NCBI GenBank assembly: GCA_044347755.1
Contig: JBIKUE010000009.1
Span: 1,933 to 65,932 of the forward strand
Direction: 5' to 3'
Source of the DNA: Saprospiraceae bacterium
GTDB taxonomy: Bacteria > Bacteroidota > Bacteroidia > Chitinophagales > Saprospiraceae
Length of the DNA stretch: 64,000 nt
Shown here: in pieces, positions 1 to 64,000 of the stretch
How the letters are laid out: each line of letters opens with the position of its first letter
Position numbering within the stretch: position 1 is the first letter of the stretch
Translations under genes and position numbers: made by a program
Notes under the pieces: generated by a model
Told to the model about the DNA's origin: nothing
The model's database searches: none
The model's input: the letters and a program-made list of their open reading frames with translations, nothing else

Positions 1-1915
1 GTTTAGTATCACCGTTCAAGTGGAATTTGTTGCTGGCATCCATCACAAAATGGTAGCCAGTAAAATTGTAGCCTGTAACGCCACTGGAGCTACCCGGTAT
101 TGGAAATTCATAAAGATAATCTGGTGGATTTGGGAGATTGGGAGGTGGTATAACAGGAAAATCAAGATCACCAAAAATCTGAAAATGGCGGGCAGTCGTA
201 CCAGGTACAATTACATCAAGTACCGTTTGCCCTGGCTGAACAAATCGATTGAAAAAGGGATCAATTATAACTTCTCGGACTCCAATTTGTTGGCTTACAT
301 TTCCCATATATAATGAAACAAAGCCACCACCGTCCAAAAATGTAGGGCCTGGAGTGTACTTTAGTGTAAAATTTATGTCTTTCTGTGCATCTATATTGGG
401 GAATTCTGATATTATTTCCGGGTTAGTATTATCGTCTGGGCCTAGTGGGTTTTCACGAGCAATGAGCTCAAAATCTACCCCTCCCACCAAGGGTCTAACA
501 TGCGTAAAATAATCACTAAACCTTCCATCCTGGCCACTGAATACTTGTGCTAAATCTTTTTTAAATTTGGCTCTAATTGGATGATTGGCAGGATTACATC
601 CACCCTTGATTGTGGCAGAAAAGTTCATGATGTCGCTTTTCGTGGCACAGTTAAGTATCGGGTTTGGGTTGTCCGTTATAAACAGAGTCACTTTGGGCTC
701 ACAACGGGTACATTCATCACTAGTATATCCGTTAATTTGTTCAGCCAGACATTGGCACCTTAATTCAGGAGTGCTGGTCAACCCATTGAGGATCAAATGC
801 ATACAACCTGACATGCTAGCAGCGTCGCCATTACTTGTACACATCAAATAATTTGGGCTTGAAGCGCATGGTTGATTACAACCAAACTCATCATTTTCAT
901 GAGCTAAACCTATTAGATGGCCAATTTCGTGCGCAGCTGTATATCCTATTACTCCAGAACCCCATAAATTATCGGGCCCGCCAATTATCGCAACACGCTT
1001 ACCCCTGTTGTTATTTTGACAGTGGAAGTTCGTATTGGCATAAGTCTGTCCTCTCACTCCTCGTTGGCGCCCTGTAAAATATATAATCCCGTCTTTTCGC
1101 ACACAAGGCCGACCATTCCAATTGTTATTTATATTTTGAGACCAAGTTGTGAAATCATTATTGAATAAGTCTGGTTGAGTTGGCTCTTCAATCCAAACAG
1201 TACTGATTTGAAACCGTGTATCTATGGTATACCAAATATCGTCAGCAGTACTTATTGCATTTTGCGCAAAAATAGTAGCTTCAAGTAAAGGATCCGGGTA
1301 GTTAGAAAAGTGGTCTACAAATAGTTGGTCTACATGAACTCCAAGGTTTATGGAAACAACGCTACAAAGACTCTCATTTTCAGGACTGTCGGCTTTTTTT
1401 GTTGACTGTAAATATTGGTGTTCCACAAAAGAAAAAACGTTTGGCATAGATTTTCCTTCACGTTCGACATTTGAAATAGTATATTTTTTCTCACCGGTAA
1501 CGATAGTTGCATAGAATGATTGATCTGAAATGATCATTGACACCCTACTGTTTGGATCACCCTTGACATATCCTTTTTGAACAGCACTTCGAATAGCAGT
1601 CCCATTTCTGCTGGCACCTTTGCTCTCACCCTGTGTTGATAAAACCAATGTTGTGTTAAATATCCCAATTTTAAGGCTAAACTCCACTTCTTTATGGCGT
1701 TGAGGGTTGTGAATATATCTTGACAATTCCAGCGATGGGAAAGAAAAAATCAATGCATTATAGTCATTGGCTTGATAAAGCGATGCTTCCTTATCGTTTA
1801 AAAGAGTAGCCTCAAATATTGGCGGATGTATCCTGTTTTGTGCTAAACCAGGAGTAAAAGCAATAAACAACACGACAATTGCCGTGAAAAGTGAAAAATA
1901 ATTAGTTTGATTCAT
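1..1915 (-). CDS. secreted reprolysin-like (M12B-type metzincin) zinc metalloprotease; C-terminal end lies outside the window
   Basis: Absent from the ORF track because it is open at the window edge. My translation from the ATG at comp. 1915-1913 gives MNQTNYFSLFTAIVVLFIAFTPGLAQN (signal peptide) and stays open to position 1. HEIGHLIGLAHEND (HExxHxxGxxH) is encoded around 899-940 in the same frame, followed by a Cys-rich segment. Confidence 0.75.
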   Translation of the reverse strand, partial: MNQTNYFSLFTAIVVLFIAFTPGLAQNRIHPPIFEATLLNDKEASLYQANDYNALIFSFPSLELSRYIHNPQRHKEVEFSLKIGIFNTTLVLSTQGESKGASRNGTAIRSAVQKGYVKGDPNSRVSMIISDQSFYATIVTGEKKYTISNVEREGKSMPNVFSFVEHQYLQSTKKADSPENESLCSVVSINLGVHVDQLFVDHFSNYPDPLLEATIFAQNAISTADDIWYTIDTRFQISTVWIEEPTQPDLFNNDFTTWSQNINNNWNGRPCVRKDGIIYFTGRQRGVRGQTYANTNFHCQNNNRGKRVAIIGGPDNLWGSGVIGYTAAHEIGHLIGLAHENDEFGCNQPCASSPNYLMCTSNGDAASMSGCMHLILNGLTSTPELRCQCLAEQINGYTSDECTRCEPKVTLFITDNPNPILNCATKSDIMNFSATIKGGCNPANHPIRAKFKKDLAQVFSGQDGRFSDYFTHVRPLVGGVDFELIARENPLGPDDNTNPEIISEFPNIDAQKDINFTLKYTPGPTFLDGGGFVSLYMGNVSQQIGVREVIIDPFFNRFVQPGQTVLDVIVPGTTARHFQIFGDLDFPVIPPPNLPNPPDYLYEFPIPGSSSGVTGYNFTGYHFVMDASNKFHLNGDTK

Positions 1916-2547
1916 AATAGTTGAAAATTCTAAGTTAGAAAAGCTAAGTTTAGCCGCGGCGAAGTGATTTAGAAAAAATCACGGGATCCATGGCGAAATT
2001 GAGAACTGTTGAAATACTGGTGTTAATGAGTGATTCCGGACACCCCACGAATTAATTCACTTTGCGAAAAATATCCAAAATAGTTTGTTTAAAATCCTTA
2101 AAATTGGGATAAATGTGTATCGCCGGAAAAACTGTACCACTACCAAATTTTCAGGAAGAAACATAATAACAAGTTGGCATAAAATAAAAATAAATCGCAT
2201 AATCTGTCTAAATCAGACAAAACCTATAATTTTACTTTACCGTCCCACACGGTCATTCCATCCCAGCATCTGTTCAACCGCGTCTTTGGGACTTTCCGAC
2301 TTCATCGAGACAGGGCTTGACCCAGCGCCACGCGCGTGAACAGCCGGGCATTTGTTGCTACAAACGTTGGCCTCTACAAACGTTGGGCCTCTTACGAGGC
2401 CGGACGGGTCTTTACAAGAGGACAGGCCGGGGATGAGTGCGTGGCAGCAACGGAATCAGCCTCGCCTGGTATGCTGCTTTTGCCATTTTTTTCCCATCTT
2501 TGTACTTCCAAATTCAGATTACCTACACCAACCCTCCTTCTTTTTCC

Positions 2548-5500
2548 ATGAAGAAAATCCTTTCCCTCCTCACGCTACTGCTATTGGCCGTAGCCACGCT
2601 TTCTGCACAACGCAGCAAACCCGTTCCTCATAAAACCGACGAGCACCCTTTCACCCCGCAGATCAACTGGCCGGGCAAAGCGGTTCCGCCGGCAAACAAC
2701 CCGTTTTACGTAACGGCTCCGCGTTTCAAACCTGCCGGCCCGCTGACGCCCATTTCAGCCGTATCTGATGGCAATATTTCTGTAAAACGCGCCGAAAATG
2801 GCCTTCCTATGTTCTTTGAAGGCAAAACTGCGGCATCCGGCAGCATGGCCGAGAGCAAGCCCATGGACCAGCGCGCCCTGGAATACTGCGCCAGCCTGCA
2901 GCCACAGAGCATTGCCCAACCGGCACAGGAATTTACCGCAAAATCTGTTCAAACCGACGAGCAGGGCAACGCCCACGTGCGCCTGGAGCAAACCTTCAAC
3001 GGCCTGCCAGTTTGGGGTTCCGAACTCATTTGCCACACCCAGGGCGGCGCTTTCACGCGCATGAATGGCCGGTATTTCCCTACGCCTGAATTGGCTACCA
3101 TTACACCGGCCATGGATGCAGAAGCAGCCATATGGAAGGTAAAAACCGCTATCGGTTTGGAAAACCTCAAAACCGACTGGACGGAGCAAGACCTTAACAT
3201 GATTGATGGTGAGCCATTCAGCGCTATGCTCGTGGTTTTCCACGTGAACGAAAAACTCAACGGCGAACGCCTGGCCTGGCACGTAGCAGCCCGCCCCAAT
3301 GTATTCAGCCGCTCCGAATGGTTCATCGACGCCGCTACCGGCGAGGTGTTGAACTCCTTCGAACATACCTGCAATCTGCTGGGCCATTACCACGCCAAAG
3401 GGCACAACACCGCTTCGGTGGCAGCCCATGAAGGCCATGCGCCAAATGCGCCCAACATGGTAGACGGTCCGGTGAACATCAGCGGTGTAGACTTGCTGGA
3501 TGTAACCCGCAATCTACCTTTAGCCGGCTGGCAATTTGGCAATCAGGTAACACTTGAAGACGCCAGCAAAACCATGTTCAACGCTGGCGCTTCTAACATG
3601 CCCAGTGATCCGGTAGGCGTCATCGTAACCCTGGATGCCTCAAATACCTCTCCTGAAAATCAGAATTTCAATGTGGATTTGATTGTTTCCAACAATACTA
3701 CGTTTACCAATAAAAAGGCAGCGATCAGCTCACATTACAATGCCATCAAAAGCTTTGACTACTTCAAAACGAAGTTCAACCGCAATTCCATTGATGGGGT
3801 TGGAGGCAACGTAATCAGCATTGTAAATGTAACAGAAGCCGATGGCACTTCCATGGAAAATGCCTTCTGGAATGGCGCAGCCATGTTCTACGGAAATGGT
3901 GGCTCTGTGTTCAAACCTTTAGCCCGTGGCCTGGATGTAGGCGGCCACGAAATGACCCACGGGGTGATTGAAAAAACGGCTAACCTGATTTACCAAAACG
4001 AAAGTGGCGCCCTCAACGAATCCTTTGCCGATGTGTTCGGCCAGATGATTGATGGAGATCCAAACGACTGGAAAATCGGGGAAGATGTGATGCAAAGCGG
4101 TGGCGGCCTGCCAACTGCCCTGCGCGACATGCAAAACCCGAACAATGGCCAACCGGCCAATAGTTCTTTTTGGCAACCGGCTCACACCAATGATCAATAT
4201 GTTGGTCCGCAGGATAACGGAGGCGTACATATCAATTCCGGCATTATCAACCGCGCATACTTCCTGTTTGCTACTAACGCAGCTGTAGGTAATACAAAAG
4301 CTGAACAGGTGTTCTACAAAGCCCTGCGCGATTACCTGGTGAAATCCAGCAAATTCGTGGATTGCCGTTTAGCCGTAATCCAGGCTTCCAACGATTTGTA
4401 TGGCTCCACTGTGGCCGATGCAGCTGCAAATGCTTTCGCAGCGGTAGGTATCGGCAGCGGCGCCCCGAGCGGCAATTATCTGGGTCAACTGAGCCCAAAT
4501 CCAGGCACCGATTACATCCTTTGCACCAAAAACAACGGCGATCTGGAAATTGCCACCAGCACTGGCACCGTGATCGCATCGTTGTATACGGGGGGCATTA
4601 GTAGCCGTCCAAGCATAACCGACAATGGCGTAAGCATGGTGTTCATCAATGAGAACAATCAGTTGATGGCCATTGAATTCAACTGGCAGGCAAACCAATT
4701 CGTGGTGAGTACCGTGGATGATGGTCCATGGCGCAATGCCGCTATTTCAAAAGACGGTCGCTTCCTGGCCTTGCTGAAAGATTTTCTGGAGCCTCGCATT
4801 TATATCTATGATCTGGCGGATCCTTTTGGCGGATTTGAAACGTTTTTCCTGTACAATCCAACCTACACCCAGGGACAAATCACAGGCGATGTGGATTTTG
4901 CAGATGTAATGGAGTTTGATTATTCCAATACCTACCTGATGTACGATGCGTATAACACACTGGACAATATTGGCTACTGGGATATTGGTTTTATTCAATT
5001 CTGGGAAAATGACCAGTTTGCCGATGGTGGTGATGCATTTATCACCAAGCTCTTTTCCGGTTTGCCGGAAAAAGTGAGCATCAACAATCCAACGCTGTCT
5101 AAAAACTCGCCCTTTATTCTGGCATTCGATCTGATTGACGAAACCGGCACCGTGCGCAATGATATTTACGGCGCAAATTCAGAGACCGGCGATTATGACG
5201 TAATTGTATCCAATATTGGCGATCTGGGTTGGCCTAACTATAACCGTTTGGATACACGCCTGATTTACGACAATCCAACCGCTCAGGGATTTGATATCCG
5301 TTCTCAAGGCCTGAATCCAAATAAAATTCAGCCCCAGGGCAGCAACACTTCCCTGATTCCAGGACATTACTGGGGCGTTTGGTTTGCCAACGGAACCAGG
5401 AGCCTGCAAGTAGGTACAGAAGATCTGGAAGGTCAGGGATTTGCGATGAGTATTTCTCCAAACCCAACTGCAGACATAGCTCAACTGCGTATGAACGCTC

Positions 5501-5691
5501 CGGAAAGCACCAATGCCAGCATTAGCTTGCACGGCCTCCTGGGTGAAACCCTGCTTACCCGCAACGTGACCTTCTCAGAAGGCGAAAACGTGCTGGACAT
5601 TGACCTGCAATCCTACCCTTCCGGAAATTACATTGTGCGCATTGTATCTGAAACCGGCGCCGGTGCAGCTTTGAAAGTGGTGAAACTGTAG
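2548..5691 (+). CDS. secreted thermolysin-like (M4) metalloprotease with T9SS-type C-terminal sorting domain
   Basis: ORF 2437..5691 trimmed to ATG 2548 (MKKILSLLTLLLLAVATLSAQ signal peptide). M4 motifs HEMTHGV (HExxH) and GALNESFADVFG are present. There is a propeptide-like N-terminal region and a C-terminal ~80 aa segment (ISPNPTADIAQLRM...GNYIVRIVSE...KVVKL) typical of T9SS CTDs. Confidence 0.9.
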   Translation: MKKILSLLTLLLLAVATLSAQRSKPVPHKTDEHPFTPQINWPGKAVPPANNPFYVTAPRFKPAGPLTPISAVSDGNISVKRAENGLPMFFEGKTAASGSMAESKPMDQRALEYCASLQPQSIAQPAQEFTAKSVQTDEQGNAHVRLEQTFNGLPVWGSELICHTQGGAFTRMNGRYFPTPELATITPAMDAEAAIWKVKTAIGLENLKTDWTEQDLNMIDGEPFSAMLVVFHVNEKLNGERLAWHVAARPNVFSRSEWFIDAATGEVLNSFEHTCNLLGHYHAKGHNTASVAAHEGHAPNAPNMVDGPVNISGVDLLDVTRNLPLAGWQFGNQVTLEDASKTMFNAGASNMPSDPVGVIVTLDASNTSPENQNFNVDLIVSNNTTFTNKKAAISSHYNAIKSFDYFKTKFNRNSIDGVGGNVISIVNVTEADGTSMENAFWNGAAMFYGNGGSVFKPLARGLDVGGHEMTHGVIEKTANLIYQNESGALNESFADVFGQMIDGDPNDWKIGEDVMQSGGGLPTALRDMQNPNNGQPANSSFWQPAHTNDQYVGPQDNGGVHINSGIINRAYFLFATNAAVGNTKAEQVFYKALRDYLVKSSKFVDCRLAVIQASNDLYGSTVADAAANAFAAVGIGSGAPSGNYLGQLSPNPGTDYILCTKNNGDLEIATSTGTVIASLYTGGISSRPSITDNGVSMVFINENNQLMAIEFNWQANQFVVSTVDDGPWRNAAISKDGRFLALLKDFLEPRIYIYDLADPFGGFETFFLYNPTYTQGQITGDVDFADVMEFDYSNTYLMYDAYNTLDNIGYWDIGFIQFWENDQFADGGDAFITKLFSGLPEKVSINNPTLSKNSPFILAFDLIDETGTVRNDIYGANSETGDYDVIVSNIGDLGWPNYNRLDTRLIYDNPTAQGFDIRSQGLNPNKIQPQGSNTSLIPGHYWGVWFANGTRSLQVGTEDLEGQGFAMSISPNPTADIAQLRMNAPESTNASISLHGLLGETLLTRNVTFSEGENVLDIDLQSYPSGNYIVRIVSETGAGAALKVVKL

Positions 5692-5692
5692 T

Positions 5693-5819
5693 GGGAGATG
5701 AGTTAGGAGAGATGAGTTAGGAGAGATGAGTTAGGAGAGATGAGATATGATTTGGGCTCGGGTAATTGATCCATTTTACTAACCCGAGCCCAAATCATAT
5801 CTCATCTCTCCTAACTCAT
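5693..5819. repeat. intergenic word-repeat palindrome, likely a bidirectional terminator between convergent genes
   Basis: A 14-nt word gagatgagttagga is repeated 3x. A 38-nt inverted repeat follows (about 5726-5763 vs 5782-5819) around the core tttgggctcgggt...acccgagcccaaa. The right arm overlaps the stop codon of the minus-strand gene. Confidence 0.8.
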
Positions 5820-7312
5820 ATCCCATAACTCCCCACCGCTTCCATAAAGGCGCCGGATTTGATTTTAGTTTCGCGGAGTTCGTTTTCCGGCACGGATTCA
5901 TAGAGAAGGGTGGCGCCAGCGGAGAAAGAAAGCAGTCCATCTCGCACGTGGGCTGTTCGGATGGTGATGGCGGTATTCACATCCCCATTGAATAATAACC
6001 AGCCAATGCTGCCGCCGTAATACCCACGCGTATGTTGTTCAATCTCTTCAATGTACTGCATAGCGGCAATTTTGGGGGCGCCGGTGAGTGTGCCGGCATT
6101 CAGGCTGGCAATCAGCGCATCAAACCCTGAATAACGCGCCTGGAGCGTACCGCTCAATTGCGCCACAGTATGCGTTACGTGCGAATATTTCTCTACAATA
6201 CGGTAGTGTTCAATATCAATGCCCGGTTGGCAGATGCGCGCCAGGTCGTTGCGCCCAAGATCAATGAGCATATCCAGTTCCGAGTTCTCTTTGGGATCGT
6301 TGAGCAACTGCATCATCAGGCGATGATCTTCCATAGGATCCTGCGAGCGCCTGATAGAACCTGAAATGGGGCGTAAAGTAGCCCGTCCGTTCTCATAACG
6401 CAACATCAGCTCCGGACTGGCTCCTAGCAGGGTTTCATTCCCAAAATCAAAATAAAAAAGGTACGGAGAGGGGTTAATAGCCTTATAGCGGGCATACAAG
6501 GGCAGCAAATCGCCACTTACCGGAGCGGTGAGTTTCCGGCTGAGTACGATTTCCAAAAGTTCGCCTTCATGGCATAACTGAATGCCTCGTTGCACCTGCC
6601 TGCGAAATGTTTCATCATCCGGCGTAGCCACAAATTTCCCTATCTGCAGCGCCTCATCTGCGCCTCCCTGGGAAGGCACTGCGGGCGCTGCATGACACGG
6701 GTCTGTGTTTGATTTGGATAAAAACGCCTTGAGGTCCTGCTCAGCTGCCGGTTCATCGGCACGCGTGATGTACACCGTCAAATCAAGCGTTAAATGATTG
6801 AATAGCAGGATATTATCGAAAAGAAATAAATGAAAATCCGGTTCCGGACATGGCTTGGAATACGGCAAATCCTCAAACTGATACACAAACTGATATGCCA
6901 GCGCTCCGTACAGACCCATGAAGTTTTTGTCGGACATTTTGAAATGCGCCAACATGCTGCGCAATGGCTGTACAATGTTTTGTCGCTCCAGACGATCATC
7001 CTCCGCTCCGTGGAATGGAAGTTTTGGAATGTGCAACAACAGCCGGCCCTCCCGCTCACTTTCCACAAAAAGGGCAAATGTTTTTTTCAAAAAATCATAA
7101 AACACTTCTCCCCTGGCATCCAGCAAACGAATATCCAGGTGATCGTCTTTGCCGATCAATTCCAGTGTAGGCTCAAAACCTATAATCGAAAGCCTGCTGG
7201 ACTTGTCTACGGTAGAAGCTGACTCAAACAGGCAGGTAGGACCATTCCCTTTCAGTTGGCGGTACAACGAAAGGGCGTCGGCATATGGAAGTCGGGCGGT
7301 TGCAGTGTGCAT
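5816..7312 (-). CDS. chorismate-binding enzyme, anthranilate/aminodeoxychorismate synthase component I family
   Basis: ORF 5816..7393 trimmed to the ATG at comp. 7312 (MHTATARLPY...). Family motifs LFESAS, GTLTGAPK and RGYYGGSIGW...NTAITIRTA are present. No glutamine amidotransferase partner is adjacent, so TrpE vs PabB is unresolved. Confidence 0.85.
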   Translation of the reverse strand: MHTATARLPYADALSLYRQLKGNGPTCLFESASTVDKSSRLSIIGFEPTLELIGKDDHLDIRLLDARGEVFYDFLKKTFALFVESEREGRLLLHIPKLPFHGAEDDRLERQNIVQPLRSMLAHFKMSDKNFMGLYGALAYQFVYQFEDLPYSKPCPEPDFHLFLFDNILLFNHLTLDLTVYITRADEPAAEQDLKAFLSKSNTDPCHAAPAVPSQGGADEALQIGKFVATPDDETFRRQVQRGIQLCHEGELLEIVLSRKLTAPVSGDLLPLYARYKAINPSPYLFYFDFGNETLLGASPELMLRYENGRATLRPISGSIRRSQDPMEDHRLMMQLLNDPKENSELDMLIDLGRNDLARICQPGIDIEHYRIVEKYSHVTHTVAQLSGTLQARYSGFDALIASLNAGTLTGAPKIAAMQYIEEIEQHTRGYYGGSIGWLLFNGDVNTAITIRTAHVRDGLLSFSAGATLLYESVPENELRETKIKSGAFMEAVGSYGI

Positions 7313-7496
7313 AGCGGTACATGATGTACCCCGGAATGGTATTCCGGGAATTAGATAAATAAATTGCAATATCGTATCAGTACGATGATACAAAGGTGCA
7401 ATAAAATGAACCGGACTTGCAAGTGGGCAACCGGATTTTTTTAGGCATGTCGGTTTTGCGTATCAAAAGGCGGTATTTTTGCCTCAAATGTTACAC

Positions 7497-9734
7497 ATGA
7501 AACGGTTTATTCAGGCCCTGGCCTTTTTTTCTCCCCTTTTCCTGCTTGCCCAAACACCGGAAATACCGCTTACCAAAGGATTACGCATTGAGCAATCCTG
7601 CAAGGTGATCACCAACTTGTATGAAATTCCGGTATCTGCTAACGAGACCTGCATCACCATTTCCGGCGAAAACCTGGTTATCGATTTCCAGGGTGCAGAA
7701 TTGCGCGGCGCACCAACCAATGCTTTGCCCGATGGCCTGACGGGTACCGCCATTGTAGTGAGCGGGAAAAACATCACCATTAAAAACTGTAAAGCCCGTG
7801 GCTATAAAGTTGCTTTATATGCCGAAAACGTGGAAAACCTGGTCATTGAAAACTGCGAATTTTCCTACAATTACCGCCCGAGGCTACGCTCTATCCGTGA
7901 GCGCGAAGACTTTTCCGACTGGCTCAGCTATCACCAAAACGAAAAAGATGAATGGCTCCGATACGGCAGCGCCATGTATCTTAAAAATTGCTCAAAGCCT
8001 ACCGTGCGCGGATGCCGGGTTACCGGATGCCAAAATGCACTGCTCATGACCGGTTGCAATGATGGACTGGTGTACAACAATTTCTTTGTTTTCAACTCCG
8101 GCCTCGGCATCGGACTATATCGGAGCAGTCGCAACAAATTGATGCACAATCGGCTGGACTGGAATGTGCGCGGCTATTCCCATCGGTTTTACCAACGCGG
8201 GCAGGACTCGGCCGGCATTTTGCTGTATGAACAAAGCAGTAACAACACCATCGCATACAACTCCGTTACCCACTGCGGTGATGGGCTCTTCCTTTGGGCA
8301 GGGCAAAGCACAATGGATACAGGTAAGGGAGGCTGCAACGATAACTGGATTTTTGGCAACGACTTCAGCTATGCCCCTACCAATGGCATTGAAGTAACCT
8401 TTTCCCGAAATAAAATCCAGGGCAACGTGCTGCGAGAATGTACCTATGGTATATGGGGTGGTTACAGCTACGAAACCTATATCATGGGCAATTTTATTGC
8501 CGACTGCAAAACCGGTATCGCCATCGAACACGGGCAAAACGATACCATCAGGCAAAACGTGTTCCAGGGCGACAGCGTTGGTATTCAGCTTTGGGCCAGG
8601 GAAACACAGCCATCTGATTGGGGTTATGCTAAAAAGCGTGACACGCGCAGCCGTAATGCCATCATTGACCGGAACGTGTTTCTTTTGACTCGAAAACCCT
8701 TGAAAATCAGCCGCTCCAAAGATATTTCCATCAATGGAGTAAACCTGTTCCACGATTTTGAGACCTTGCTGGAAACCCCGCATCCCAACGAAAACCTGAA
8801 ATTCCTTCGCAATGAAGTGTACGGAACCGTGCCTCAGATCAAAGCCTTGTGGGCACATCCTGAAATAGCTGGTTCTGAAAATGTAAACTTTTCGCATCCG
8901 GGCCAAAAACCGGAAAATCCTTATTCCCCACTGGATATCACCTACGGAGAGTTGGTAGAGCCTGATAGCTTACCCGATGGCATGATTGCAGCGCTGCCTC
9001 GCGGGTTCCCAAAGGGAAGAACCTTTATCATCATGGATGAATGGGGCCCTTATGATTTTCTGCGCCCAATTGCCATATTGGATACCGTAGCGGGTAATAA
9101 GTATTCCATTGCCATTGTGGGGCCATCCGGCAACTGGAGCATAACCCAAACAGAAGGGGTGAAATATATCAGCGCCCGAAAAGGAGTTACTCCACAAACC
9201 ATTACCGTAGACCGCGATCCAGCCTCCAAATCCCTATATCTGGCATTTGAATACACCAGCCCTAAGAGCGCAAAAACAGTATTTGGTGAAGTTGTTCCCA
9301 CCGGCACTAAATACTACTTCACTTTCGACCGGCTGGAACAGAATTTCGACTGGAAAATGGAATTTTTCCGGTACGACAGTCTGTCCGGCAACAAAGCCTT
9401 TGCTACGCCGCCCCTGGCTACCCGGCAACAATCCGAACTTTACTCAGCGTGGTGGGGAAGCCCGGCGCCTGGCGTTCCGGAAGACGGTTTTGCTACAAAA
9501 GCAAGCACAGAATTTGACATCACCCCTGGCATCTACACTTTTGAACTAACTTCCGACGACGGCGTTCGGATGTATCTGGACGACCAACTGGTGGTAGACA
9601 ACTGGGATGTACACGAACCCGAAACCAACGAGATCAGTGTAAACCTGGGTGGCAAACATCGGATCAGGATTGAGCATTTCGATGCCGGCGGTTTCGCTAC
9701 ACTCGATCTCAGGATCAGGAAGAAAAGGAACTAA
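7497..9734 (+). CDS. secreted right-handed parallel beta-helix repeat protein with C-terminal PA14-like domain
   Basis: ORF 7479..9734 (TTG) trimmed to ATG 7497 (MKRFIQALAFFSPLFLLAQ). Reiterated beta-helix turns are visible (NNTIAYNSVTHCGDG, NWIFGNDF, NKIQGNVL). The C-terminus TFELTSDDGVRMYLDDQLVVDNW...HRIRIEHFDAGG resembles PA14. Confidence 0.8.
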   Translation: MKRFIQALAFFSPLFLLAQTPEIPLTKGLRIEQSCKVITNLYEIPVSANETCITISGENLVIDFQGAELRGAPTNALPDGLTGTAIVVSGKNITIKNCKARGYKVALYAENVENLVIENCEFSYNYRPRLRSIREREDFSDWLSYHQNEKDEWLRYGSAMYLKNCSKPTVRGCRVTGCQNALLMTGCNDGLVYNNFFVFNSGLGIGLYRSSRNKLMHNRLDWNVRGYSHRFYQRGQDSAGILLYEQSSNNTIAYNSVTHCGDGLFLWAGQSTMDTGKGGCNDNWIFGNDFSYAPTNGIEVTFSRNKIQGNVLRECTYGIWGGYSYETYIMGNFIADCKTGIAIEHGQNDTIRQNVFQGDSVGIQLWARETQPSDWGYAKKRDTRSRNAIIDRNVFLLTRKPLKISRSKDISINGVNLFHDFETLLETPHPNENLKFLRNEVYGTVPQIKALWAHPEIAGSENVNFSHPGQKPENPYSPLDITYGELVEPDSLPDGMIAALPRGFPKGRTFIIMDEWGPYDFLRPIAILDTVAGNKYSIAIVGPSGNWSITQTEGVKYISARKGVTPQTITVDRDPASKSLYLAFEYTSPKSAKTVFGEVVPTGTKYYFTFDRLEQNFDWKMEFFRYDSLSGNKAFATPPLATRQQSELYSAWWGSPAPGVPEDGFATKASTEFDITPGIYTFELTSDDGVRMYLDDQLVVDNWDVHEPETNEISVNLGGKHRIRIEHFDAGGFATLDLRIRKKRN

Positions 9735-9865
9735 GGGAACACAAAGGCACAAGGGCGCGAAGACGCGAAGGGGTATTATTTGGCTGTGCCAAATAATACC
9801 CCTCTCAATATTTGGCCGCAGGCCAACCCCTTTGCGTCTTCGCGCCTTTGTGCCTTAGTGTTCCC
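9735..9865. repeat. intergenic imperfect inverted repeat (word family ggcacaaagg/gcgaagacgc) with a nested inner hairpin
   Basis: Left arm gggaacacaaaggcacaagggcgcgaagacgcgaagggg pairs with right arm cccctttgcgtcttcgcgcctttgtgccttagtgttccc. The inner hairpin is ggtattatttggc/gccaaataatacc. It starts directly after the stop at 9734. Confidence 0.8.
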
Positions 9866-9875
9866 TTTCCGCCTT

Positions 9876-10361
9876 TTACTCAAATTTGATCTCCACAATA
9901 CGCAGCCGGTGTTTGTTACCCAGGCGGAGTTTACGGGATTTAGTCAGGAACCAGCCAGCACCTGCAGAAGCCAGGGCAATGCCGTACAACTTAGGCACAT
10001 TGATGCTTTTGTCCTGAAATCCAAACCTGCCCACGGTGGTAGCAAAAACCAGGGTGCCCCCTAAGGTATATCCCGCGCCTCCCAGGATACGCCATATGGG
10101 TTTGCGTTGTACTTTAATGCTTTGAATCTCAGGGATTTTTACAGCAAAGTTGTCCAGCATCAGCGTATTGGATTCTGGCAGCATATCGGTAATGGTGCGT
10201 TTGTACCAATAGTCTTCCTTGCCTTCCATACGGAATCTGAGCACATCGCCAATATACAATTTGGTAGTTCGGGCGCGGTTAGCGCGCTCTAGGAGCAGCA
10301 TTTTTTGTCCGGAAACACCGTATGTGGTCAGGCAGAGTAAGAGGAGTAAAACAGGTTTCAT
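9876..10361 (-). CDS. hypothetical protein with signal peptide and C-terminal hydrophobic segments
   Basis: 161-aa ORF. N-terminus MKPVLLLLLCLTTYGVSGQ. Two Gly/Ala-rich hydrophobic stretches lie near the C-terminus. No recognised motif. Confidence 0.55.
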   Translation of the reverse strand: MKPVLLLLLCLTTYGVSGQKMLLLERANRARTTKLYIGDVLRFRMEGKEDYWYKRTITDMLPESNTLMLDNFAVKIPEIQSIKVQRKPIWRILGGAGYTLGGTLVFATTVGRFGFQDKSINVPKLYGIALASAGAGWFLTKSRKLRLGNKHRLRIVEIKFE

Positions 10362-10465
10362 GGTATATTTTTATGTGAAGAAACGTTTATTCTGACATTA
10401 AGTGGCGTCCTTGTCCGGAATTATCTGATAATTTTGGTTTTGAATAATCCTTATTCAACCGAGCC

Positions 10466-13330
10466 ATGAAAAAGCTGCTCCCTGTACTCCTGATATTTTT
10501 GCCCATCTTGCTAGCAGGCCAGGTTGATGCGGCAAGGCAAATAGACAGTCTGATTAACCTCTCCAAAACCATGATGAACCAGGGCAAAAGCGGATTCGCC
10601 GAGGCCCTGAAAGCTATTGAAACAGCCGAAACCCTTGCCCGAAATGGCTTTGGAGAACAAAGCACAGTATATGCCAAATGCCGGTTTCAGCACGGGCGCT
10701 TGCTGGATGTTTCAGGCAAAATGGATGAAGCAGAGCCTATTTACCAGGAAGTAAAAGCCATTCAGGAGAAAACCATCGGCAGAGAAAATGCAGAGTATGC
10801 CGCTACCGTATATCACCTGGCCAGCGTTACCAAAGACCTTGGCTATTACCCCGAAGCAGAGGCATTATATCTGGAAGCGCTCCGCATTCAGGAAAAAACA
10901 CCGGGAAAAGAACACCCCGACTATGCCCGCACGGTAAATTTCCTGGCCAATCTGTACCGTGCCACTGGCGAATACGACAAAGCGGAACCGCTTTGCCTCG
11001 AGTCCATGAGGATTCGGGAGCGGGTAATGGGCAAGGAAAATTCCGATTTTGCCTGGAGCTTGAACAGCCTTGCCAATGTTTATACCGAGAAAGGCGATTT
11101 CGACAAAGCCGAACCGCTCTACCTGGAATCCATGGCCATACGGGAACGGGTACTGGGCAAGGATCATCCGAACTATTCTGCAAGCATGAATAACCTCGGC
11201 TTTTTGTACGTCAAAAAAAGACGTTACGACCGCGCCGAAGCGCTTTACCTGGAAGCCAAAGAGCGTCGCGAACGCGTGCTGGGAAAGGAGCACCCGGCTT
11301 ATGCCGTTACGCTGAACAACCTGGCCGAACTGTATTTCCTGAAGCAGGAATACGACAAGGTAGAACCTTTGTACCAGGAAGCCAAGGACATACAAGCCAG
11401 CGTATTCGGTAAAGACCACCCGGATTATGCCCTAAGTCTGGATAACCTGGCAAGGCTTTACCTGGCTAAAAAGGAATTCATAAAAGCGGAAGCTTACTAC
11501 CTCGAAGCCCGGGATATCCGTCAAAAAGTATTCGGAAAAGATCATCCTGATTATGCCGGCAGCCTGTTCCATCTGGCCGGCTTTTATGCCTCTCAGTGGC
11601 AACCCGATAAAGCACGCGCTTATTTCCTGGAATACATACCACTGGTATGGAACCTCGTCAATAAATCGGCCCAATATTCATCGGAAGCGCAACAAAATGC
11701 TTATTTAAAAACCTTTAATATACAGACAGATCAGTTTTATGCATTTGCCATGGCACATCCGGATCCGGCGGTAACACAGATGGCATTTTCCAATGCGTTA
11801 TTTTTTAACGGCTATTTACTTGAAAACTCCAGGCTGCTTCTGCGCGCCTGCGATGCAGCCGATAGCCTGACACGGGCAACCTATATGCAATGGCAGGAGG
11901 CCAGGCGCAAACTGGCCAAACGCTACGCCAGACCTGTTTCTGAACGAAAAAAAATTGCAGCGGTAGAACAAGAAGCCGAAGCCCTGGAAAAAAACCTTTT
12001 ACACAATCTGCCGGCATTTGAGCAGTCGCGCAGTATCCCACAATGGGAAACCGTCCGCAATGCCCTTAAACCCGGGGAAACAGCCATCGAGTTCGTTCGT
12101 TTTCAGCGAGAATCGCCTAAAAGTATCCATTATGCGGCTTTAATGGTAAAGCCCGGTGCAGTGGCTCCTGAAATGATTCCGCTGTTTGAAGAGGGCGATC
12201 TGGAGAAACTGTTGCATACCACCGGAGAAAAAAAAGTGGATTATGTGGAAACGCTGTATTCCGTTCCAAAACGCGGGTTAATTGTGATGGAAACGCCTCG
12301 CAAAACCCTCTTTGAGTTGATCTGGAAACCCCTGATGCCACATCTGAAAGACTTCAATACCTTATATTTTGCTCCTGCCGGCTTGCTGCACCGTATCAAT
12401 CTGGGTGCAGTAGCTATTAACCAAGATTCCATAGTAGCCGACCGGTTTCGATTGATCGGACTGGGCAGCACTCGCCAGTTAGCGAGTACTGACACATTCC
12501 AAACGGTAAATGCCCGTGCCGAGCTGTTTGGCGGTATTCAGTTCGATATGGACTCCACGGCCATACTGAAAGCCAATGAAAATTTCCTTCAGACCGAAAC
12601 GACATCCAGGGGATTGGCTGTGGACCAGACCTTTTCCGATCAGGAGCAAGCCGGGCCTTTTCGGTTTTTAAAGGGCTCCGTTAAAGAAATAAATGCCCTT
12701 GCTGGCATTGTTAAAGAAGCCGGTTTTACCCCAAAAACGTGGTCCGGATTTGCTGCCACAGAGGAAGCCGTTAAATTTTTAGGCACCCGGGAAGAAGCAC
12801 CCAGGGTGCTACACCTGGCCACCCACGGCTATTTTTTCCCGGATCCCAAAGACAGTGTCACACTGAACATTCCGGTGGATGAAACCACCACGGGTTTCAT
12901 TGCCAGCAGTCATCCGCTCATTCGTTCCGGACTGGCCATGGCTGGCGCCAACTATGCCTGGAGCACCGGAAAATCCCTTAAAAAAGGCATGGAAAACGGC
13001 ATTCTCACAGCCTACGAGATCAGCCATCTCAACCTGCAAAACACCGAATTGGTGGTGCTCTCTGCCTGCGAAACCGGCTTGGGGGACATTGAAGGGAACG
13101 AAGGAGTATACGGTCTGCAACGTTCGTTTAAATTAGCCGGGGCCAAATACCTCATCATGAGCCTGTGGAAAGTGCAGGATTATCAAACCCAGGAATTGAT
13201 GACCGCTTTCTACCGCTACTGGCTACTGGACAAACAAACCATTCCGGAGGCTTTCAGGTCCGCTCAGCTGGAGATGCGGGAGCGTTATGAAAATCCTTAT
13301 TTCTGGGCGGGTTTTGTGTTGATGGAGTGA
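10466..13330 (+). CDS. TPR-repeat protein with C-terminal CHAT (caspase-like) domain and N-terminal signal peptide
   Basis: N-terminus MKKLLPVLLIFLPILLAGQ. About eight 42-aa repeats match the pattern AEPLYLEA..IRE.VLGK.HPDYA..LNNLA.LY. The CHAT-like dyad contexts HLATHGYF and VLSACETG are present. Confidence 0.9.
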   Translation: MKKLLPVLLIFLPILLAGQVDAARQIDSLINLSKTMMNQGKSGFAEALKAIETAETLARNGFGEQSTVYAKCRFQHGRLLDVSGKMDEAEPIYQEVKAIQEKTIGRENAEYAATVYHLASVTKDLGYYPEAEALYLEALRIQEKTPGKEHPDYARTVNFLANLYRATGEYDKAEPLCLESMRIRERVMGKENSDFAWSLNSLANVYTEKGDFDKAEPLYLESMAIRERVLGKDHPNYSASMNNLGFLYVKKRRYDRAEALYLEAKERRERVLGKEHPAYAVTLNNLAELYFLKQEYDKVEPLYQEAKDIQASVFGKDHPDYALSLDNLARLYLAKKEFIKAEAYYLEARDIRQKVFGKDHPDYAGSLFHLAGFYASQWQPDKARAYFLEYIPLVWNLVNKSAQYSSEAQQNAYLKTFNIQTDQFYAFAMAHPDPAVTQMAFSNALFFNGYLLENSRLLLRACDAADSLTRATYMQWQEARRKLAKRYARPVSERKKIAAVEQEAEALEKNLLHNLPAFEQSRSIPQWETVRNALKPGETAIEFVRFQRESPKSIHYAALMVKPGAVAPEMIPLFEEGDLEKLLHTTGEKKVDYVETLYSVPKRGLIVMETPRKTLFELIWKPLMPHLKDFNTLYFAPAGLLHRINLGAVAINQDSIVADRFRLIGLGSTRQLASTDTFQTVNARAELFGGIQFDMDSTAILKANENFLQTETTSRGLAVDQTFSDQEQAGPFRFLKGSVKEINALAGIVKEAGFTPKTWSGFAATEEAVKFLGTREEAPRVLHLATHGYFFPDPKDSVTLNIPVDETTTGFIASSHPLIRSGLAMAGANYAWSTGKSLKKGMENGILTAYEISHLNLQNTELVVLSACETGLGDIEGNEGVYGLQRSFKLAGAKYLIMSLWKVQDYQTQELMTAFYRYWLLDKQTIPEAFRSAQLEMRERYENPYFWAGFVLME

Positions 13331-13358
13331 ATTGGCGCCTCGGGTAACGAAAATATAT

Positions 13359-14513
13359 CTACACCCCAACCATCTCCCGCACCGGCAAAATCCCCTTCAG
13401 TTTCTCCACCACAAAATCCACTTCCTCGCGGGTGTTGTAGTGGGAAAAGGAGAAGCGAATGCTTTTACGGGCCGGATCGGCGTGAATGGCTTCCAGCACG
13501 TGGCTGCCCTTTTCAGAGCCGCTGGAACAGGCTGAGCCGCCGGAACAACTGATGCCGGCAATATCCATGCTCAGGAGCAACAGTTCGTTTTTCGGGTTGG
13601 GCGGGAACGACACATTCAATACGGTGTACAGGCTCTGACCATTGTAGTCGCCGTTGAACTGGACGCCTTCAAAGGTTTCCTCCAGCCTGCTTTTCAGGTA
13701 ATTTCTGATTTCTGATATTTGAGCTACTCTGGCCTCCATTTCGTTGGTGGCCAGCTCCAGTGCTTTAGCCAGGCCCACTATACCGTACACGTTTTCGGTG
13801 CCTCCACGCATATTGCGCTCCTGCGCACCGCCATCGATAAACGGCTTGATGGGCGTTTCCGGATTGATGTAGATGAACCCCACCCCCTTGGGGCCGTGGA
13901 ATTTATGCGCTGCGCCGGAAAGGAAATTAACCTGTGTTTCCTGAACGTTCACAGGGAAATGCCCTACTGTTTGTACCGTATCGGAATGAAACAGGGCGCC
14001 GTACTGCTTGCAAAGTCCGGACACCAATCCGAGATCGATCATCGTGCCGATTTCATTGTTGGCGTGCATGAGCGACACCAGCGTTTTTTTACCATTGCTG
14101 TTTTGCAGGGCAACTTCGAGTGCCTTGTAATCCGGCCTACCCAGGGCATCCACCGGAAGCCAAACTACCTCCACCCCGTTTACTTTTTCCACCGTTTCGA
14201 TGGCGTGGGTACCGCAGTGGTGTTCGGTAGGGCTGGAAATGATGCGTTGCACCCCGAGGTCACGCACAGCACATTTGATGGCCATATTGTTGCTTTCCGT
14301 GCCACCGGAAGTGAAAAAGATCTCGCCGGTACCTGCTCCAATACATTGAGCAACGGTTTTTCGGGCCGCTTCAACAGCTGCACGCACACTGCGTCCTTCC
14401 GCATGAATACTGGAAGGATTGCCGTACTGGCCACGCAACACAGGCAGCATGGCATTGATTACTTCTTCAGAAATAGGGGTGGTGGCAGCGTTGTCGAAAT
14501 AAACTCTTTGCAT
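13359..14513 (-). CDS. cysteine desulfurase family protein (class V aminotransferase, NifS/IscS-like)
   Basis: 384 aa. PLP-lysine context SGAAHKFHGPKGVG and catalytic Cys loop SGGSACSSG. Confidence 0.9.
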   Translation of the reverse strand: MQRVYFDNAATTPISEEVINAMLPVLRGQYGNPSSIHAEGRSVRAAVEAARKTVAQCIGAGTGEIFFTSGGTESNNMAIKCAVRDLGVQRIISSPTEHHCGTHAIETVEKVNGVEVVWLPVDALGRPDYKALEVALQNSNGKKTLVSLMHANNEIGTMIDLGLVSGLCKQYGALFHSDTVQTVGHFPVNVQETQVNFLSGAAHKFHGPKGVGFIYINPETPIKPFIDGGAQERNMRGGTENVYGIVGLAKALELATNEMEARVAQISEIRNYLKSRLEETFEGVQFNGDYNGQSLYTVLNVSFPPNPKNELLLLSMDIAGISCSGGSACSSGSEKGSHVLEAIHADPARKSIRFSFSHYNTREEVDFVVEKLKGILPVREMVGV

Positions 14514-14648
14514 GGTTAAGGATGGACGGTAGACGGTTAACGGTGGACGGTATAGGGTTGGGCGTTGGAATTGTTTAGCAAAACATTGGAATCATGCATT
14601 TTCCTGATCAAGTCTTACGTCCAATGTAAAATTGGCCAAGGTCTAATA

Positions 14649-15090
14649 TCACGAAACCAACCGGCGGTGGTAGTTCACCTGTCCCAAATGGTAGTTCAGG
14701 TGCGTAAGCAAATGTAACAACATATATCGGTTGCTCACCACCTGTCCGTGTTTTTCCAGTGGATATGTTTTATCAAAATGTGCTTCAGAAAAAGACTGAA
14801 GCACATTTTTAATATCGGTGCGTGCTTCGTCAATACCGGCAAGCAATTCCTCCCGGGGAACATTTCGCAGGGAAAATTCCAGTTCCCGTTGGCGAATATA
14901 GCCCGTATTGCCCAGAATTGCTCCAACAAAATGTCTGAGATTGCCCGTAAGGTGCAAGCAAAGGGTGCCGGCGGAATTGGCTATTCCATCCCGAACCGCC
15001 CAAATGTGATGACTCATCAGCATAAAGGCCAATTTCTTCACGAAGTTTGAGTAGTTCGCGCTCAAAAAATTCAAGAAGGGTTGGAGACAT
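14649..15090 (-). pseudogene. DinB-family (DUF1572-like) protein with an apparent frameshift near 14995-15012
   Basis: ORF 14830..15090 encodes a DinB-like first helix (MSPTLLEFFERELLKLREEIGLYADESSHL) and then nonsense. ORF 14649..15200 encodes the remainder in another frame (HIWAVRDGIANSAGTLCLHLTGNLRHF...LLHLLTHLNYHLGQVNYH). The joined length of ~147 aa fits the family. Confidence 0.55.
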
Positions 15091-15091
15091 G

Positions 15092-15265
15092 GAATTTCCG
15101 ATTTACAACTTCCGATTTCCGATTTCCGAATGGGATTTAGGATTTGCGATTGGGGTAGCAAAGGTATGGTATTTTGCTCGAAACCGGTGGAAATCCCCAT
15201 TCGGAAATCCCCATTCGAAAATCCAATTCGGAAATCGGAAATCGGAAATTGTAAATCGGAAATTC
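15092..15265. repeat. intergenic 40-nt inverted repeat built from the word tccgattt
   Basis: gaatttccgatttacaacttccgatttccgatttccgaat (about 15092-15131) pairs with attcggaaatcggaaatcggaaattgtaaatcggaaattc (about 15226-15265). It is near-perfect and fills the gap between the glmM stop and the DinB start. Confidence 0.85.
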
Positions 15266-15266
15266 T

Positions 15267-16646
15267 CTACCTCACCTCCCCAATATCAGCCATTATTTTC
15301 TTGGCCAGATTGGCGGCTATCACCTCTGAATGACTTTCGGAATATACCCGGATGATGGGTTCTGTATTGGAGGGACGCAGATGCACCCAGCCATCTGCGA
15401 AGTCTATTTTGAGTCCGTCTTCGGTGTTAATTTCCTCCCGGTGATATTTTTCTTTCAAGGCAACAAATATCTTTTCCAGATCAATCTCGGGAGAGCGGTC
15501 CAGTTTGGTTTTGGCCATCCGGTAATCCGGATAGGTGTTACGCAGCGTGGAAATATGTTTACCAAAGTGTGCCAGGTGACTCAAAAACAAGGCTATCCCG
15601 GCCAGCGCATCCCGGCCGTAGTGTAATTCCGGCACTATAACCCCACCGTTGCCTTCACCACCAATGACCGCTTTCACGGCTTTCATTTTTTCTACCACAT
15701 TCACTTCGCCCACCGCTGCGGCAAAATATTCGCCACCGTATTTCTGAGTAACATCTCTGAGCGCCCGCGTGCTGCTAAGGTTGGAAACGGTATTGCCGCC
15801 TCCACGTTTAGACAGGACATAGTCTGCTACGGCTACTAGCGTGTATTCCTCTCCAAACAATTCACCATCTTCACACATGAACACGAGACGATCCACATCC
15901 GGGTCTACCGCAATGCCCAGATGGGCTTTTTGGCGTTGTACCTCTGTGGCCAATGTGCCTAGATGTTCTTTCAACGGCTCGGGATTGTGGGCAAAATGAC
16001 CGTTTACTTCTCCATTCACCACGCTGCACTGGCAACCCAGTGCTTCCAGCAGCGGTGGCACTGATAAAGCGCCGGTGGAATTAATCGCATCCACCACAAT
16101 TTTAAAGCCTTTGGCGCGCACTGCTTCCACATCCACCAGAGGCAGGGCCAGGATTTGATCAATATGCTTGCGGATATAAGTGTCGTCCGTACGATAAGCG
16201 CCCAGTTTATCAACACTTGCGTATTCAACTGATTTTTCCGCTACTTTTTTTAAAACCGCCGCGCCGTCGGCCGCGCTGATGAACTCACCTTTATGATTGA
16301 GAAGCTTCAGGGCATTCCACTCCTTGGGATTGTGGCTGGCGGTGAGGATAATGCCACCTCCGGCTTTTTCCAGAGGAACAGCTATTTCAACCGTAGGCGT
16401 TGTACTCAGGCCCAGATCCACCACGGATATGCCCATGCTGCGCAGGGTATTGATTACCAATGCGGAAGCAATTTCGCCGGAAATACGGCCATCACGCCCT
16501 ACTACAATATTGGAGTTTCCGGTAGTTTCCAGCACCCACTGTCCGAAGGCGGCGGTACATTCTACAATATCCTGCGGCGTAAGGTTGTCGCCCGGGCGGC
16601 CACCGATGGTGCCGCGGAAGCCGGAAATAGATTTAATGAGTGGCAA
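15267..16646 (-). CDS. glmM: phosphoglucosamine mutase
   Basis: 459 aa. N-terminus MPLIKSISGFRGTIGGRPGDNLTP. The phosphoserine loop TASHNPKEWNALK and length match the Bacteroidota GlmM type. Confidence 0.85.
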   Translation of the reverse strand: MPLIKSISGFRGTIGGRPGDNLTPQDIVECTAAFGQWVLETTGNSNIVVGRDGRISGEIASALVINTLRSMGISVVDLGLSTTPTVEIAVPLEKAGGGIILTASHNPKEWNALKLLNHKGEFISAADGAAVLKKVAEKSVEYASVDKLGAYRTDDTYIRKHIDQILALPLVDVEAVRAKGFKIVVDAINSTGALSVPPLLEALGCQCSVVNGEVNGHFAHNPEPLKEHLGTLATEVQRQKAHLGIAVDPDVDRLVFMCEDGELFGEEYTLVAVADYVLSKRGGGNTVSNLSSTRALRDVTQKYGGEYFAAAVGEVNVVEKMKAVKAVIGGEGNGGVIVPELHYGRDALAGIALFLSHLAHFGKHISTLRNTYPDYRMAKTKLDRSPEIDLEKIFVALKEKYHREEINTEDGLKIDFADGWVHLRPSNTEPIIRVYSESHSEVIAANLAKKIMADIGEVR

Positions 16647-16771
16647 GTAGGTATAAGGTTAGTTTAATAAATAAGGCTGCAAAGGTACGTAGGGATTTTG
16701 TTTAGAGGGGATGAAATAGATGTAGGCTGTAAAATGACAAAGCAAGGGTCGCATATAACCTGTTTACGGCA

Positions 16772-16962
16772 CAGAAACGTGAGGCATCCCGAATTTTCAG
16801 GTTGCTCCTGTTTGTTTTCTTAAATAGCGTAGCAGACCTCGCAAGAGGTCCCTCATTCACCTAATCCACGGTGCTACAAAGGTTGGACCTCTTGCGAGGT
16901 CTGCTACGCTATTTTAAACGGAACATAAGCCTCTGAAAAATTAGGGATACCTAACGTTTCTG
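16772..16962. repeat. ~190-nt nested palindromic intergenic element
   Basis: Outer arms are cagaaacgtgaggcatcccgaattttcag and ctctgaaaaattagggatacctaacgtttctg. Inner arms are a perfect 30-nt pair: aaatagcgtagcagacctcgcaagaggtcc (16822-16851) and ggacctcttgcgaggtctgctacgctattt (16885-16914). Confidence 0.8.
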
Positions 16963-16978
16963 CTTCAAACACATTTGG

Positions 16979-17890
16979 CTATTCTATCACAATTCTTTTC
17001 TCTCTGGCGAGTGTAAAGATCCCAAGGCCGTCTTTCAGGTTGTTGAATACAGAAATAGGCTCCACCAGAAAATTCTCCTCTGAATTCAGTTTTTCCAGAT
17101 ACGATCGCGACCACTTGTAGTAATCTTCCGTGATATTCCTGACCTGAATCAGATATGGATTGGAATTAGCATATACCTGCGCCTGGAACTTATAGGTTTT
17201 GCCCTCAAAAAATTGATCGCTGAATAAAGCACCGCCTTGAATTCCATTTAGCACTGAAGGATCTGAAAAGTCTTCCGGATACAAGTTATAGGAATCAAAA
17301 AAAATAGTATCCGGCTCGCCGGTAACCGGGTCTTCTCCGATGTTAAATAGCAGGGTAAAAATCTTCACTTCATAATAGTTGCGTACACCAGGCGCATCCT
17401 GAATGTACACATCTATCAAATCATACACATCTCCAAAAGGCCCGGATATGGCCTCCCGTTTCACTTTTGCTGAATCCAGTTGGAAATCGCCCGGCACTAC
17501 CTGGGTAGCTTCCACTAAAGGAAAATCTGGATGCGTGGCACGCACCGTGTACGTCTGTCCAATCTGGAATGGTTCCGGTAACGTACCGCTCAGCAGAAAA
17601 CTACTGTCGGTGCTTACGGGCTGTAGCGCAAGCCAGGGCTGGCCGTTTTTCAACAACTCCACAGAGCCGCCATATACCAAATACTGGTTCTGACTTGGTA
17701 CATATTCCAAAATGCCAAAATTTCGTGTCAAAATCACTTCTGCTACCGTATCCTGATCAGATAAGTTCAGGTGAAAAGAAAGTTGTTTTTCATAAGGAGG
17801 TGGATCAATTTCCACGGTTTGACTAAAGAAGCTTTCGCAGGATGTTAGTGCGATGGAGCTCAGGCAAAGTATGATGAGGATATTTTTCAT
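16979..17890 (-). CDS. DUF4249-like lipoprotein, the usual partner of a CarboxypepD_reg TonB-dependent receptor
   Basis: ORF 16979..17992 trimmed to the ATG at comp. 17890 (MKNILIILCLSSIALTSC lipobox). It lies immediately downstream of the TonB-dependent receptor gene. The family call rests on context, size and by-eye similarity only. Confidence 0.65.
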   Translation of the reverse strand: MKNILIILCLSSIALTSCESFFSQTVEIDPPPYEKQLSFHLNLSDQDTVAEVILTRNFGILEYVPSQNQYLVYGGSVELLKNGQPWLALQPVSTDSSFLLSGTLPEPFQIGQTYTVRATHPDFPLVEATQVVPGDFQLDSAKVKREAISGPFGDVYDLIDVYIQDAPGVRNYYEVKIFTLLFNIGEDPVTGEPDTIFFDSYNLYPEDFSDPSVLNGIQGGALFSDQFFEGKTYKFQAQVYANSNPYLIQVRNITEDYYKWSRSYLEKLNSEENFLVEPISVFNNLKDGLGIFTLAREKRIVIE

Positions 17891-17999
17891 GTGTGTGTTG
17901 GACGGTTGACGGTTAACGGTGGACGACCTACGGTAGCGAATTGGCTCTTTGGTTCCTGGACTAAAAGAAAATCCCAGGGGTGCCGCTACCATCCGCGGT

Positions 18000-20405
18000 T
18001 TAGAATTTAAAACTCCAGGCGATGTAAGGAATAATGGGGAAAAGTGCCGCTTTTTTGAGCACCGTGCGATCTTCTCCGTTCACCTCTTCGTCTTCCGTGA
18101 ACAGGAAGAATGGGTTTTTGCGATTGTAGGCATTATAAGCGCCAAAAGCCCAGGTGCGTTTGTACCGGCGTTTTTGTTTGGTAAACTCAAAACCAATGTC
18201 GAGCCGGTTATAAGACGGCATCCGGAAATTGTTCCGCTCAGGTGTGTGCGTTACCTGTTGCAGGTAGTTGCTGTAAGTATAATCACTTGGCCCCAGGTAT
18301 TTGGAGGTGCCGAAGGTGACAGCATTACCGGTAGAATACACCCAGCTGCCCGACATAGAGAACCGCTTGGTGAACTGATACGATCCGGTGATCTCAAAAT
18401 CATGTCGGCGGTCGTATTTGTATGGGAACACTTCCCCGAAATTGATATCGTCAAACTGGCGGGTGGCCCAGGACAATGTATATCCCACCCAACCGCTGAG
18501 TTTTCCGGTTTTTTTCTGCACAAAAAATTCGGCGCCATAAGCCGTTCCATCTCCTTGTGAAACCCTGTTTTCCCAATCCTGAAACTGCAACAAACTGGAT
18601 CCTTCCTTGAAGGCTATCACGTTTTTCATTTCCTTGTAATACAGTTCCACGCTGAATTCGTAATCCTTTCCAAGCGTTTTTGCGGTACCAATAGCAACCT
18701 GCCAGGCATCCTGAGGTTTTACTTTTTTGGTGGTTGGCAGCCACAAATCTGTTGGCAAACCGATGGTTTCGTTGGTCAGCAGGTGTATGTACTGGCGCAT
18801 CGTGCTGAAGCCTGCTTTTACAGACCAGCCCCGGCCGAATAAATAGCGCGCATTGAGCCTGGGCTGAAGAGAGAAATAAGGTTTCCCGGCAAGGGCAAAG
18901 CCCGAAAAGTGCAGGCCATAGTTGACCCGCCATTGGGCATTAATTTTCCAGTCGTCTTCTGCATAGGCGGCAAACTCGGTGGCCCGGACATTGTCCTGAA
19001 TGTAATTGGCGGTATTGCTCAGGGTGTCAAACCCCTCTTCAAAGGAATAAAAACTCGATTTGAAGGTACCCGGCCTGAAAGTGTGCAGTATGGCATTGGC
19101 TCCAAAACGAATGTAATGTTCCGGACTCGGCACATAATCAAAATCTACCTTGGCAGCCACATCATCAATACCGGAAAAATAATTCAGGTCAAACCGGTTT
19201 TCTGTAACCAAACGCCCATTTTCAAAATCGCGACTTTCAAATCCGGTACTGGTATTAAACCGGTAACGGCTATAGGTGATGGTCGTATTGGCAAAAAGCT
19301 TGGGATTCAGAATATGGTTCCAGCGCAATGCCGAGGTAACATTTCCCCAGCCTAAACCAGCCTTAAACCGATCTTCATAACCCGGGTCTTTTTCGCCAAA
19401 ATCTGAATAAAATTTATCCTTTCCTGTATAAAAACTGAGGTAAACCCGGTCTTTTTTTCCAAAACGGTAATTGACCTTGGCATTGATATCATCAAAAAAA
19501 TACCCTACAACGCCATCGCTACCATCGGAACGAAACCCGGCTTTGATGAGCGGCCGGGCCAGGATATCAATGTAGGTTCGGCGGCCTGAAACTATAAACG
19601 AGGACTTGCCTTTTTTGATTGGGCCTTCCAGGGTGAGCTTGGACGCCACCAAACCGATAGTCCCCTCTCCATGAAATTCGTTTTCATTGCCTTCTTTCAT
19701 GTTGATCTCTATCACCGACGATAGGCGCCCCCCATAACGTGCCGGGAATCCGCCTTTGATGAGCGACACATCTTTCACGGCATCCGGATTAAACACTGAG
19801 AAAAAGCCAAACAGGTGGGATACGTTGTACACCGGTACACCATCGAGCAGGATCAGGTTTTGATCAGGGCCGCCGCCGCGCACGTAGATGCCGCTTTGGC
19901 CTTCGCCGCCACCGGAAACACCAGGCAGCAATTGCAAGGCTTTGAGGACGTCTTTTTCGCCCAGAAAGGCCGGTACGTTTTTGATTTGCTGAATGGGAAT
20001 ATCAATCCGGCCCATTTGGGCGCGTTCTTCCACGCGTTCATAGCGTTGGGCCACTACTTCCACTTCTTTGAGCGTGGAGTTATCGGTCATGCCCACGTTT
20101 TGCTCTACATTGCTATTCAGCAGCAATCGGAAAGCTTCCGGTTTGTACCCTATATAGGTAATGACAATCAGGGCAGAATCAGCCGGCAGGGTCAGACTGT
20201 AAAAGCCGAAAGTATTGGTAACGGTGCCTTTTCCGGATTTCAGATCCCGCACAGTTGCCCCGATCAGGTGTTCGCCGCTGGCTTGGTCGGTAACCGTTCC
20301 GCTGATGGTATAGCGGCCTTGCGCGCATACCGATAAGGTACTGAAAAGGAGGGGTAAAAGGAGGATTGTCCTCCAGGGAGAGTAGCTTAGGTGTTTTCTT
20401 CGCAT
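18000..20405 (-). CDS. TonB-dependent outer-membrane receptor with N-terminal carboxypeptidase-regulatory-like domain
   Basis: 801 aa with a signal peptide. GRYTISGTVTDQASGEHLIGATVRDLKSGKGTVTNTFGFYSL is CarboxypepD_reg-like. Plug-domain motifs follow, the beta-barrel part is rich in aromatics, and the protein ends in F (...AWSFKF). Confidence 0.9.
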   Translation of the reverse strand: MRRKHLSYSPWRTILLLPLLFSTLSVCAQGRYTISGTVTDQASGEHLIGATVRDLKSGKGTVTNTFGFYSLTLPADSALIVITYIGYKPEAFRLLLNSNVEQNVGMTDNSTLKEVEVVAQRYERVEERAQMGRIDIPIQQIKNVPAFLGEKDVLKALQLLPGVSGGGEGQSGIYVRGGGPDQNLILLDGVPVYNVSHLFGFFSVFNPDAVKDVSLIKGGFPARYGGRLSSVIEINMKEGNENEFHGEGTIGLVASKLTLEGPIKKGKSSFIVSGRRTYIDILARPLIKAGFRSDGSDGVVGYFFDDINAKVNYRFGKKDRVYLSFYTGKDKFYSDFGEKDPGYEDRFKAGLGWGNVTSALRWNHILNPKLFANTTITYSRYRFNTSTGFESRDFENGRLVTENRFDLNYFSGIDDVAAKVDFDYVPSPEHYIRFGANAILHTFRPGTFKSSFYSFEEGFDTLSNTANYIQDNVRATEFAAYAEDDWKINAQWRVNYGLHFSGFALAGKPYFSLQPRLNARYLFGRGWSVKAGFSTMRQYIHLLTNETIGLPTDLWLPTTKKVKPQDAWQVAIGTAKTLGKDYEFSVELYYKEMKNVIAFKEGSSLLQFQDWENRVSQGDGTAYGAEFFVQKKTGKLSGWVGYTLSWATRQFDDINFGEVFPYKYDRRHDFEITGSYQFTKRFSMSGSWVYSTGNAVTFGTSKYLGPSDYTYSNYLQQVTHTPERNNFRMPSYNRLDIGFEFTKQKRRYKRTWAFGAYNAYNRKNPFFLFTEDEEVNGEDRTVLKKAALFPIIPYIAWSFKF

Positions 20406-20556
20406 AAAAGTCCGGGTTTAAATGTTGGATCAAATGACGAGGCAAAAGCGGAAGGGGTTGGATTGCATTGTGGCTAATTGTGTTTTTTTTAACATGAATG
20501 GAGGGGAAGGAGTCGTTTGGGGTCATTTTTTGGTCGTTGGCAATGCTCGGGCAACG

Positions 20557-20663
20557 GTCATCCTGAGCGCAGCGAAGGATCTGGCCAAAGCCAATGGAGT
20601 GGTAAAAATCTATGAAAGCTCGTAATTAATCATTGTCAGATCCTTTACTGTGCTCAGCATGAC
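20557..20663. repeat. inverted repeat of the gtcatcctgagcgcagcgaaggatct family
   Basis: gtcatcctgagcgcagcgaaggatctg (20557-20583) pairs with cagatcctttactgtgctcagcatgac (20637-20663). A second member of the same family is at 33079-33187. Confidence 0.8.
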
Positions 20664-20821
20664 AACCCACGTTACCCAAATATTAAAATCATGGAAAATC
20701 AGCTATATAGGTTGTAGTCTTGGCTAGGTGGAAGCGTTATAACTAACCCCCGGATTGCTCTTGTTTTGGCAAGACCGGGCGAGGCGTAAAAAAATAGATT
20801 TCATTGTCCTTGATCCGAAAA

Positions 20822-20855
20822 GCGGGGTTTCAAAGCCCACGCTCTGAAACCCCGC
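20822..20855 (-). terminator. stem-loop followed by a T-run after the toxin-immunity operon (copy A)
   Basis: On the minus strand the sequence reads gcggggtttca-loop-tgaaaccccgc followed by ttttcgg. It lies 12 nt after the stop at 20867. Confidence 0.6.
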
Positions 20856-20866
20856 ATGACAATCCC

Positions 20867-21592
20867 TTAGTTATTATAAGCCGCTGCAGCCTCCTGCATT
20901 TTGGCTTTTTTCTCTTCAGGCGTTAATTCTCCAAGCTCCTCTGTTGGCGTAAACCTTATACCAACTAAACCCTCCTTTTCGATGGCATCTTTTAGCCGCT
21001 CTGAAACATAAAAGCCGGATGGCATAAAAATGAGTCGAAACATGTCGGTGCCTTCAGCTGCCTTGGAAATCTTGAGGACTCTGACATACAGGTTTTCTTT
21101 TTTGAAGAAAAGAGCATTTTTTAAGGATCTGAATTCCTCGTAGCTACTGAATTTCAAGCCCATTTTAATTACCTGGACAGCAAAATCAGTAGTATGCATC
21201 ACCTCAGTGTGTTCCCAGTCTACAAACTCGGCTGCACTGTTTTTGGTAAAATAGAGCAGAAAGTATGCCCGCTCTTCTTCTGCTTGTCTCACTGTCACCG
21301 GAAAGGCTTGATGATCAGCCAATTTGAATTTTGAAAGTAGGAAATAGAACCGACTACTTATGAGCAGGAACCCACCACCTCCTGGAGTAAAAGAGAACAA
21401 ATCTATCCATCTGGCTTCCTTTTCTAACAAAAGCACCGGAAACTTTTTGTTCGGATCAAGCTTCCCCTCCAGAGGAATGGATTGAAACGGGTGACCTTCT
21501 CCGGTTTCAGGGTTATGTACAAATTTTCGAACCTGCCCATCGATTCCAATTTCTTTCAAGTCCAGGGAAAACGTGATTTTATAAAAGTTCAT
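20867..21592 (-). CDS. orphan immunity-like protein, Imm11/DUF1629-like; paralogue of 25193..25921
   Basis: 241 aa, clearly homologous to the ORF that directly follows the AHH toxin in copy B. The C-terminal pattern DMFRLIFMPSGFYVSERLKDAIEKEGLVGIRF resembles Imm11. It is preceded by a remnant of the AHH toxin 3' end. Confidence 0.6.
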   Translation of the reverse strand: MNFYKITFSLDLKEIGIDGQVRKFVHNPETGEGHPFQSIPLEGKLDPNKKFPVLLLEKEARWIDLFSFTPGGGGFLLISSRFYFLLSKFKLADHQAFPVTVRQAEEERAYFLLYFTKNSAAEFVDWEHTEVMHTTDFAVQVIKMGLKFSSYEEFRSLKNALFFKKENLYVRVLKISKAAEGTDMFRLIFMPSGFYVSERLKDAIEKEGLVGIRFTPTEELGELTPEEKKAKMQEAAAAYNN

Positions 21593-21596
21593 GGCA

Positions 21597-21686
21597 TTAG
21601 AAATTCAAATCGTTGATTTTTGTGGTCGGGTTTTGATCAATCAAATTGCCCAGCTGGTTTTGAAAATCACGCAATCGCTGACTTGC
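21597..21686 (-). pseudogene. remnant of the 3' end of an AHH-type toxin gene (last 30 codons plus stop)
   Basis: The reverse complement translates to ASQRLRDFQNQLGNLIDQNPTTKINDLNF*. This is identical in protein to residues 578-607 of the copy-B toxin, with a few synonymous differences. Homology ends abruptly at 21686. Confidence 0.75.
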
Positions 21687-21692
21687 TATTCT

Positions 21693-21739
21693 GCCGCGCT
21701 TGGGTCTTCCCGATGAAGTCGGGAAGACCCAAGCGCGGC
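21693..21739 (-). terminator. perfect 21-bp stem / 5-nt loop hairpin at the cassette junction
   Basis: gccgcgcttgggtcttcccga (21693-21713) pairs perfectly with tcgggaagacccaagcgcggc (21719-21739). It lies 20 nt downstream of the 212-aa ORF stop and 6 nt from the toxin remnant. There is no T-run. Confidence 0.55.
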
Positions 21740-21759
21740 GAACGAAACGAAACGCCCGA

Positions 21760-22398
21760 TTATCTTATATCGTCCAGTATGCTCAGGTTCAAACCTGCGG
21801 CAATAAATTCATCACTCACGATCATCTCTTCCGGTGTTTCCGGATGATCAAATAATACCCGGAAATGCCCCTCTCCCTCAGCAAAAATGTACACCCACTT
21901 GCCATTCTCAAAATGGAATCCGATAATATCAAGGGTCTTTTTGTTGATATGAATGACATCTGGCAACTCGGCATTGGGCGGAAAAAAGCAGGCAATTTCT
22001 TCCCTTCGTGAGGCGGTTTCTATTGTTTCTACCCGTACCTCACCCATCCCGACAATTCGTTGAACCGCTCCGTGATCTCCTTGAATGCAGAAATGATATC
22101 CCAGTTTTTTTAAGGTGTCCCTGCTGCTTACTTCCACATTCAGGAGGTTAGCTTCTATACCATACAAATTGCCGGCAACATTTTGCGTGCCTTTGGAATG
22201 AATTTCCAGCCTCATCGGTTTTTCCGGACGGGGGCGTTTGAATATCAGTAATAACGGGCAAAAGTGGCTGTATAATTCAAGCGGTTGTGACAGACCCAAA
22301 AAGCCATCTGGAACAAAAACCGTAAAGCCCTTTGTTCCGAGAGCATCCCGGAACAAAGGGTTAATGTTACACTCAAAGTCGATGTGAAGTTCTGACAT
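21760..22398 (-). CDS. putative cognate immunity protein for toxin A (no recognised family)
   Basis: 212-aa ORF. Its ATG overlaps the toxin stop (TGATG, 1-nt overlap), which suggests translational coupling. There is no signal peptide. The immunity role is inferred from position only. Confidence 0.55.
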   Translation of the reverse strand: MSELHIDFECNINPLFRDALGTKGFTVFVPDGFLGLSQPLELYSHFCPLLLIFKRPRPEKPMRLEIHSKGTQNVAGNLYGIEANLLNVEVSSRDTLKKLGYHFCIQGDHGAVQRIVGMGEVRVETIETASRREEIACFFPPNAELPDVIHINKKTLDIIGFHFENGKWVYIFAEGEGHFRVLFDHPETPEEMIVSDEFIAAGLNLSILDDIR

Positions 22399-24239
22399 CA
22401 GAATCGCATTTTAAATTCGAAAGAACCTTTTTTAATGGCAATGGTGGGTTCGCCAGATGAGGTAGATTCAAGGTAGAACCTCATAGTGTAGTTGTTTCCT
22501 CCAAGATTGAATTCTGCAGTTATCTCATTTCCGTTGTTCCCAGAACTAATGTTATCAGGATCAATCTCAAAAGCTTCTACCAGGTCATCCCAAACATCAA
22601 GCGGCCCAAGCCCGTTAACCTTTGCCCCATTTCCAGTCCACTCAATCTTGGCGTAAAGATCATCAATTTTATTTCTTAAAACCTGATAGACCCTGTATGC
22701 AACATCATCGCCAAGCGTATATACTTTCTTCATTACATCATAAAACTTCATCAGGCTCGTTGCCTTTTTACCCAAACTGACTCCAAATGAAGCCACTTTC
22801 GCTATCGGAACAAAGGTGCCTGCTTCATCCAGTGCAATTTCTGCAGCAGTCCATATTGCGCCAAGGTAATCTCCGCTTTTTAACTGGTCAATTGCTGCTG
22901 GGCCAAGCGTGATAATTGTACCACCCGGTATAATGTCTATTAAGGCATCCTTTAACGCTAGTTCAAGCTGCTCAATGATAATATCCCAAACAGGGTTACT
23001 GATTGAATTGCTCTGAGCGTCTTGAAAAAACTGTTGAACTTCAACTGATCCAGAAGAAAGCATTTGGATATAACTTACCACAACTGCTGCCGCTAAGTTG
23101 GCATCATGCTGGTTAGCATTGTGGCTCTGCAGGAACGATAAACACTCTCCAATTCGACCTGAATTACTTACCAACCAATTTAACTGCGCAGCATTAAATT
23201 GGCAGTCATTTATCAGTTGTACCAGCAATTCTGCAGCGTCTTTGGATGCTGCATCCCCTCCATTAAATGTTATGAAGGACCCAATTTCGTCAAATAAAGC
23301 CTGATCGTTTAGCAGCAGTGTTTTTTCGGCGGCAGTAAGATCAAACCAGTCATCTACGATCACCTCTTTGGTACATTGAGACAGGCCGCTGTTAAACGCA
23401 TCGTACCATTCGGGTCCGTCATAAGAGGAAAAACCACAAGTGTTTTTGATCTGCTCCATCAAATCGATCGGATGCTGCTCCAGGAAGAATTTATCCTTGA
23501 GCAAATGGGTCAAAAGGATTGCGAACGAGCCGTTGCATTTACCATTAATATAGGCTTTTAGCTTGTCGGCGGTTGCAATGTCCTTAGGACTGGCATCCCA
23601 ATATTTGATGATCTCCTCCTGCTGTGGATGGCCATATTGTGTGAACAGGCACATGGATTCTGCCCCGTTCAAACCAGCCTCATTGACAAGCATACAAAAA
23701 TCCAGATCTGTCTGACTATAGCCGGGTGGAATCTCTCCAATCGAGAGAATGTATTCATTGATGGCAGCACAGGTTGCCATCTGGCCGGAAAACTGCTGGT
23801 CAAAAATGCCTCCTCCGCCAGGTTGTTGGTAACCTTCCGGCGTAGTCCATCCCAATTGCCCTCCCGGGAAAAAATAGGATCCGGAATATGATTCGGAGCT
23901 GCCATTGATGGCATCCCAGATATTGCCGGCAACGGTACCGAAGTCTTTCCAAAATTCATTCCACCAACCCCAATCAATATTAATATTGTTGCTTCCAAAT
24001 TGAGGACACCTTACCTTCGGCTTGCCATCTCTGTCGGATGACGTTGAATCAGTTTGCGCAAATCCGGAGGAGATATCCCAAAACGGAATTTTACCGTCTC
24101 CTTTCAGAGCAATGTAGCCGTTAACCACCTTCACAAACTTTTCAATGGTATCTTCCTGGCTTACCAGCATCATAGTACCATTGAACTGACCGGTAGCATC
24201 CAAAGAGGAAAGAACGTGGACAGAGAGTCGGCTGCCCAT
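22398..24239 (-). CDS. polymorphic toxin A: shared 343-aa N-terminal region plus unique 270-aa C-terminus of unknown activity
   Basis: 613 aa. Residues 1-343 equal those of copy B except for 2 substitutions. Sequences diverge completely after ...AELLVQLI (nt ~23210). The C-terminal part has a PT-TG-like linker (DIIPGGTIITLGPAAIDQLKSGDYLGAIW) and then ~125 aa that I cannot assign. Confidence 0.7.
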   Translation of the reverse strand: MGSRLSVHVLSSLDATGQFNGTMMLVSQEDTIEKFVKVVNGYIALKGDGKIPFWDISSGFAQTDSTSSDRDGKPKVRCPQFGSNNINIDWGWWNEFWKDFGTVAGNIWDAINGSSESYSGSYFFPGGQLGWTTPEGYQQPGGGGIFDQQFSGQMATCAAINEYILSIGEIPPGYSQTDLDFCMLVNEAGLNGAESMCLFTQYGHPQQEEIIKYWDASPKDIATADKLKAYINGKCNGSFAILLTHLLKDKFFLEQHPIDLMEQIKNTCGFSSYDGPEWYDAFNSGLSQCTKEVIVDDWFDLTAAEKTLLLNDQALFDEIGSFITFNGGDAASKDAAELLVQLINDCQFNAAQLNWLVSNSGRIGECLSFLQSHNANQHDANLAAAVVVSYIQMLSSGSVEVQQFFQDAQSNSISNPVWDIIIEQLELALKDALIDIIPGGTIITLGPAAIDQLKSGDYLGAIWTAAEIALDEAGTFVPIAKVASFGVSLGKKATSLMKFYDVMKKVYTLGDDVAYRVYQVLRNKIDDLYAKIEWTGNGAKVNGLGPLDVWDDLVEAFEIDPDNISSGNNGNEITAEFNLGGNNYTMRFYLESTSSGEPTIAIKKGSFEFKMRF

Positions 24240-24613
24240 AAAACCAGTTTACTTTGAATTTGTCCGGCCGGGTCTTTATAAAAAGCCAGGCTACTCCCAA
24301 ATCGGGTGCCCGGAAGTGAGGCAGGAGTATCAACAGGCGTGATAAGTACCGGAAAGCCAGAAGGTGTTACAATATAGGATTCGTTCCAGAGGGGCGTTAC
24401 ACATAGTGGCAGCTTGTCTTCTGACCGGTCGAGAGCCCCTCCTCCATTTGAAAACCGGCCTTTTACTTCTTCCAATGAAATGGAGCGGTTGACCAGTTCA
24501 TTGGCTGGCTCACTCAACGGAATTTCTTGTAGTTCCTTTCTACATCCGCCTGCAAAAACTAAAGTAAGTAATACAATAACAGGCCACGCTGTGGCAAATT
24601 TGAATTGAATCAT
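24170..24613 (-). CDS. small lipoprotein ORF overlapping the toxin A start by 70 nt (possibly the original N-terminus of the toxin)
   Basis: 147 aa. MIQFKFATAWPVIVLLTLVFAGGC is a signal peptide plus lipobox. It ends 70 nt inside the toxin ORF in another frame. The frame junction is at a T4 run (ctggttttatggg). Confidence 0.6.
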   Translation of the reverse strand: MIQFKFATAWPVIVLLTLVFAGGCRKELQEIPLSEPANELVNRSISLEEVKGRFSNGGGALDRSEDKLPLCVTPLWNESYIVTPSGFPVLITPVDTPASLPGTRFGSSLAFYKDPAGQIQSKLVLWAADSLSTFFPLWMLPVSSMVL

Positions 24614-24782
24614 CTTGAAGGTTGTGTTTTGACGGTCTTCAGTTGTCCTTGCCTCGCGCGCCGGTGGGGATTTCTGATTACGTCAGGTTAAAAATTACTG
24701 TTGTTATTAATTGGATGCACAAATATGCGTGGCTCCCTCTCTAAAAAAATATAACACTTTTTGGCACTTATTCCCCACCAAC

Positions 24783-24893
24783 AGAATGGAGCGGGGCATT
24801 ATCAATGCCGGCTTAAGTCAATTATTCAAAATAGCCGAAGCGCTGGAAATTCACCCAAAGGAATTGTTTGATTTTGACCTGGAGGAGGATTAG
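24783..24893 (+). pseudogene. truncated XRE-family regulator remnant (C-terminal half only)
   Basis: Only RMERGIINAGLSQLFKIAEALEIHPKELFDFDLEED matches the intact copy at 28292..28531. The upstream part of ORF 24711..24893 is unrelated and lacks the first HTH helices. Confidence 0.7.
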
Positions 24894-24965
24894 TCCAATA
24901 AATCCTGCCTTCTGCGCACTTAGCGTGGACGGACCTTTAGAATAAGGCATCCACCCCGAAATAAA

Positions 24966-25021
24966 AAAGGCCCCGAAAACAGCCCAACATCCTAAAAATG
25001 TCGGGCCGCTCCGAGGCCTTT
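24966..25021. repeat. duplicated copy of the structured element/terminator found after the E2 gene (28724-28779)
   Basis: aaaggccccgaaaacagcccaacatcctaaaaatgtcgggccgctccgaggccttt is the same at both loci. It contains nested stems (gcccaacat/atgtcgggc inside aaaggcc..ggccttt). Confidence 0.75.
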
Positions 25022-25192
25022 ATATCAAATCACGGTTTGGCCTTAAAAGTGGCCAAGCTTTTTACGGCAGAGTAAGAGGCTAAAAGTGATAATCCATTTG
25101 TGTTATGTGAAGGAAACTACACTTAATTACCCCTAAACCTTAAAGTTTTTACCTTTCAGAGTCTACTCTCTGAAACCCCGCATGACAATCCC

Positions 25193-25921
25193 TTAGTTAT
25201 TATAAGCCGCTGCAGCTTCCTGCATTTTGGCTTTTTTCTCTTCCGGTGTTAATTCTCCAAGCTCCTCTGTTGGCGTAAACCTTATACCAACTAAACCTTC
25301 CTTTTGGATGGCATCTTTTAGCCGCTCTGAAACATAAAAGCCGGATGGCATAAAAACAAACTTGAACATGTCGGTACCTTCAGCTGCCTTGGCGATCTTG
25401 AGGACTCTAACATACAGGTTTTCTTTATTGTGTAGCAATTCCATTTTTCTGGCCAAAAACTCCTCATAGCTACTGAATTTCAAGCCCATTTTAATTACCT
25501 GGGCAGCAAAATCAGTAGTATGCATCACCTCAGTGTGTTCCCAATCTACAAACTCGGCTGCACAGTTTTTGGTAAAATAGAGCAGAAAGTATGCCCGCTC
25601 TTCCTCTCCTTGTCTCACTGTCACCGGGAAAGCTTGATAATCATCCAAATTGAATTGGCTCAACAGCATATAAAAACGACTGCTTATTAGAAGCAGACGC
25701 CCTGATCCGGGAACTTGTTCAAGCAGATCCGTCCATTTTGCAGCCTTTTCTAACAAAAGCACCGGAAACTTTTTGTTCGGATCAAGCTTACCCTCCAGAG
25801 GAATGGATTGAAAGGGGTGACCTTCTCTGGTTTCAGGGCTTTGTACAAATTTCTGAACTTGGTCATAAATTCCAATGACCTTCGGATCCAAAGAAAGTGC
25901 AAGTCTGAAAAACTTCATCAT
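25193..25921 (-). CDS. putative immunity protein for the AHH toxin, Imm11/DUF1629-like
   Basis: 242 aa. The start lies 1 nt after the toxin B stop. The C-terminal pattern DMFKFVFMPSGFYVSERLKDAIQKEGLVGIRF resembles Imm11, which is the usual neighbour of AHH/HNH toxins. Confidence 0.65.
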   Translation of the reverse strand: MMKFFRLALSLDPKVIGIYDQVQKFVQSPETREGHPFQSIPLEGKLDPNKKFPVLLLEKAAKWTDLLEQVPGSGRLLLISSRFYMLLSQFNLDDYQAFPVTVRQGEEERAYFLLYFTKNCAAEFVDWEHTEVMHTTDFAAQVIKMGLKFSSYEEFLARKMELLHNKENLYVRVLKIAKAAEGTDMFKFVFMPSGFYVSERLKDAIQKEGLVGIRFTPTEELGELTPEEKKAKMQEAAAAYNN

Positions 25922-25922
25922 A

Positions 25923-27746
25923 TTAGAAATTCAAATCGTTGATTTTTGTGGTGGGGTTTTGATCAATCAAATTTCCCAGCTGGTTTTGAAAATCACGCAA
26001 TCGCTGACTTGCAACATCTGGAGGAATATTATTAAGCCCTCCATATTGAGTTTCTAATTGACTCAAAATCTCATTCAAATTTATTCGGACTTTTTCATTA
26101 TATTGCGGATGATTTCCATGAACACCATCCTGTTGATCGAAACGGAACCGTTTTAACTCTCTTCCATTTTTTGGGTGGTTCATGTGAAAAGGGGTGTTAT
26201 TAGCCTTCGCCGCAAGTTGTACCAACTCGTGATCTTGTCTTGACCAAGGAATCAAATGATGCGCATCATTCGCTGCATCGGTAATTTCCATTACCTCTCT
26301 CAAACCTGTTCTTTCACCAAAGGTAATAAGTCCTCCATCATTTGTCAACTTCAATAAATGCTGAACGCCTGTAGATGCCTTTTTTACTGCGACATGTGCA
26401 TATTTACCGCCTGTAGATATCCATCCAGCGATTGGAAGGGTTGCTGCAAAGCTCAGGGATGCATTCAGCGGATCACCCTCGATTATGAATAGTACACCAT
26501 TGGTCAGATCACATGGCTCGCCAACTACAGGCAGAAGCCCACAAATGTCAAGAGCAATATGTAATTCATACATTACCTCTTTTACTGCCTGGAGAAAAAT
26601 GGTGTCCATATCCCAAGATGGATGTAAAATCTTCAACCATGCCATCTTCATAATCAACTGGACAAATACACCCGGAGGAAAATCCTCCTCCTTGAACGAT
26701 GGGTATTTACCTTGTGCAATTAGCTGTACCAGCAACTCCGCAGCGTCTTTGGATGCTGCATCCCCTCCATTAGAAGTTATGAAGGACCCAATTTTGTCAA
26801 ATAAAGCCTGATCATTCAGCAGTAGTGTTTTTTCGGCGGCAGTAAGATCAAACCAGTCATCTACGATCACCTCTTTGGTACACTGAGACAGACCACTGTT
26901 AAAAGCATCGTACCATTCGGGTCCGTCATAAGAGGAAAAGCCACAAGTGTTTTTGATCTGCTCCATCAAATCGATCGGATGCTGCTCCAGGAAGAATTTA
27001 TCCTTGAGCAAATGGGTCAAAAGGATTGCGAACGAGCCGTTGCATTTACCATTAATATAGGCTTTTAGCTTGTCGGCGGTTGCAATGTCCTTAGGACTGG
27101 CATCCCAATATTTGATGATCTCCTCCTGCTGTGGATGGCCATATTGTGTGAACAGGCACATGGATTCTGCCCCGTTCAAACCAGCCTCATTGACAAGCAT
27201 ACAAAAATCCAGATCTGTCTGACTATAGCCGGGTGGAATCTCTCCAATCGAGAGAATGTATTCATTGATGGCAGCACAGGTTGCCATCTGGCCGGAAAAC
27301 TGCTGGTCAAAAATGCCTCCTCCGCCAGGTTGTTGGTAACCTTCCGGCGTAGTCCATCCCAATTGCCCTCCCGGGAAAAAATAGGATCCGGAATATGATT
27401 CGGAGCTGCCATTGATGGCATCCCAGATATTGCCGGCAACGGTACCGAAGTCTTTCCAAAATTCATTCCACCAACCCCAATCAATATTAATATTGTTGCT
27501 TCCAAATTGAGGACACCTTACCTTCGGCTTGCCATCTCTGTCGGATGACGTTGAATCAGTTTGCGCAAATCCGGAGGAGATATCCCAAAACGGAATTTTA
27601 CCGTCTCCTTTCAGAGCAATGTAGCCGTTAACCACCTTCACAAACTTTTCAATGGTATCTTCCTGGCTTACCAGCATCATAGTACCATTGAACTGACCGG
27701 TAGCATCCAAAGAGGAAAGAACGTGGACAGAGAGTCGGCTGCCCAT
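25923..27746 (-). CDS. polymorphic toxin B: shared 343-aa N-terminal region plus C-terminal AHH-type HNH/EndoVII nuclease domain
   Basis: 607 aa. The C-terminus reads DAHHLIPWSRQDHELVQLAAKANNTPFHMNHPKNGRELKRF...DGVHGNHPQYNEKV, which fits the AHH family pattern (AHHxIP ... N..NG..L ... HxGxHxxYN). It is preceded by a PT-TG-like linker LLPVVGEPCDLTNGVLFIIEGDPLNA. Confidence 0.75.
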   Translation of the reverse strand: MGSRLSVHVLSSLDATGQFNGTMMLVSQEDTIEKFVKVVNGYIALKGDGKIPFWDISSGFAQTDSTSSDRDGKPKVRCPQFGSNNINIDWGWWNEFWKDFGTVAGNIWDAINGSSESYSGSYFFPGGQLGWTTPEGYQQPGGGGIFDQQFSGQMATCAAINEYILSIGEIPPGYSQTDLDFCMLVNEAGLNGAESMCLFTQYGHPQQEEIIKYWDASPKDIATADKLKAYINGKCNGSFAILLTHLLKDKFFLEQHPIDLMEQIKNTCGFSSYDGPEWYDAFNSGLSQCTKEVIVDDWFDLTAAEKTLLLNDQALFDKIGSFITSNGGDAASKDAAELLVQLIAQGKYPSFKEEDFPPGVFVQLIMKMAWLKILHPSWDMDTIFLQAVKEVMYELHIALDICGLLPVVGEPCDLTNGVLFIIEGDPLNASLSFAATLPIAGWISTGGKYAHVAVKKASTGVQHLLKLTNDGGLITFGERTGLREVMEITDAANDAHHLIPWSRQDHELVQLAAKANNTPFHMNHPKNGRELKRFRFDQQDGVHGNHPQYNEKVRINLNEILSQLETQYGGLNNIPPDVASQRLRDFQNQLGNLIDQNPTTKINDLNF

Positions 27747-28120
27747 AAAACCAGTTTACTTTGAATTTGTCCGGCCGGGTCTTTATAAAAAGCCAGGCTA
27801 CTCCCAAATCGGGTGCCCGGAAGTGAGGCAGGAGTATCAACAGGCGTGATAAGTACCGGAAAGCCAGAAGGTGTTACAATATAGGATTCGTTCCAGAGGG
27901 GCGTTACACATAGTGGCAGCTTGTCTTCTGACCGGTCGAGAGCCCCTCCTCCATTTGAAAACCGGCCTTTTACTTCTTCCAATGAAATGGAGCGGTTGAC
28001 CAGTTCATTGGCTGGCTCACTCAACGGAATTTCCTGTAGTTCCTTTCTACATCCGCCTGCAAAAACTAAAGTGAGTAATGCAATAACAGGCCACGCTGTG
28101 GCAATTTTGAATTGAATCAT
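27677..28120 (-). CDS. small lipoprotein ORF overlapping the toxin B start by 70 nt (paralogue of 24170..24613)
   Basis: 147 aa. It differs from the copy-A ORF at 2 residues (F6I, V14A) and has the same LVFAGGC lipobox and the same overlap geometry. Confidence 0.6.
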   Translation of the reverse strand: MIQFKIATAWPVIALLTLVFAGGCRKELQEIPLSEPANELVNRSISLEEVKGRFSNGGGALDRSEDKLPLCVTPLWNESYIVTPSGFPVLITPVDTPASLPGTRFGSSLAFYKDPAGQIQSKLVLWAADSLSTFFPLWMLPVSSMVL

Positions 28121-28243
28121 CTTGAAGTTTGTGTTTTGACGGTTTTCAGTTGTCCTTGCCTCGCGCGCCGGTGGGGATTTCCGTTGCCGTCGGGTTATTA
28201 AAATTGATAATTAGAACAAATATAGAGGCTCGGATCAAATTTG

Positions 28244-28255
28244 GGCAAATTTGCC
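28244..28255. promoter_or_regulatory. perfect 12-bp palindrome ggcaaatttgcc in the divergent promoter region; candidate operator
   Basis: It lies 37 nt upstream of the XRE start, inside the 170-nt region between the lipoprotein/toxin operon and the XRE gene. An adjacent direct repeat caaatttg occurs twice. It is absent from copy A. Confidence 0.3.
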
Positions 28256-28291
28256 TAAATTATTTTTTCACTACAGGCGGAATCTCGCCAT

Positions 28292-28531
28292 GTGAAATAC
28301 AGCGTACACAAAACCGGGTTGAAAGCTTTCGGGAGGCGCCTAAGGGCACTGCGAAAGTCTAAAGGACTCTCTCAAGAACAGTTAGCCTGGAAGGCAGACT
28401 CTGAGCTTAGTCAGATCAGCAGAATGGAACGGGGCATTATCAACGCCGGATTAAGTCAGTTATTCAAAATAGCCGAAGCGCTGGAAATTCACCCAAAGGA
28501 ATTGTTTGATTTTGACCTGGAGGAGGATTAG
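28292..28531 (+). CDS. XRE-family helix-turn-helix transcriptional regulator
   Basis: 79 aa with a GTG start. FGRRLRALRKSKGLSQEQLAWKADSELSQISRMERG is a typical HTH_3/XRE pattern. It is divergent from toxin operon B. Confidence 0.8.
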   Translation: MKYSVHKTGLKAFGRRLRALRKSKGLSQEQLAWKADSELSQISRMERGIINAGLSQLFKIAEALEIHPKELFDFDLEED

Positions 28532-28723
28532 TCCAATAAATCCTGCCTTCTGCGCACTTAGCGTGGACGGACCTTTAGAATAAGTCAGGCTTGGGGGATT
28601 AGAGTGGAGCAGAAAGAGCAGCACACATTGTTAAATATTTAGTGCGTTGCTAACGGGAGATAAGCATATTTTTTCAATATGAATATTTTTAGGTGGGGCA
28701 AAGCACTGCCCCCCCCCCAACAA

Positions 28724-28779
28724 AAAGGCCCCGAAAACAGCCCAACATCCTAAAAATGTCGGGCCGCTCCGAGGCCTTT
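28724..28779 (-). terminator. nested stem-loop element downstream of the E2 gene
   Basis: On the minus strand it follows the E2 stop (28820) by ~40 nt. The stem aaaggcctcgg...ccggggccttt is followed by T residues, with an internal hairpin gcccgacat/atgttgggc. Confidence 0.5.
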
Positions 28780-28819
28780 ATATCAAATGACGGTTTGGCC
28801 TTAGCCAAGGCCAGGTCTT

Positions 28820-30148
28820 TTACAACGCCCGGTTCGGATCAAACTGCTCCAGATAATCTGCTATCCGGCGCAGGAAAGAGCCGCCCAGGGAGCCGTCTAC
28901 CACACGGTGGTCGTAGGAAAGCGAGAGGAACATCATCTGGCGCACGGCAATTACATCGCCATATTCGGTTTCGAGTACGGCCGGTTTTTTGCGGATGGCG
29001 CCCGTGGCCAGGATGGCTACCTGCGGCTGGTTGATGATAGGCGTGCCCATCACATTGCCGAAGGTGCCCACATTGGTGATGGTGAACGTGCCGCCCTGAA
29101 TTTCGTCGGGCTTGAGCTGGTTCTGACGGGCGCGGTTGGCCAGGTCGTTCACCTGTTTGGTGAGTCCGGCCAGGTTGAGGTAATCGGCATTGCGAATCAC
29201 CGGTACAATCAGGTTGCCGCTGGGTAGCGCCGCCGCCATACCGATGTTGATGTCTTTCCGGACGATCAGTTTGGTACCATCCACAGAAATATTGATCATC
29301 GGGAAATCGCGGATAGCTCGGGCCACGGCCTCCACGAAAATGGGTGTGAACGTGATGTTCTCCCCGTATTGCTTTTTAAAGGAGTCCTTGATGCGGTTGC
29401 GCCAGTTCACCAGGTTGGTTACATCGGCCTCCACGAAGGACGTCACGTGCGGGCTGGTGTGTTTGCTCATCACCATGTGGTCGGCGATGAGTTTGCGCAT
29501 ACGATCCATTTCTACGATCTCCACATTTCCGGAAATGGAAACCGGCGGTGGTGCGGGTATGGACGGCGCGGGTGTTGGGGCGGGTGCGGAAGGCGCACTG
29601 GGCACTGCAGGGCTACTGGTCGCAACAGCGCCGGCTTTGCCCCGATTGGCCACATAAGCCAGGATATCTTTTTTGGTCACACGACCGTCTTGGCCGGTAC
29701 CCGGAATGGCATCCAGTTCTTGCTGGGAAACCCCTTCTTCTTTGGCGATGGTGCGCACCAGCGGAGAGTAAAAGCGGTCGGAGCTGGATTGTACGGCTGC
29801 CGGGGCTGCTGCCTGAGGTGCGTAAGGCACCTGGGCGGCTTGTACAGAAGCGGTATCCGGTGTGGTGGAGGCGGAAGCGCTGCTACCGGCGGAAACTGCG
29901 GCGCCTGCTTCGGTTTCGATGATGGCAATGGCCTTATTGATGGCTACTACCTCATTTTCCTGAAACAGAATTTCAACAAGCGTCCCGGCAACCGGAGAAG
30001 GCACTTCGGAGTCAACCTTATCCGTGGCGATATCAAGAACGGGTTCATCCAGTTCAACAGAATCGCCTGGTTTTTTGCGCCATTTGAGGATGGTGGCCTC
30101 CATGATGCTCTCGCCCATCTTGGGCATCACAAGTTCTACGCGAGCCAT
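28820..30148 (-). CDS. 2-oxoacid dehydrogenase E2 component (dihydrolipoamide acyltransferase)
   Basis: 442 aa. Lipoyl-lysine context DIATDKVDSEVPSP, an Ala/Pro-rich linker, an E3-binding region, and the catalytic motif LSYDHRVVDGSLGGSFL. Confidence 0.9.
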   Translation of the reverse strand: MARVELVMPKMGESIMEATILKWRKKPGDSVELDEPVLDIATDKVDSEVPSPVAGTLVEILFQENEVVAINKAIAIIETEAGAAVSAGSSASASTTPDTASVQAAQVPYAPQAAAPAAVQSSSDRFYSPLVRTIAKEEGVSQQELDAIPGTGQDGRVTKKDILAYVANRGKAGAVATSSPAVPSAPSAPAPTPAPSIPAPPPVSISGNVEIVEMDRMRKLIADHMVMSKHTSPHVTSFVEADVTNLVNWRNRIKDSFKKQYGENITFTPIFVEAVARAIRDFPMINISVDGTKLIVRKDINIGMAAALPSGNLIVPVIRNADYLNLAGLTKQVNDLANRARQNQLKPDEIQGGTFTITNVGTFGNVMGTPIINQPQVAILATGAIRKKPAVLETEYGDVIAVRQMMFLSLSYDHRVVDGSLGGSFLRRIADYLEQFDPNRAL

Positions 30149-30322
30149 GTGTGATTGTGTGATTGTGTGAATGAGGGATTTTAAGCCCCTCTAAGTTTGG
30201 TTAAAGCGCCGCAAAGGTAGTAATTGTTGGACTTTAAAGTGAGCTTGCAGATATTCCATTGTTGGTTATCATTTATTGTGTGCAATTTTGCAACCTTGTT
30301 TATCAATCATTTTTATTCGATT

Positions 30323-30712
30323 ATGGCTTTTGATGTTGAAGGCAAACTGCACCGCATATTCCCAACTGAGCAAAAATCTGCCAGTTTTACGGCTCGTGAG
30401 TTTGTTTTGGAAGTGCCGGACGGCAACTATCCGCAGTTAATCAAATTTCAGGCAGTACAGGACCGGTGTGGCCTGCTCGACAATTTCTCTGAAGGCGATC
30501 AGGTTCGGGTTTCGTTCGACCTGCGTGGTCGGGAATGGAACGGCAAGTACCTGACTAATCTGAATGCCTGGCGTATTGATGCAGCTACCGGCGAATCCGG
30601 TGGCGGCAATTCTGGTGCACGCAACAGAACAGCTTCTGAGAACGCCCCGGCTGATCCGTTCCCAAATTATTCGGATGCGCCACCGGTTAGCTCAGATGAT
30701 CTGCCGTTTTAA
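30323..30712 (+). CDS. DUF3127-like small protein
   Basis: ORF 30224..30712 trimmed to ATG 30323. MAFDVEGKLHRIFPTEQKSASFTAREFVLEVPDGNYPQLIKFQ...GREWNGKYLTNLNAWRI matches the DUF3127 pattern by eye. Confidence 0.7.
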   Translation: MAFDVEGKLHRIFPTEQKSASFTAREFVLEVPDGNYPQLIKFQAVQDRCGLLDNFSEGDQVRVSFDLRGREWNGKYLTNLNAWRIDAATGESGGGNSGARNRTASENAPADPFPNYSDAPPVSSDDLPF

Positions 30713-30832
30713 AGGCACAAAGGTGTGTGGACACTAAGGCGCAAAGACGCGAAGGCGCTAAGTGTTAGGTGCGCTTTGCGCACCATATTTTAAACTTCGT
30801 GCCTTCGCGTCTTTGTGCCTTAGTGTAACCTC
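30713..30832. repeat. intergenic nested inverted repeat (same word family as 9735-9865)
   Basis: cactaaggcgcaaagacgcgaaggc (30732-30756) pairs with gccttcgcgtctttgtgccttagtg (30801-30825). The inner palindrome is ggtgcgctttgcgcacc. Confidence 0.8.
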
Positions 30833-30844
30833 GTGCCTTGTAAT

Positions 30845-31447
30845 ATGAAAAGTGTACGGATCATATGCTGCTTTTTATACACGCTTGGAGCCATACCCGT
30901 ATCGGCTCAGGCGCCCTTCTTAACCACTGTGAGTTCCAGATGGCAGGATTCTTTTGTGGAATGGGAATTCTATGCCAGTATGGACGATCCACGCTTGCTG
31001 GAAGAAGGTGACGAATTGCAGGAGGAGCTGTACGGCGAACTCAAACTGCGCTGGTTAAATGTACGCGATGACTGGTCGGAATGGGATTTTGACCTGGGAG
31101 GACAGCGCGGTACGATACGCCAAAAATGGAAAGATGATCCGCAACAATGGGAGCTCCGCACCTACACCGGGGTGGTAATTACCATGCGCACTGCCTGGGC
31201 CGGCGATTTCAAGGAGTGGCGCGTATCTGACAATGATGTCACCCTCAATATCCGGAGTAAATGGTCCAACCAGTTTGATGAATGGCAAGTGCAGGATGCC
31301 AATTATGGAAATTTTCACCTCTATACGCTCCGCGCTCAGGACCCCAGAGATTGGGCCGTAAATGACCAACTTGCCCCCAACATTTCAGAGGAAATGAAAC
31401 TTGCCATGATTTTTCTGGTGATTTATAATACAAGCCCGAAGATGTAA
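30845..31447 (+). CDS. hypothetical secreted protein with about six Trp-rich ~25-aa repeats
   Basis: ORF trimmed to ATG 30845 (MKSVRIICCFLYTLGAIPVSAQA). The reiterated pattern is [RK]xxW...[DQ].xEW.[FLV]: SRWQDSFVEWEF, LRWLNVRDDWSEWDF, RQKWKDDPQQWEL, RTAWAGDFKEWRV, RSKWSNQFDEWQV. Confidence 0.6.
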   Translation: MKSVRIICCFLYTLGAIPVSAQAPFLTTVSSRWQDSFVEWEFYASMDDPRLLEEGDELQEELYGELKLRWLNVRDDWSEWDFDLGGQRGTIRQKWKDDPQQWELRTYTGVVITMRTAWAGDFKEWRVSDNDVTLNIRSKWSNQFDEWQVQDANYGNFHLYTLRAQDPRDWAVNDQLAPNISEEMKLAMIFLVIYNTSPKM

Positions 31448-31720
31448 TGTGGTTAATGTGGGGAATGTGGTTAATGTGGCAGAATGGGGCTGTCTGGCAA
31501 GTCATATTTTTAGTTTTACCGCAGAGAGCTTGATAACCAATATATACCCCTCCGCTTCTCTCCGCCTCTGCGGTAAAAAACACTTCTTAGAAACCCTTGT
31601 AATCGCAACTTAATCCCATTGAGTCTTGGAATAGCCACATACAAAAGCCAAGCGCAACGCCCACATTAACCACATTAACCACATTACGCTCATTCCCCAC
31701 ATTCTCTCATTACCCACATT
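31448..31720. repeat. intergenic element with aatgtgg word repeats on the left and ccacatt word repeats on the right
   Basis: The left arm tgtggttaatgtggggaatgtggttaatgtgg starts right after the stop at 31447. The right arm ccacattaaccacattaaccacatta...ccccacatt...acccacatt ends 8 nt before the next start. An internal hairpin taccgcagag..ctctgcggta is followed by an A-run. Confidence 0.75.
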
Positions 31721-31728
31721 CTTCCCTC

Positions 31729-33048
31729 GTGACAGAACTCAAACGCTCACTTTCGCTGTACGGACTCACCATGATTGCCATTGGCTGCACCATTGGCAGT
31801 GGTATCTTCCGTACTCCAGGCCATGTTGCCTTGAACGTACATGCTCCCGATTACGTCATCTGGTTATGGATACTGGGTGGCATCGTAGCGCTCGCCGGAG
31901 CGCTTACTTTTGCCGAGATGGGTGGAATGTTTCCAGGCGCAGGAGGCTTATATGTATACCTGCGTGAGGCATACGGTGATCTGGTAGGATTTTTATACGG
32001 CTGGTTTATCCTGTTTTGCAGTACCGCAGGCGCTATCGCAGCCTTGGCATTGGTATGCGCCGAACACCTGTGTTATCTATATGGTTCTTCGGGCGATTCC
32101 GTATGGGAGCTACCATTGGCGGCTGGCATCATTGTGGTGCTAACGGTGGTAAACCTGTTCGGAGTAGGTATCGGAGAGTGGATTGCCAATTTATTCGGTG
32201 GCGCCAAACTGGTAGGGCTGGTCATGATCATAGGCGCAGGAATGTTCTTTGCCAATCCGCAGGTGGATGCTGCCAACGCTGCCAGTGCCTTTGTGAATAC
32301 ACCGCCTGAAAACCTGATGAGTGCCCTGGCGCTGGGATTTATCGGGGTATTGTGGAGTTATGGAGGCTGGCAACATGCTTCCTACATGGCCGGAGAAACT
32401 AAGGACCCACAGCGCACCGTTCCGCGTGCCATGATTTTGGGTGCTATCGTGATCACGCTGGTTTACGTATTGGCCAATGTGGCGTACATGCGCCTTTTAC
32501 CCCTGGAGCAAATTGCGCATTCCAAAACCGTAGCCGCCGATGCTATGAACCATGTAACTTCTATGGGTGGAACGCTTATGGCACTTTTAATCGCGCTGAG
32601 TACATTCGGAAGTATCGGGATTTATTCTGTTACCTCCCCGCGTATGTATTATGCTATGGCTAAAGACGGAGTCTTCTTTGCCAAACTCGCAGAAATTCAT
32701 CCCAAATGGCGCACTCCCGTGTGGGCCATGATCATACAGAGTGTTTGGGCTTTGTTCCTGCTCTTTTTCTGGGGCACTTTCAACGATTTGATTGAATATG
32801 TAACGTTTCTCGACTGGATAGGGCTAATGCTGGTAGGCACCACTATTTTTGTTTTTCGCAAAAAACGCCCGGATGCTGAACGAAGCTACCGAACCACGCT
32901 TTACCCACTAACACCCATTGTTTTTGTGGCCATTTGTGCATGGTTTGTGGCATTTAACATAGTGGGTAGCTGGGAAAAAGCCCTCGCGGGACTGGTGGTT
33001 GTTTTGGCCGGTATCACGGCGTATTATGCTTTATTCCATAAAAAATAA
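31729..33048 (+). CDS. amino acid permease (APC superfamily)
   Basis: 439 aa with a GTG start. About 12 hydrophobic segments and the N-terminal motif IAIGCTIGSGIFRTPG typical of APC transporters. Confidence 0.85.
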   Translation: MTELKRSLSLYGLTMIAIGCTIGSGIFRTPGHVALNVHAPDYVIWLWILGGIVALAGALTFAEMGGMFPGAGGLYVYLREAYGDLVGFLYGWFILFCSTAGAIAALALVCAEHLCYLYGSSGDSVWELPLAAGIIVVLTVVNLFGVGIGEWIANLFGGAKLVGLVMIIGAGMFFANPQVDAANAASAFVNTPPENLMSALALGFIGVLWSYGGWQHASYMAGETKDPQRTVPRAMILGAIVITLVYVLANVAYMRLLPLEQIAHSKTVAADAMNHVTSMGGTLMALLIALSTFGSIGIYSVTSPRMYYAMAKDGVFFAKLAEIHPKWRTPVWAMIIQSVWALFLLFFWGTFNDLIEYVTFLDWIGLMLVGTTIFVFRKKRPDAERSYRTTLYPLTPIVFVAICAWFVAFNIVGSWEKALAGLVVVLAGITAYYALFHKK

Positions 33049-33078
33049 TAAGGGTAGGGGTCATTTGATCAACGTGAG

Positions 33079-33187
33079 TTGTCATCCTGAGCGCAGCGAA
33101 GTATCTGAAGATGAGGCCTTGTTTGACACAGATTTTTTATGTAGCTTGGGTGTTGGCCAGATCCTTCGCTACGCTCAGGATGACAAC
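33079..33187. repeat. inverted repeat of the gtcatcctgagcgcagcgaag family (second member)
   Basis: gttgtcatcctgagcgcagcgaagtatctg (33079-33108) pairs with cagatccttcgctacgctcaggatgacaac (33158-33187). Confidence 0.8.
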
Positions 33188-33203
33188 CCGTCGGAATAAT
33201 ACT

Positions 33204-33279
33204 AAATGGCCCAAATGACTTTTAAATGACCCCTAAATGACCCAAATGACTATTTAATGACCCCTAAATGACTCAAAAC
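33204..33279. repeat. tandem aaatgac word repeats
   Basis: aaatggcccaaatgacttttaaatgacccctaaatgacccaaatgactatttaatgacccctaaatgactc. The same word family occurs at 50947-51050 and 58151-58260. Confidence 0.75.
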
Positions 33280-33302
33280 CTCCTTCTCTTGAACATTTCT
33301 CC

Positions 33303-35324
33303 ATGAAAAAACATCTCTTTACCACCCTTTTAGCCATCACAAGCACACTCGCCGTGGCTCAAAACGACGCCTGGCATATTGTAGCCGATAATATCAATCC
33401 TTCCAAATATTACGGCATCACGGTGGCCAACGGCATGATCGGGCTGGTATCCTCGCCGGAACCGATGCGGGTAAAAGACGTAGTGCTGAACGGGGCCTAC
33501 GACAATTATGGCCGGGGCCGCGTATCCAATATCCTGAAGGGCTTCAATTTCATGAATATGAACCTGGATGTAGACGGCCGCCGGATCGGGCGGGCAGATA
33601 TTTCAGGGTACAAACAGGTGCTGGATATGCGCCATGCCCAGTTGCTGACCACTTACGATTTGGGCGATAAACTATCGGTCCGCCACACCCTCATGGCCTT
33701 GCGCCATTTGCCCTATTCCGCGCTCAGTATTGTAGAAATTACCGCCAAAAAAGACGTGATGATCACGCCCATGGCCGTGATAGAAGCGCCGGATATGCTG
33801 CAGGATGTGCGCAACCTGTATGCAGAAATTGACCGGCCGCACGTATTAATCCCGCTGCTCACCTCAGTAGGGAAAAGCCCCTCCGGCAAATACACGGTCG
33901 CATCCTCTGCCAGCTTTATTTTTGAAGAAAAACACGGCTCCGAACCGGATTTGATCCACGAGGACTGGGATTACAACATGCACCTGTTGAAATTCCATAA
34001 AAAATTGAAAGCCGGCGAAACCTATAAGTTCGCCATCGTCGGCACCCTTATTTCCTCCGCGCATACCGTAGACGCCCACAACGAGGCCGAGCGGCTCACC
34101 ATTTTTGCCGCACTGGAACGCACCGAACGCCTGCTCAAACGTCATAATGCCGAGTGGGACAAACTCTGGGCTTCAGACATCACCATTGAAGGCGATGTGG
34201 ATGCTACCCGCGACGTGCATTCTGCCATGTATCATCTCTACGCTTTCGGCCGGGAAGGAACCGCCCTGAGCTTGTCGCCTATGGGTTTAAGTGGTTTGGG
34301 TTACAACGGGCACGTTTTCTGGGATACCGAATTGTGGATGTACCCTCCCATGTTGCTACTGCATCCGGAAATAGCCCGTTCCTTTCTGGAATTCCGGTAT
34401 CAATTGTTGGACGAAGCCAAACAAAACGCCTTTTCACATGGCTACCGCGGCGCCATGTACCCTTGGGAAAGCACCACCACCGGGCAGGAAGAAACCCCGG
34501 TTTGGGCGCTTACCGGACCCTTTCAGCACCATATTACCGGATGCGTGGGCTGGGCGGCCTGGCAGTATTACCTGGTGACGAAAGATAAGGTCTGGCTGCG
34601 TGACCGCGGCTGGCCCATCCTGAAAGAGGTAGCCGATTTCTGGGCCAGCAGGGTAGAACGTGATGGCCCTGGCCAATACAACATCTACAACGTAATAGGC
34701 GCCAATGAATGGCAGGAAAACATAGACAATAATGCCTTCACCAACGGTATGGCAAAAACAGTACTGGGTTATGCCACCGATGCCGCCCGTGAGCTGGGCC
34801 TGCCCGCCGACCCCGATTGGGCGCATGTGGCCTCCAATATTCCGCTGTTGAAATTCCCTGACGGCGTTACCCGCGAAAATGCCACCTACAATGGAGAAAC
34901 CATCAAACAGGCCGATGTAAACCTGCTGGCCTATCCCCTCAAAGTCATTACCGATCCGGCCCAGATCAAAAAAGATCTTGATTACTACGAACCCCGGATG
35001 TCGGCAGAAGGCCCGGCCATGGGCAACGCCATCCTCACCGTTTCTGCCGCGCGCGCAGGCGATGCTGAACGTGCTTACGGACTGTGGGTAAAGAGCTACA
35101 AACCCAACGAAGTGCCGCCTTTTGGTGTACTGGCAGAATGTGCCGGCGGCACCAATCCCTATTTCGCCACCGGCGCAGGAGGATTCCTCCAGGCTACCAT
35201 CATGGGCTTCGGCGGACTGGATATTACGCCCCAGGGTATTGTTCAATTGAAAACGAAGCTGCCTAAAAAATGGAAATCCATTAAAATCACGGGGGTGGGT
35301 GGAAAAACCTGGGAAGTACGATAA
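33303..35324 (+). CDS. glycoside hydrolase family 65 protein with signal peptide
   Basis: 673 aa. N-terminus MKKHLFTTLLAITSTLAVAQ. The central-domain motifs HVFWDTELWMYPPMLLLHPEIARSFLEFRY and GANEWQENIDNNAFTN are GH65-like. Confidence 0.8.
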   Translation: MKKHLFTTLLAITSTLAVAQNDAWHIVADNINPSKYYGITVANGMIGLVSSPEPMRVKDVVLNGAYDNYGRGRVSNILKGFNFMNMNLDVDGRRIGRADISGYKQVLDMRHAQLLTTYDLGDKLSVRHTLMALRHLPYSALSIVEITAKKDVMITPMAVIEAPDMLQDVRNLYAEIDRPHVLIPLLTSVGKSPSGKYTVASSASFIFEEKHGSEPDLIHEDWDYNMHLLKFHKKLKAGETYKFAIVGTLISSAHTVDAHNEAERLTIFAALERTERLLKRHNAEWDKLWASDITIEGDVDATRDVHSAMYHLYAFGREGTALSLSPMGLSGLGYNGHVFWDTELWMYPPMLLLHPEIARSFLEFRYQLLDEAKQNAFSHGYRGAMYPWESTTTGQEETPVWALTGPFQHHITGCVGWAAWQYYLVTKDKVWLRDRGWPILKEVADFWASRVERDGPGQYNIYNVIGANEWQENIDNNAFTNGMAKTVLGYATDAARELGLPADPDWAHVASNIPLLKFPDGVTRENATYNGETIKQADVNLLAYPLKVITDPAQIKKDLDYYEPRMSAEGPAMGNAILTVSAARAGDAERAYGLWVKSYKPNEVPPFGVLAECAGGTNPYFATGAGGFLQATIMGFGGLDITPQGIVQLKTKLPKKWKSIKITGVGGKTWEVR

Positions 35325-35330
35325 CTGGCC

Positions 35331-35407
35331 GTTGGGCTGGTGCTCATTTTTTACTTAGAGTCTCACTCCGAGTGAGACTCTAAGTAAAAAATGAGCACCA
35401 GCCCAAC
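35331..35407 (+). terminator. perfect 37-bp stem / 3-nt loop hairpin immediately after the GH65 gene
   Basis: gttgggctggtgctcattttttacttagagtctcact ccg agtgagactctaagtaaaaaatgagcaccagcccaac. It starts 7 nt after the stop codon. Confidence 0.7.
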
Positions 35408-35443
35408 ATATCCATTGAACAATTCCCCCAAACCAGAGTTTCC

Positions 35444-35550
35444 CCACATTAACCACATTAACCACATTAACCACATTAACCACATTCCCCACATTAATCA
35501 CATTCCCCACATTAATCACATTCCCCACATTAACCACATTCCCCACATTC
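35444..35550. repeat. tandem array of ~9-10-nt ccacatt words abutting the bcp start codon
   Basis: ccacattaa x4 is followed by alternating ccacattcc / ccacattaat units, ending 4 nt before ATG 35555. All units run in one orientation, with no inverted partner nearby. Confidence 0.85.
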
Positions 35551-35554
35551 AAAA

Positions 35555-36007
35555 ATGTCCCACTTAAAAGAAGGCGATCTCGCCCCTGCATTTTCTGCCC
35601 TGAATGAAAAGGGGCAAACCATTAGCCTGTCTGATTACAAAGGCAAAAAACTGGTGTTGTATTTTTATCCGAAAGACGACACCCCAGGTTGTACTGCGGA
35701 ATCCTGCAGCCTGCGGGATGGTTATCCCAGGTTTCAATCTCAGGGCTATGAAATACTGGGCGTGAGTCCGGATTCCGTAAAGAAGCACGTGAAGTTTCAG
35801 GATAAATACAGCCTGCCTTTCAGCCTTTTGGCCGACGAAGACCACAAAGTGGCAGAATCATATGGCGTTTGGGGCGAGAAAAAATTCATGGGTCGCGCTT
35901 ACATGGGCATTCTCCGCACCACCTTCGTGATCAATGGCGAGGGCAAGATCGAGCGCATCATTTCCAAAGTAGATACGGAAAACCATACCGAGCAGTTGCT
36001 GGGGTAG
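35555..36007 (+). CDS. bcp: thioredoxin-dependent peroxiredoxin (Bcp type)
   Basis: 150 aa. The motif FYPKDDTPGCTAESC and overall AhpC/TSA pattern are present. Confidence 0.9.
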   Translation: MSHLKEGDLAPAFSALNEKGQTISLSDYKGKKLVLYFYPKDDTPGCTAESCSLRDGYPRFQSQGYEILGVSPDSVKKHVKFQDKYSLPFSLLADEDHKVAESYGVWGEKKFMGRAYMGILRTTFVINGEGKIERIISKVDTENHTEQLLG

Positions 36008-36116
36008 ACGGTAGACGGCTTACGGTGGACGGTGGTGTTGCTTTTTAGATTCGTTTTAGACTTTAAGTAAGAAAGAAACCTCAAGGGCACCGTAAGCCGT
36101 CCACCGTAAGCCGCCC
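36008..36116. repeat. intergenic inverted repeat built from gacgg/tggacgg words
   Basis: gacggtagacggcttacggtggacggtgg starts right after the stop and pairs with caccgtaagccgtccaccgtaagccgccc (about 36088-36116). Confidence 0.75.
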
Positions 36117-36245
36117 GATATTCAAAAAGTTATTTAGTTTTACGCCCGGACCTGTATGGGCGGCGAAAAGCAGTTGAATGGCGGCTTTTCGTGCTGGCAT
36201 AAGGGGTTCATTTGTCAGCATTTCAAAAATCAACGAACAACATTC

Positions 36246-37241
36246 ATGAAAAAAATCGGAATTCTCCACGGAAAAGAAAGCTCTTTTCCAGAGGCTTTTG
36301 TGGCCCGTGTTAATGCCAAAAATGTGAAAGGTGTAATGGCAGAACCCACCCATGTAGACGAGTTGATGCAGGGTAATCCAACACCTTATGCCGTAATGAT
36401 TGACCGAATCAGTCAGGACGTGCCGTTTTACCGCGCCTATTTGAAAAATGCTGCGCTGAACGGAACTGCTGTACTAAACAACCCTTTCTGGTGGAGTGCC
36501 GACGAGAAATTTTTCAACAATTGCCTGAGCACCAAAATTGGCGTTCCGGTACCCAAGACCATTTTGTTGCCTTCCAAGGAAATGCCGCCTGATACTTCTG
36601 GTCAGAGCTTCCGCAACATGAAATACCCGCTGGATTGGGAAAAAATGATTGACTACCTGGGTGGTTTCCCACTATTCATGAAGCCTCATGCCGGAGGTGG
36701 ATGGAAAAACGTGTATAAAGTAGAAAATTTCGATGAGTTTTTCCGCGATTACAACGAAACCAATACCCTGGTTATGTTGCTGCAGGAAGCCATCAATTTC
36801 GATGCTTACTTCCGATGCTATTGTCTGGGTGGCAAATATGTGCGCATCATGGACTACGAGCCACGTAATCCACACCACCTGCGTTATGTAGCCGATCATA
36901 AAGTGAGCAAGGAACTTCGCCAGCAAATGCATGATCTGGTACTTCGTATCAATCAATACCTCGGCTACGATTTCAATACTGTGGAATTTGCTATTCGCGA
37001 TGGTATTCCTTATGCCATCGATTTCTGCAACCCTGCTCCGGATGCCGATGTCAATTCTGTTGGCGAAGAAAACTTCGAATGGGTAGTGGAAAACGCTGCC
37101 AATATGGCCATCGAAAAAGCCCTTGCCCACAAAGAAGGCGGCAATAACCTTACCTGGGGTCAGTACGTACAAGATTCCGTTGTCGGAAAAATGTCGGCTA
37201 TTGCAACAGAGACTAAGGCTGCCAAAGGCAAGAAAAAGTAG
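36246..37241 (+). CDS. ATP-grasp family protein (substrate unknown)
   Basis: ORF 36156..37241 trimmed to ATG 36246 (MKKIGILHGKESSFPEAF). The size and layout (FMKPHAGGGWKNVYKV ... TVEFAIRDGIPYAIDFCNPAPD) resemble ATP-grasp ligases. The call is by-eye only. Confidence 0.6.
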   Translation: MKKIGILHGKESSFPEAFVARVNAKNVKGVMAEPTHVDELMQGNPTPYAVMIDRISQDVPFYRAYLKNAALNGTAVLNNPFWWSADEKFFNNCLSTKIGVPVPKTILLPSKEMPPDTSGQSFRNMKYPLDWEKMIDYLGGFPLFMKPHAGGGWKNVYKVENFDEFFRDYNETNTLVMLLQEAINFDAYFRCYCLGGKYVRIMDYEPRNPHHLRYVADHKVSKELRQQMHDLVLRINQYLGYDFNTVEFAIRDGIPYAIDFCNPAPDADVNSVGEENFEWVVENAANMAIEKALAHKEGGNNLTWGQYVQDSVVGKMSAIATETKAAKGKKK

Positions 37242-37447
37242 TGTTTGAGTGTTCGGGTGTTTGAGTTGGCGTTCGGCTTGGAATTACCACCAGACTCTGG
37301 GTATTGGTATTGTTCTAAATACCTCTGAAGTATTTAAAAAATAAGGGATGCTAAACAACAAAATACTCAAACACCTTACTGCGGCAGCATAAGACACCTA
37401 GCCGAACGCCAACTCAAACACCCAAACACTCAAACACCCAAACACTC
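37241..37447. repeat. intergenic 38-nt inverted repeat built from gtgtttgag words, ~120-nt spacer
   Basis: gtgtttgagtgttcgggtgtttgagttggcgttcggct (37241-37278) pairs with agccgaacgccaactcaaacacccaaacactcaaacac (37400-37437) with 1 mismatch, plus an extra ccaaacactc. It spans the whole gap from stop to next ATG. Confidence 0.85.
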
Positions 37448-37450
37448 TCT

Positions 37451-38611
37451 ATGTACCCGGATCTTTCCTATCTTTTTCACGACCTTATCGGAACGTCGCC
37501 CGATAATTGGTTGTCTATTTTTAAAACCTTCGGATTTGTACTGGCACTGTCGTTCCTGGTGAGCGCACTGGTGTTCAATATTGAGTTGCGGCGCAAAGCC
37601 AAAGAAGGCTTTTATGTTCCTGATGTGGTGAAAATAACGGAAGGATTGCCGGCTACTATAGGAGAAATCCTGTCGAATGCCGTGGCAGGACTGCTCATTT
37701 TCGGAAAAGGCATGTATGCCTACCTTCATTATGCCGAATTTCGACACGATCCTGCGTCAGTCATTCTCTCTGGAAAGATGCACTGGATTGGCGGTATTCT
37801 GGGCGCCGCTGCACTGGCCGGATTTACCTGGTGGGATGGTCAGCGCCGAAAAATGCCGGAACCAAAGGTTACAGAACGCAAATTATACCCACACGACAGG
37901 CTCAGTGAAATGACCGTAATGGCGGCCATTGGCGGAATACTGGGCGCCAAACTGTTTGATTTGTTCGACAACTGGGAGTCCTTTATTCAAGACCCCATTG
38001 GTTCCTTAGCCTCCGGAGGTGGACTGGCCTTTTTTGGCGGATTGGTGATGGGATTTGTCATGGTAGTCTGGTATATGTGGCGCCATAACATTCCATTCTG
38101 GCCTACTGCAGATGCCGTTGCACCAGCTCTGACTGCCGGCTATGGATTTGGCCGAATTGGCTGCCAACTTTCTGGCGATGGCGACTGGGGTATCGACAAC
38201 CTTGCACCAAAACCCGATTGGATGTCTTTCCTTCCCGACTGGATGTGGGCATACCGTTACCCACACAATGTACTGAAGGAAGGTGTGCCTATGGAAGGTT
38301 GCCATTTTGATTACTGCCGGGAGCTGGCCAATCCCGTATTCCCTACCCCATTTTATGAGGTAGTAATGATGAGCATCATATTTGCCATTCTGTGGTCTTT
38401 ACGCAGCCGCATCAAAACAGTGGGCATGATGTTCTTCATCTATCTGGGACTCATTGCTGTGGAACGTTTCATCATTGAAAAAATACGGGTGAACGTGGTA
38501 CACGATGTGCTTGGGTTCCAATTAACGCAGGCTGAAATTATTTCTATTTGCCTGTTCCTCATTAGTCTGGGTGGCATGGTGTACGTGAGTAAGTTTCGGG
38601 ACAAATCGTAA
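37451..38611 (+). CDS. lgt: prolipoprotein diacylglyceryl transferase
   Basis: 386 aa, polytopic. The motifs GGLAFFGGLVMG, FGRIGCQLSGDGDWG and FPTPFYEVV parallel Lgt signature regions. Confidence 0.8.
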   Translation: MYPDLSYLFHDLIGTSPDNWLSIFKTFGFVLALSFLVSALVFNIELRRKAKEGFYVPDVVKITEGLPATIGEILSNAVAGLLIFGKGMYAYLHYAEFRHDPASVILSGKMHWIGGILGAAALAGFTWWDGQRRKMPEPKVTERKLYPHDRLSEMTVMAAIGGILGAKLFDLFDNWESFIQDPIGSLASGGGLAFFGGLVMGFVMVVWYMWRHNIPFWPTADAVAPALTAGYGFGRIGCQLSGDGDWGIDNLAPKPDWMSFLPDWMWAYRYPHNVLKEGVPMEGCHFDYCRELANPVFPTPFYEVVMMSIIFAILWSLRSRIKTVGMMFFIYLGLIAVERFIIEKIRVNVVHDVLGFQLTQAEIISICLFLISLGGMVYVSKFRDKS

Positions 38612-38666
38612 AGCAGTAGCTTTTCATCGCGCACTTTGCGATCTTCGCGGTGAAACCTTACTTAGC

Positions 38667-40445
38667 ATGAAACGAATCTTATTCGCCTTCCTCCTGTTTC
38701 TCCCCTCGCTTGTACAAGCGCAACCGGAATTTGATCAGCGACTAAACTTTGATCAGATCAAAGAAATGCTCGCTGAGGGTATCAGTGACAAAGACCTGCG
38801 TAAACAAGCCCTGGCCTGGTATCATTGGGCGTATTATGACGAAGAACAAACCGGCCTTTCCGACTCTGCCTTTCAGTATCTGGCCCGAAGTGTAGATCGC
38901 TTTGGGAAGTCTGGTGATTCCCTGGCCTACCATCGTACCCGTGCCGATCTGGCTGATCGCATGGCCGCACGTGGTCTTCACGATGAAGCCATTAAAATGC
39001 AACAGGATGCGCTGGCATTTTCTGAAAGAACCGCCAATCTGTACCTCAAAACTCATCTGCTGGCTCGCCTTAGTCGTATCTATTCAGATAAAGGCGATGT
39101 TCAAAAATCTTTGGTTCTACGCAGAGCTTTTACCAAGGAAAACCAGGCCCTGAAAGACACCGTACTGGATATCCTGGTGGCCAAACACGAGGTAGAGCAC
39201 AACGGAAAGATTGGGAAATATGCCATAGCCCGGTATGAAGCCTCCAGCGCACTCCGGTTGGCGGAGCAGATCAAACGACCTGATTTTATCACCTGGGGTC
39301 AATATTCCGTAGGCAAATACAGCAATTTGGATGGCGACTATAATATGGCCCTGTTTTTCCTGAAAAAAGCGGAAAAATCAGCCCCCAGGACCAATGTAGC
39401 ACTTCGACACGACATCTGCCGGCAGCTATCTTCCGCTTATGCATCGCTGGACAGCCTGCAGCTGGCCCTTCACTACGCCACTCGTTCTTCAGAAATTGGC
39501 GATACCCTGCTTGCTTTGGAGCGTGAGGCCGCTTTACATCGGCTGGCTTTGCAATTTGACACCCGGGAAAAAAGAAGAGAAATTGCCCAACTGGAGAAAG
39601 AAAAAAGCGAAGTGGAAGAACAGTCCAAACAACAAAAAATTGGCCTGACTACGATGGGTGTTGCTATTGCGGCCCTGATTCTCGCAATGTTTGTAGTAGT
39701 GCGCGATTACAAGCACCGGATCCGAATGGATAAAATTGTTTCTGCTCAGCGGGAAGAGATCAACCAGCAGAAAATTCGGGCGCTCGAAAACAACCTTAAA
39801 ATTGAATCCATGCAAAGTATGCTCGCTGGTCAGGAAAGTGAGCGCCAGCGTGTGGCTCAGGATTTGCACGATAGTGTGGGTGGATTATTGGCAGCCGTAA
39901 AAATTCAGATGGAAACCATCAATGCCAAAAAGCCTGCACTGTCAAAAGACGAAGATTGGATAAAAATTCGAATGCTACTGGACGAAACCGTTTCCGAAAC
40001 CCGGCATATCGCCCGGAATATGCAGCCCAGCGCTTTGCTGGAATTTGGGTTGGTTACAGCCTTGCGCGATCTCACTTCCAGGGTTCATGGCAAGGGTATG
40101 CCTCAAATAACCTTTCAGCATTTTGGCGATTTCAGTGACCTGGATCGTGATCTGGCCTTAAATTGTTATCGAATCATTCAGGAGTTGGTCCAAAACAGCC
40201 TTAAACATGCCAAGGCAAACGAGATCTTGGTGCAGATAACCCGCACCGAGGCTGAAATAGCCCTTCATGTGGAAGATGATGGCAAGGGATTTAACCCAAA
40301 TACCACCCAAAAAGGCATGGGAACAGATAATTTGGCCCGAAGATCACAGTTTTTAAATGCCGATTTAAGCGTTCAAAGCGCTGTTGGGCAGGGCACCAGC
40401 ACTGTGGTAACCGTTCCTTTAACCAAAACTCAGGGTAAACCCTGA
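38667..40445 (+). CDS. sensor histidine kinase (HisKA_3/NarL-partner type) with TPR-like N-terminal region
   Basis: 592 aa with a signal peptide and one internal TM segment (GLTTMGVAIAALILAMFVVV). The H-box is ERQRVAQDLHDSVGGLL and a HATPase_c segment (N-box QNSLKHA, G-box EDDGKGF ... GMGTDN) follows. No response regulator is adjacent. Confidence 0.85.
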   Translation: MKRILFAFLLFLPSLVQAQPEFDQRLNFDQIKEMLAEGISDKDLRKQALAWYHWAYYDEEQTGLSDSAFQYLARSVDRFGKSGDSLAYHRTRADLADRMAARGLHDEAIKMQQDALAFSERTANLYLKTHLLARLSRIYSDKGDVQKSLVLRRAFTKENQALKDTVLDILVAKHEVEHNGKIGKYAIARYEASSALRLAEQIKRPDFITWGQYSVGKYSNLDGDYNMALFFLKKAEKSAPRTNVALRHDICRQLSSAYASLDSLQLALHYATRSSEIGDTLLALEREAALHRLALQFDTREKRREIAQLEKEKSEVEEQSKQQKIGLTTMGVAIAALILAMFVVVRDYKHRIRMDKIVSAQREEINQQKIRALENNLKIESMQSMLAGQESERQRVAQDLHDSVGGLLAAVKIQMETINAKKPALSKDEDWIKIRMLLDETVSETRHIARNMQPSALLEFGLVTALRDLTSRVHGKGMPQITFQHFGDFSDLDRDLALNCYRIIQELVQNSLKHAKANEILVQITRTEAEIALHVEDDGKGFNPNTTQKGMGTDNLARRSQFLNADLSVQSAVGQGTSTVVTVPLTKTQGKP

Positions 40446-40701
40446 GTTTAAAACCCGGCTTTGCCCTGATATTTCACAATGAAACTTGCCTGACTTTTGT
40501 GTTGGGCATTTCATGAACCGATTACAAACTTGCCCTACCCCCCGATTTTCATTCTTGTTGTTCTCGATAAGCATTTTGCTATTTGATGACTTCGTTCTAA
40601 ACCTTTTCTATTCCGGCGTAATGCTGAATCCAATCAAGGACGATCAAGTTGGTACACTTTAAAAACTTCTTCGTCTGGTTACTTATCCTTTAGGCAGATT
40701 T

Positions 40702-40738
40702 AACCGCCCGCCACTCAATGGAGTAGCGGGCGGTTTTA
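40702..40738 (+). terminator. GC-rich stem-loop followed by a T-run inside a 440-nt ORF-less region
   Basis: aaccgcccgc cactcaatggagta gcgggcggtt tttac. It is oriented for plus-strand transcripts, ~260 nt after the kinase stop. Confidence 0.4.
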
Positions 40739-40885
40739 CTATAATGTCACCGCTACGCGGTTTTTGGGGTCGCTTCGCGACGTTGGGCGGGGAGTTGGTG
40801 GGAATGAGTACTTTTGAGCTGCTGAGTTTGTGCCTGGAGTCCATTATCCCGGGATCAATTCCAGCGGCCAATAGACTTCCTGCCA

Positions 40886-41359
40886 ATGCAATTAACCCAT
40901 ACTCCTGCCCGAACATTCGTGGGTATCTCCTTGTCTATGAGTTTGCTAGACAACAAAACGGCTGAACTTTGGCAGCAATTTATGCCTCGTAGGCATGATA
41001 TAGCAGGTCGGATTGGCTCCGATTTATATTCTCTTCAAGTGTATCCGGAAAGATATTATCAGCAGTTTAACCCAGCCACAGTTTTTGAAAAATGGGCGTT
41101 GGTGGAGGTGGTCCCAGGTACGGTTCCACCGGAAGGCATGGAGGTTTTCCTGCTCCCCCAAGGTGATTACGTGATGTTTGTACACAAGGGCGATATCTCG
41201 GCTTTTGTTCAAAAATTGCAATATGTGCTACGGGAATGGATACCAACATCCGGGCTTTTACTGGATGAACGACCACATTTTGAAGTGCTGGGTGAAAAAT
41301 ACCGGAATGGAGATCCGGAGTCGGAAGAAGAAGTATGGGTGCCCGTAAGGCAGCCTTGA
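40886..41359 (+). CDS. GyrI-like small-molecule-binding domain protein
   Basis: 157 aa. ARTFVGISLSMSLLDNKTAELWQQFMPR ... PHFEVLGEKYRNGDPESEEEVWVPV fits the GyrI-like/AraC effector-binding pattern. There is no DNA-binding domain. Confidence 0.7.
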   Translation: MQLTHTPARTFVGISLSMSLLDNKTAELWQQFMPRRHDIAGRIGSDLYSLQVYPERYYQQFNPATVFEKWALVEVVPGTVPPEGMEVFLLPQGDYVMFVHKGDISAFVQKLQYVLREWIPTSGLLLDERPHFEVLGEKYRNGDPESEEEVWVPVRQP

Positions 41360-41461
41360 ATATTTCATCTCTCTTATTTTTCCAATTCTGCTGAACAACT
41401 TACTTTTCGGGCTGTTTTGAAGGCTCCACTCCTCAAGTTATTTACAAAATTCATCATAAAA

Positions 41462-42079
41462 ATGGCATTCACCTTACCAGATCTACCCTATGCCCACAAT
41501 GCGCTTGAACCGCATGTGGATACACGTACCATGGAAATTCACCATGGTAAACACCACGCCGCTTATGTCAATAACCTCAATGCTGCGCTTCAGGGCACCG
41601 AGCATGAGGGCAAAAACCTGGAAGATTTGTTTGCCATGATGAGCAAACTCCCACCGGCAGTGCGCAACAACGGTGGCGGTCACTGGAACCATACCATGTT
41701 CTGGGAAATCATGGGCCCTAATGGCGGCGGTGCTCCAACCGGCGATCTGGCCTCTAAAATCAACAAGAATTTCGGCTCTTTTGAAGACATGCAAAAACTG
41801 TTTGCTCAAGCCGCCACTACCCGCTTCGGCTCAGGCTGGGCATGGCTTTGCGTGGATGAGAACGACGATCTTTTTATTACTTCCACGCCAAACCAGGACA
41901 ACCCGTTGATGGACGTTGCAGATAAAAAAGGTCGGCCTATCCTCGGCCTTGATGTTTGGGAGCATGCTTATTACCTGCACTACCAAAACCGCCGTCCGGA
42001 TTATATCACCTCCTGGTGGAACGTAGTGAATTGGGAAGAAGTTGGCCGTCGGTACCGCAGTGCCGTACGCATCAACTAA
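41462..42079 (+). CDS. Fe/Mn superoxide dismutase
   Basis: ORF trimmed to ATG 41462 ([32 protein letters not shown]). The C-terminal motif is [18 protein letters not shown]. Confidence 0.92.
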
Positions 42080-42099
42080 ATCTCAGTTAAAATAGATAA

Positions 42100-42142
42100 A
42101 ACGGGGGCTGTCTGAGTTTCATCAGGCAGCCCCCGTTGTTTT
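42100..42142 (+). terminator. rho-independent-type terminator after the SOD gene
   Basis: aacgggggctgtctga gtttca tcaggcagcccccgtt gtttt. The stem is 16 bp with 1 mismatch. Confidence 0.65.
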
Positions 42143-42183
42143 ACCATTGGTTCTACCTATTTTTGTGGCCAGAATCACATGCT

Positions 42184-42690
42184 ATGACACTATCCGAGCT
42201 TTTTGAATACCTCGATGCCAATCCGGTCACGGTGGTTGGTTACTTCTTGCTAATCCTGATTACTGCACTTCTGGCAGGAATGATGGGCCGAGGAGAAGGT
42301 CACCTAAGCCCCTGGAAATACCTGTATGCTACGATTGTTTACCTGGTATGTGTACCAGGTATTTTTGCCGCTGCACTTGCGGTATACCTTTTTCTGTTTG
42401 AAAAAGGGGGAAGTATTTTTAATGTCAATCTGCTTACACAGGCACTGCCTATTGTTGCCATGCTAACTACGCTGACGGTTGTACGAAGGAATGTCGCATT
42501 CGGGTCTATCCCGGGATTCGGCAAGCTTACGGACCTGATCATGACTATTTTTAGTGTGTTTGTGCTGATGTACTTCCTCAATCGCCTCCATTTGGTGGCC
42601 TGGGTATATGTGCCGGTACAATGGTTGATCCTGATCGTGGCTGCATTGCTACTGATTGTGCGCTTCGGACTCAAACGCCTTACCTCCTGA
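42184..42690 (+). CDS. hypothetical integral membrane protein (about 4-5 TM segments)
   Basis: ORF trimmed to ATG 42184 (MTLSELFEYLDANPVTVVGYFLLILITALLAG). Its stop overlaps the next start (TGATG). Confidence 0.6.
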   Translation: MTLSELFEYLDANPVTVVGYFLLILITALLAGMMGRGEGHLSPWKYLYATIVYLVCVPGIFAAALAVYLFLFEKGGSIFNVNLLTQALPIVAMLTTLTVVRRNVAFGSIPGFGKLTDLIMTIFSVFVLMYFLNRLHLVAWVYVPVQWLILIVAALLLIVRFGLKRLTS

Positions 42691-43235
42691 TGAAATCATT
42701 GGTTTGGAAATTATTGATAGTGCTTTTACTGCCAGCCTGCACGGATAATTTAAAAGAAACTCGTCAGGTATTCACGCAGGACGATGTAGCCGTAGAGATT
42801 GGCCGGGAAGTGGAAATCCTGTATTCCGACAGCGCTTATGTACGGGTACGGGTAATCGGACCATTACTACACAACTACTCCAGTCGTGAAAAACCCCGAC
42901 AGGAATTTCCGGAAGGCATTCAAATGGATTTTTTGATGCCTGACCTAAGCGTGAGAAGTGTCCTGACCGCTAAATCGGCCACACGCTATCAAACAGAAGG
43001 CCGAATTGTGGCGCGTGATAGCGTGGTAATTACGACCGTCAAGCAAGAAAAACTGGAAACAGAAGAGCTGATCTGGGATGAAAAAACAGCCAAGATCCGC
43101 ACCGATAAATTCGTTAAAGTAAGTCAGCCCGGTGAAGTCATCTATGGATTCGGGCTGGAAGCTGAACAGGATTTTTCCTATTGGCGCATCCTGGTGCCCA
43201 AAGGCAGAATAAAAGTGGAACAAATACCTAATTGA
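42690..43235 (+). CDS. LptC-like lipoprotein (LPS export periplasmic component candidate)
   Basis: ORF trimmed to ATG 42690 (MKSLVWKLLIVLLLPAC lipobox), 181 aa. It is beta-rich, and the gene order with a following CBS/CorC gene is common next to lptC in Bacteroidota. The call is tentative. Confidence 0.5.
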   Translation: MKSLVWKLLIVLLLPACTDNLKETRQVFTQDDVAVEIGREVEILYSDSAYVRVRVIGPLLHNYSSREKPRQEFPEGIQMDFLMPDLSVRSVLTAKSATRYQTEGRIVARDSVVITTVKQEKLETEELIWDEKTAKIRTDKFVKVSQPGEVIYGFGLEAEQDFSYWRILVPKGRIKVEQIPN

Positions 43236-43346
43236 GTGTTTTAGTTGACGTTCGGTTGGGTATGGCCGGGAGCTAATCGATTTTAAGGTTGCTGTTGCCT
43301 CTGAAGCACTAAAACACCAAAACACTAAAACACTAAAACACCAACC
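43236..43346. repeat. intergenic element with gtgttttag / ctaaaacac word repeats
   Basis: The left end gtgttttagttgacgttcgg starts right after the stop. The right end is cactaaaacaccaaaacactaaaacactaaaacaccaacc. Confidence 0.7.
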
Positions 43347-43371
43347 ATTGAACCCTCTTTCATCCACACGA

Positions 43372-44340
43372 ATGGCCGGATGGTTTTCGGCGCTGCGGAT
43401 AGGTAGCCATACCTTTCCCGCAACCCTGTTGCTATTGACCATTTCAACCCTGGTTACCTGGTGGTTATTGCCGTTATTCCAATATTTACTCGGTACCGGG
43501 CCGGTAGCTGTGATCGTGGTACTTTTTTTAATCTTTGGGGTAATATTGTTGTTTAAAAGCCTGATATTTAAGGGAATATACAAAAATCCTCATCTCGACG
43601 GTGAAGCGGCGTTGCTGGAATATTTGGTACAGCAAAACCAATCCGGCGCACCGGGGGAAGAAGAAGTGGAGATGGAATTGCTGGAAAACGCCCTGCACCT
43701 TAAGCAGGTACGTGCGCATGACTGTATGGCACCCCGAAATGAAATTATTCATATTGATGTGAACGCCTCGGTAGCGGAGTTAAGGGAAACGTTTATTCAA
43801 AGCAGGCTTTCACGCATTGTTGTAACCGCCGGCGGAGATTTGGACAGAGTACTCGGCTACGTGCATGTACAGCAATTGTTTCGGCAACCGAAGGATATTC
43901 ACAGCATGGTGATGCCCATTACTTTTGTTCCGGTGAGCATCCAGGCCAACGACCTGCTGAATAAATTTGTGAAAAATCGCACCAATATTGCCTGTGTGGT
44001 TGACGAATATGGCAGTATTGCCGGCCTCGTAACCATGGAAGATGCTTTAGAGCAACTTTTTGGTGAAATTGACGACGAACACGATCAGGAGGAGTTTATT
44101 GAAATCCAGATATCTGATCAGGAGTTTATGTTTTCCGGCCGCTTAGAGATCCAATATCTTAATGAAAAATACCCCCAGTTGGACCTGCCGGAAGGCGATT
44201 ACAATACCCTTTCCGGTTATATTGTCAGCGCCACACAAACCATCCCTGAGCAGGGCCTTCGCATTAAACTCGACGGTAAAACCTTTCTCCTCGAGTTGGT
44301 CAGCGATCGGAAAATCGAAACGATCCGGGTGATGGTGTGA
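43372..44340 (+). CDS. hemolysin/CorC-family protein (CBS pair plus CorC_HlyC domain) with N-terminal TM segments
   Basis: ORF 43348 (TTG) trimmed to ATG 43372. The CBS region starts at VRAHDCMAPRNEIIHIDV and the C-terminal transporter-associated domain at FSGRLEIQYLNEKY... Confidence 0.8.
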   Translation: MAGWFSALRIGSHTFPATLLLLTISTLVTWWLLPLFQYLLGTGPVAVIVVLFLIFGVILLFKSLIFKGIYKNPHLDGEAALLEYLVQQNQSGAPGEEEVEMELLENALHLKQVRAHDCMAPRNEIIHIDVNASVAELRETFIQSRLSRIVVTAGGDLDRVLGYVHVQQLFRQPKDIHSMVMPITFVPVSIQANDLLNKFVKNRTNIACVVDEYGSIAGLVTMEDALEQLFGEIDDEHDQEEFIEIQISDQEFMFSGRLEIQYLNEKYPQLDLPEGDYNTLSGYIVSATQTIPEQGLRIKLDGKTFLLELVSDRKIETIRVMV

Positions 44341-44464
44341 TACCGGTATAAAAAGCGAAAGGCCTCCCACAGCAGGGAAGCCTCCACGCATTCAAACTTG
44401 CAGCGAATCTTTTTGTGTTTACCTGATTTGGGTAAAATATGGTCTTTTGTAGTCCCGCGTTTCA

Positions 44465-45145
44465 TTAGGCGAGCTTTTCCACATCGCGGATGAGGATGCT
44501 GTTTCGATTGAAATATATGAGGTTTGAGCGTTTTAGTTCGTTAAAAACAGAAGTCACGGTTTGTCGGCTGGTGCCGGTTAAACTGGCAATCTCCTGCTGG
44601 GTCAGATGATGTTTCACCAGCGTTTCAAAACCAACCCGCCGACCCTCGCGAGTAGCCGTTTCCTGTAAAAATTCGATGATCCGTTCCCGGGCATCCTTCA
44701 CAACCAGTTTGGCCAGGCGCTCCTCCACACGCTGTAATCGCTGGGAAATATGCGCCATACAAGCAAAAATTAATCGTTGATTATCCTGCATCAACTTTTG
44801 GAAATCCTTCAGTTTGATCACAAGAAACTCGGCGCCATCATGCAAGCTTTGGGCAAATTCACTCCGACAAGTTTCTCCTGCCAGCGTCAAATCGCCAAAA
44901 ACCATCTGCGGAGCAATAATCTCCTTGATAATCTCCCTTCCTTCGCCGGAAAAAGTGCCAGTCTTAATGCGACCTTTCGTAAGAAAATAAAGGTGTTCGG
45001 CCGTCTCGTCCGGTACGTAAACAAAATGATAGCGAGATGCAACCTGGTGGTGTGCCGCATCTGCCAGTTGAGCCACTTCCGTCTCGTTTAGGGAGCCAAA
45101 CATTGGCAGTGATTTCAGGTAGTTGATTTTTGCTTGCTTGTCCAT
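44465..45145 (-). CDS. Crp/Fnr-family transcriptional regulator
   Basis: ORF trimmed to the ATG at comp. 45145 (MDKQAKINYLKSLPMFGSL). It has a cNMP-binding-like N-terminal domain and the C-terminal HTH LTQQEIASLTGTSRQTVTSVFNELK. Confidence 0.85.
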   Translation of the reverse strand: MDKQAKINYLKSLPMFGSLNETEVAQLADAAHHQVASRYHFVYVPDETAEHLYFLTKGRIKTGTFSGEGREIIKEIIAPQMVFGDLTLAGETCRSEFAQSLHDGAEFLVIKLKDFQKLMQDNQRLIFACMAHISQRLQRVEERLAKLVVKDARERIIEFLQETATREGRRVGFETLVKHHLTQQEIASLTGTSRQTVTSVFNELKRSNLIYFNRNSILIRDVEKLA

Positions 45146-45471
45146 GAGTAAGGCTTTTGTGTTGATTATGAAGATTGATGGAACAAAAGTATCCTTACCA
45201 GACCGCCATAAAAAGGACAAATTCGCAGGTTTGTCGAAATAAAAAATAAAATTATTAAGCTTTAACAAATTGAATATCAATTAATTAAAACAACTATCAA
45301 TATCAAAGAATATGGAAAATTCCTTTTGAAATCAATGAAATAACCACGGTTTTTCGCCCTATTCCACCCACCTTTGTACTTTGAAAACGACTTACGGCAG
45401 ATAATTTGCAGTAAATCTCCGCGAGCTTTGATAAGTCGTTTGGTCGTATTCACCCACTTTCCGATTATCCC

Positions 45472-47028
45472 ATGAATACCCGATTATTCTTATTGCTGAG
45501 TGGTATCTGCATGCCTGTGTTGATGGTAGCGCAGAATTGCCCCAACCCCATTACGCTCAATTCAATATTGGTAACCAATACTTCCTGTGGGGCATCTACA
45601 GGAACCGTGATCGTTACTCCTAACGGAAACATCGGGGCGTTTTCTTACACCTGGACCCCCAACGTGGCCAGTTCCAATGTGGCGCTTAATCTCGCAGCCG
45701 GTTCTTATAATCTCCGGATTACCCGTAACAATAACCCCAACTGCACACTGGATACCCTCATTGTTGTCAACAACAGCAATGGCCCGCAAGTAACCCCCAC
45801 GATCCAACCTGCGCAGTGCCTGGCCAATAACGGAGCCATCAGCCTTTCTCCCAACAACCTGTGGTATAGCTGGAGCAATGGCGGTTCCGGCCCGTCCATC
45901 TCCGGCCTCCAAAGCAAAAACTATTACGTTACAGTTACCAACCCTTCCAACGGGTGTTTCTCCATTTTTAAATACTTTGTTCCACGTGACTTGAATGCGC
46001 TTATGGTTAATGCTCAGGTGCAAAACCAGTCTAAATGTGGACAAAACAATGGCCGGGCACTGGTTACTGTTTCAGGAGGTTCCGGACAATATTCCTATAC
46101 TCCCGGACCTGGCCCGCAATACAATAACCTTCCGCCGGGCAATCATACCGTACAGGTTCTGGATCTGGTAAGCGGATGCACCGGCTCTATCACATTCAAT
46201 ATCCAGGATTTACCGGTGAGCGGCTCGGTAAGCATTACACCAAACCCCAGCAAATGTGCCGGCCAGGCAGATGGCTTTGTATCATTCGATGTTAACCCTG
46301 GCGCTAACTTTACCTTGCCGCATACTTTTACCCTAAAAGATGCCAACGGGAATAACTACTCCCCCGGAAGTTTGCCGGGCGGAACCTATTTTCTCCAAAT
46401 TTTTGATGCCGATGGTTGTCCCCTGCCCGCTCAATCATTCACCATACAAGCACCGCCTGCTTTTGTACCACAGATATTTGCAGGGCCTGAAACCTGCCTC
46501 GAAAAAGGGCAAATTCAGCTTCAGCTATCCGGAGGGAATGGCACACCTTACCTGACCAACTGGACTGACCTTCCGGGTGATGAGAATCCGGAAGATCGCT
46601 TGAACCTGTCCGCGGGGATTTATTCGGCAGTGGTATACGACTCCTTGTTTTGTGCCTACCCCCTGACCAATATTCAGGTAGCCGCACAATGCAACCGGGC
46701 CAAACGAGTGCACATGGTTTTACCGGTGAACAGTTCAGATTCCTATTGTATTCCCACCCCGACAGGAACACAACAGGGTTCCACCATGTTCAATCTGGAA
46801 GCCGGTGGTAACGCGGGTAATTCATTTTACGGCAGCTGGATACTGAATGCCAATGGTTGTCTGAATTATCAGGCTGGCGCCCAGGCCGGTTTTGCCGTAG
46901 ATACCATTTGTGTGCTACGCACAAATGCTGTCCTGGGCTTAAAAGACACCTTATGTGTGGTAGTGAGTATCACGCAACAAACCGGTCCGGATGTTAAACT
47001 TCAAAAGTTTAGTATCCGGACTATTTAA
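45472..47028 (+). CDS. secreted protein with SprB-type repeats
   Basis: 518 aa with a signal peptide. The pattern C..(S/N)(T/N)G.(I/L/V).V...G..G...Y(S/T)(W/Y)(T/S) recurs several times (TSCGASTGTVIVTPNGNIGAFSYTWTP; SKCGQNNGRALVTVSGGSGQYSYTPG). Confidence 0.65.
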   Translation: MNTRLFLLLSGICMPVLMVAQNCPNPITLNSILVTNTSCGASTGTVIVTPNGNIGAFSYTWTPNVASSNVALNLAAGSYNLRITRNNNPNCTLDTLIVVNNSNGPQVTPTIQPAQCLANNGAISLSPNNLWYSWSNGGSGPSISGLQSKNYYVTVTNPSNGCFSIFKYFVPRDLNALMVNAQVQNQSKCGQNNGRALVTVSGGSGQYSYTPGPGPQYNNLPPGNHTVQVLDLVSGCTGSITFNIQDLPVSGSVSITPNPSKCAGQADGFVSFDVNPGANFTLPHTFTLKDANGNNYSPGSLPGGTYFLQIFDADGCPLPAQSFTIQAPPAFVPQIFAGPETCLEKGQIQLQLSGGNGTPYLTNWTDLPGDENPEDRLNLSAGIYSAVVYDSLFCAYPLTNIQVAAQCNRAKRVHMVLPVNSSDSYCIPTPTGTQQGSTMFNLEAGGNAGNSFYGSWILNANGCLNYQAGAQAGFAVDTICVLRTNAVLGLKDTLCVVVSITQQTGPDVKLQKFSIRTI

Positions 47029-47040
47029 TATTTTCAATCC

Positions 47041-49176
47041 ATGCGCCATACCTACCTATCCATTGCGGCTTTCATTATCTTTCTTTCTAATGCCCCACAT
47101 GCCCAAAACATCTGGTTTGTAAACGCTTCAAGTCAGGCTGTTCAACCAAGCGGCGTTTCCTGGCAGGATGCTTATCCCCGTTTGCAGGATGCCCTGCAAG
47201 TGGCTCAATATGGCGACCAAATCTGGGTAGCAGCTGGCGTATACAAACCTACCCAAACAGCACAGAGAGACCTCTCTTTTGTACTGAAAAACGGCGTTGC
47301 CATGCTGGGTGGTTTTGCGGGCACAGAATCCGCTGCTGAACAGCGCAACCCGATCCTGAACCTCACCAGACTGAGTGGCAACATCGGCGATACGGCTATT
47401 GATACCGACAATTCATTTCATGTACTCACGGGTATAGGATTGGATGAACAAACCGTATTAGACGGGTTTGTCATTTCAGACGGAAACTCATCTGGCTCCG
47501 TCAACACAGAATCTGATCAATATGGCGCAGGTATGTTTTTGCTTGGCGCTGAGGGATTGCCTGATTCCCGGCCATTGATTGCAAACTGTGTTTTTGAACA
47601 CAATGAAGCCGGGCAAGGAGGTGGGGGCATTTTTGTCGGACATATTAATCCCTCCGATCCATTTGGCCCGCAGCATTTGGTTAATCCGCGACTGAAGAAC
47701 TGTACATTTTTTCAAAACCGGGGAAATATTTACGGTGGCGGATTAATGAAAATAGGCCCTACGGCCCCCAATGATACCTTTGTACTTGAAAATTGCCGGT
47801 TTACGGATAATTATGCTTTTGCTGCACATGGTGGAGGCGTGCAGATTGAAAAAACAGGCAATTCTACCATTGCTTTTAAGGACTGTATTTTTAAATACAA
47901 CGAAACGCAGGGTGGAAACGGTGGAGGGTTAAATATAACGGCTAATTCAGATGGGGCATTTACTATTTTACTAATCATGCAAGGCTGTACTTTTATTAAA
48001 AATAATGCGGCGACTGGTGGCGGATTTAATATCGATGGCATTATCTATCTCCCTATGAATTATACTATTAATTTATCCATAGAGAATTGCTTGTTTGAGG
48101 AAAATGATAGTAGGAATGAAGCGGGTGGAGCTTATTTAGTTTATATCGGCCGCAATGGGGTTGTAAACGCAACTATCCGTAACAGCCAATTCTTACGCAA
48201 TGTAGCCAACAGTTATTTTGCTACCGCTTTTCTATGCAATGATACCAGTTCAGCTAATGTTTTGGTGGAAAATTGTTCTTTTATCGGCAACAGACAAAGA
48301 AATAATCCTAATAGTTACTTTGTGGCGTATAGCGCGGGTGGCAACAATGTACACAGCCGCCTCAATAACTGTTTATTTGCCAATAATCCTGGCGGGGCCA
48401 TTTTCGCCGGAGGTCATGAAGAAACCAAAGTGCTGACCGAAGTAACCAATTGCACCTTTTACAACAATGGCGCTAATCCGTTCGGGAAACGCTGGTATTC
48501 CTCTTTTAACCAAGCCGGTGCACAGTTTTACAACAAGATGAATTTTTACAACTGCGCCATTTGGGAGCCACAGTCCAAGCATCGTCTGATCTACAATAAC
48601 AACCAAAATAATATCAACGGATTCTGGTTTCGTTTCGAGTATTGTAGTATGAGTCCATTGGTTCCCGGGATAGCCATAATCCCCAACTATAATTTGGTTT
48701 TCGGGGATAGCGTTTACCACAATGTCTACCCTGGATTTGTGGATACCCTGGGTGGAGATTTTCGGCTTGGCCAATGTTCACCGGTTCTCAATAGAGGTAG
48801 CAATGAGGCTGTTGACAGCGCCGGCATTACAACAGACTTTGACGGGCAGGCACGCATCCGCTTTGGTCGGGTAGATTTGGGCGCGTATGAGCAGCAGGAT
48901 TCCTGTGTAATTTCTTCCACGGATGAACTGGAAGCTGTTAACTCCGGTAAACTTTGGCCTAACCCTGCATCACCAGGCAGTCGGTTGCAATGGGAATTAC
49001 CAGAGATATCACAAAAAGCAGGACGGTGGCACTTGCTGGATGCGTACGGACGGCTTTTGATGGAGGGTTCAGATCTGAGCACAGGCATTACTGCCCCAGC
49101 TATACCAGGAATATATTGGGTAATCCTGCACATTGAACAACAAACGATTCAGCGTAAATTAGTGGTGCAACGATGA
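47041..49176 (+). CDS. secreted right-handed beta-helix protein with T9SS-type C-terminal sorting domain
   Basis: 711 aa with a signal peptide. GGG(I/L/F)-type turns are reiterated (GQGGGGIFV, GGGLMK, HGGGVQI, GNGGGLNI, TGGGFNI). The DLGAYE motif is present. The C-terminus is LWPNPASPGSRLQWEL...GIYWVILHIEQQTIQRKLVVQR. Confidence 0.8.
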   Translation: MRHTYLSIAAFIIFLSNAPHAQNIWFVNASSQAVQPSGVSWQDAYPRLQDALQVAQYGDQIWVAAGVYKPTQTAQRDLSFVLKNGVAMLGGFAGTESAAEQRNPILNLTRLSGNIGDTAIDTDNSFHVLTGIGLDEQTVLDGFVISDGNSSGSVNTESDQYGAGMFLLGAEGLPDSRPLIANCVFEHNEAGQGGGGIFVGHINPSDPFGPQHLVNPRLKNCTFFQNRGNIYGGGLMKIGPTAPNDTFVLENCRFTDNYAFAAHGGGVQIEKTGNSTIAFKDCIFKYNETQGGNGGGLNITANSDGAFTILLIMQGCTFIKNNAATGGGFNIDGIIYLPMNYTINLSIENCLFEENDSRNEAGGAYLVYIGRNGVVNATIRNSQFLRNVANSYFATAFLCNDTSSANVLVENCSFIGNRQRNNPNSYFVAYSAGGNNVHSRLNNCLFANNPGGAIFAGGHEETKVLTEVTNCTFYNNGANPFGKRWYSSFNQAGAQFYNKMNFYNCAIWEPQSKHRLIYNNNQNNINGFWFRFEYCSMSPLVPGIAIIPNYNLVFGDSVYHNVYPGFVDTLGGDFRLGQCSPVLNRGSNEAVDSAGITTDFDGQARIRFGRVDLGAYEQQDSCVISSTDELEAVNSGKLWPNPASPGSRLQWELPEISQKAGRWHLLDAYGRLLMEGSDLSTGITAPAIPGIYWVILHIEQQTIQRKLVVQR

Positions 49177-49283
49177 TGAACTATGAACTATGAACGATGG
49201 GCTTGCGCTCGGTGTAATAGGTGATTTTCACTTCATCGAGCGCAAGTTCATCGTCTATCGTTCATCGTCCAACAGTCCATCGT
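49177..49283. repeat. intergenic word-repeat palindrome with conserved core (cttgcgctcgg...cgagcgcaag)
   Basis: tgaactatgaactatgaacgatgg gcttgcgctcggtgtaataggtgattttcacttcatcgagcgcaagttc atcgtctatcgttcatcgtcc. It sits between convergent genes and touches both stop codons. Confidence 0.8.
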
Positions 49284-50174
49284 CTAAGGCCTGCCTGCCA
49301 GGGCGCGTTGAATAATACCCCATACCTGCGCTCTTTCTTCACCTTCCAGAGGCAATCTGGGCGCGCGCACGTGTTCGGTGCCGAGGCCGGTGGCTACTTC
49401 TGCCAGTTTGATGTATTGCACCAGCTTGGGGTGGATATCCAGTTCCAGCAGCGGCATGAACCACTGATAGATGCGGCGGGCTTCTTCTATTTTGCCGGCT
49501 TTGGCGAGCTGATAGATGGCCATCGTTTCCTTTGGGAAAGCATCCACCAGGCCGGCCACCCATCCGTGAGCGCCCAATAACAAGGATTCCAGCGCAAGGG
49601 TATCCACACCGCAAAGGATCTTGAATCGATCCCCAAAGCGGTTAATCATCCGGGTGATGTTGGTTACATCGCGGGTGCTTTCCTTTACGGCCTGGATGGT
49701 AGGCCAATCGGCCATAGTTTCGAACATATCCAGCGTTACCAGAATCTTGTAATCTACCGGATTGTTGTAGATCATGATAGGTAGCGGAGTGGCATCAGCT
49801 ACTGCGCGGAAATAGGCCAGCGTTTCGCGGTCGTCGGCCTTATACCGCATGGGAGGCAAAAGCATGAGTCCCGAGGCGCCGCAGCGTTGGGCTTCCTCAG
49901 CGGCAGCAACGGCAGCACGAGTAGTTTGCTCCGCAATGTTCATGATGACCGGCACGCGTCCGGCGGCATTTTCTACGGTAAAACGCACGAGTTCGTATTT
50001 TTCTTCATTGAGCAAACTGCTGGCTTCTCCCAGTGTGCCGCCTAAAATCAGGCCACTCGCACCAGCAGCAAGCTGGGCTTCCATGTTGAGGGCAAAAACA
50101 GGAAAATCAATCGAATCGTTTTCGGTAAAGGGGGTGGTGAGGGCGGGATAAACGCCATGCCAAAGAGGATTCAT
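49284..50174 (-). CDS. dihydrodipicolinate synthase (DapA/NAL) family class I aldolase
   Basis: 296 aa. GLILGGTLGEASSL is a GTTGE-like motif, and the Schiff-base lysine context is IQAVKESTRD. Confidence 0.8.
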   Translation of the reverse strand: MNPLWHGVYPALTTPFTENDSIDFPVFALNMEAQLAAGASGLILGGTLGEASSLLNEEKYELVRFTVENAAGRVPVIMNIAEQTTRAAVAAAEEAQRCGASGLMLLPPMRYKADDRETLAYFRAVADATPLPIMIYNNPVDYKILVTLDMFETMADWPTIQAVKESTRDVTNITRMINRFGDRFKILCGVDTLALESLLLGAHGWVAGLVDAFPKETMAIYQLAKAGKIEEARRIYQWFMPLLELDIHPKLVQYIKLAEVATGLGTEHVRAPRLPLEGEERAQVWGIIQRALAGRP

Positions 50175-50185
50175 ACATCAATTAA

Positions 50186-50803
50186 TTATTTCTGGTATTT
50201 GAATATTCGTTCGTCTACTTCTGGCGCCAACCTAACGGCAGAAAAAGCAAAGAATTTTTTGGTGGAAGCGTTTTTATCTGAAATGGTAAACTCCAGAATA
50301 AACCCGACTGATAACAGATCCGGATCCATAATAATACCCATTGGGGTTTGGATTTGCTTCGTGGCCCAACCCCTGATAACCGTGTTGTCCTTTCCGGAAC
50401 TGGCTTCAGCAACAAAAGAAAAACACTCATACCCAAGAATTTTTTTCTTTTCATTACCAATGGTAACCTTGTACGAGTACTTGGTATGACTTGCAGCCAA
50501 TTGTTGCTGAATGCTCATGGCCGGAACGGAAATAAACTTATTACTTACCAGAAAATGATAGACAGAATCTGTGGCAAACTCGTAAATGGAGCGAAACCCT
50601 GGAGAACTCTTGTCTTTAATGGCTACCGATGCCCCAAATCCCGGTTTAAAACAGATGATTTGACTGCCTGTATCCTTGGTAGCCAAATTCGTGAAAGAAA
50701 ATCGCACCGTACCGGTTTGAAGTACACTCTGTGCCTGAAGACTGAGATGCTGAACCCAGAAATACAGAATGATACCAATGAATTTGAAGTTAAAACCGAT
50801 CAT
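50186..50803 (-). CDS. hypothetical secreted protein
   Basis: 205 aa. The N-terminus MIGFNFKFIGIILYFWVQHLSLQAQS is signal-like. No motif recognised. Confidence 0.5.
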   Translation of the reverse strand: MIGFNFKFIGIILYFWVQHLSLQAQSVLQTGTVRFSFTNLATKDTGSQIICFKPGFGASVAIKDKSSPGFRSIYEFATDSVYHFLVSNKFISVPAMSIQQQLAASHTKYSYKVTIGNEKKKILGYECFSFVAEASSGKDNTVIRGWATKQIQTPMGIIMDPDLLSVGFILEFTISDKNASTKKFFAFSAVRLAPEVDERIFKYQK

Positions 50804-50946
50804 GAAAGCTCGCTGAATGGATGAATGGGCCCGCGAATGTAGACTTAACCTGCAACTGCACCAAAACGAACAGCGTTTTTCCCTACTTTTGTGCTTTCAT
50901 TGCAAAAAGCGGTGGATTTCTAAAGGTCATTAGAGTTATTTAGGAG

Positions 50947-51050
50947 TTCTTTTGGGTCATTTGGGGGTCATTAAGAGTCATTTTAAATCATTCCAAATGA
51001 CTCAAATGACCTAAAATGACTCTTAATGACCCCCAAATGACCCAAAAGAA
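50947..51050. repeat. perfect 38-nt inverted repeat built from aaatgac words
   Basis: ttcttttgggtcatttgggggtcattaagagtcatttt (50947-50984) pairs with aaaatgactcttaatgacccccaaatgacccaaaagaa (51013-51050). catcgttcatcgtt words follow, up to the next ATG. Confidence 0.85.
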
Positions 51051-51091
51051 CCCCACACCGTCCCATCGTTCATCGTTCATCGTTTAATTAC

Positions 51092-52300
51092 ATGTCAAGA
51101 GTTCTCATTATTGGCGCAGGCGGTGTAGGCCGGGTTGTTGCCTACAAATGCGCCCAACACCGCGATGTTTTCAGCGAAATCATGCTCGCTTCGCGCACCC
51201 AATCCAAATGCGATACCATCGCCAATGCCATTCATGCCGCTTATGGTGGTAAAAAAATAGAAACCGCTCGCGTAGATGCCGATAATGTGGCGGAAACGGT
51301 GGCGCTCATCCGTCAGTTCAAGCCGGATTTGCTCATCAATGTGGCCCTGCCTTATCAGGATTTGCCCCTCATGGACGCCTGCCTCGAAACTGGCGTGAAC
51401 TACATGGATACCGCCAACTATGAGCCAAAAGATGAAGCCAAGTTTGAATACTCCTGGCAATGGGCTTATCAGGATCGCTTCCGCGAAAAAGGCATCATGG
51501 CCCTGCTCGGCTGCGGCTTCGATCCGGGCGTAACCTCTGTATTCACCAAATACGCCGCCAAACATTACTTCGACGAAATCCACGAGCTTGACATCATTGA
51601 TGCCAACGCCGGCAACCACGGCAAGGCTTTTGCCACCAACTTCAACCCGGAGATCAACATCCGTGAAGTGACGCAAAAAGGTCGCTACTGGCAGGACGGC
51701 AAATGGATCGAAACCGAGCCGCACGAGATCTGGAAAGACATTGACTACCCGGAAATCGGCCCAAAACGCTCTTATCTGATCTACCACGAAGAACTGGAGA
51801 GTCTGGTGAAGAACTTCCCTACCCTGCGCCGCGCTCGTTTCTGGATGACTTTCGGTCAGGAATACCTCACACACCTGCGCGTGATCCAGAACATTGGTAT
51901 GGCCGGTATTGAACCCATCAAATTCCAGGGCATGGACATCATTCCATTGGAATTTCTCAAAGCGGTTCTGCCTGCACCGGAAGAGCTCGGTGAGAACTAC
52001 ACCGGCTTCACCAGTATCGGCTGCCGCATCAAGGGCGTAAAAGACGGCAAAGAGCGCACGTATTACGTTTGGAACAATTGCTCTCACGTGGATGCCTACA
52101 AAGAAACCGGCACGCAGGCCGTAAGCTACACCACCGGCGTACCGGCCATGATTGGCGCCCGCATGATCCTGGAAGGAAAATGGGCCGGCAAAGGCGTATT
52201 CAACGTGGAAGAAATGGATCCTGATCCGTTCATGGACCGTCTCAACAAGGACGGACTACCCTGGCACGAACAGGTAGATATTGATCTGGAGATGGATTAA
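51092..52300 (+). CDS. saccharopine dehydrogenase family protein (likely carboxynorspermidine/carboxyspermidine dehydrogenase)
   Basis: 402 aa. Rossmann N-terminus MSRVLIIGAGGVGRVVAYKCAQ. The size and overall pattern fit the family. The specific activity is inferred. Confidence 0.75.
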   Translation: MSRVLIIGAGGVGRVVAYKCAQHRDVFSEIMLASRTQSKCDTIANAIHAAYGGKKIETARVDADNVAETVALIRQFKPDLLINVALPYQDLPLMDACLETGVNYMDTANYEPKDEAKFEYSWQWAYQDRFREKGIMALLGCGFDPGVTSVFTKYAAKHYFDEIHELDIIDANAGNHGKAFATNFNPEINIREVTQKGRYWQDGKWIETEPHEIWKDIDYPEIGPKRSYLIYHEELESLVKNFPTLRRARFWMTFGQEYLTHLRVIQNIGMAGIEPIKFQGMDIIPLEFLKAVLPAPEELGENYTGFTSIGCRIKGVKDGKERTYYVWNNCSHVDAYKETGTQAVSYTTGVPAMIGARMILEGKWAGKGVFNVEEMDPDPFMDRLNKDGLPWHEQVDIDLEMD

Positions 52301-52309
52301 TGGCTTGGA

Positions 52310-53020
52310 CTATAGTCCAATGTCTAACAATCCAAAAACCGTCACCGCATACAAGCCAGCCGTTTCCGTGCGCAGGCGCGCTTCGCCTAGGCTGATGGCC
52401 TGGAAGCCGCTGGAAAGCGCTAATGTCACTTCTTCCGGGCTAAAATCACCTTCAGGCCCGATGGCTATGACGGTGCTCTGATCCGGCAGCAGGGTGTTTT
52501 TCAGATGCGGCATGGGTTCGTCCCCACACCAGGCGAGGCGCTTTTGCGTCTCGCCTGTTTTTTTGACAAAATCTGTAAACTTCGTGAGTGGGTTGAGCTG
52601 CGGAAGCCAGGCGCGCAGACTCTGTTTCATAGCCGAAACCAGAATTTTCTCCAGACGGTCCAGTCGGAGGCTATCCCGCTCTGAATGTTTGCAGAGGATA
52701 GGTGTGATTTCATCCACGCCTATTTCCGTGGCTTTTTCCAGAAACCACTCCAGGCGATCCATGTTTTTGGTGGGCGCTATAGCCATGTGAAGCAGCCCGC
52801 GATCAGGCCGCGGTACACTTTCACTGGAAATGATGCGGGCAAGCACCTGTCGCTTGCCCGCATCAGCCAGTTCGGCTTCGTAAAAAGATCCTTTCCCATC
52901 AGTGAGGCGGAGCCTGTCGCCCGGTTTTTTGCGCAAAACCGTACTCAGGTGCCGGCCCTCCTCTTCCTCAAAAATAGCGAAACCGTTTTCAATCTTCGGT
53001 GTGAAGAACAACTGACTCAT
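52310..53020 (-). CDS. rsmE: 16S rRNA (uracil1498-N3)-methyltransferase
   Basis: 236 aa. N-terminus MSQLFFTP...EEEGRHLSTVLRKKPGDRLRLTDGKGSFYEAEL and C-terminal IAIGPEGDFSPEEV...LGEARLRTETAG are typical of RsmE. Confidence 0.85.
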   Translation of the reverse strand: MSQLFFTPKIENGFAIFEEEEGRHLSTVLRKKPGDRLRLTDGKGSFYEAELADAGKRQVLARIISSESVPRPDRGLLHMAIAPTKNMDRLEWFLEKATEIGVDEITPILCKHSERDSLRLDRLEKILVSAMKQSLRAWLPQLNPLTKFTDFVKKTGETQKRLAWCGDEPMPHLKNTLLPDQSTVIAIGPEGDFSPEEVTLALSSGFQAISLGEARLRTETAGLYAVTVFGLLDIGL

Positions 53021-53024
53021 AGGG

Positions 53025-54359
53025 TCACTTGCGGGTCTTCAACTCTTTGTTTACGTACTCGCCGATTTGCTTACCAACTTTCAAACCTGCTTCGTTGCCC
53101 CGACGGTAGTGAATACCGCCGTACAAACGGCTTACGCCTACTTCTTCAGAGGCCTCATAGAACGATTTGAAAGAGCGGGTAGGCAGGCCAAATTCCACTT
53201 CGGTGCTGTCGGTAAACGCAAAGTTATCGCCAAAAATGCCGGTCAAAACCGCCGCAGAGGCCATAGAAATGGTACTGTGACCGCTGGTGTGTTCCGGGAA
53301 CGGAGGCGTTTGGATCAGTGGCTGCCAGCTTTGGTCAATGTATTGGTTGATGTAGGATTCCGGACGAATCAGGTTGGTTTTATACTTGGTATCCCAACTG
53401 GAAATGAAGGCATCGGCCAGCGCACAGGCTACTTTCACATAAGCTTCGGCAGATACCATGGCATCGGCGTTGGCTTTGCGGCAGGCATGACCAACAATGT
53501 TCATCCAGTGGCCGCCCGGGCTGATTTTCTTTTTGGCAAAAGCCACGTGGCCACTCACTTCCATGGCAAACGGGTTATCGTCCCAATACCAGGCAATGGC
53601 TTCTTTTTCCGGGTTTTTCTCGTTCACGATGTCGCGAACTTCCAGTGCCTGCTTGTAAAATTCGCTGTTTTTTTCCTTGCTGAAAGGAACCGGAGCATCG
53701 GCAGGGAATTGCGCTGCAGAGTCCATGACCCATGGACGAATCTTGGGCCAGTGTGGCTCCAGTGCATCACCGTAAGCAGGTGGTGTAGGGCGCCAGCGGG
53801 AAGGATTTTCCACATCAATGGTGAACTTGGCCGCGCTGCGTGTCTGCGCATAGTTGTCGGTTTTAGACCAAGCAATAATGTGCTTGGCTACGGATTCGCC
53901 ATAAGCCATGGAGCGGTCGTACACATCATTCGGGATATCCATTTTTTTGAAATCCTCAAAGATTTGCTCCTTGAGTTCTTCTACATCGCCTTCTGAAAAA
54001 ACCAGTGCTTTACCCACAATCAACTGGGCATTCACACTGGCCAGCGGAAAACAATAATCCTTACCTGCTTCCGGCTGTGGCACAGGCGTAAGACCATTGA
54101 GCTGGCCGGCGAGGCTTTGGTAATTCGGGAAACCCGGCACCAGCGCTTCATAGGCTGCAACTGCGCCGTAAGCATAGATTCTGGAAGAAATGGGCGGCGC
54201 AAAAATGTCATGACGGATAATGTCTGTTATACGGCGAACACCGGCGTGAATAAACTCGGCATTGTTCGCTTTTTGCTGGTATTCGTTACTGCCTGTTTGA
54301 CAAGCGGGGAGCCACATCAGCAAAGCAAATGCAGCAAACAAGAATGATTTTAAATTCAT
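53025..54359 (-). CDS. vanadium-haloperoxidase-like / PAP2-superfamily protein, lipoprotein
   Basis: ORF trimmed to the ATG at comp. 54359 (MNLKSFLFAAFALLMWLPAC). The acid-phosphatase motifs PEHTSGHSTIS and SRLYGGIHYRRGNEAG are present. Confidence 0.7.
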   Translation of the reverse strand: MNLKSFLFAAFALLMWLPACQTGSNEYQQKANNAEFIHAGVRRITDIIRHDIFAPPISSRIYAYGAVAAYEALVPGFPNYQSLAGQLNGLTPVPQPEAGKDYCFPLASVNAQLIVGKALVFSEGDVEELKEQIFEDFKKMDIPNDVYDRSMAYGESVAKHIIAWSKTDNYAQTRSAAKFTIDVENPSRWRPTPPAYGDALEPHWPKIRPWVMDSAAQFPADAPVPFSKEKNSEFYKQALEVRDIVNEKNPEKEAIAWYWDDNPFAMEVSGHVAFAKKKISPGGHWMNIVGHACRKANADAMVSAEAYVKVACALADAFISSWDTKYKTNLIRPESYINQYIDQSWQPLIQTPPFPEHTSGHSTISMASAAVLTGIFGDNFAFTDSTEVEFGLPTRSFKSFYEASEEVGVSRLYGGIHYRRGNEAGLKVGKQIGEYVNKELKTRK

Positions 54360-54538
54360 AATAAACGTTTTATGGAAAATGCAAAAGCCATTTTCTAATG
54401 CAAAATTCCGGGTAATAGCACGTGAAAAATCAGGTTTCGGGCTTTTTAATACTATTCTAATGGCTGACTTCGGCAAAAATAAAGCACGAAAAAGGAAAAA
54501 CAACTGCTACTTTTCAGCCTTTAAAACAAGCCTAGTCT

Positions 54539-57500
54539 ATGCAGCAATTTGTACGAGCCTTTTTTGCCCTTTTAGCCCTCACCATTTTTCTACCAAATTG
54601 CTCTGATCACATCCCGCCACGCATCCTTATTTTCTCCAAAACAGAAGGTTACCGGCATGAATGTATTCCGGTAGCTACCGCAGCTTTGCGCAAACTTTGT
54701 GTGGAAAACGGCATTGCAGTGGATACTACTGAGGATGCTGAAGATTTCAACGCCAAAAACCTGCGTCGCTATAATGCCGTCATATTCTTATGCACCACCG
54801 GCGATGTACTTAACCCAACGCAAGAAACAGATTTTGAACGATACATCCAGGCCGGAGGCGGTTACGTGGGTATCCACTCTTCTACCGATACAGAGTATGG
54901 ATGGACCTGGTATGGCGGTCTGGCCGGCGGGTATTTCAACGGCCACCCCGCCATTCAGGAGGCTACCCTGAATATTGAAGATCGCTCACACCCTTCCACT
55001 AATCACCTGCAAGGGGTTACCTGGCAACGCAAAGATGAGTGGTATAATTTCAAAAACCTCAACCCCAACGTAACAGTGCTGCTGAGCCTCGATGAGTCTA
55101 CTTACGAAGGTGGCACGAATTGCAAAGACGGAACTCCCGGCAATAAACCATGTCATCCGGCAGCCTGGTGTCATGAATATGATGGCGGGCGCGCATTTTA
55201 CACTGCGGGAGGCCACACCAAAGAAAGCTACGCCGAGCCTGATTTTCTGAAACACATCCTGGGCGGAATCCGCTATGCCATTGGCAAACAAAAGCGCCTG
55301 GATTATACCGCCTGCCGAACCCCGGAAATCCCGGATCCTACCCGTTTTCAGAAAACCGTACTGGCATCAGAACTCACCGAGCCTATGGAACTGGAGCTAC
55401 TCCCCGACGGCAAGGTGATGTTTATTGAACGCCGCGGCAACATAAAGCTGTACGATCCAGCCACAGGGCTAACCAATATCGCCTGTAAACTGCCCGTTTA
55501 TTCGGAACAGGAAGATGGCCTGATGGGCCTTGCACTGGATCCCAACTATGAAAAAAACCACTGGATATACCTGTACTATTCGCCCGTGGGCAACGAAGCC
55601 GTGAACAACCTTTCCCGCTTTGTTTTTCAGGGAGATTCCTTAGATCGTGCTTCCGAAAAAGTGATTCTGCAGGTGGCCGTACAACGCGAGGAATGTTGCC
55701 ATGCCGGCGGATGCCTGGAGTTTGACCCTGAAGGAAACCTTTTCCTGAGTACGGGCGACAACACCAATCCCTTTGCGTCAGATGGGTATTCTCCCTCCGA
55801 CGAGCGCCCCGGCCGCAGCCCCTGGGATGCGCAAGGCTCTTCTGCCAATACCAATGATTTGCGGGGCAAAATCCTGCGCATCAAACCTTTGCCTGACGGC
55901 AGCTATATATGCCCGGCAGGAAACTTATTTAACGGCACCAAAGAAATGGAGATGCGCTGGCCGGATCACAAAAAATTGCCGGAGTGGCAAAAAGGACGTC
56001 CGGAAATTTACGTTATGGGTTGCCGAAACCCTTTCCGCATTTCCATTGACGAGCGCCGCAAACTGCTGTTTTGGGGTGAAGTTGGCCCGGATGCCGGCGA
56101 ACCGGATACCGCCCGTGGCCCGCAAGGGCACGACGAGGTAAACCGCGCCCGTGCTGCCGGATTCTTCGGCTGGCCTTATTTTGTGGGTAACAACAAACCT
56201 TATCGTGATCACGATTTTGCGAGCGGGAAAAACGGCCCGCTGCACCATCCGGAGCGCCCCATCAACGAATCGCCCAATAACACCGGTATGCGGGAGTTGC
56301 CCCCGGCACAATCCGCCTTTATCTGGTATCCTTATGGCAACTCCCCGGAATTCCCCCTCGTAGGCACCGGTGGCCGCAATGCTATGGCCGGCCCGGTATA
56401 TTACTGCGATAAATACCCGTCAGAAACACGATTGCCGGATTATTACGATGGCAAACTCATCATTTATGAATGGATGCGCGGCTGGATGATGGCTGTTACG
56501 GTAGACTCTATGGGTAACTTCAGTAAAATGGAACCCTTTGCGGAGCAACTCAAATTTTCCCGGCCCATGGATATGGTGGTGGATAAAAACGGCTCTATCT
56601 GGATTCTGGAATATGGCACGCAATGGTTTGCAACCAACCCGGATGCTCGCCTCTCGCGAATTGACTATGTACGCGGCAACCGTCCGCCCATACCTTCGCT
56701 CCAGGTTAAAAAATCCGCCGGCGCCGCGCCATTCGCTGCAGTTGTGGATATTTCCAAAACCCAGGATTACGACGGAGAATACCTGGAATACACGCTTGAT
56801 TTTGGCGACGGGACTTCACCCATGAACATTCATCCGAAAAAGCCAACGGCAAGAGGAGGATTGGCTTCTGTAGATCCGGCAGCTCATCCGCGCAAGCGCT
56901 CAGCATTGGACAGTATTGTACATTACTACACCAATCCCGGCAATTATGAGGTCACGCTTAAGGTTAAAGATGCTGCCGAGGCTGTCCGAACCATAAAACA
57001 GAAAATATTTGTAGGCAACGAACCACCCCTGGTGTACTGGAATTTCAACGGCAAAAACCGGAGCTTTTATCAACCAGGTCAGGTGCTAAAATACCACCTG
57101 GAGGTTTCAGATGCTGAAGACGGCTCCCTGCTAAAAGGCAATATTTTCCCAGCTGCGGTGGCAACTACCGTAGATTATCTGGAAACAGGATTTGATATTA
57201 CCAGTATTGCCCAAGGGCACCAGGCTGCCAGGCAGACAGCGGAATATGCTCGCGGCAAACTGCTCATCAGTCGTTCAGACTGCGGAACCTGCCATGCGGA
57301 AGAAAGACTGGTGAACGGCCCTTCCTACACCGCCATCGCCGAACGCTACCGGAAAGACGATTTTGCTGTGCGCAACTTATCCAAGAAAGTGATCAAGGGT
57401 GGCGCCGGCAATTGGGGCGAAACCGTAATGAGCGCTCACCCGCAGGTATCGGAAGAAGATGCCGGTGAAATGGTGCGATGGATCTTGTCGCTCGGAAGTC

Positions 57501-58102
57501 CGCCTAAACCGCAACAAGCCTTTCCACTGGCTGGAGATTATACACTCTCACCGCCTCCGCCACCCGATAAAAACGCTAAACCCAAACAGGGTACCTTTAT
57601 CTTTAAGGCCAGTTACCGGGATCGAGGCAGCTCCAGTCAGGCCCCATTGGAACACAGCGAAACCATTGCCCTGCGTCCGGCGTATCAGCAAGCCGAACAA
57701 GCCGATAGCATGTCGAAAAACATTCGGACGTATCGGCCGTTTAATGGGGATACCGTGGTGTTGAATGAAATCAAGCCCAACAGCTTCTTCATGTTTAAAC
57801 ATGTGGATCTAACCGGGGTACATGGTGTAGCAGTAGGTATCGGGATGAGCGATGGGCGTTATCAGTATGGTGGAGGCCGGATTGAAGCCCGACTCGGCTC
57901 TGGCAAAGGCAAGCTTTTAGGACAAGTCGTATTGCCTGTGCCGGAACAAGCCGCCCGAATGACGTTCGCAGAAGTCAATATTCCCCTGGAAACGGTGACC
58001 GATGGTACGTTCCATGACCTTTATTTTGTGTTAAAAAACGAAAATAACCCCTCTAAGCCGGTTATTGCGGTGGATTGGGTGCGGTTTGATATGAGAAATT
58101 GA
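54539..58102 (+). CDS. multidomain ThuA-like / PQQ-dependent sugar dehydrogenase beta-propeller / PKD / cytochrome c fusion protein
   Basis: 1187 aa with a signal peptide. The N-terminus is ThuA-like (ILIFSKTEGYRHECI...GGYVGIHS). An SGDH-like propeller follows (MGLALDPNYEKNHWIYLYYSP, RNPFRIS), then a PKD-like segment (YTLDFGDGTSP) and the heme-binding site CGTCH. Confidence 0.8.
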   Translation: MQQFVRAFFALLALTIFLPNCSDHIPPRILIFSKTEGYRHECIPVATAALRKLCVENGIAVDTTEDAEDFNAKNLRRYNAVIFLCTTGDVLNPTQETDFERYIQAGGGYVGIHSSTDTEYGWTWYGGLAGGYFNGHPAIQEATLNIEDRSHPSTNHLQGVTWQRKDEWYNFKNLNPNVTVLLSLDESTYEGGTNCKDGTPGNKPCHPAAWCHEYDGGRAFYTAGGHTKESYAEPDFLKHILGGIRYAIGKQKRLDYTACRTPEIPDPTRFQKTVLASELTEPMELELLPDGKVMFIERRGNIKLYDPATGLTNIACKLPVYSEQEDGLMGLALDPNYEKNHWIYLYYSPVGNEAVNNLSRFVFQGDSLDRASEKVILQVAVQREECCHAGGCLEFDPEGNLFLSTGDNTNPFASDGYSPSDERPGRSPWDAQGSSANTNDLRGKILRIKPLPDGSYICPAGNLFNGTKEMEMRWPDHKKLPEWQKGRPEIYVMGCRNPFRISIDERRKLLFWGEVGPDAGEPDTARGPQGHDEVNRARAAGFFGWPYFVGNNKPYRDHDFASGKNGPLHHPERPINESPNNTGMRELPPAQSAFIWYPYGNSPEFPLVGTGGRNAMAGPVYYCDKYPSETRLPDYYDGKLIIYEWMRGWMMAVTVDSMGNFSKMEPFAEQLKFSRPMDMVVDKNGSIWILEYGTQWFATNPDARLSRIDYVRGNRPPIPSLQVKKSAGAAPFAAVVDISKTQDYDGEYLEYTLDFGDGTSPMNIHPKKPTARGGLASVDPAAHPRKRSALDSIVHYYTNPGNYEVTLKVKDAAEAVRTIKQKIFVGNEPPLVYWNFNGKNRSFYQPGQVLKYHLEVSDAEDGSLLKGNIFPAAVATTVDYLETGFDITSIAQGHQAARQTAEYARGKLLISRSDCGTCHAEERLVNGPSYTAIAERYRKDDFAVRNLSKKVIKGGAGNWGETVMSAHPQVSEEDAGEMVRWILSLGSPPKPQQAFPLAGDYTLSPPPPPDKNAKPKQGTFIFKASYRDRGSSSQAPLEHSETIALRPAYQQAEQADSMSKNIRTYRPFNGDTVVLNEIKPNSFFMFKHVDLTGVHGVAVGIGMSDGRYQYGGGRIEARLGSGKGKLLGQVVLPVPEQAARMTFAEVNIPLETVTDGTFHDLYFVLKNENNPSKPVIAVDWVRFDMRN

Positions 58103-58150
58103 TAAAGGCAGCAACTTTTTCCGCAATTTTGCGTCTTGGGAGAATAGATT

Positions 58151-58260
58151 TGGGAGTCATTAAAGGTCATTTGAGTCATTTAGGGTCATTTGTAAATGGC
58201 ATTAATGACTCAAATGACCTTTAAAATGACTCAAATGACCCTTAACGACCAATAAATGAC
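58151..58260. repeat. intergenic inverted repeat built from aaatgac words
   Basis: gtcattaaaggtcatttgagtcatttagggtcattt ... aatgactcaaatgacctttaaaatgactcaaatgaccc. Confidence 0.75.
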
Positions 58261-58269
58261 TTTTTTTTA

Positions 58270-60369
58270 ATGCTTGACTTCTCTTTTCAATACCCTGCCT
58301 GGTTTTTGATTTTATGCGTGTTGCTGGGGCTGGGGTACGCGATGTTGCTGTATTACCGGGATACTACGTTCAAGGAACAGGCGCCGAGGCTGAACCTGTG
58401 GTTAGGTATATTGCGTTTTTTGGCAGTTACGATTTTGAGTGCCTTGTTGTTATCACCACTCCTGAAAAGCTATTTCACCGAAACCAAAAAACCCATTGTT
58501 GTACTGGCACAGGACCAATCAGAAAGCATGGCCTCGGATTTAAAAGGAGAGGCGCTTGAAAAGTATAAGCAGGATTGGGCAGGATTGAAAAATGCCTTGT
58601 CCGAATCCTATGAAGTACATGAAATTGCTTTTGGTGATCAGGTGCGGGAAGGCGTAGATTTCAGTTTCACCGATAAGGTTTCAAACTTTTCGGAACTCGT
58701 CCGCGGGGTGTATGACCTGTATGGCGGTCAAAATTTCGGCGCGCTGGTGCTTGCTTCTGATGGCAATTATAATGAAGGCAGTAACCCTGCCTATTCCGAT
58801 GCACCCCTGTCGGCGCCGGTGTATACGGTAGCGCTGGGCGATACTACTCCTAAAAAAGATTTGCTGCTGAAGCGGGTGTTTCACAACAAAATAGCCTACC
58901 TGGGTGACAAGTTCACCTTGCAAATTGACCTGACTGCAACCAATTTGGCTGGCCAGCAAACCGTAGTCACCGTATCTAAATCTACGGATAACGGGCTCAA
59001 ACAATTGCAAAGTATCCCGGTATCAATATCCGGCAATGACTTTTTCATCACCAAAGAAGTAATACTTGATGCTGACCAGGCCGGTGTGGTTTCTTACGTA
59101 ATCAGTGCTGCTGCGCTTCCCGGCGAAGCAGCAACTTCCAACAACCGCCGCGAGATTTTTATCGACGTGCTGGATGCGCGTCAAAAAATCCTCCTCCTGG
59201 CCAATAGTCCGCACCCGGATCTGTCTGCCCTGAAAACCTCCCTCGAAGGCAATAAAAATTACCAGTTATTCATCCAATACATTGGTGATGCCGGTGTAGA
59301 TGTGGGCAAATATGATTTTGTAGTGCTGCATAATTTGCCATCAACGACCAATGACCTTTCAGGTTTGCTGAACACCATGAACGAAAAGCGTATCCCGCGA
59401 CTGTTCATAGCAGGGATGCAAACCGGTTACACGGCTTTGGGCAAGGCACAAGGGCTGGTGAGTATGCAAAGCAACGCCGCACAGAGCGATGAAGTTCAGG
59501 GTCGTGTTTCCCCATCCTTTGCCGCCTTTTCACTAAGCCCGAAAGTGAAGGAAGAATTGCCCCGTTTCAACCCTATGACCGCTGCGTTCGGGAATTTCGG
59601 CGCAACTCCACAAGCGCAGGTATTATTGTACAAACGCATCGGCAAAGTGGATACAGAACAGCCTATGCTGGCTCTGGGCGAAACCAATGGCATCAAAACG
59701 GGTATCCTGCTTGGCGAAGGTCTCTGGCGCTGGCGTTTGTTCGATTTTTTACAGCACCAAAACCACGAAATTTTTGATGAATTGGTGGGTAAAACGGTGC
59801 AATACCTGTCGCTGAAAGAAGATAAGCGCAAGTTTCGGGTAACCCTCGACAAGAACATATTCAACGAAAACGAAGCCGTCACGTTTGGGGCGGAATTGTA
59901 TAACGACAATTACGAACTCACCAACGACCCCGATGTGGCCATGAGTATTCGCAACCGCGACGGGAAGGAGTTCACCTATACTTTTAACAAACTGGGTAAA
60001 GCATACACCCTCAATGCCGGCATATTGCCGGTTGGCCCGTATACCTTCAAGGCTACCACCAATTTCAACGGCCAGGCTTTAGTGTACGAGGGCAAATTCA
60101 GCGTGCAGCCCATCGAGTTAGAATTGTTTGAAACCACGGCCAACCATGCCGTGCTGCGGCAATTGAGCGCCAAATTTGGTGGCGAAACCGTGTTTCCAAC
60201 ACAGCTCAGCAGCATAGCCGACAAGATCAAGGCTAACGAAACCGTGAAACCTGTGATCTATCAAACCACTCAAACCAACCCGCTCATCAACCTGAAATGG
60301 ATATTTGCCCTGCTGGCCCTGCTGCTGGCGGGTGAATGGTTCCTGAGAAGGTATTTCGGAGCGTATTAA
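58270..60369 (+). CDS. membrane protein with BatA-like N-terminal double-TM region and vWA-like domain
   Basis: 699 aa. The N-terminus FQYPAWFLILCVLLGLGYAMLLYY plus a second TM segment is BatA-like. A MIDAS-like DxSxS motif occurs in LAQDQSESM. There is a C-terminal TM segment (WIFALLALLLAGEWF). Confidence 0.6.
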   Translation: MLDFSFQYPAWFLILCVLLGLGYAMLLYYRDTTFKEQAPRLNLWLGILRFLAVTILSALLLSPLLKSYFTETKKPIVVLAQDQSESMASDLKGEALEKYKQDWAGLKNALSESYEVHEIAFGDQVREGVDFSFTDKVSNFSELVRGVYDLYGGQNFGALVLASDGNYNEGSNPAYSDAPLSAPVYTVALGDTTPKKDLLLKRVFHNKIAYLGDKFTLQIDLTATNLAGQQTVVTVSKSTDNGLKQLQSIPVSISGNDFFITKEVILDADQAGVVSYVISAAALPGEAATSNNRREIFIDVLDARQKILLLANSPHPDLSALKTSLEGNKNYQLFIQYIGDAGVDVGKYDFVVLHNLPSTTNDLSGLLNTMNEKRIPRLFIAGMQTGYTALGKAQGLVSMQSNAAQSDEVQGRVSPSFAAFSLSPKVKEELPRFNPMTAAFGNFGATPQAQVLLYKRIGKVDTEQPMLALGETNGIKTGILLGEGLWRWRLFDFLQHQNHEIFDELVGKTVQYLSLKEDKRKFRVTLDKNIFNENEAVTFGAELYNDNYELTNDPDVAMSIRNRDGKEFTYTFNKLGKAYTLNAGILPVGPYTFKATTNFNGQALVYEGKFSVQPIELELFETTANHAVLRQLSAKFGGETVFPTQLSSIADKIKANETVKPVIYQTTQTNPLINLKWIFALLALLLAGEWFLRRYFGAY

Positions 60370-60372
60370 ACG

Positions 60373-61425
60373 ATGAGCGAAAAAAAAGACATCCGCACCC
60401 TATCCCTGCCAGACCTTGAAGCAACCTTTGCCGACTGGGGTGAGCCGCGCTTTCGTGCCGGACAAGTATGGGACTGGCTTTGGAGCAAAGGGGCGCCGGA
60501 ATTTAATGCCATGACCAACCTGTCGAAAGCCCTGCGCGCGCGCCTGGCCGAGACCTATGCGCTCAATTCCCTTACCGAGGAAAAAACGCAGCATAGCCTG
60601 GATGGAACCTTGAAAACCCGTTGGCTGACTTACGACGGGCACCGTATTGAAAGTGTACTGATTCCGGTAACGGATGATGACCGCTATACAGTGTGTGTAA
60701 GTACCCAGGTAGGCTGTAGCCTCACCTGTGCCTTTTGCGCCACCGGGCGAATGGGCAGACGCAGAAACCTGGATGCGGCCGAAATTTTTGATCAGGTGGT
60801 TGGTGTAAACCGTCAAAGCATGGAATACTTCGGCAAGCCCATCACGAATGTGGTATATATGGGTATGGGCGAGCCCCTTCTCACTTACCCCAATACCATG
60901 GCCAGTATTGCCCGCCTCACGGCGCCTCCTGAAGACGGAGGCCTGGGATTGGGCGCCCGGCGGATCACGGTAAGTACCGCAGGTATTGCCAAAATGATTC
61001 GCAAACTGGCTGACGACGGGTTTCGCTCCAATCTGGCCCTCAGTTTGCATGCGGCTGACGACACCAAACGCAATGAGATCATGCCCATCAACGAGACCAA
61101 CAACCTCGAGGTATTGATGGAAAGTCTGGAGTATTTCTATCGGAAAACTAAAGGTCGTATCTCTTACGAATACATTGCCTTTCAACAATTTAACGATTCT
61201 TTGGACGATGCCCGCCGGTTGGTGCAACTCTGCCGAAAGCAGTTCCCGGTTAGGGTCAACATCATTGAATACAACCCAATTGGCGGGGTGCCTTTCGAGA
61301 AATCTGACGAGAACCGTCTAAACGAATTCGGTGCTTTCCTGGCCAAAGAAGGCGTAACCGTAACCGTCCGGCGAAGCCGGGGCAAGGATATTGACGCCGC
61401 CTGCGGGCAACTAGCCAACAAGTGA
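60373..61425 (+). CDS. rlmN: 23S rRNA/tRNA (adenine-C2)-methyltransferase, radical SAM
   Basis: 350 aa. It has the FRAGQVWDWLW N-terminal motif, the radical-SAM cluster CSLTCAFCATG, and the C-terminal DIDAACGQL. Confidence 0.9.
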   Translation: MSEKKDIRTLSLPDLEATFADWGEPRFRAGQVWDWLWSKGAPEFNAMTNLSKALRARLAETYALNSLTEEKTQHSLDGTLKTRWLTYDGHRIESVLIPVTDDDRYTVCVSTQVGCSLTCAFCATGRMGRRRNLDAAEIFDQVVGVNRQSMEYFGKPITNVVYMGMGEPLLTYPNTMASIARLTAPPEDGGLGLGARRITVSTAGIAKMIRKLADDGFRSNLALSLHAADDTKRNEIMPINETNNLEVLMESLEYFYRKTKGRISYEYIAFQQFNDSLDDARRLVQLCRKQFPVRVNIIEYNPIGGVPFEKSDENRLNEFGAFLAKEGVTVTVRRSRGKDIDAACGQLANK

Positions 61426-61537
61426 CGTTGGACAATGGACTGTTAGACAATGGACATTGGACTTGGGCTCTGGGTAATATGTAATTACAGCTACAACGAG
61501 CGCAAGTCCAATGTCTAATATCCAACAGTCCAACGTC
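61424..61537. repeat. intergenic word-repeat palindrome with conserved core (ggacaatggac words)
   Basis: gacgttggacaatggactgttagacaatggacattggacttgggctctgggtaatatgtaattacagctacaacgagcgcaagtccaatgtctaatatccaacagtccaacgtc. It starts inside the rlmN stop codon. Confidence 0.8.
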
Positions 61538-61634
61538 CATATCATACGTGGTTTTGAACGAGGATGCTTTTCAATAAATTTGAAATCAAGTACTTGCATC
61601 ACGAAAATCATCAAAATCACGCTAATCACAGTAT

Positions 61635-61949
61635 ATGATCAAGCGTATTGTAAAAATGACCTTCCGCGATGATGCGGCAGAGACCTTTGTATCGGAAGTT
61701 TTTGAGCAAAGCAAGGAGAAAATCCGCGCTTTTAACGGCTGCCGGCACATGGAATTGTTGCGGCAGAAAAACAAGCCCAACATAATGTTCACCCTTAGTA
61801 TCTGGGATCATGAAGAGGCGCTGAATGCATATCGCGCTTCAGAGTTGTTTGCCGATACCTGGGCTAAAACCAAGGCATTGTTTGCTGCCAAGGCCGAAGC
61901 CTGGACCACTGAGGTTATTGACGAACCAAATCACCGCGAAGAACGCTAA
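61635..61949 (+). CDS. antibiotic-biosynthesis-monooxygenase (ABM) domain protein
   Basis: 104 aa. MIKRIVKMTF...FNGCRHMELLRQ...FTLSIWDHEEALNAYRASELF fits the ABM ferredoxin-like fold pattern. Confidence 0.7.
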   Translation: MIKRIVKMTFRDDAAETFVSEVFEQSKEKIRAFNGCRHMELLRQKNKPNIMFTLSIWDHEEALNAYRASELFADTWAKTKALFAAKAEAWTTEVIDEPNHREER

Positions 61950-61995
61950 GTACCCAAAATTCAACACTTTGCGCACTTAGCGTTCTTCGCGGTGA
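61931..61995 (+). terminator. perfect 21-bp inverted repeat whose left arm is the last codons of the ABM gene
   Basis: tcaccgcgaagaacgctaagt (61931-61951, including the stop) pairs with acttagcgttcttcgcggtga (61975-61995). Confidence 0.6.
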
Positions 61996-62020
61996 ATAGT
62001 CATCATAATCAATATCGAAT

Positions 62021-62749
62021 ATGGAAAAAGAAAATTTGGAGCCCAAGAATGGCTCAACCAGAAAACAAAAACAATGGAGTAAAAAACGCGGCGAAAATGC
62101 CTGGACCATGTTCAAGGTTATGGCCGAGTTTGTGGATGGCTTTGAAGTCCTGAACGAAGTGGGCCCCTGCGTATCCATTTTCGGATCGGCCCGCACTAAA
62201 CCGGGTACGGTGTATTACGAACTAGCGGTAAAAACAGCTTCGAGGCTGGTAGAAGAAGGCTATGGCGTGATTACCGGTGGCGGTCCGGGCATCATGGAGG
62301 CTGGCAACAAAGGCGCCTGGATGAAAGGCGGAACATCTATTGGACTCAACATCAACCTGCCTTTTGAGCAGCACCATAATCCGTTCATTGCGCCGGATCA
62401 CAACTTGAAATACCGCTATTTCTTTGTTCGGAAAGTGATGTTTGTAAAATATGCCCAGGCATTCGTAGTAATGCCCGGCGGTTTTGGCACGTTGGATGAA
62501 CTGTTTGAGGTGTTAACGCTCGTTCAAACCAATAAAATTTCGCGCATGCCCATCGTACTCATGGGCGTTGAATTCTGGGAAGGATTGAAAAACTGGATTG
62601 TGGAAATCATGCTTAAGCGTCACCATAATATCCACGCAGAAGATCTGGATCTTTTCCTGGTGACAGATGATGTAGAAGAAGCTGTTCAGTACATCAACAA
62701 GTTCTACGCTCAGGATTCCAGCTTGCTGGAGCCGAATTTTGAGTTGTAG
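62021..62749 (+). CDS. LOG-family protein (TIGR00730; nucleotide 5'-monophosphate nucleosidase / cytokinin riboside phosphoribohydrolase-like)
   Basis: 242 aa. The motifs GGGPGIMEA and PGGFGTLDELFE are present. Confidence 0.85.
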   Translation: MEKENLEPKNGSTRKQKQWSKKRGENAWTMFKVMAEFVDGFEVLNEVGPCVSIFGSARTKPGTVYYELAVKTASRLVEEGYGVITGGGPGIMEAGNKGAWMKGGTSIGLNINLPFEQHHNPFIAPDHNLKYRYFFVRKVMFVKYAQAFVVMPGGFGTLDELFEVLTLVQTNKISRMPIVLMGVEFWEGLKNWIVEIMLKRHHNIHAEDLDLFLVTDDVEEAVQYINKFYAQDSSLLEPNFEL

Positions 62750-62860
62750 ACGATGGACGGTTGGACAATGGACGTTGGACTTGCGCTCAGGGTAGATGAT
62801 GTCTTTTTACTTCATCGAGCGCAAGTCCTACGTCTAACAGTCTAATCCCAACCAACAGTC
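62749..62860. repeat. intergenic word-repeat palindrome with conserved core (closest relative of 61424-61537 and 49177-49283)
   Basis: gacgatggacggttggacaatggacgttggacttgcgctcagggtagatgatgtctttttacttcatcgagcgcaagtcctacgtctaacagtctaatcccaaccaacagtc. Confidence 0.8.
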
Positions 62861-63068
62861 TGAATTTGAAATGCACAGGGATGAGGCTGCTGGAAAGCAA
62901 TGATTTCAAGGTTTATATCTTGAATTTACAGTGTTAAGCACTACGGTTGTTAAAATTGCCTAAATTGGTCAATCCTTTAGAATTAACAAATCTCCATTCT
63001 TAACCAACTATATCTTTATGAGTTCTTCGTAAAAAATAGCGCATTTTTAACCAATCTATTATAACATT

Positions 63069-64000
63069 ATGATGATCTTACAAAGATTTTCACGCATCAC
63101 GCATCACGCATCACGCATCACGCATCACGCTTTCTGCTTTTTTAATCCTCCTAAATATAGGTTTATCGAAAGCACAAAGTATTGAATGTGGAACGCCAGA
63201 TATCCCCCTTGCTCAAATGGAGCAGATTTTGGCAAATCTTAATCCGCAGGTAAGTGGTTCAGGTTCTTCACCCATCAGAATTCCGGTTTATTATTTTTTA
63301 TTAAGGCAAACAAACGGCAGCACTTCACATGATTCTTATGATATTGAACAAAGCATCAATACTGTAAACGATCATTTTGGTGGACTGTTTGAATTCTACG
63401 TTTGTGGACAGGCGTTAATTGACAATGACCAATTTCATGTAATGAATTTGAATGCATCTTCCTCGGATGTTATTGATTTGCACGGAATTGTAAATCTTAA
63501 CTTTCCAGTTTCACAAGAGTGTGTTAAAGTGTTTTTTTGTGATCTAATTGAGTGGGGAGGTGGAAATCCCGGAGGTTTTGCACATGAAAGATTTAATTAC
63601 GGTACTAATGGCGCTGTATATTGCGTTAGTCCGATAATCTCCGTCCTCTCACACGAACTTGGTCACTATTTCGGATTGCCACATACCTTCCAAGATCCAC
63701 CAACTCAATATGTACATGATTTTGCCAATCCGATTTTTATCAATGGCGTAAAATATACCTGCAAACAAACTGGCGATGGTTTTTGTGATACCCCCGCAGA
63801 TTTGGAAGAGTGTTACGCGAACACGGCCTGCACTCAGATTACTTGCCCCAGCGCTGATCCATTGGGAGTTGCATATACTCCGGACCAAACCAATTTGATG
63901 AGTTATTACGCAGGTTGTGCAATCAGATTTTCATTGGAGCAGCAAGAACGAATGAGAACGATCTATGAATTACATCCTGACTATGAAGAACTAAGGATCA
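63069..64000 (+). CDS. secreted M43 (pappalysin/cytophagalysin-type) zinc metalloprotease, 3' end outside the window; start codon currently out of frame with the body
   Basis: An open frame runs from 63076 to the window end and encodes ...LSAFLILLNIGLSKAQS (signal core), HELGHYFGLPHTF, GDGFCDTPAD and NLMSYY (M43 motifs). The only upstream ATGs (63069, 63072) are in a different frame, which stops at 63183-63185. A 7-nt tandem repeat lies between them. Confidence 0.7.
63091..63130. repeat. heptanucleotide tandem repeat (cacgcat) x5.7
   Basis: cacgcat units start at 63091, 63098, 63105, 63112 and 63119, plus a partial cacgc at 63126-63130. The array lies inside the 5' end of the M43 protease gene. 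Confidence 0.95.

What the first reader, a model, noticed from the sequence alone, without database searches (positions are those of the whole stretch)
37241..37447. Nearly every intergenic gap is filled by a long inverted repeat whose arms are made of reiterated short words
At least 14 loci share one architecture: 5693-5819, 9735-9865, 15092-15265, 16772-16962, 30713-30832, 31448-31720, 36008-36116, 37241-37447, 43236-43346, 49177-49283, 50947-51050, 58151-58260, 61424-61537 and 62749-62860. The left arm starts within 0-3 nt of a stop codon, sometimes overlapping it. It consists of a 7-14-nt word repeated 2-5 times with small variations, for example gtgtttgag, tccgattt, aaatgac, ccacatt, ggacaatggac, gagatgagttagga, tgaactatgaac. 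After a 20-200-nt spacer, the right arm is the reverse complement of the same words, often running up to the next start codon. Word families recur at distant loci: ccacatt at 31.5 and 35.5 kb; aaatgac at 33.2, 51.0 and 58.2 kb; gacgg/ggac words at 14.5, 17.9, 36.0, 61.4 and 62.8 kb; gcgaagacgc/ggcacaaag at 9.8 and 30.7 kb. Arms of 38-40 nt with 0-1 mismatch are far longer than ordinary terminators need. The combination of low-complexity words and strict arm symmetry is unusual. It could reflect a REP/MITE-like element family, a hairpin-generating repair or replication process, or unusually elaborate terminators.
Basis: seen in the sequence. Interest (0 to 1): 0.6.

Follow-up and report, generated by a model that had tools for sequence, protein, structure and literature searches.

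The report
Gene-less IVS-like word-repeat hairpins
The long hairpins between genes are real. They look like gene-less copies of a little-studied family of palindromic DNA elements whose full copies carry a small "rRNA intervening-sequence" protein gene, they are not ordinary terminators, and they give a testable handle on the old puzzle of short tandem repeats between bacterial genes.

Summary
This Saprospiraceae-like genome (5.34 Mb) has 655 long inverted-repeat loci, from 1517 repeat pairs against 4 in a shuffled control. It also has about 1300 non-coding tandem arrays of 7-9-nt words.

The arms are not locus-specific. The focal arm (GAGTGTTT words plus the anchor GAGTTGGCGTTCGGCT) recurs at about 38 loci, with unique spacers.

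All four PF05635 genes in the genome (23S-rRNA-IVS / Avd-like four-helix-bundle protein) are bracketed by the same word-array arms. One of them carries the focal family. So do 21 of 30 such genes in relatives.

The window's hairpins are therefore best read as gene-less members of IVS-like foldback cassettes.

- **Turnover is fast.** Strains differ by whole-word indels, orthologous sites hold different families, and stem changes are mirrored on both arms.
- **They are not canonical terminators.** 85% lack a trailing T-run, and there is no G·U over A·C bias on the sense strand.
- **They are not REPINs.** The five RAYT genes carry other REPs.

The means of spread and the role of the protein are unknown. 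No RNA data could be obtained.

The parts
36156..37241 (+). Upstream gene (ATP-grasp/RimK-like, 361 aa). Its TAG stop (37239-37241) overlaps the first base of the left arm.
37241..37281 (.). Left (5') arm of the focal hairpin: three 8-nt words (GTGTTTGA / GTGTTCGG / GTGTTTGA) followed by the family anchor GTTGGCGTTCGGCTTGG. It is G-rich and C-poor.
   Evidence: About 90 arm copies in the genome.
37282..37396 (.). Spacer/loop, 115 nt, unique in the genome. It differs in length and sequence in the 97%-identical-protein relative L009.
37397..37447 (.). Right (3') arm: the anchor complement AGCCGAACGCCAAC followed by four words (TCAAACAC / CCAAACAC). It has almost no G and ends 3 nt before the ATG of the next gene.
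   Evidence: A 50-nt identical copy lies at C29:17047-17096, again 3 nt before an ATG.
37451..38611 (+). Downstream gene (lgt-like prolipoprotein diacylglyceryl transferase)
43236..43346 (.). Second member of the focal family in the window. The left arm is 1 word plus the anchor. The right arm is 5 words, with the anchor deleted; the anchor is still present in the G006 ortholog.
5692..5831 (.). GAGATGAGTTAGGA-word hairpin around a conserved core (TTTGGGCTCGGG..loop..CCCGAGCCCAAA). Its arm family is shared with the PF05635 cassette at C245. The G031 ortholog keeps the core and loop but has GGACGAT words.
15092..15265 (.). TTTCCGA/TTTGCGA-word hairpin (60-nt arms). Its arm family is shared with the PF05635 cassette at C17:74674-75195, about 9 kb beyond the window's end.
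31444..31720 (.). AATGTGG / CCACATT word hairpin with a nested TTTTACCGCAGAG...CTCTGCGGTAAAA hairpin in its spacer. Its arm family is shared with the PF05635 cassette at C62.
35440..35550 (+). Solo tandem array of about 12 CCACATTAA/CCACATTCC words ending 5 nt before the ATG of prxQ, with no partner arm nearby. A 27-nt (3-word) deletion is seen in strain contig L091.
35331..35407 (.). Perfect 38+38-nt palindrome with a 1-nt centre. Strain L091 carries a mirrored T:A>G:C change at +/-13 from the centre, plus a complemented centre base.
36008..36116 (.). ACGGTGG/ACGGTAG word hairpin starting right after the prxQ stop. There are 14-nt (2-word) deletions in the left arm only in strains L091 and L093. 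G031 has 9 words per arm, and G006 has 6 words on the left and 1.5 on the right.
33050..33290 (.). Lopsided GGGTCATTT / AAATGAC element: about 1.5 words after the stop and 7 words before the ATG at 33303. A GTCATCCTGAGCGCAGCGAAG hairpin (33078-33187) is nested inside.
9723..9877 (.). GGCACAAAG/GCGAAGACGC word hairpin (52-nt arms, 87%)
30713..30832 (.). GGCACAAAG/GCGAAGACGC-type word hairpin filling the gap between two + genes
49174..49283 (.). TGAACTA-word hairpin around the CTTGCGCTCGGTG...CGAGCGCAAG core
50940..51054 (.). GGGTCATTT-word hairpin (50-nt arms, 94%) in a divergent gap, with no stop codon on either side
58151..58260 (.). GGTCATT-word hairpin, 49 nt after the upstream stop and ending 9 nt before the next ATG
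61424..61539 (.). GGACAAT-word hairpin around the CTTGGGCTC...GAGCGCAAG core
62749..62860 (.). GGACGAT/GGACAAT-word hairpin around the CTTGCGCTCAGGG...CGAGCGCAAG core, with imperfect outer arms
16772..16962 (.). Nested palindromes without word arrays: a MITE-like CATCCCGAATTTTCAGG family, with an inner 30-nt perfect inverted repeat at 16822-16914

Best explanation
The focal hairpin and most of the window's 'word hairpins' are gene-less (non-autonomous) members of a superfamily of foldback elements. Each arm is a tandem array of 7-9-nt G-rich words, often with a family-specific inner anchor. The full-length copies carry a small PF05635 gene in the loop. PF05635 is the '23S rRNA intervening-sequence protein', a four-helix bundle related to Avd.

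Shown:
- The arms are dispersed repeat families.
- All four PF05635 genes of this genome, and most of those in related genera, sit between such arms.
- One cassette (C72:13662-14272) has the focal family's words and anchor.
- Closely related PF05635 proteins keep the same word family.
- Word number changes between strains.
- Orthologous sites hold different families.
- The two arms of one locus co-vary.

Inferred:
- The elements spread, by an unknown cut-or-copy route, into positions that already tolerate or contain a hairpin. These are mostly gene 3' ends and the loops of older elements. This parallels rRNA IVSs, which replace the tetraloop of an rRNA helix.
- After insertion, the arrays grow and shrink by replication slippage.
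- The arms are kept or re-made complementary at the DNA level.
- When transcribed, the long perfect stems should be RNase III substrates, as rRNA IVS stems are. They may cut or insulate transcripts, but that is a by-product rather than the reason they exist.
For: - **Dispersal.** The focal arms hit about 90-110 places in G000 while the spacer is unique. There are more than 100 hits each in relatives G006 and G031. All-against-all clustering of arms gives families of 129, 59, 43, 32 and so on.
- **Cassette link.** G000 has 4 PF05635 genes. All four are bracketed by inverted word arrays. Arm-like copies number 38, 24, 67 and 9 loci, including window loci 37244-37447, 5707-5822, 31445-31704, 35440-35550 and 15114-15151. 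In relatives spanning about 10 genera of the order, 21 of 30 PF05635 loci are bracketed by inverted repeats, nearly all of them 7-9-nt word arrays with the same G-rich 5' arm.
- **Protein-word coupling.** The C72 protein is 54% identical to a G017 protein that is also flanked by GTGTTT words. Two further pairs (56% and 46% identity) share their words.
- **Nesting.** ACCACTAAG hairpins lie inside at least 7 of 42 focal-family spacers.
- **Turnover.**
  - Four orthologous gaps hold different families in G000 and G006.
  - A canonical terminator hairpin in G006 is replaced exactly between its A-tract and T-tract by a 131-nt palindrome in G000.
  - The focal site holds another family in L001 and L010, and plain terminators in more distant relatives.
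- **Slippage.** 14-nt and 27-nt whole-word indels separate contigs that are 99.2-99.8% identical.
- **Arm co-variation.** A locus's own partner arm is its best match in 21 of 47 focal-family loci, where chance is about 1-2%. Orthologs show mirrored substitutions and mirrored indels with 100% complementary stems. A mirrored T:A>G:C change occurs between strains.
- **DNA level rather than RNA level.** Sense-strand G.U versus A.C mismatches are 161:157.
- **Literature.** IVSs are stem-loops with terminal inverted repeats and an optional S23p ORF. They are excised by RNase III and replace helix tetraloops (PMC4990558).
Against: - No transposase, target-site duplication or clean empty/filled site was found, so mobility is inferred from distribution only.
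- PF05635 has no known DNA-mobilising activity, and its link to the arms is purely positional.
- No PF05635 pseudogene remnants occur in hairpin spacers, so derivation by internal deletion is not shown.
- Several abundant word families (GGGTCATTT, AATGTCC, CGCAGAGG, ACGGTGG) have no PF05635 copy in this genome. ACGGTGG has one in G001 and G007.
- PF05635 gene number does not track hairpin density across genomes: there are 9 genes in G022, which has few hairpins.
- A conserved core with wholly different words in two relatives is more easily explained by in-place rewriting than by transposition.
- Nine of 30 cassettes showed no bracketing repeat at my thresholds, and one (L193) has direct rather than inverted arrays.
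Confidence: 0.58

Rival explanations
1. The hairpins are generated and maintained in place, with no mobility. Short word arrays expand by replication slippage next to a pre-existing hairpin such as a terminator core. Intrastrand template switching (fold-back copying, quasi-palindrome correction) then mirrors one flank onto the other, so palindromes grow outward and stay perfect. PF05635 genes simply sit in such regions.
For: - Whole-word indels occur in one arm between near-identical strains.
- Mirrored substitutions and mirrored indels leave the stems 100% complementary, and a mirrored change plus a flipped centre base occurs between strains.
- The orthologous core and loop are conserved while the outer words differ completely (5.7-kb locus).
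- Word copy number changes in parallel on both sides of a conserved terminator-like core (C223:3837).
- There is no RNA-level G.U bias.
- Own-partner similarity is greater than similarity between loci.
Against: - The same 19-nt non-repetitive anchor plus the same words occur at about 38 unlinked loci with unrelated flanks. In-place growth cannot produce that.
- Some families have full-length copies that are 85-90% identical.
- Entirely different families occupy the same orthologous gap.
- The association of arms with one gene family holds across genera.
- This process probably acts on top of dispersal rather than instead of it.
Confidence: 0.17
2. They are selected RNA elements: unusually long transcription terminators, insulators or mRNA-stabilising and processing hairpins. 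They are kept because they end or protect the upstream transcript, and possibly mask the leader of the downstream gene on read-through transcripts.
For: - They are enriched at gene 3' ends: 29% of convergent gaps, 11% of tandem and 8% of divergent.
- Many start within a few nt of a stop codon.
- One element replaces a canonical terminator hairpin exactly between its A-tract and T-tract (C151:9711).
- Several cores look like bidirectional terminators (C223:3837 and C2:22821).
- The predicted stems are very stable.
Against: - Only 38 of 260 tandem loci have a T-run after the 3' arm in the sense direction, against 40 of 260 with an A-run.
- Sense-strand G.U versus A.C mismatches are 161:157.
- 53 loci lie in divergent gaps.
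- Hundreds of solo arrays lie directly upstream of start codons.
- Arms of 40-60 bp are far more than termination needs.
- The close relative L010 keeps a canonical terminator next to a word hairpin.
- REP and MITE elements show the same 3'-end bias simply because promoters are spared.
Confidence: 0.13
3. They are REP/REPIN elements mobilised by RAYT (IS200/IS605-like Y1) transposases.
For: - The genome encodes five Y1_Tnp/RAYT-like genes.
- The elements are extragenic, palindromic, high-copy and occur as inverted doublets.
Against: - Each RAYT gene is flanked by its own classical GC-rich REP cluster, none of which is a word arm. Examples are ACAAATGTTGGCGCCCCGCTGGGGCT x5 in inverted orientation on both sides at C106:60085-60947, and CCCTGGCCTGAAGGCCAGGG at C154.
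- A single word arm is not itself a small hairpin.
- There is no conserved GTAG/CGTC-type tag.
Confidence: 0.04

Closest known systems
Inverted pairs of tandem heptamer arrays in Xanthomonas (GGGAATC) and Nostoc/Anabaena (GGGGAYT); cyanobacterial STRR sequences (Rehm et al. 2015, PMC4692102; Mazel et al. 1990 and Mrazek et al. 2007 from my own knowledge)
   Same: - Tandem ~7-nt G-rich units, about 90% intergenic, frequently as two convergent arrays that can form a stem-loop.
- The same polarity relative to ORFs: the G-rich strand is non-coding upstream of an ORF and coding downstream.
- Extensive length variation between close relatives at conserved sites (one search compared).
- The only solved PF05635 structure that the focal cassette's protein hits is XCC0516 of Xanthomonas campestris.
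   Different: - Here there are many word families (at least 15) in one genome rather than one dominant heptamer.
- Periods are 7, 8 and 9.
- Many families add a non-repetitive anchor or core.
- Most words here cannot form G-quadruplexes, which is the function proposed in that paper.
- No link to PF05635 was made there.
ORF-bearing intervening sequences (IVS) of 23S rRNA (Coxiella, Leptospira; Warrier et al. 2016, PMC4990558)
   Same: - A long stem made of terminal inverted repeats.
- A loop that may carry a PF05635/S23p gene.
- The element replaces the loop of a pre-existing hairpin.
- Sporadic distribution suggesting transfer, with no known transposase (one search compared).
   Different: - These copies lie between protein-coding genes, not in rRNA.
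- Most have no ORF.
- Their stems are tandem word arrays.
- RNase III excision is not shown here.
- I could not check this genome's 23S gene (one search failed).
Intergenic TAACTGA heptamer direct repeats of Beggiatoaceae, cyanobacteria and a few Bacteroidetes (MacGregor 2015, PMC4679880)
   Same: - Tandem heptamers, almost all intergenic.
- They mostly end within a few nt of a start codon.
- They occur in some Bacteroidetes alongside other heptamer arrays.
- Compare the solo CCACATT array ending 5 nt before the prxQ ATG.
   Different: That work describes one word, direct repeats and essentially no inverted partners. A translational-regulator binding role was proposed.
REP / BIME / REPIN elements with RAYT transposases (PMC3116915, PMC3733652)
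   Same: Extragenic palindromic high-copy repeats, biased to gene 3' ends and often in inverted doublets. RAYT genes are present in this genome.
   Different: The RAYTs here are flanked by other REPs. Word arms are not small GC-rich hairpins and carry no GTAG/CGTC tag.
Small dispersed repeats (SDR) embedded in tandem heptamers in Nostoc punctiforme (Elhai et al. 2008, Genome Res; from my own knowledge, cited in PMC3116915)
   Same: Very small mobile-looking cores found inside tandem heptamer arrays and nested within one another, with compensatory changes and no known transposase.
   Different: Different phylum and different sequences.

Membership tests
Inverted tandem-heptamer arrays (STRR / Xanthomonas type) | Arms are head-to-tail repeats of a ~7-nt unit | tested here: met
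   TRF finds about 1300 non-coding arrays, with periods 7 (162), 8 (228) and 9 (278) dominant among intergenic ones. The focal arm is made of 8-nt words.
Inverted tandem-heptamer arrays (STRR / Xanthomonas type) | Mostly intergenic, often as two convergent arrays able to form a stem-loop | tested here: met
   655 inverted-repeat loci, of which 509 lie in called gaps. 542 arrays lie inside inverted-repeat loci.
Inverted tandem-heptamer arrays (STRR / Xanthomonas type) | G-rich strand polarity relative to neighbouring ORFs | tested here: met
   Read 5'>3' from the gene border into the gap, arrays are G-rich. Counts of G-rich to C-rich are 45:7 (convergent), 55:18 (divergent) and 103:21 (tandem, start side). 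Rehm et al. describe the same pattern.
IVS-like PF05635 foldback cassettes | Terminal inverted repeats forming a long stem around a loop that can carry a PF05635 ORF | tested here: met
   4 of 4 PF05635 genes in G000 and 21 of 30 in relatives are bracketed by inverted arrays. The focal family's arms bracket the C72 copy.
IVS-like PF05635 foldback cassettes | Gene-less copies derive from gene-bearing ones (shared interior or ORF remnants) | tested here: not met
   tblastn of the four proteins finds no remnants in hairpin spacers, and the focal spacer is unique. Only the arms are shared.
IVS-like PF05635 foldback cassettes | Stem cut by RNase III in the transcript | not testable with these tools
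IVS-like PF05635 foldback cassettes | Insertion in 23S rRNA helices 9, 25 or 45 | not tested
   The search of my own genome with the LSU rRNA model failed. The copies studied here lie between protein-coding genes.
REP / REPIN (RAYT-associated) | The cognate RAYT gene is flanked by the same repeat | tested here: not met
   The five Y1_Tnp genes are flanked by other, GC-rich REPs.
REP / REPIN (RAYT-associated) | The unit is a 20-40-nt GC-rich imperfect palindrome with a conserved 5' tag | tested here: not met
   A single arm is a tandem word array, not a hairpin, and no GTAG/CGTC tag is present.
MITE | Terminal inverted repeats | tested here: met
MITE | Parent IS with a transposase between the same repeats | tested here: not met
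   Arm pairs 0.45-5 kb apart enclose ordinary genes (protease, DUF1800-like, hisS and others), not transposases.
MITE | Target-site duplication | tested here: inconclusive
   Several focal-family copies read TA-GTG...CAC-TA, but the ends are blurred by the repeated words and others lack it. No clean empty site was found.
MITE | Conserved internal sequence among copies | tested here: not met
   This fails for the focal family: the spacer is unique, and only 10 of 59 loci have a full-length relative. It is met for some other families in the genome, such as the ~500-nt GGAACGCGGATGACGCGG family at 85-90% identity.
Intrinsic (Rho-independent) terminator | Stem followed by a U-tract in the sense direction | tested here: not met
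   38 of 260 tandem loci have a T-run after the 3' arm, against 40 of 260 with an A-run. The focal arm is followed by CTCTATG.
Intrinsic (Rho-independent) terminator | Pairing maintained at the RNA level (G.U tolerated on the sense strand) | tested here: not met
   161 G.U versus 157 A.C mismatches.
DGR accessory protein Avd | PF05635-like gene next to a reverse transcriptase with TR/VR repeats | tested here: not met
   There is no RVT_1 match anywhere in the 96.7%-complete genome.

The most novel reading that the evidence does not exclude
PF05635 four-helix-bundle proteins and inverted arrays of 7-9-nt words form one cis/trans system, a new class of protein-associated foldback element. Each protein clade would recognise its own word array, as DNA or as the transcribed stem. 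This would promote its copying into hairpin loops, or keep the two arms symmetrical. If so, cyanobacterial STRRs, Xanthomonas heptamer pairs, rRNA intervening sequences and these Saprospiraceae hairpins would be one phenomenon with one mechanism.
Probability: 0.3. Interest if true: 0.85.

Novelty: new variant of a known kind. Interest (0 to 1): 0.6.

Why it matters
Tandem heptamer arrays between bacterial genes have been catalogued since 1990 without an accepted origin or function. These include the STRRs, the 'long simple sequence repeats', and the Xanthomonas and Beggiatoa heptamers.

This genome holds a rich set of them: at least 15 word families, about 650 hairpins and about 10% of all non-coding DNA. 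Every resident PF05635 gene sits between the same kind of arms, and related proteins keep related words. That turns a descriptive oddity into testable questions:

- Does the protein bind its own words?
- Do the stems get cut by RNase III as rRNA IVS stems do?
- How do new copies arise?

It also matters in practice. These elements break metagenome assemblies, generate strain-level indels at gene borders, and sit directly on stop and start codons, so they can be mis-annotated as terminators.

The mirrored evolution of the two arms, without an RNA-level signature, points to a DNA-level palindrome-symmetrising process that is of interest in its own right.

Tried and rejected
1. **Chance.** Rejected: 1517 inverted-repeat pairs against 4 in a shuffled genome.
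2. **Known RNA families.** Rfam gives no hit in the window.
3. **Canonical terminators.** No trailing T-run bias and no G.U bias.
4. **REPIN/RAYT.** The RAYTs are flanked by other REPs.
5. **An IS parent.** Searching for arm pairs 0.45-5 kb apart found only ordinary genes between them.
6. **'The words exist to supply stop codons in all frames'.** Stop-trinucleotide density in 5' arms is 0.049, no higher than in shuffled arms at 0.053.
7. **'G-poor 3' arms exist to keep start codons out of leaders'.** This cannot be the whole story. The polarity is just as strong in convergent gaps, and the AAATGAC family carries ATG.
8. **DGR/Avd context.** There is no reverse transcriptase in the genome.
9. 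**PF05635 remnants in spacers.** None found.
10. **Clean empty sites against G006 and G031.** Those genomes are only about 84% identical in DNA. Orthologous gaps hold other elements rather than empty sites, so no junctions could be read.
12. **IVS in this genome's 23S rRNA.** The tool call failed.
13. **Two exact-protein look-ups** found nothing on record.
Full report
**1. The observation**

The focal locus is as described. The TAG stop of an ATP-grasp gene (37239-37241) overlaps the first base of a left arm made of three 8-nt words plus GTTGGCGTTCGGCTTGG. After 115 nt, the reverse complement follows with four words. It ends 3 nt before the ATG of an lgt-like gene.

The arms are 41 nt and 95% complementary. 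As RNA the region folds at -92 kcal/mol, with z = -10.9. Twelve of the 14 listed loci are recovered as inverted repeats, two are lopsided, and one (16772) is a nested palindrome without words.

The window lies in a 5.34-Mb, 250-contig genome. A seed-and-extend scan (arms >=20 nt, >=80% complementary, span <=450) finds 1517 pairs in 655 loci, against 4 pairs in a locally shuffled copy. TRF finds about 1300 non-coding tandem arrays totalling 53 kb, with periods 7, 8 and 9 dominant.

'Nearly every gap' is too strong. A long inverted repeat is present in 29% of convergent, 11% of tandem and 8% of divergent gaps. Genome-wide, 172 of 652 stop-facing sides begin within -10..+3 nt of the stop.

**2. 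Organism and spread**

Flanking proteins place the genome among Saprospiraceae/Lewinellaceae-like Chitinophagales MAGs.

| Genome(s) | Inverted-repeat loci per 100 kb |
|---|---|
| This genome (G000) | 12 |
| G031 | 25 |
| Four other genomes of the same GTDB genus | 3-7 |
| Four other families of the order | 1-4 |

None of the loci sampled from the other families pair in several registers. So this is a lineage-specific bloom.

**3. The arms are dispersed repeat families**

The two focal arms each match about 90-110 places in the genome, while the spacer is unique. They also match more than 100 places each in relatives G006 and G031.

Clustering all arms gives families of 129, 59, 43, 32, 29, 27, 22 and so on, plus 154 singletons. 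In the focal family, every copy has 2-7 words of the GAGTGTTT type, then the anchor GAGTTGGCGTTCGGCTGGG, then a variable interior, then the mirror image.

- Interiors often hold other palindromes. An ACCACTAAG-word hairpin lies inside at least 7 of 42 copies.
- Some other families have full-length copies at 85-90% identity and look like ordinary MITEs.

**4. What they are not**

- **Rfam** has no match in the window.
- **They are not REPINs.** The genome has five RAYT-like Y1 transposase genes, but each is flanked by its own GC-rich REP cluster, not by word arms.
- **There is no IS parent.** Arm pairs 0.45-5 kb apart enclose ordinary genes.
- **They are not canonical terminators.**
  - In tandem gaps, 38 of 260 loci have a T-run after the 3' arm in the sense direction and 40 of 260 an A-run.
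  - Mismatches that would be G.U in the sense transcript number 161, against 157 A.C.
  - Canonical terminators do exist in the genome and in relatives at the same site.

**5. Polarity**

On either strand, the 5' arm is G-rich and the 3' arm C-rich. GC skew is >0.3 in 40-50% of loci and <-0.3 in 3-5%.

Solo arrays obey the same rule. Read from the gene border into the gap they are G-rich, whether the border is a stop or a start. Examples are the 12-word CCACATT array ending 5 nt before the prxQ ATG, and the 7-word AAATGAC array before the ATG at 33303.

Stop codons are not enriched in the 5' arms. Rehm et al. report the same ORF-relative polarity for Xanthomonas and Nostoc heptamers. I have no tested explanation for it.

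**6. Dynamics**

*Contigs from other samples, 99.2-100% identical to the window:*
- Variation concentrates in the repeats. Of 13 differences in L091, 8 lie in about 400 nt of repeats.
- These include a 14-nt (two-word) deletion in the left arm of the 36.0-kb hairpin, seen in similar form in L093.
- They also include a 27-nt (three-word) deletion in the CCACATT array, and a mirrored T:A>G:C change at +/-13 from the centre of the perfect palindrome 35331-35407, together with a complemented centre base.

*The focal site in related genomes:*
- L009 (97% protein identity) keeps the family, with other word variants and another spacer.
- L001 (90%) has a GGACATT-word hairpin.
- L010 (91%) has a canonical terminator plus an AGGAATG-word hairpin.
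- More distant relatives have plain terminators.

*Against G006 (about 84% DNA identity):*
- Four orthologous gaps hold different families.
- One canonical terminator hairpin is replaced exactly between its A- and T-tracts by a 131-nt palindrome.
- One terminator-like core has 4 words per side in G000 and 1-2 in G006.
- Several stems differ by mirrored substitutions and mirrored indels while staying fully complementary.

At the 5.7-kb locus, G031 keeps the core and loop (18 of 22 loop bases, with one compensatory G:C>C:G), but has GGACGAT words instead of GAGATGAGTTAGGA.

Within families, a locus's own partner arm is its best match in 30-60% of loci, where chance is about 1-2%.

**7. The PF05635 link**

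Earlier notes of this scan, made on other phyla, proposed that such hairpins are gene-less copies of cassettes carrying a PF05635 gene. I tested this here.

The genome has four PF05635 genes. All four are bracketed by inverted word arrays.

| PF05635 cassette | Words | Arm-like loci in genome | Window loci |
|---|---|---|---|
| C72:13662-14272 | GAGTGTTT plus the GAGTTGGCG anchor on the left, CAGCCGAACGC-AACTCAAACAC on the right (the focal family) | 38 | 37244-37447 |
| C245 | GAGATAT/GAGATGG | 24 | 5707-5822 |
| C62 | AATGTGG | 67 | 31445-31704, 35440-35550 |
| C17:74674-75195 | TTTCCGA/TTTGCGA | 9 | 15114-15151 |

In 30 PF05635 loci from relatives in about ten genera of the order, 21 are bracketed by inverted repeats. 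Nearly all of these are 7-9-nt word arrays with a G-rich 5' arm.

Related proteins keep related words:
- The C72 protein is 54% identical to a G017 protein flanked by GGTGTTTG/GTGTTTTA words.
- Two further pairs (56% and 46% identity) share TTTCCGA+ATTACATGATTT and ATTACGA words respectively.
- One pair at 48% does not clearly share words.

The C72 protein matches PDB 2GSC, XCC0516 of Xanthomonas campestris, with five chains. There is no reverse transcriptase in the genome, so these are not DGR Avd genes (PF05635-Avd homology from PMC10053308).

Limits of this link:
- No gene remnants are found in hairpin spacers.
- Several abundant families have no resident gene.
- Gene number does not track hairpin density.

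**8. Reading**

The best-supported account is that the window's hairpins are gene-less members of IVS-like foldback elements. Published rRNA IVSs are stem-loops with terminal inverted repeats and an optional S23p ORF. They are excised by RNase III, replace the tetraloop of an rRNA helix, and have no known means of spread (PMC4990558).

The parallels here are the arms, the gene, the loop-replacement case and the nesting.

- **Shown:** dispersal, cassette association, slippage and arm co-variation.
- **Inferred:** mobility into hairpin loops, DNA-level symmetrisation, and RNase III sensitivity of the transcripts.

A purely in-place origin cannot explain a shared 19-nt anchor at 38 unlinked loci. 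In-place slippage and mirror-copying very likely shape the arms after arrival.

A library search found no paper linking PF05635 to heptamer arrays. That library omits most subscription journals.

**9. Gaps**

- No check of the 23S gene: one search failed.
- No junctions of new insertions.
- Gene calls were my own crude longest-ORF calls, so start-side distances are approximate.

Noticed in passing
genome contigs C106:60085-60947, C154:1837-2499, C38:32300-33130, C217:14820-15675, C44:196-717 (outside the window): Five RAYT-like Y1 transposase genes. At least four are flanked by their own REP clusters, for example 5 tandem ACAAATGTTGGCGCCCCGCTGGGGCT units in inverted orientation on both sides at C106. 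These classical REP/RAYT systems coexist with the word hairpins.
   Followed up: partly
window 46976-49255, and the same contig about 65.5-67.8 kb in window-based coordinates (just beyond the window end): Two paralogous 711-aa genes, each followed by a word hairpin. In some strain contigs (L097, L101) the M43-protease neighbourhood is joined to the DHDPS gene that follows the other paralog, which suggests recombination between the paralogs or their hairpins.
   Followed up: partly
window 38958-38965: An 8-nt deletion (CGCATGGC) inside the sensor histidine kinase gene in strain contig L094. It splits the gene into 103-aa and 498-aa ORFs.
   Followed up: no
genome contig C62:1397-2078: The PF05635 gene of the AATGTGG cassette matches only profile positions 4-80. 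It runs into another palindromic repeat (GGATTTGGGATTTGGGCTCC...), so it appears truncated by a nested insertion.
   Followed up: partly
L193 (G028:C1:2623805-2624119 and flanks): A PF05635 gene flanked by AATGGGC arrays in the same orientation on both sides. The arrays are direct, not inverted, which is an exception to the foldback rule.
   Followed up: no
window 20557-20663 and 33078-33187: A separate hairpin family, GTCATCCTGAGCGCAGCGAAGGATCTG ... CAGATCCTTCGCTACGCTCAGGATGAC. It has no words and is found nested inside word elements. The same motif also appears inside the G031 ortholog of the 36.0-kb hairpin.
   Followed up: partly
genome contigs C99:7446-8430, C67:7163-7773, C96:51770-51920 and others: A ~500-nt MITE-like family built of GGAACGCGGATGACGCGGATTTT units in long tandem and inverted runs, with copies 85-90% identical.
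   Followed up: partly
C29:17047-17096 compared with window 37398-37447: A 50-nt identical copy of the focal right arm, again followed 3 nt later by an ATG (CTCtccATG compared with CTCtctATG). The arm-to-start-codon spacing may be constrained.
   Followed up: no

What the first reader, a model, noticed from the sequence alone, without database searches (positions are those of the whole stretch)
63069..63185. Heptanucleotide repeat between the ATG and signal-peptide core of an M43 protease: candidate phase-variation switch, currently OFF
The long open frame encoding the M43 protease (HELGHYFGLPHTF, GDGFCDTPAD) extends upstream to 63076 and includes a good signal-peptide core and cleavage site (LSAFLILLNIGLSKAQS). 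It contains no ATG, GTG or TTG before the mature part. The only start codons (ATG ATG at 63069-63074, giving MMILQRFSR...) are in another frame, which terminates at 63183-63185. Between them lies (cacgcat)x5.7 (63091-63130). Because 7 is not a multiple of 3, losing one unit or gaining two would yield MMILQRFSRITHHASRITLSAFLILLNIGLSKAQS-IECGTP..., a complete preprotein. This is the classic geometry of slipped-strand phase variation of a secreted or surface factor.
Basis: partly seen in the sequence, partly recalled or inferred. Interest (0 to 1): 0.65.

Follow-up and report, generated by a model that had tools for sequence, protein, structure and literature searches.

The report
Seven-base repeat switch in protease gene
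A perfect 7-base repeat sits between the start codon and the secretion signal of a secreted metalloprotease gene, putting the gene out of frame; the repeat number differs between otherwise identical strains, so it is most likely a slippage-driven on/off switch of a well-known kind, here in an environmental (non-pathogen) Bacteroidota lineage.

Summary
(TCACGCA)x5.86 at 63090-63130 separates ATGATG (63069) from the signal-peptide core and M43 protease frame; removing one unit or adding two units restores a complete preprotein. It is not an assembly error, because 12 independent metagenome assemblies of the same clone carry 5.86 units.

The tract is hypermutable. An 80%-identical ortholog has 2.86 units in one assembly and 3.86 in three others, with 0 SNPs over ~4 kb. 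The gene is not decaying: dN/dS is ~0.11 at dS ~1, and substitutions after the repeat are mostly synonymous in the signal-peptide frame only.

Other clades of the family carry different heptamers at the same spot (CTCGGTG, TCACCGC, probably TTCCACA). Two family members read their array in frame.

Caveats:
- No in-frame allele was found in this clade (2.86, 3.86 and 5.86 are all out of frame).
- One sister group bypasses the switch with an in-frame TTG and only tolerates 3-unit changes.
- The genome is full of similar arrays in 5' UTRs.

Best explanation (~0.6): a slipped-strand translational phase-variation locus, currently OFF, analogous to E. coli neuO and Neisseria opa. It is a new member of a known kind, of moderate interest.

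The parts
62771..62834 (+). Imperfect hairpin (18-nt arms, 94% complementary) built on the tandem array that follows the stop of the upstream LOG-family gene. It is the likely 3' boundary of the upstream transcription unit.
   Evidence: Inverted repeat I1; TRF array 62749-62780. No canonical T-tract terminator was found.
62952..63068 (+). Conserved upstream region (promoter and 5' UTR) that travels with the gene. It includes the near-palindrome TTGCCTAAATTGGTCAA and a promoter-like TTGCCT-N16-TAGAAT at 62956-62983.
   Evidence: About 76-81% identity over the 140 nt before the ATG in window/L001/L011, although the upstream genes differ in each lineage. TGCCTAAAT..GGCA is also present in the L008 group. 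Promoter-like match.
63069..63089 (+). Start codons ATG ATG and a 7-codon leader, MMILQRF (frame 0).
   Evidence: The leader DNA is identical in L001 and has one change in L011. It resembles the in-frame N-terminus of repeat-free homolog P0001 (MITLFR), the L026 leader MQNRF, and the L008 leader once one T is removed (MMLNLRF).
63090..63130 (+). Heptanucleotide tract (TCACGCA)x5.86. It encodes the cyclic peptide SRITHHA in every frame.
   Evidence: TRF, 100% matches; 0/100 shuffles; no inverted partner. Orthologs carry 2.86 or 3.86 units.
63069..63185 (+). Out-of-frame product of the present allele, 38 codons (MMILQRFSRITHHASRITHHAFCFFNPPKYRFIESTKY), ending at TGA 63183-63185.
   Evidence: It has no hydrophobic core (maximum 10-mer hydropathy 0.66). 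Its length and sequence are not conserved in L001/L011.
63130..63180 (+). Signal-peptide hydrophobic core and cleavage region in frame 1: LSAFLILLNIGLSKAQS.
   Evidence: Translation; hydropathy 2.73. Substitutions among window/L001/L011 are mostly synonymous in this frame only (4/7, 6/10, 3/4, against 0-2 in the other frames).
63138..63143 (+). T6 run, a second possible one-base route back into frame. Loss of one T gives MMILQRFSRITHHASRITHHAFCF-LILLNIGLSKAQS.
   Evidence: Simulated. The run is broken (TTTCTT) in L011, so it is not a conserved element.
63181..64000 (+). Mature M43 metallopeptidase (frame 1), which runs off the window end. The full gene in a contig of the same clone gives a 797-aa preprotein when in frame, with a weak T9SS C-terminal sorting domain.
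   Evidence: PF05572 30.4 bits > 23. TIGR04183 21.7 bits against a cut-off of 23, at residues 719-790. HELGHYFGLPH at 63652-63684. dN/dS 0.11.
63217..63219 (+). Internal in-frame ATG (MEQILANL...). Gene callers use it for all out-of-frame alleles, and the resulting product lacks a signal peptide.
   Evidence: Called genes. Proteins P0018, P0031, P0032 and P0046 all start MEQIL.

Best explanation
The tract is a slipped-strand (simple-sequence-repeat) translational switch in the signal-peptide-coding 5' end of a secreted M43 metalloprotease gene.

How it works: translation starts at ATGATG (63069). The heptamer tract lies in the n-region of the signal peptide and encodes the same harmless peptide (SRITHHA) in every frame. 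Because 7 is not a multiple of 3, each gain or loss of a unit during replication moves the start codon in or out of phase with the signal-peptide core and the protease.

The window allele (5.86 units) is out of phase. It yields a 38-residue peptide and, at most, a signal-less protein from ATG 63217 that cannot be exported. Alleles with 1.86, 4.86 or 7.86 units would make the full preprotein.

Shown here:
- the frame geometry;
- unit-number polymorphism between otherwise identical genomes;
- long-term retention of a perfect tract;
- purifying selection on the gene and on the signal-peptide frame;
- heptamer tracts at this site in other branches of the gene family, in frame in some members and out of frame in others.

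Inferred, not shown:
- reversible switching within a population;
- that ATGATG is the only start;
- that switching is adaptive, for example if only a minority of cells produce a costly shared exoprotease.
For: 1. Geometry: -1 or +2 units gives an uninterrupted preprotein with 2-3 K/R residues in the n-region, a hydrophobic core and an AQS cleavage site.
2. Hypermutability: L001/L012 (2.86 units) and L013-L015 (3.86 units, three SRA runs) differ by one unit and by 0 of ~3,970 other bases. The window clone has 5.86 units.
3. The tract is perfect in three lineages separated by dS ~0.3-1.1, and the gene body has dN/dS 0.11-0.12.
4. In the 53 nt after the tract, changes are mostly synonymous in the signal-peptide frame only, so that frame is translated.
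5. Homologs have a signal peptide directly before ECGTPD. The protein has a weak T9SS sorting-domain match; if it is T9SS cargo, it needs Sec export.
6. The leader is the family's ancestral N-terminus. Repeat-free P0001 reads ATG ATT ACG CTA TTT CGC... in frame (MITLFR...), and L026 has MQNRF.
7. The same site carries other heptamers elsewhere in the family. CTCGGTG has 1 or 4 copies in the L008 group. TCACCGC x4.7 is out of frame in L026. P0048 has HRSPLTAHRSPLTAHR in frame, and P0053 has FHIPHSTFHI, which equals (TTCCACA)n in frame.
8. 7 of the ~25 closest full-length family representatives are annotated without a signal peptide. This is the annotation signature of out-of-frame 5' ends, as described for Gardnerella nanH3.
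9. Known precedents have the same design: neuO has a heptamer in its 5' coding sequence and 65.6% of genomes are OFF; opa has CTCTT in its leader-peptide region.
Against: - No in-frame allele of this clade exists in the public collections searched. Exact look-ups of 1.86, 4.86 and 7.86-unit products on three backbones failed, and no cluster member starts MMILQ. Only about three independent allelic states were sampled, so under neutrality P(no ON) is ~0.3.
- The window clone shows the same 5.86 count in 12 assemblies, so switching is not fast enough, or not selected enough, to change the consensus.
- In the L008 group, only frame-preserving 3-unit variants (1 or 4 copies) occur. They are spread over two SNP haplogroups, with an in-frame TTG upstream of the array. 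There the gene is probably ON through TTG and the repeat does not act as a switch from ATGATG.
- 2.86 and 5.86 also differ by exactly 3 units.
- The genome carries many C/A-rich arrays in 5' UTRs ending 6-9 nt before start codons. The tract could therefore be a by-product of a genome-wide repeat-generating process.
- P0048's in-frame Met may be a chance upstream ATG rather than the family's canonical start.
Confidence: 0.6

Rival explanations
1. The repeat does not gate expression. Like the many other arrays in this genome, it would act as an unstructured C/A-rich leader, and the protease would be translated from a non-AUG codon in the signal-peptide frame. One candidate is ATC 63124-63126, giving M-T-LSAFLILLNIGLSKAQS; another is ATC 63103. 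Both stay in register with the signal peptide whatever the unit number. ATGATG would then open a short out-of-frame upstream ORF.
For: - All natural alleles are out of frame with ATGATG, yet the gene is under strong purifying selection.
- The L008 group uses an in-frame TTG next to its array with ATGATG out of frame, and its relative P0043 also starts MLGAL....
Against: - There is no ATG/GTG/TTG in the signal-peptide frame before 63217.
- The 29 long ORFs of the window start with ATG (22), TTG (5) or GTG (2) as listed.
- The ATC 63124 product has no charged n-region.
- Ribosomes starting at the conserved ATGATG would run across the proposed start.
- The leader is homologous to the in-frame N-terminus of P0001 and L026.
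- In the L008 group a one-base insertion after ATGATG explains why TTG took over.
Confidence: 0.15
2. Non-adaptive slippage damage. The genome is prone to heptamer expansion, a tract invaded the 5' end of this gene, and the gene is currently knocked out in each sampled lineage. There would be no selected switching function, and the gene would be on its way to loss or be rescued only occasionally.
For: - Tandem arrays are pervasive: 67 TRF rows in 64 kb, covering almost every intergenic region.
- No ON allele was seen.
- Many family members are annotated without a signal peptide.
Against: - dN/dS is 0.11-0.12 over dS ~1 between lineages that all carry the tract.
- The signal-peptide frame shows the same purifying pattern.
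- ORFs of 744-750 codons (from the internal ATG) are intact in every lineage.
- The tract has stayed perfect instead of decaying.
- Simultaneous recent inactivation in three or more lineages is unparsimonious unless it is reversible, and reversible inactivation is phase variation.
Confidence: 0.12
3. Programmed recoding. Translation starts at ATGATG and shifts +1 at the Phe codon followed by T (TTT_T, codon 7, 63087-63090) into the signal-peptide frame. Alleles with 2.86 or 5.86 units (and 1 or 4 copies in the L008 group) would then be the functional state, and 3.86 would be OFF.
For: - ATGATG + 12 nt + TTTT has the same spacing in the window clade and the L008 group despite unrelated intervening sequence.
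- A +1 offset occurs in five of seven allelic states (5.86, 2.86 in two lineages, L008 1 and 4 copies), and unit differences of exactly 3 occur in both clades.
Against: - There is no stop or rare codon after the slip site. TCA occurs at 6.5 per 1000 codons and TTT at 31 per 1000.
- The offset is +2 in the 3.86-unit allele and in L026.
- L026 has TTT AAT at that place.
- No Rfam element or structure signal was found.
- The L008 pattern is explained more simply by a one-base insertion plus a TTG start.
Confidence: 0.07
4. Assembly or sequencing artefact: the true count is in frame and the reference miscounts the repeat.
For: Short tandem repeats can be miscounted by assemblers.
Against: - 13 contigs from 12 independent assemblies give 5.86 units.
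- The tract (41 nt) is shorter than a read.
- Related lineages are also out of frame, with other counts.
Confidence: 0.01

Closest known systems
E. coli K1 neuO (CUS-3 prophage O-acetyltransferase) heptanucleotide contingency locus
   Same: [quoted passage not shown] Full-length translation happens only at every third unit number, and slippage is the mechanism. About two thirds of sequenced genomes (65.6% of 64) are OFF (PMC13001214).
   Different: neuO carries 3-53 units, against 2.86-5.86 here. It is a cytoplasmic enzyme of a pathogen's prophage, and its repeats become part of the mature enzyme. Here the tract lies in a cleaved signal peptide of a secreted protease in an environmental Bacteroidota lineage. 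ON alleles and switching rates are measured for neuO and not here.
Neisseria opa genes (CTCTT pentamer)
   Same: A repeat whose unit is not a multiple of 3 lies inside the leader/signal-peptide coding sequence, between the ATG and the mature protein. The reading frame is restored or disrupted by unit number (PMC3745409; bioRxiv 10.1101/2020.09.16.300947).
   Different: The unit is a pentamer. The gene family has multiple copies, encodes an outer-membrane adhesin of an obligate human pathogen, and switches at a measured rate of ~1e-3 per generation.
Gardnerella nanH3 sialidase poly-C tract
   Same: It is an extracellular hydrolase with its slippage tract next to the signal-peptide coding region. 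Out-of-frame genomes are annotated without the signal peptide, exactly as happens here (MEQIL... calls).
   Different: The tract is a homopolymer, the organism is Gram-positive, and within-colony length heterogeneity was shown experimentally.
Heptamer direct repeats immediately upstream of start codons (TAACTGA arrays of Beggiatoaceae, Cyanobacteria and a few Bacteroidetes; long simple-sequence repeats of Mrazek et al.)
   Same: The window genome shows this phenomenon widely, with period 7-11 arrays in forward orientation ending 6-9 nt before ATG (PMC4679880). Strain differences in 7-nt increments are also reported there.
   Different: Those arrays are untranslated and are followed by a start codon. 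The M43 tract lies after the start codon and is followed directly by the signal-peptide core, with no canonical start in that frame for 87 nt.
Haemophilus influenzae lic1 (CAAT)n with start codons in two frames (from my own knowledge, not checked here)
   Same: Alternative start codons in different frames upstream of the repeat give graded expression. The L008 group has ATGATG in one frame and TTG in another, both upstream of its heptamer tract.
   Different: The unit is a tetranucleotide and the gene is an LPS-decoration gene of a pathogen. The window clade has only the one start frame.

Membership tests
SSR-mediated translational phase-variation (contingency) locus | A tandem repeat whose unit length is not a multiple of 3 lies inside the reading frame, between the start codon and the functional part of the protein. 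| tested here: met
   (TCACGCA)x5.86 lies between ATGATG 63069 and the signal-peptide core at 63130.
SSR-mediated translational phase-variation (contingency) locus | Unit number is polymorphic between closely related strains, in excess of point substitutions. | tested here: met
   2.86 against 3.86 units with 0 mismatches in ~3,970 nt. The window clone has 5.86 units. However, the count is invariant among 12 assemblies of that clone.
SSR-mediated translational phase-variation (contingency) locus | Both in-frame (ON) and out-of-frame (OFF) tract lengths occur in nature. | tested here: inconclusive
   In this clade only OFF lengths were found, in two different wrong frames. In-frame arrays occur in more distant family members P0048 and P0053. 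The sample is about three independent states, and part of the look-ups were biased towards the OFF product.
SSR-mediated translational phase-variation (contingency) locus | High-frequency reversible switching within a clonal population, with matching change in protein expression. | not testable with these tools
   No raw reads, cultures or proteomes were available.
SSR-mediated translational phase-variation (contingency) locus | The gene is otherwise intact and under purifying selection (not a pseudogene). | tested here: met
   dN/dS 0.11-0.12. The signal-peptide frame carries the synonymous substitutions.
Peptidase family M43 (cytophagalysin/pappalysin-type metzincin) | Match to the family profile above the curated threshold, plus the zinc-binding HExxHxxGxxH motif. 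| tested here: met
   PF05572 scores 30.4 bits against a cut-off of 23. HELGHYFGLPH lies at 63652-63684. The profile match covers only 65-150 of 152 profile positions.
Type IX secretion system cargo (type A C-terminal sorting domain) | A C-terminal sorting domain at the extreme C-terminus, plus an N-terminal Sec signal peptide. | tested here: inconclusive
   TIGR04183 scores 21.7 bits against a cut-off of 23, and PF18962 scores 17.5 against 27, at residues 719-790 of 797. Homologs carry PF18962 in precomputed annotation. The signal peptide is present only in frame 1.
Programmed +1 ribosomal frameshifting (prfB type) | A conserved slip site with a stop or slowly decoded codon in the A site, and a frame offset conserved among orthologs. 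| tested here: not met
   The next codon is TCA or TTT, which are not rare. The offset is +1 in some alleles and +2 in others.
5'-UTR heptamer direct-repeat arrays upstream of start codons | The array is untranslated, in forward orientation, and ends a few nt before a start codon of the downstream gene. | tested here: not met
   The array follows ATGATG, and there is no ATG/GTG/TTG in the downstream frame until 63217. The feature is met by at least seven other arrays in the window.

The most novel reading that the evidence does not exclude
The out-of-frame arrangement could be the working state. On this reading, the protease is made from alleles that look OFF, through non-canonical decoding: near-cognate AUC initiation inside the repeat, or a +1 slip at UUU_U after codon 7. 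The heptamer tract would then tune expression rather than gate it. Three results keep this open: every sampled allele is out of frame with ATGATG, selection on the gene is strong, and two clades show frame-preserving 3-unit differences.
Probability: 0.15. Interest if true: 0.75.

Novelty: new member of a known kind. Interest (0 to 1): 0.5.

Why it matters
Repeat-driven contingency loci are known almost entirely from host-adapted pathogens, where they switch surface antigens. Here the same design sits in a free-living or bioreactor-associated Bacteroidota lineage (Chitinophagales/Saprospirales MAGs). It controls a secreted protease that may be type IX secretion cargo, and related heptamer tracts occur at the same site across a diverse branch of the gene family.

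If confirmed, it would show that stochastic ON/OFF switching also governs extracellular enzymes ("public goods") in environmental communities. That would suggest only a minority of cells pay for protein degradation.

It would also mean that automated annotation systematically truncates such genes: they are called from an internal Met, without a signal peptide. The prediction is cheap to test with existing metagenomic reads.

Tried and rejected
- **Assembly error:** rejected, because 12 independent assemblies give the same count.
- **Transcriptional or ribosomal slippage on the T6 run (63138-63143) as a conserved bypass:** rejected, because L011 has TTTCTT there and the substitutions upstream of the run already follow the signal-peptide frame.
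- **Hairpin-forming array pair, like the arrays after stop codons:** rejected, no inverted partner.
- **Known RNA element:** nothing credible in Rfam. The only hit was a snoRNA at E = 0.083, below threshold.
- **Reassigned TGA:** rejected, TGA ends 9 of 29 ORFs.
- **Searches for in-frame alleles:**
  - Exact look-ups of 14 hypothetical in-frame products and one T5 variant on the window, L001 and L011 backbones, plus one T5 variant on L008, were all absent.
  - The N-terminal profile search found only P0046, which is also called from MEQIL.
  - The word-index protein search proved insensitive. It missed P0031 and P0004, which exist, so its negatives carry little weight.
- **Metagenome scan with a degenerate ECGTPDIPL pattern:** four loci, of which only L008 was relevant.
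- **Viral-contig scans:** empty.
- **The 38-aa out-of-frame ORF:** not on record as a called gene.
- **Look-up bias:** look-ups through the OFF product are biased against ON alleles. Only the look-up through the upstream gene was unbiased, and it displays only 4 of 23 places.
Full report
**1. Observation**

Tandem Repeats Finder reports a perfect period-7 array, (TCACGCA)x5.9, at 63090-63130. It is the highest-scoring period-7 array in the window. A 21-nt version has no match in 100 dinucleotide-preserving shuffles, and the unit occurs nowhere else in the window.

- ATG ATG at 63069-63074 opens a 38-codon ORF that stops at TGA 63183-63185.
- The frame encoding the M43 peptidase is open from 63076, just after TGA TGA that overlap ATGATG. 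It has no ATG, GTG or TTG until ATG 63217.
- Simulated alleles with one unit fewer or two units more read MMILQRFSRITHHASRIT(HHASRIT)LSAFLILLNIGLSKAQS-IECGTPD... without a stop to the window end. All other counts from -3 to +3 terminate early.

**2. The gene**

- The product matches Pfam Peptidase_M43 above the curated threshold (30.4 against 23 bits) and carries HELGHYFGLPH.
- The full gene, recovered from a contig of the same clone, would encode a 797-residue preprotein when in frame. It has a weak type IX secretion sorting domain at the extreme C-terminus (TIGR04183, 21.7 against 23 bits).
- More distant homologs (P0001, P0003, P0006) have an ordinary signal peptide directly before the conserved ECGTPD motif. 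The frame-1 signal peptide is therefore the native N-terminus.
- The product called from ATG 63217 (MEQIL...) lacks any export signal.

**3. Not an artefact**

Looking up the upstream neighbour and the called product returned 13 contigs from 12 independent JGI/ENA assemblies, all with exactly 5.86 units. Four of them have no mismatch to the window over ~5 kb. This is one widespread clone with a stable consensus count.

**4. The tract is mutable and old**

- An ortholog at 80% amino-acid identity (L001, Chitinophagales MAG) has the identical leader ATGATGATCTTACAAAGATTT and the same unit, but 2.86 copies.
- The same 744-residue protein occurs in three Logan assemblies with 3.86 copies. Those contigs differ from L001 at none of ~3,970 other positions. 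Unit number therefore changes much faster than bases substitute.
- A third lineage (L011, Saprospirales MAG, 93% identical to L001) has 2.86 copies.
- The tract is perfect in all of them, although synonymous divergence between the window and L001 is ~1 per site.

**5. The gene is functional**

- dN/dS is 0.11-0.12 in all informative comparisons.
- In the 53 nt between the tract and the mature protein, substitutions among the three lineages are mostly synonymous in the signal-peptide frame (4/7, 6/10, 3/4). They are almost all non-synonymous, or create a stop, in the other two frames.

That frame is therefore translated from a point at or before the end of the tract. This excludes a dead gene. 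It also excludes a bypass at the T6 run 63138-63143, which is in any case interrupted in L011.

**6. The family**

The one metagenome scan used a pattern for ECGTPDIPL, so it was blind to the repeat. It found L008, at 50% identity.

*L008 group.* The L008 cluster and five more contigs show a different heptamer, CTCGGTG, at the same place, in 1 or 4 copies.

*L026.* This is the closest NCBI homolog P0004, at 46% identity. It has (TCACCGC)x4.7 after ATG CAA AAC CGA TTT AAT T, and it is out of frame by +2.

*Exhaustive search.* A search of 1.84 billion representatives gave the following.
- P0048 has the N-terminus ...KL-HRSPLTAHRSPLTAHR-FTLAFLF... This is the same type of array read in frame from a Met into the signal-peptide core.
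- P0053 starts MK-FHIPHSTFHI-LLVFVFL..., which equals (TTCCACA)n in frame. This is inferred from the peptide.
- 7 of the ~25 closest full-length representatives are annotated without a signal peptide, and five more have only a very short one.

*Repeat-free homolog.* P0001 reads ATG ATT ACG CTA TTT CGC... in frame (MITLFR...), which resembles MMILQRF.

A heptamer tract after codon ~7 of the signal peptide thus occurs in at least three, probably four, branches of this gene family, with unit turnover and with both in-frame and out-of-frame states.

**7. Complications**

(a) No in-frame allele of the TCACGCA clade was found.
- Exact look-ups of hypothetical 1.86, 4.86 and 7.86-unit products on three backbones failed.
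- No cluster member starts MMILQ.
- Another lineage, P0046, is also called from MEQIL.
- With about three independent allelic states, the neutral chance of seeing no ON allele is ~0.3. For neuO, two thirds of genomes are OFF. This is therefore weak evidence against the switch.

(b) The L008 group behaves differently.
- ATGATG is out of frame in all six contigs.
- An in-frame TTG lies just upstream of the array.
- The 1-copy and 4-copy alleles are mixed over two SNP haplogroups, and 2 or 3 copies never appear.
- Removing one T after ATGATG turns that leader into MMLNLRF-LLGAQ..., the homolog of MMILQRF.
- The simplest reading is that a one-base insertion disconnected ATGATG in that group, TTG took over as the start, and the array is now constrained to 3-unit changes. 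Relative P0043 also starts MLGAL.

(c) The genome is full of tandem arrays.
- Almost every intergenic region has them. Many are C/A-rich on the sense strand and end 6-9 nt before a real ATG.
- Others form inverted pairs after stop codons.
- Heptamer direct repeats just upstream of start codons have been described, for the single unit TAACTGA, in Beggiatoaceae, Cyanobacteria and a few Bacteroidetes (PMC4679880).
- The M43 tract is the only array in the window that lies between a start codon and a signal-peptide core, and it has no inverted partner. Its origin is probably this same repeat-generating process.

**8. Mechanism**

The best-supported model (confidence ~0.6) is a slipped-strand translational switch.
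- ATGATG is the start.
- The tract lies in the n-region of the signal peptide, where its product (SRITHHA in every frame, basic and non-acidic) is tolerated.
- Unit number sets the phase.
- The window allele is OFF and one step away from ON.

Rivals:
- Non-AUG initiation in or after the tract, with ATGATG as an upstream ORF (0.15).
- Non-adaptive slippage damage (0.12).
- A +1 recoding event at TTT_T after codon 7 (0.07). This would explain the predominant +1 offset and the 3-unit differences, but it lacks a stimulatory codon and fails in the 3.86 allele and in L026.
- Artefact (0.01).

**9. Comparison and novelty**

The design matches three known cases.
- E. coli neuO: a heptamer in the 5' coding sequence, ON at every third count.
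- Neisseria opa: a pentamer in the leader-peptide region.
- Gardnerella nanH3: a tract next to the signal peptide of an extracellular hydrolase, annotated without a signal peptide when OFF.

What is new:
- the host, an environmental Chitinophagales/Saprospirales lineage;
- the cargo, a secreted M43 protease with a weak T9SS sorting-domain match;
- the family-wide recurrence with changing units.

It is a new member of a known kind. Interest is moderate: the mechanism is textbook, the phylogenetic and ecological setting is unusual, and the absence of in-frame alleles despite strong purifying selection remains unexplained but is readily testable.

Noticed in passing
window 31660-31720, 35444-35549, 37415-37445, 43307-43341, 51064-51084, 30148-30170 (- strand), 17901-17925 (- strand): Many genes have C/A-rich tandem arrays (period 7-11; units such as CCACATTAA, CAAACACC, CACTAAAA, CATCGTT) on the sense strand that end 6-9 nt before the start codon. 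They resemble the heptamer direct repeats upstream of start codons described in Beggiatoaceae, Cyanobacteria and some Bacteroidetes, but here the units differ from gene to gene. They may be unstructured translation-initiation leaders in an organism without Shine-Dalgarno sequences.
   Followed up: partly
window 61427-61462 / 61506-61539; 15094-15129 / 15228-15263; 62749-62834; 5695-5831: Tandem arrays begin within a few bases of stop codons and are paired with an inverted copy of the same array. Together they form long imperfect hairpins made of repeats. These may be terminators or REP-like elements.
   Followed up: no
window 62952-62990 (TTGCCTAAATTGGTCAA...TAGAAT); L001 ~5797-5835; L008 reverse strand ~175-215: A near-palindromic motif TGCCTAAAT-N-GGxCA lies ~100-120 nt upstream of the ATG. 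It is conserved in all lineages of the M43 gene, including the 50%-identical L008 group, although the upstream neighbour gene differs in window, L001 and L011. It may be an operator or promoter that moves with the gene.
   Followed up: partly
L008 group: L027, L029, L030 compared with L008, L028, L031 (3' end of the M43 gene): Some alleles lack the stop after ...RGKLVKK and run on for 54 more codons (720/741/748 against 666/687/694 aa). The product then extends past the C-terminal sorting domain and overlaps the next gene. This is independent of the repeat copy number.
   Followed up: no
window 23212-24696 and 26719-28205 (also 20828-21686 and 25154-26012): Segmental duplication: two adjacent copies of a gene block, 98% identical over 1,487 nt and 86% over 867 nt. 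Each copy contains the same 12-nt repeat (23873 and 27380).
   Followed up: partly
L008 reverse strand 288-310 (and L027-L031): All six contigs of this group carry one extra T directly after ATGATG, relative to the reading that matches the family leader (MMLNLRF). The canonical start is therefore permanently out of frame, and an adjacent TTG appears to serve as the start.
   Followed up: yes
window 16979-17992 (- strand): The longest-ORF start at 17992 is spurious. The real start is the ATG at codon 35, which gives a lipoprotein-type signal peptide (MKNILIILCLSSIALTSC), with the GACGGTT-type array in its 5' UTR.
   Followed up: yes
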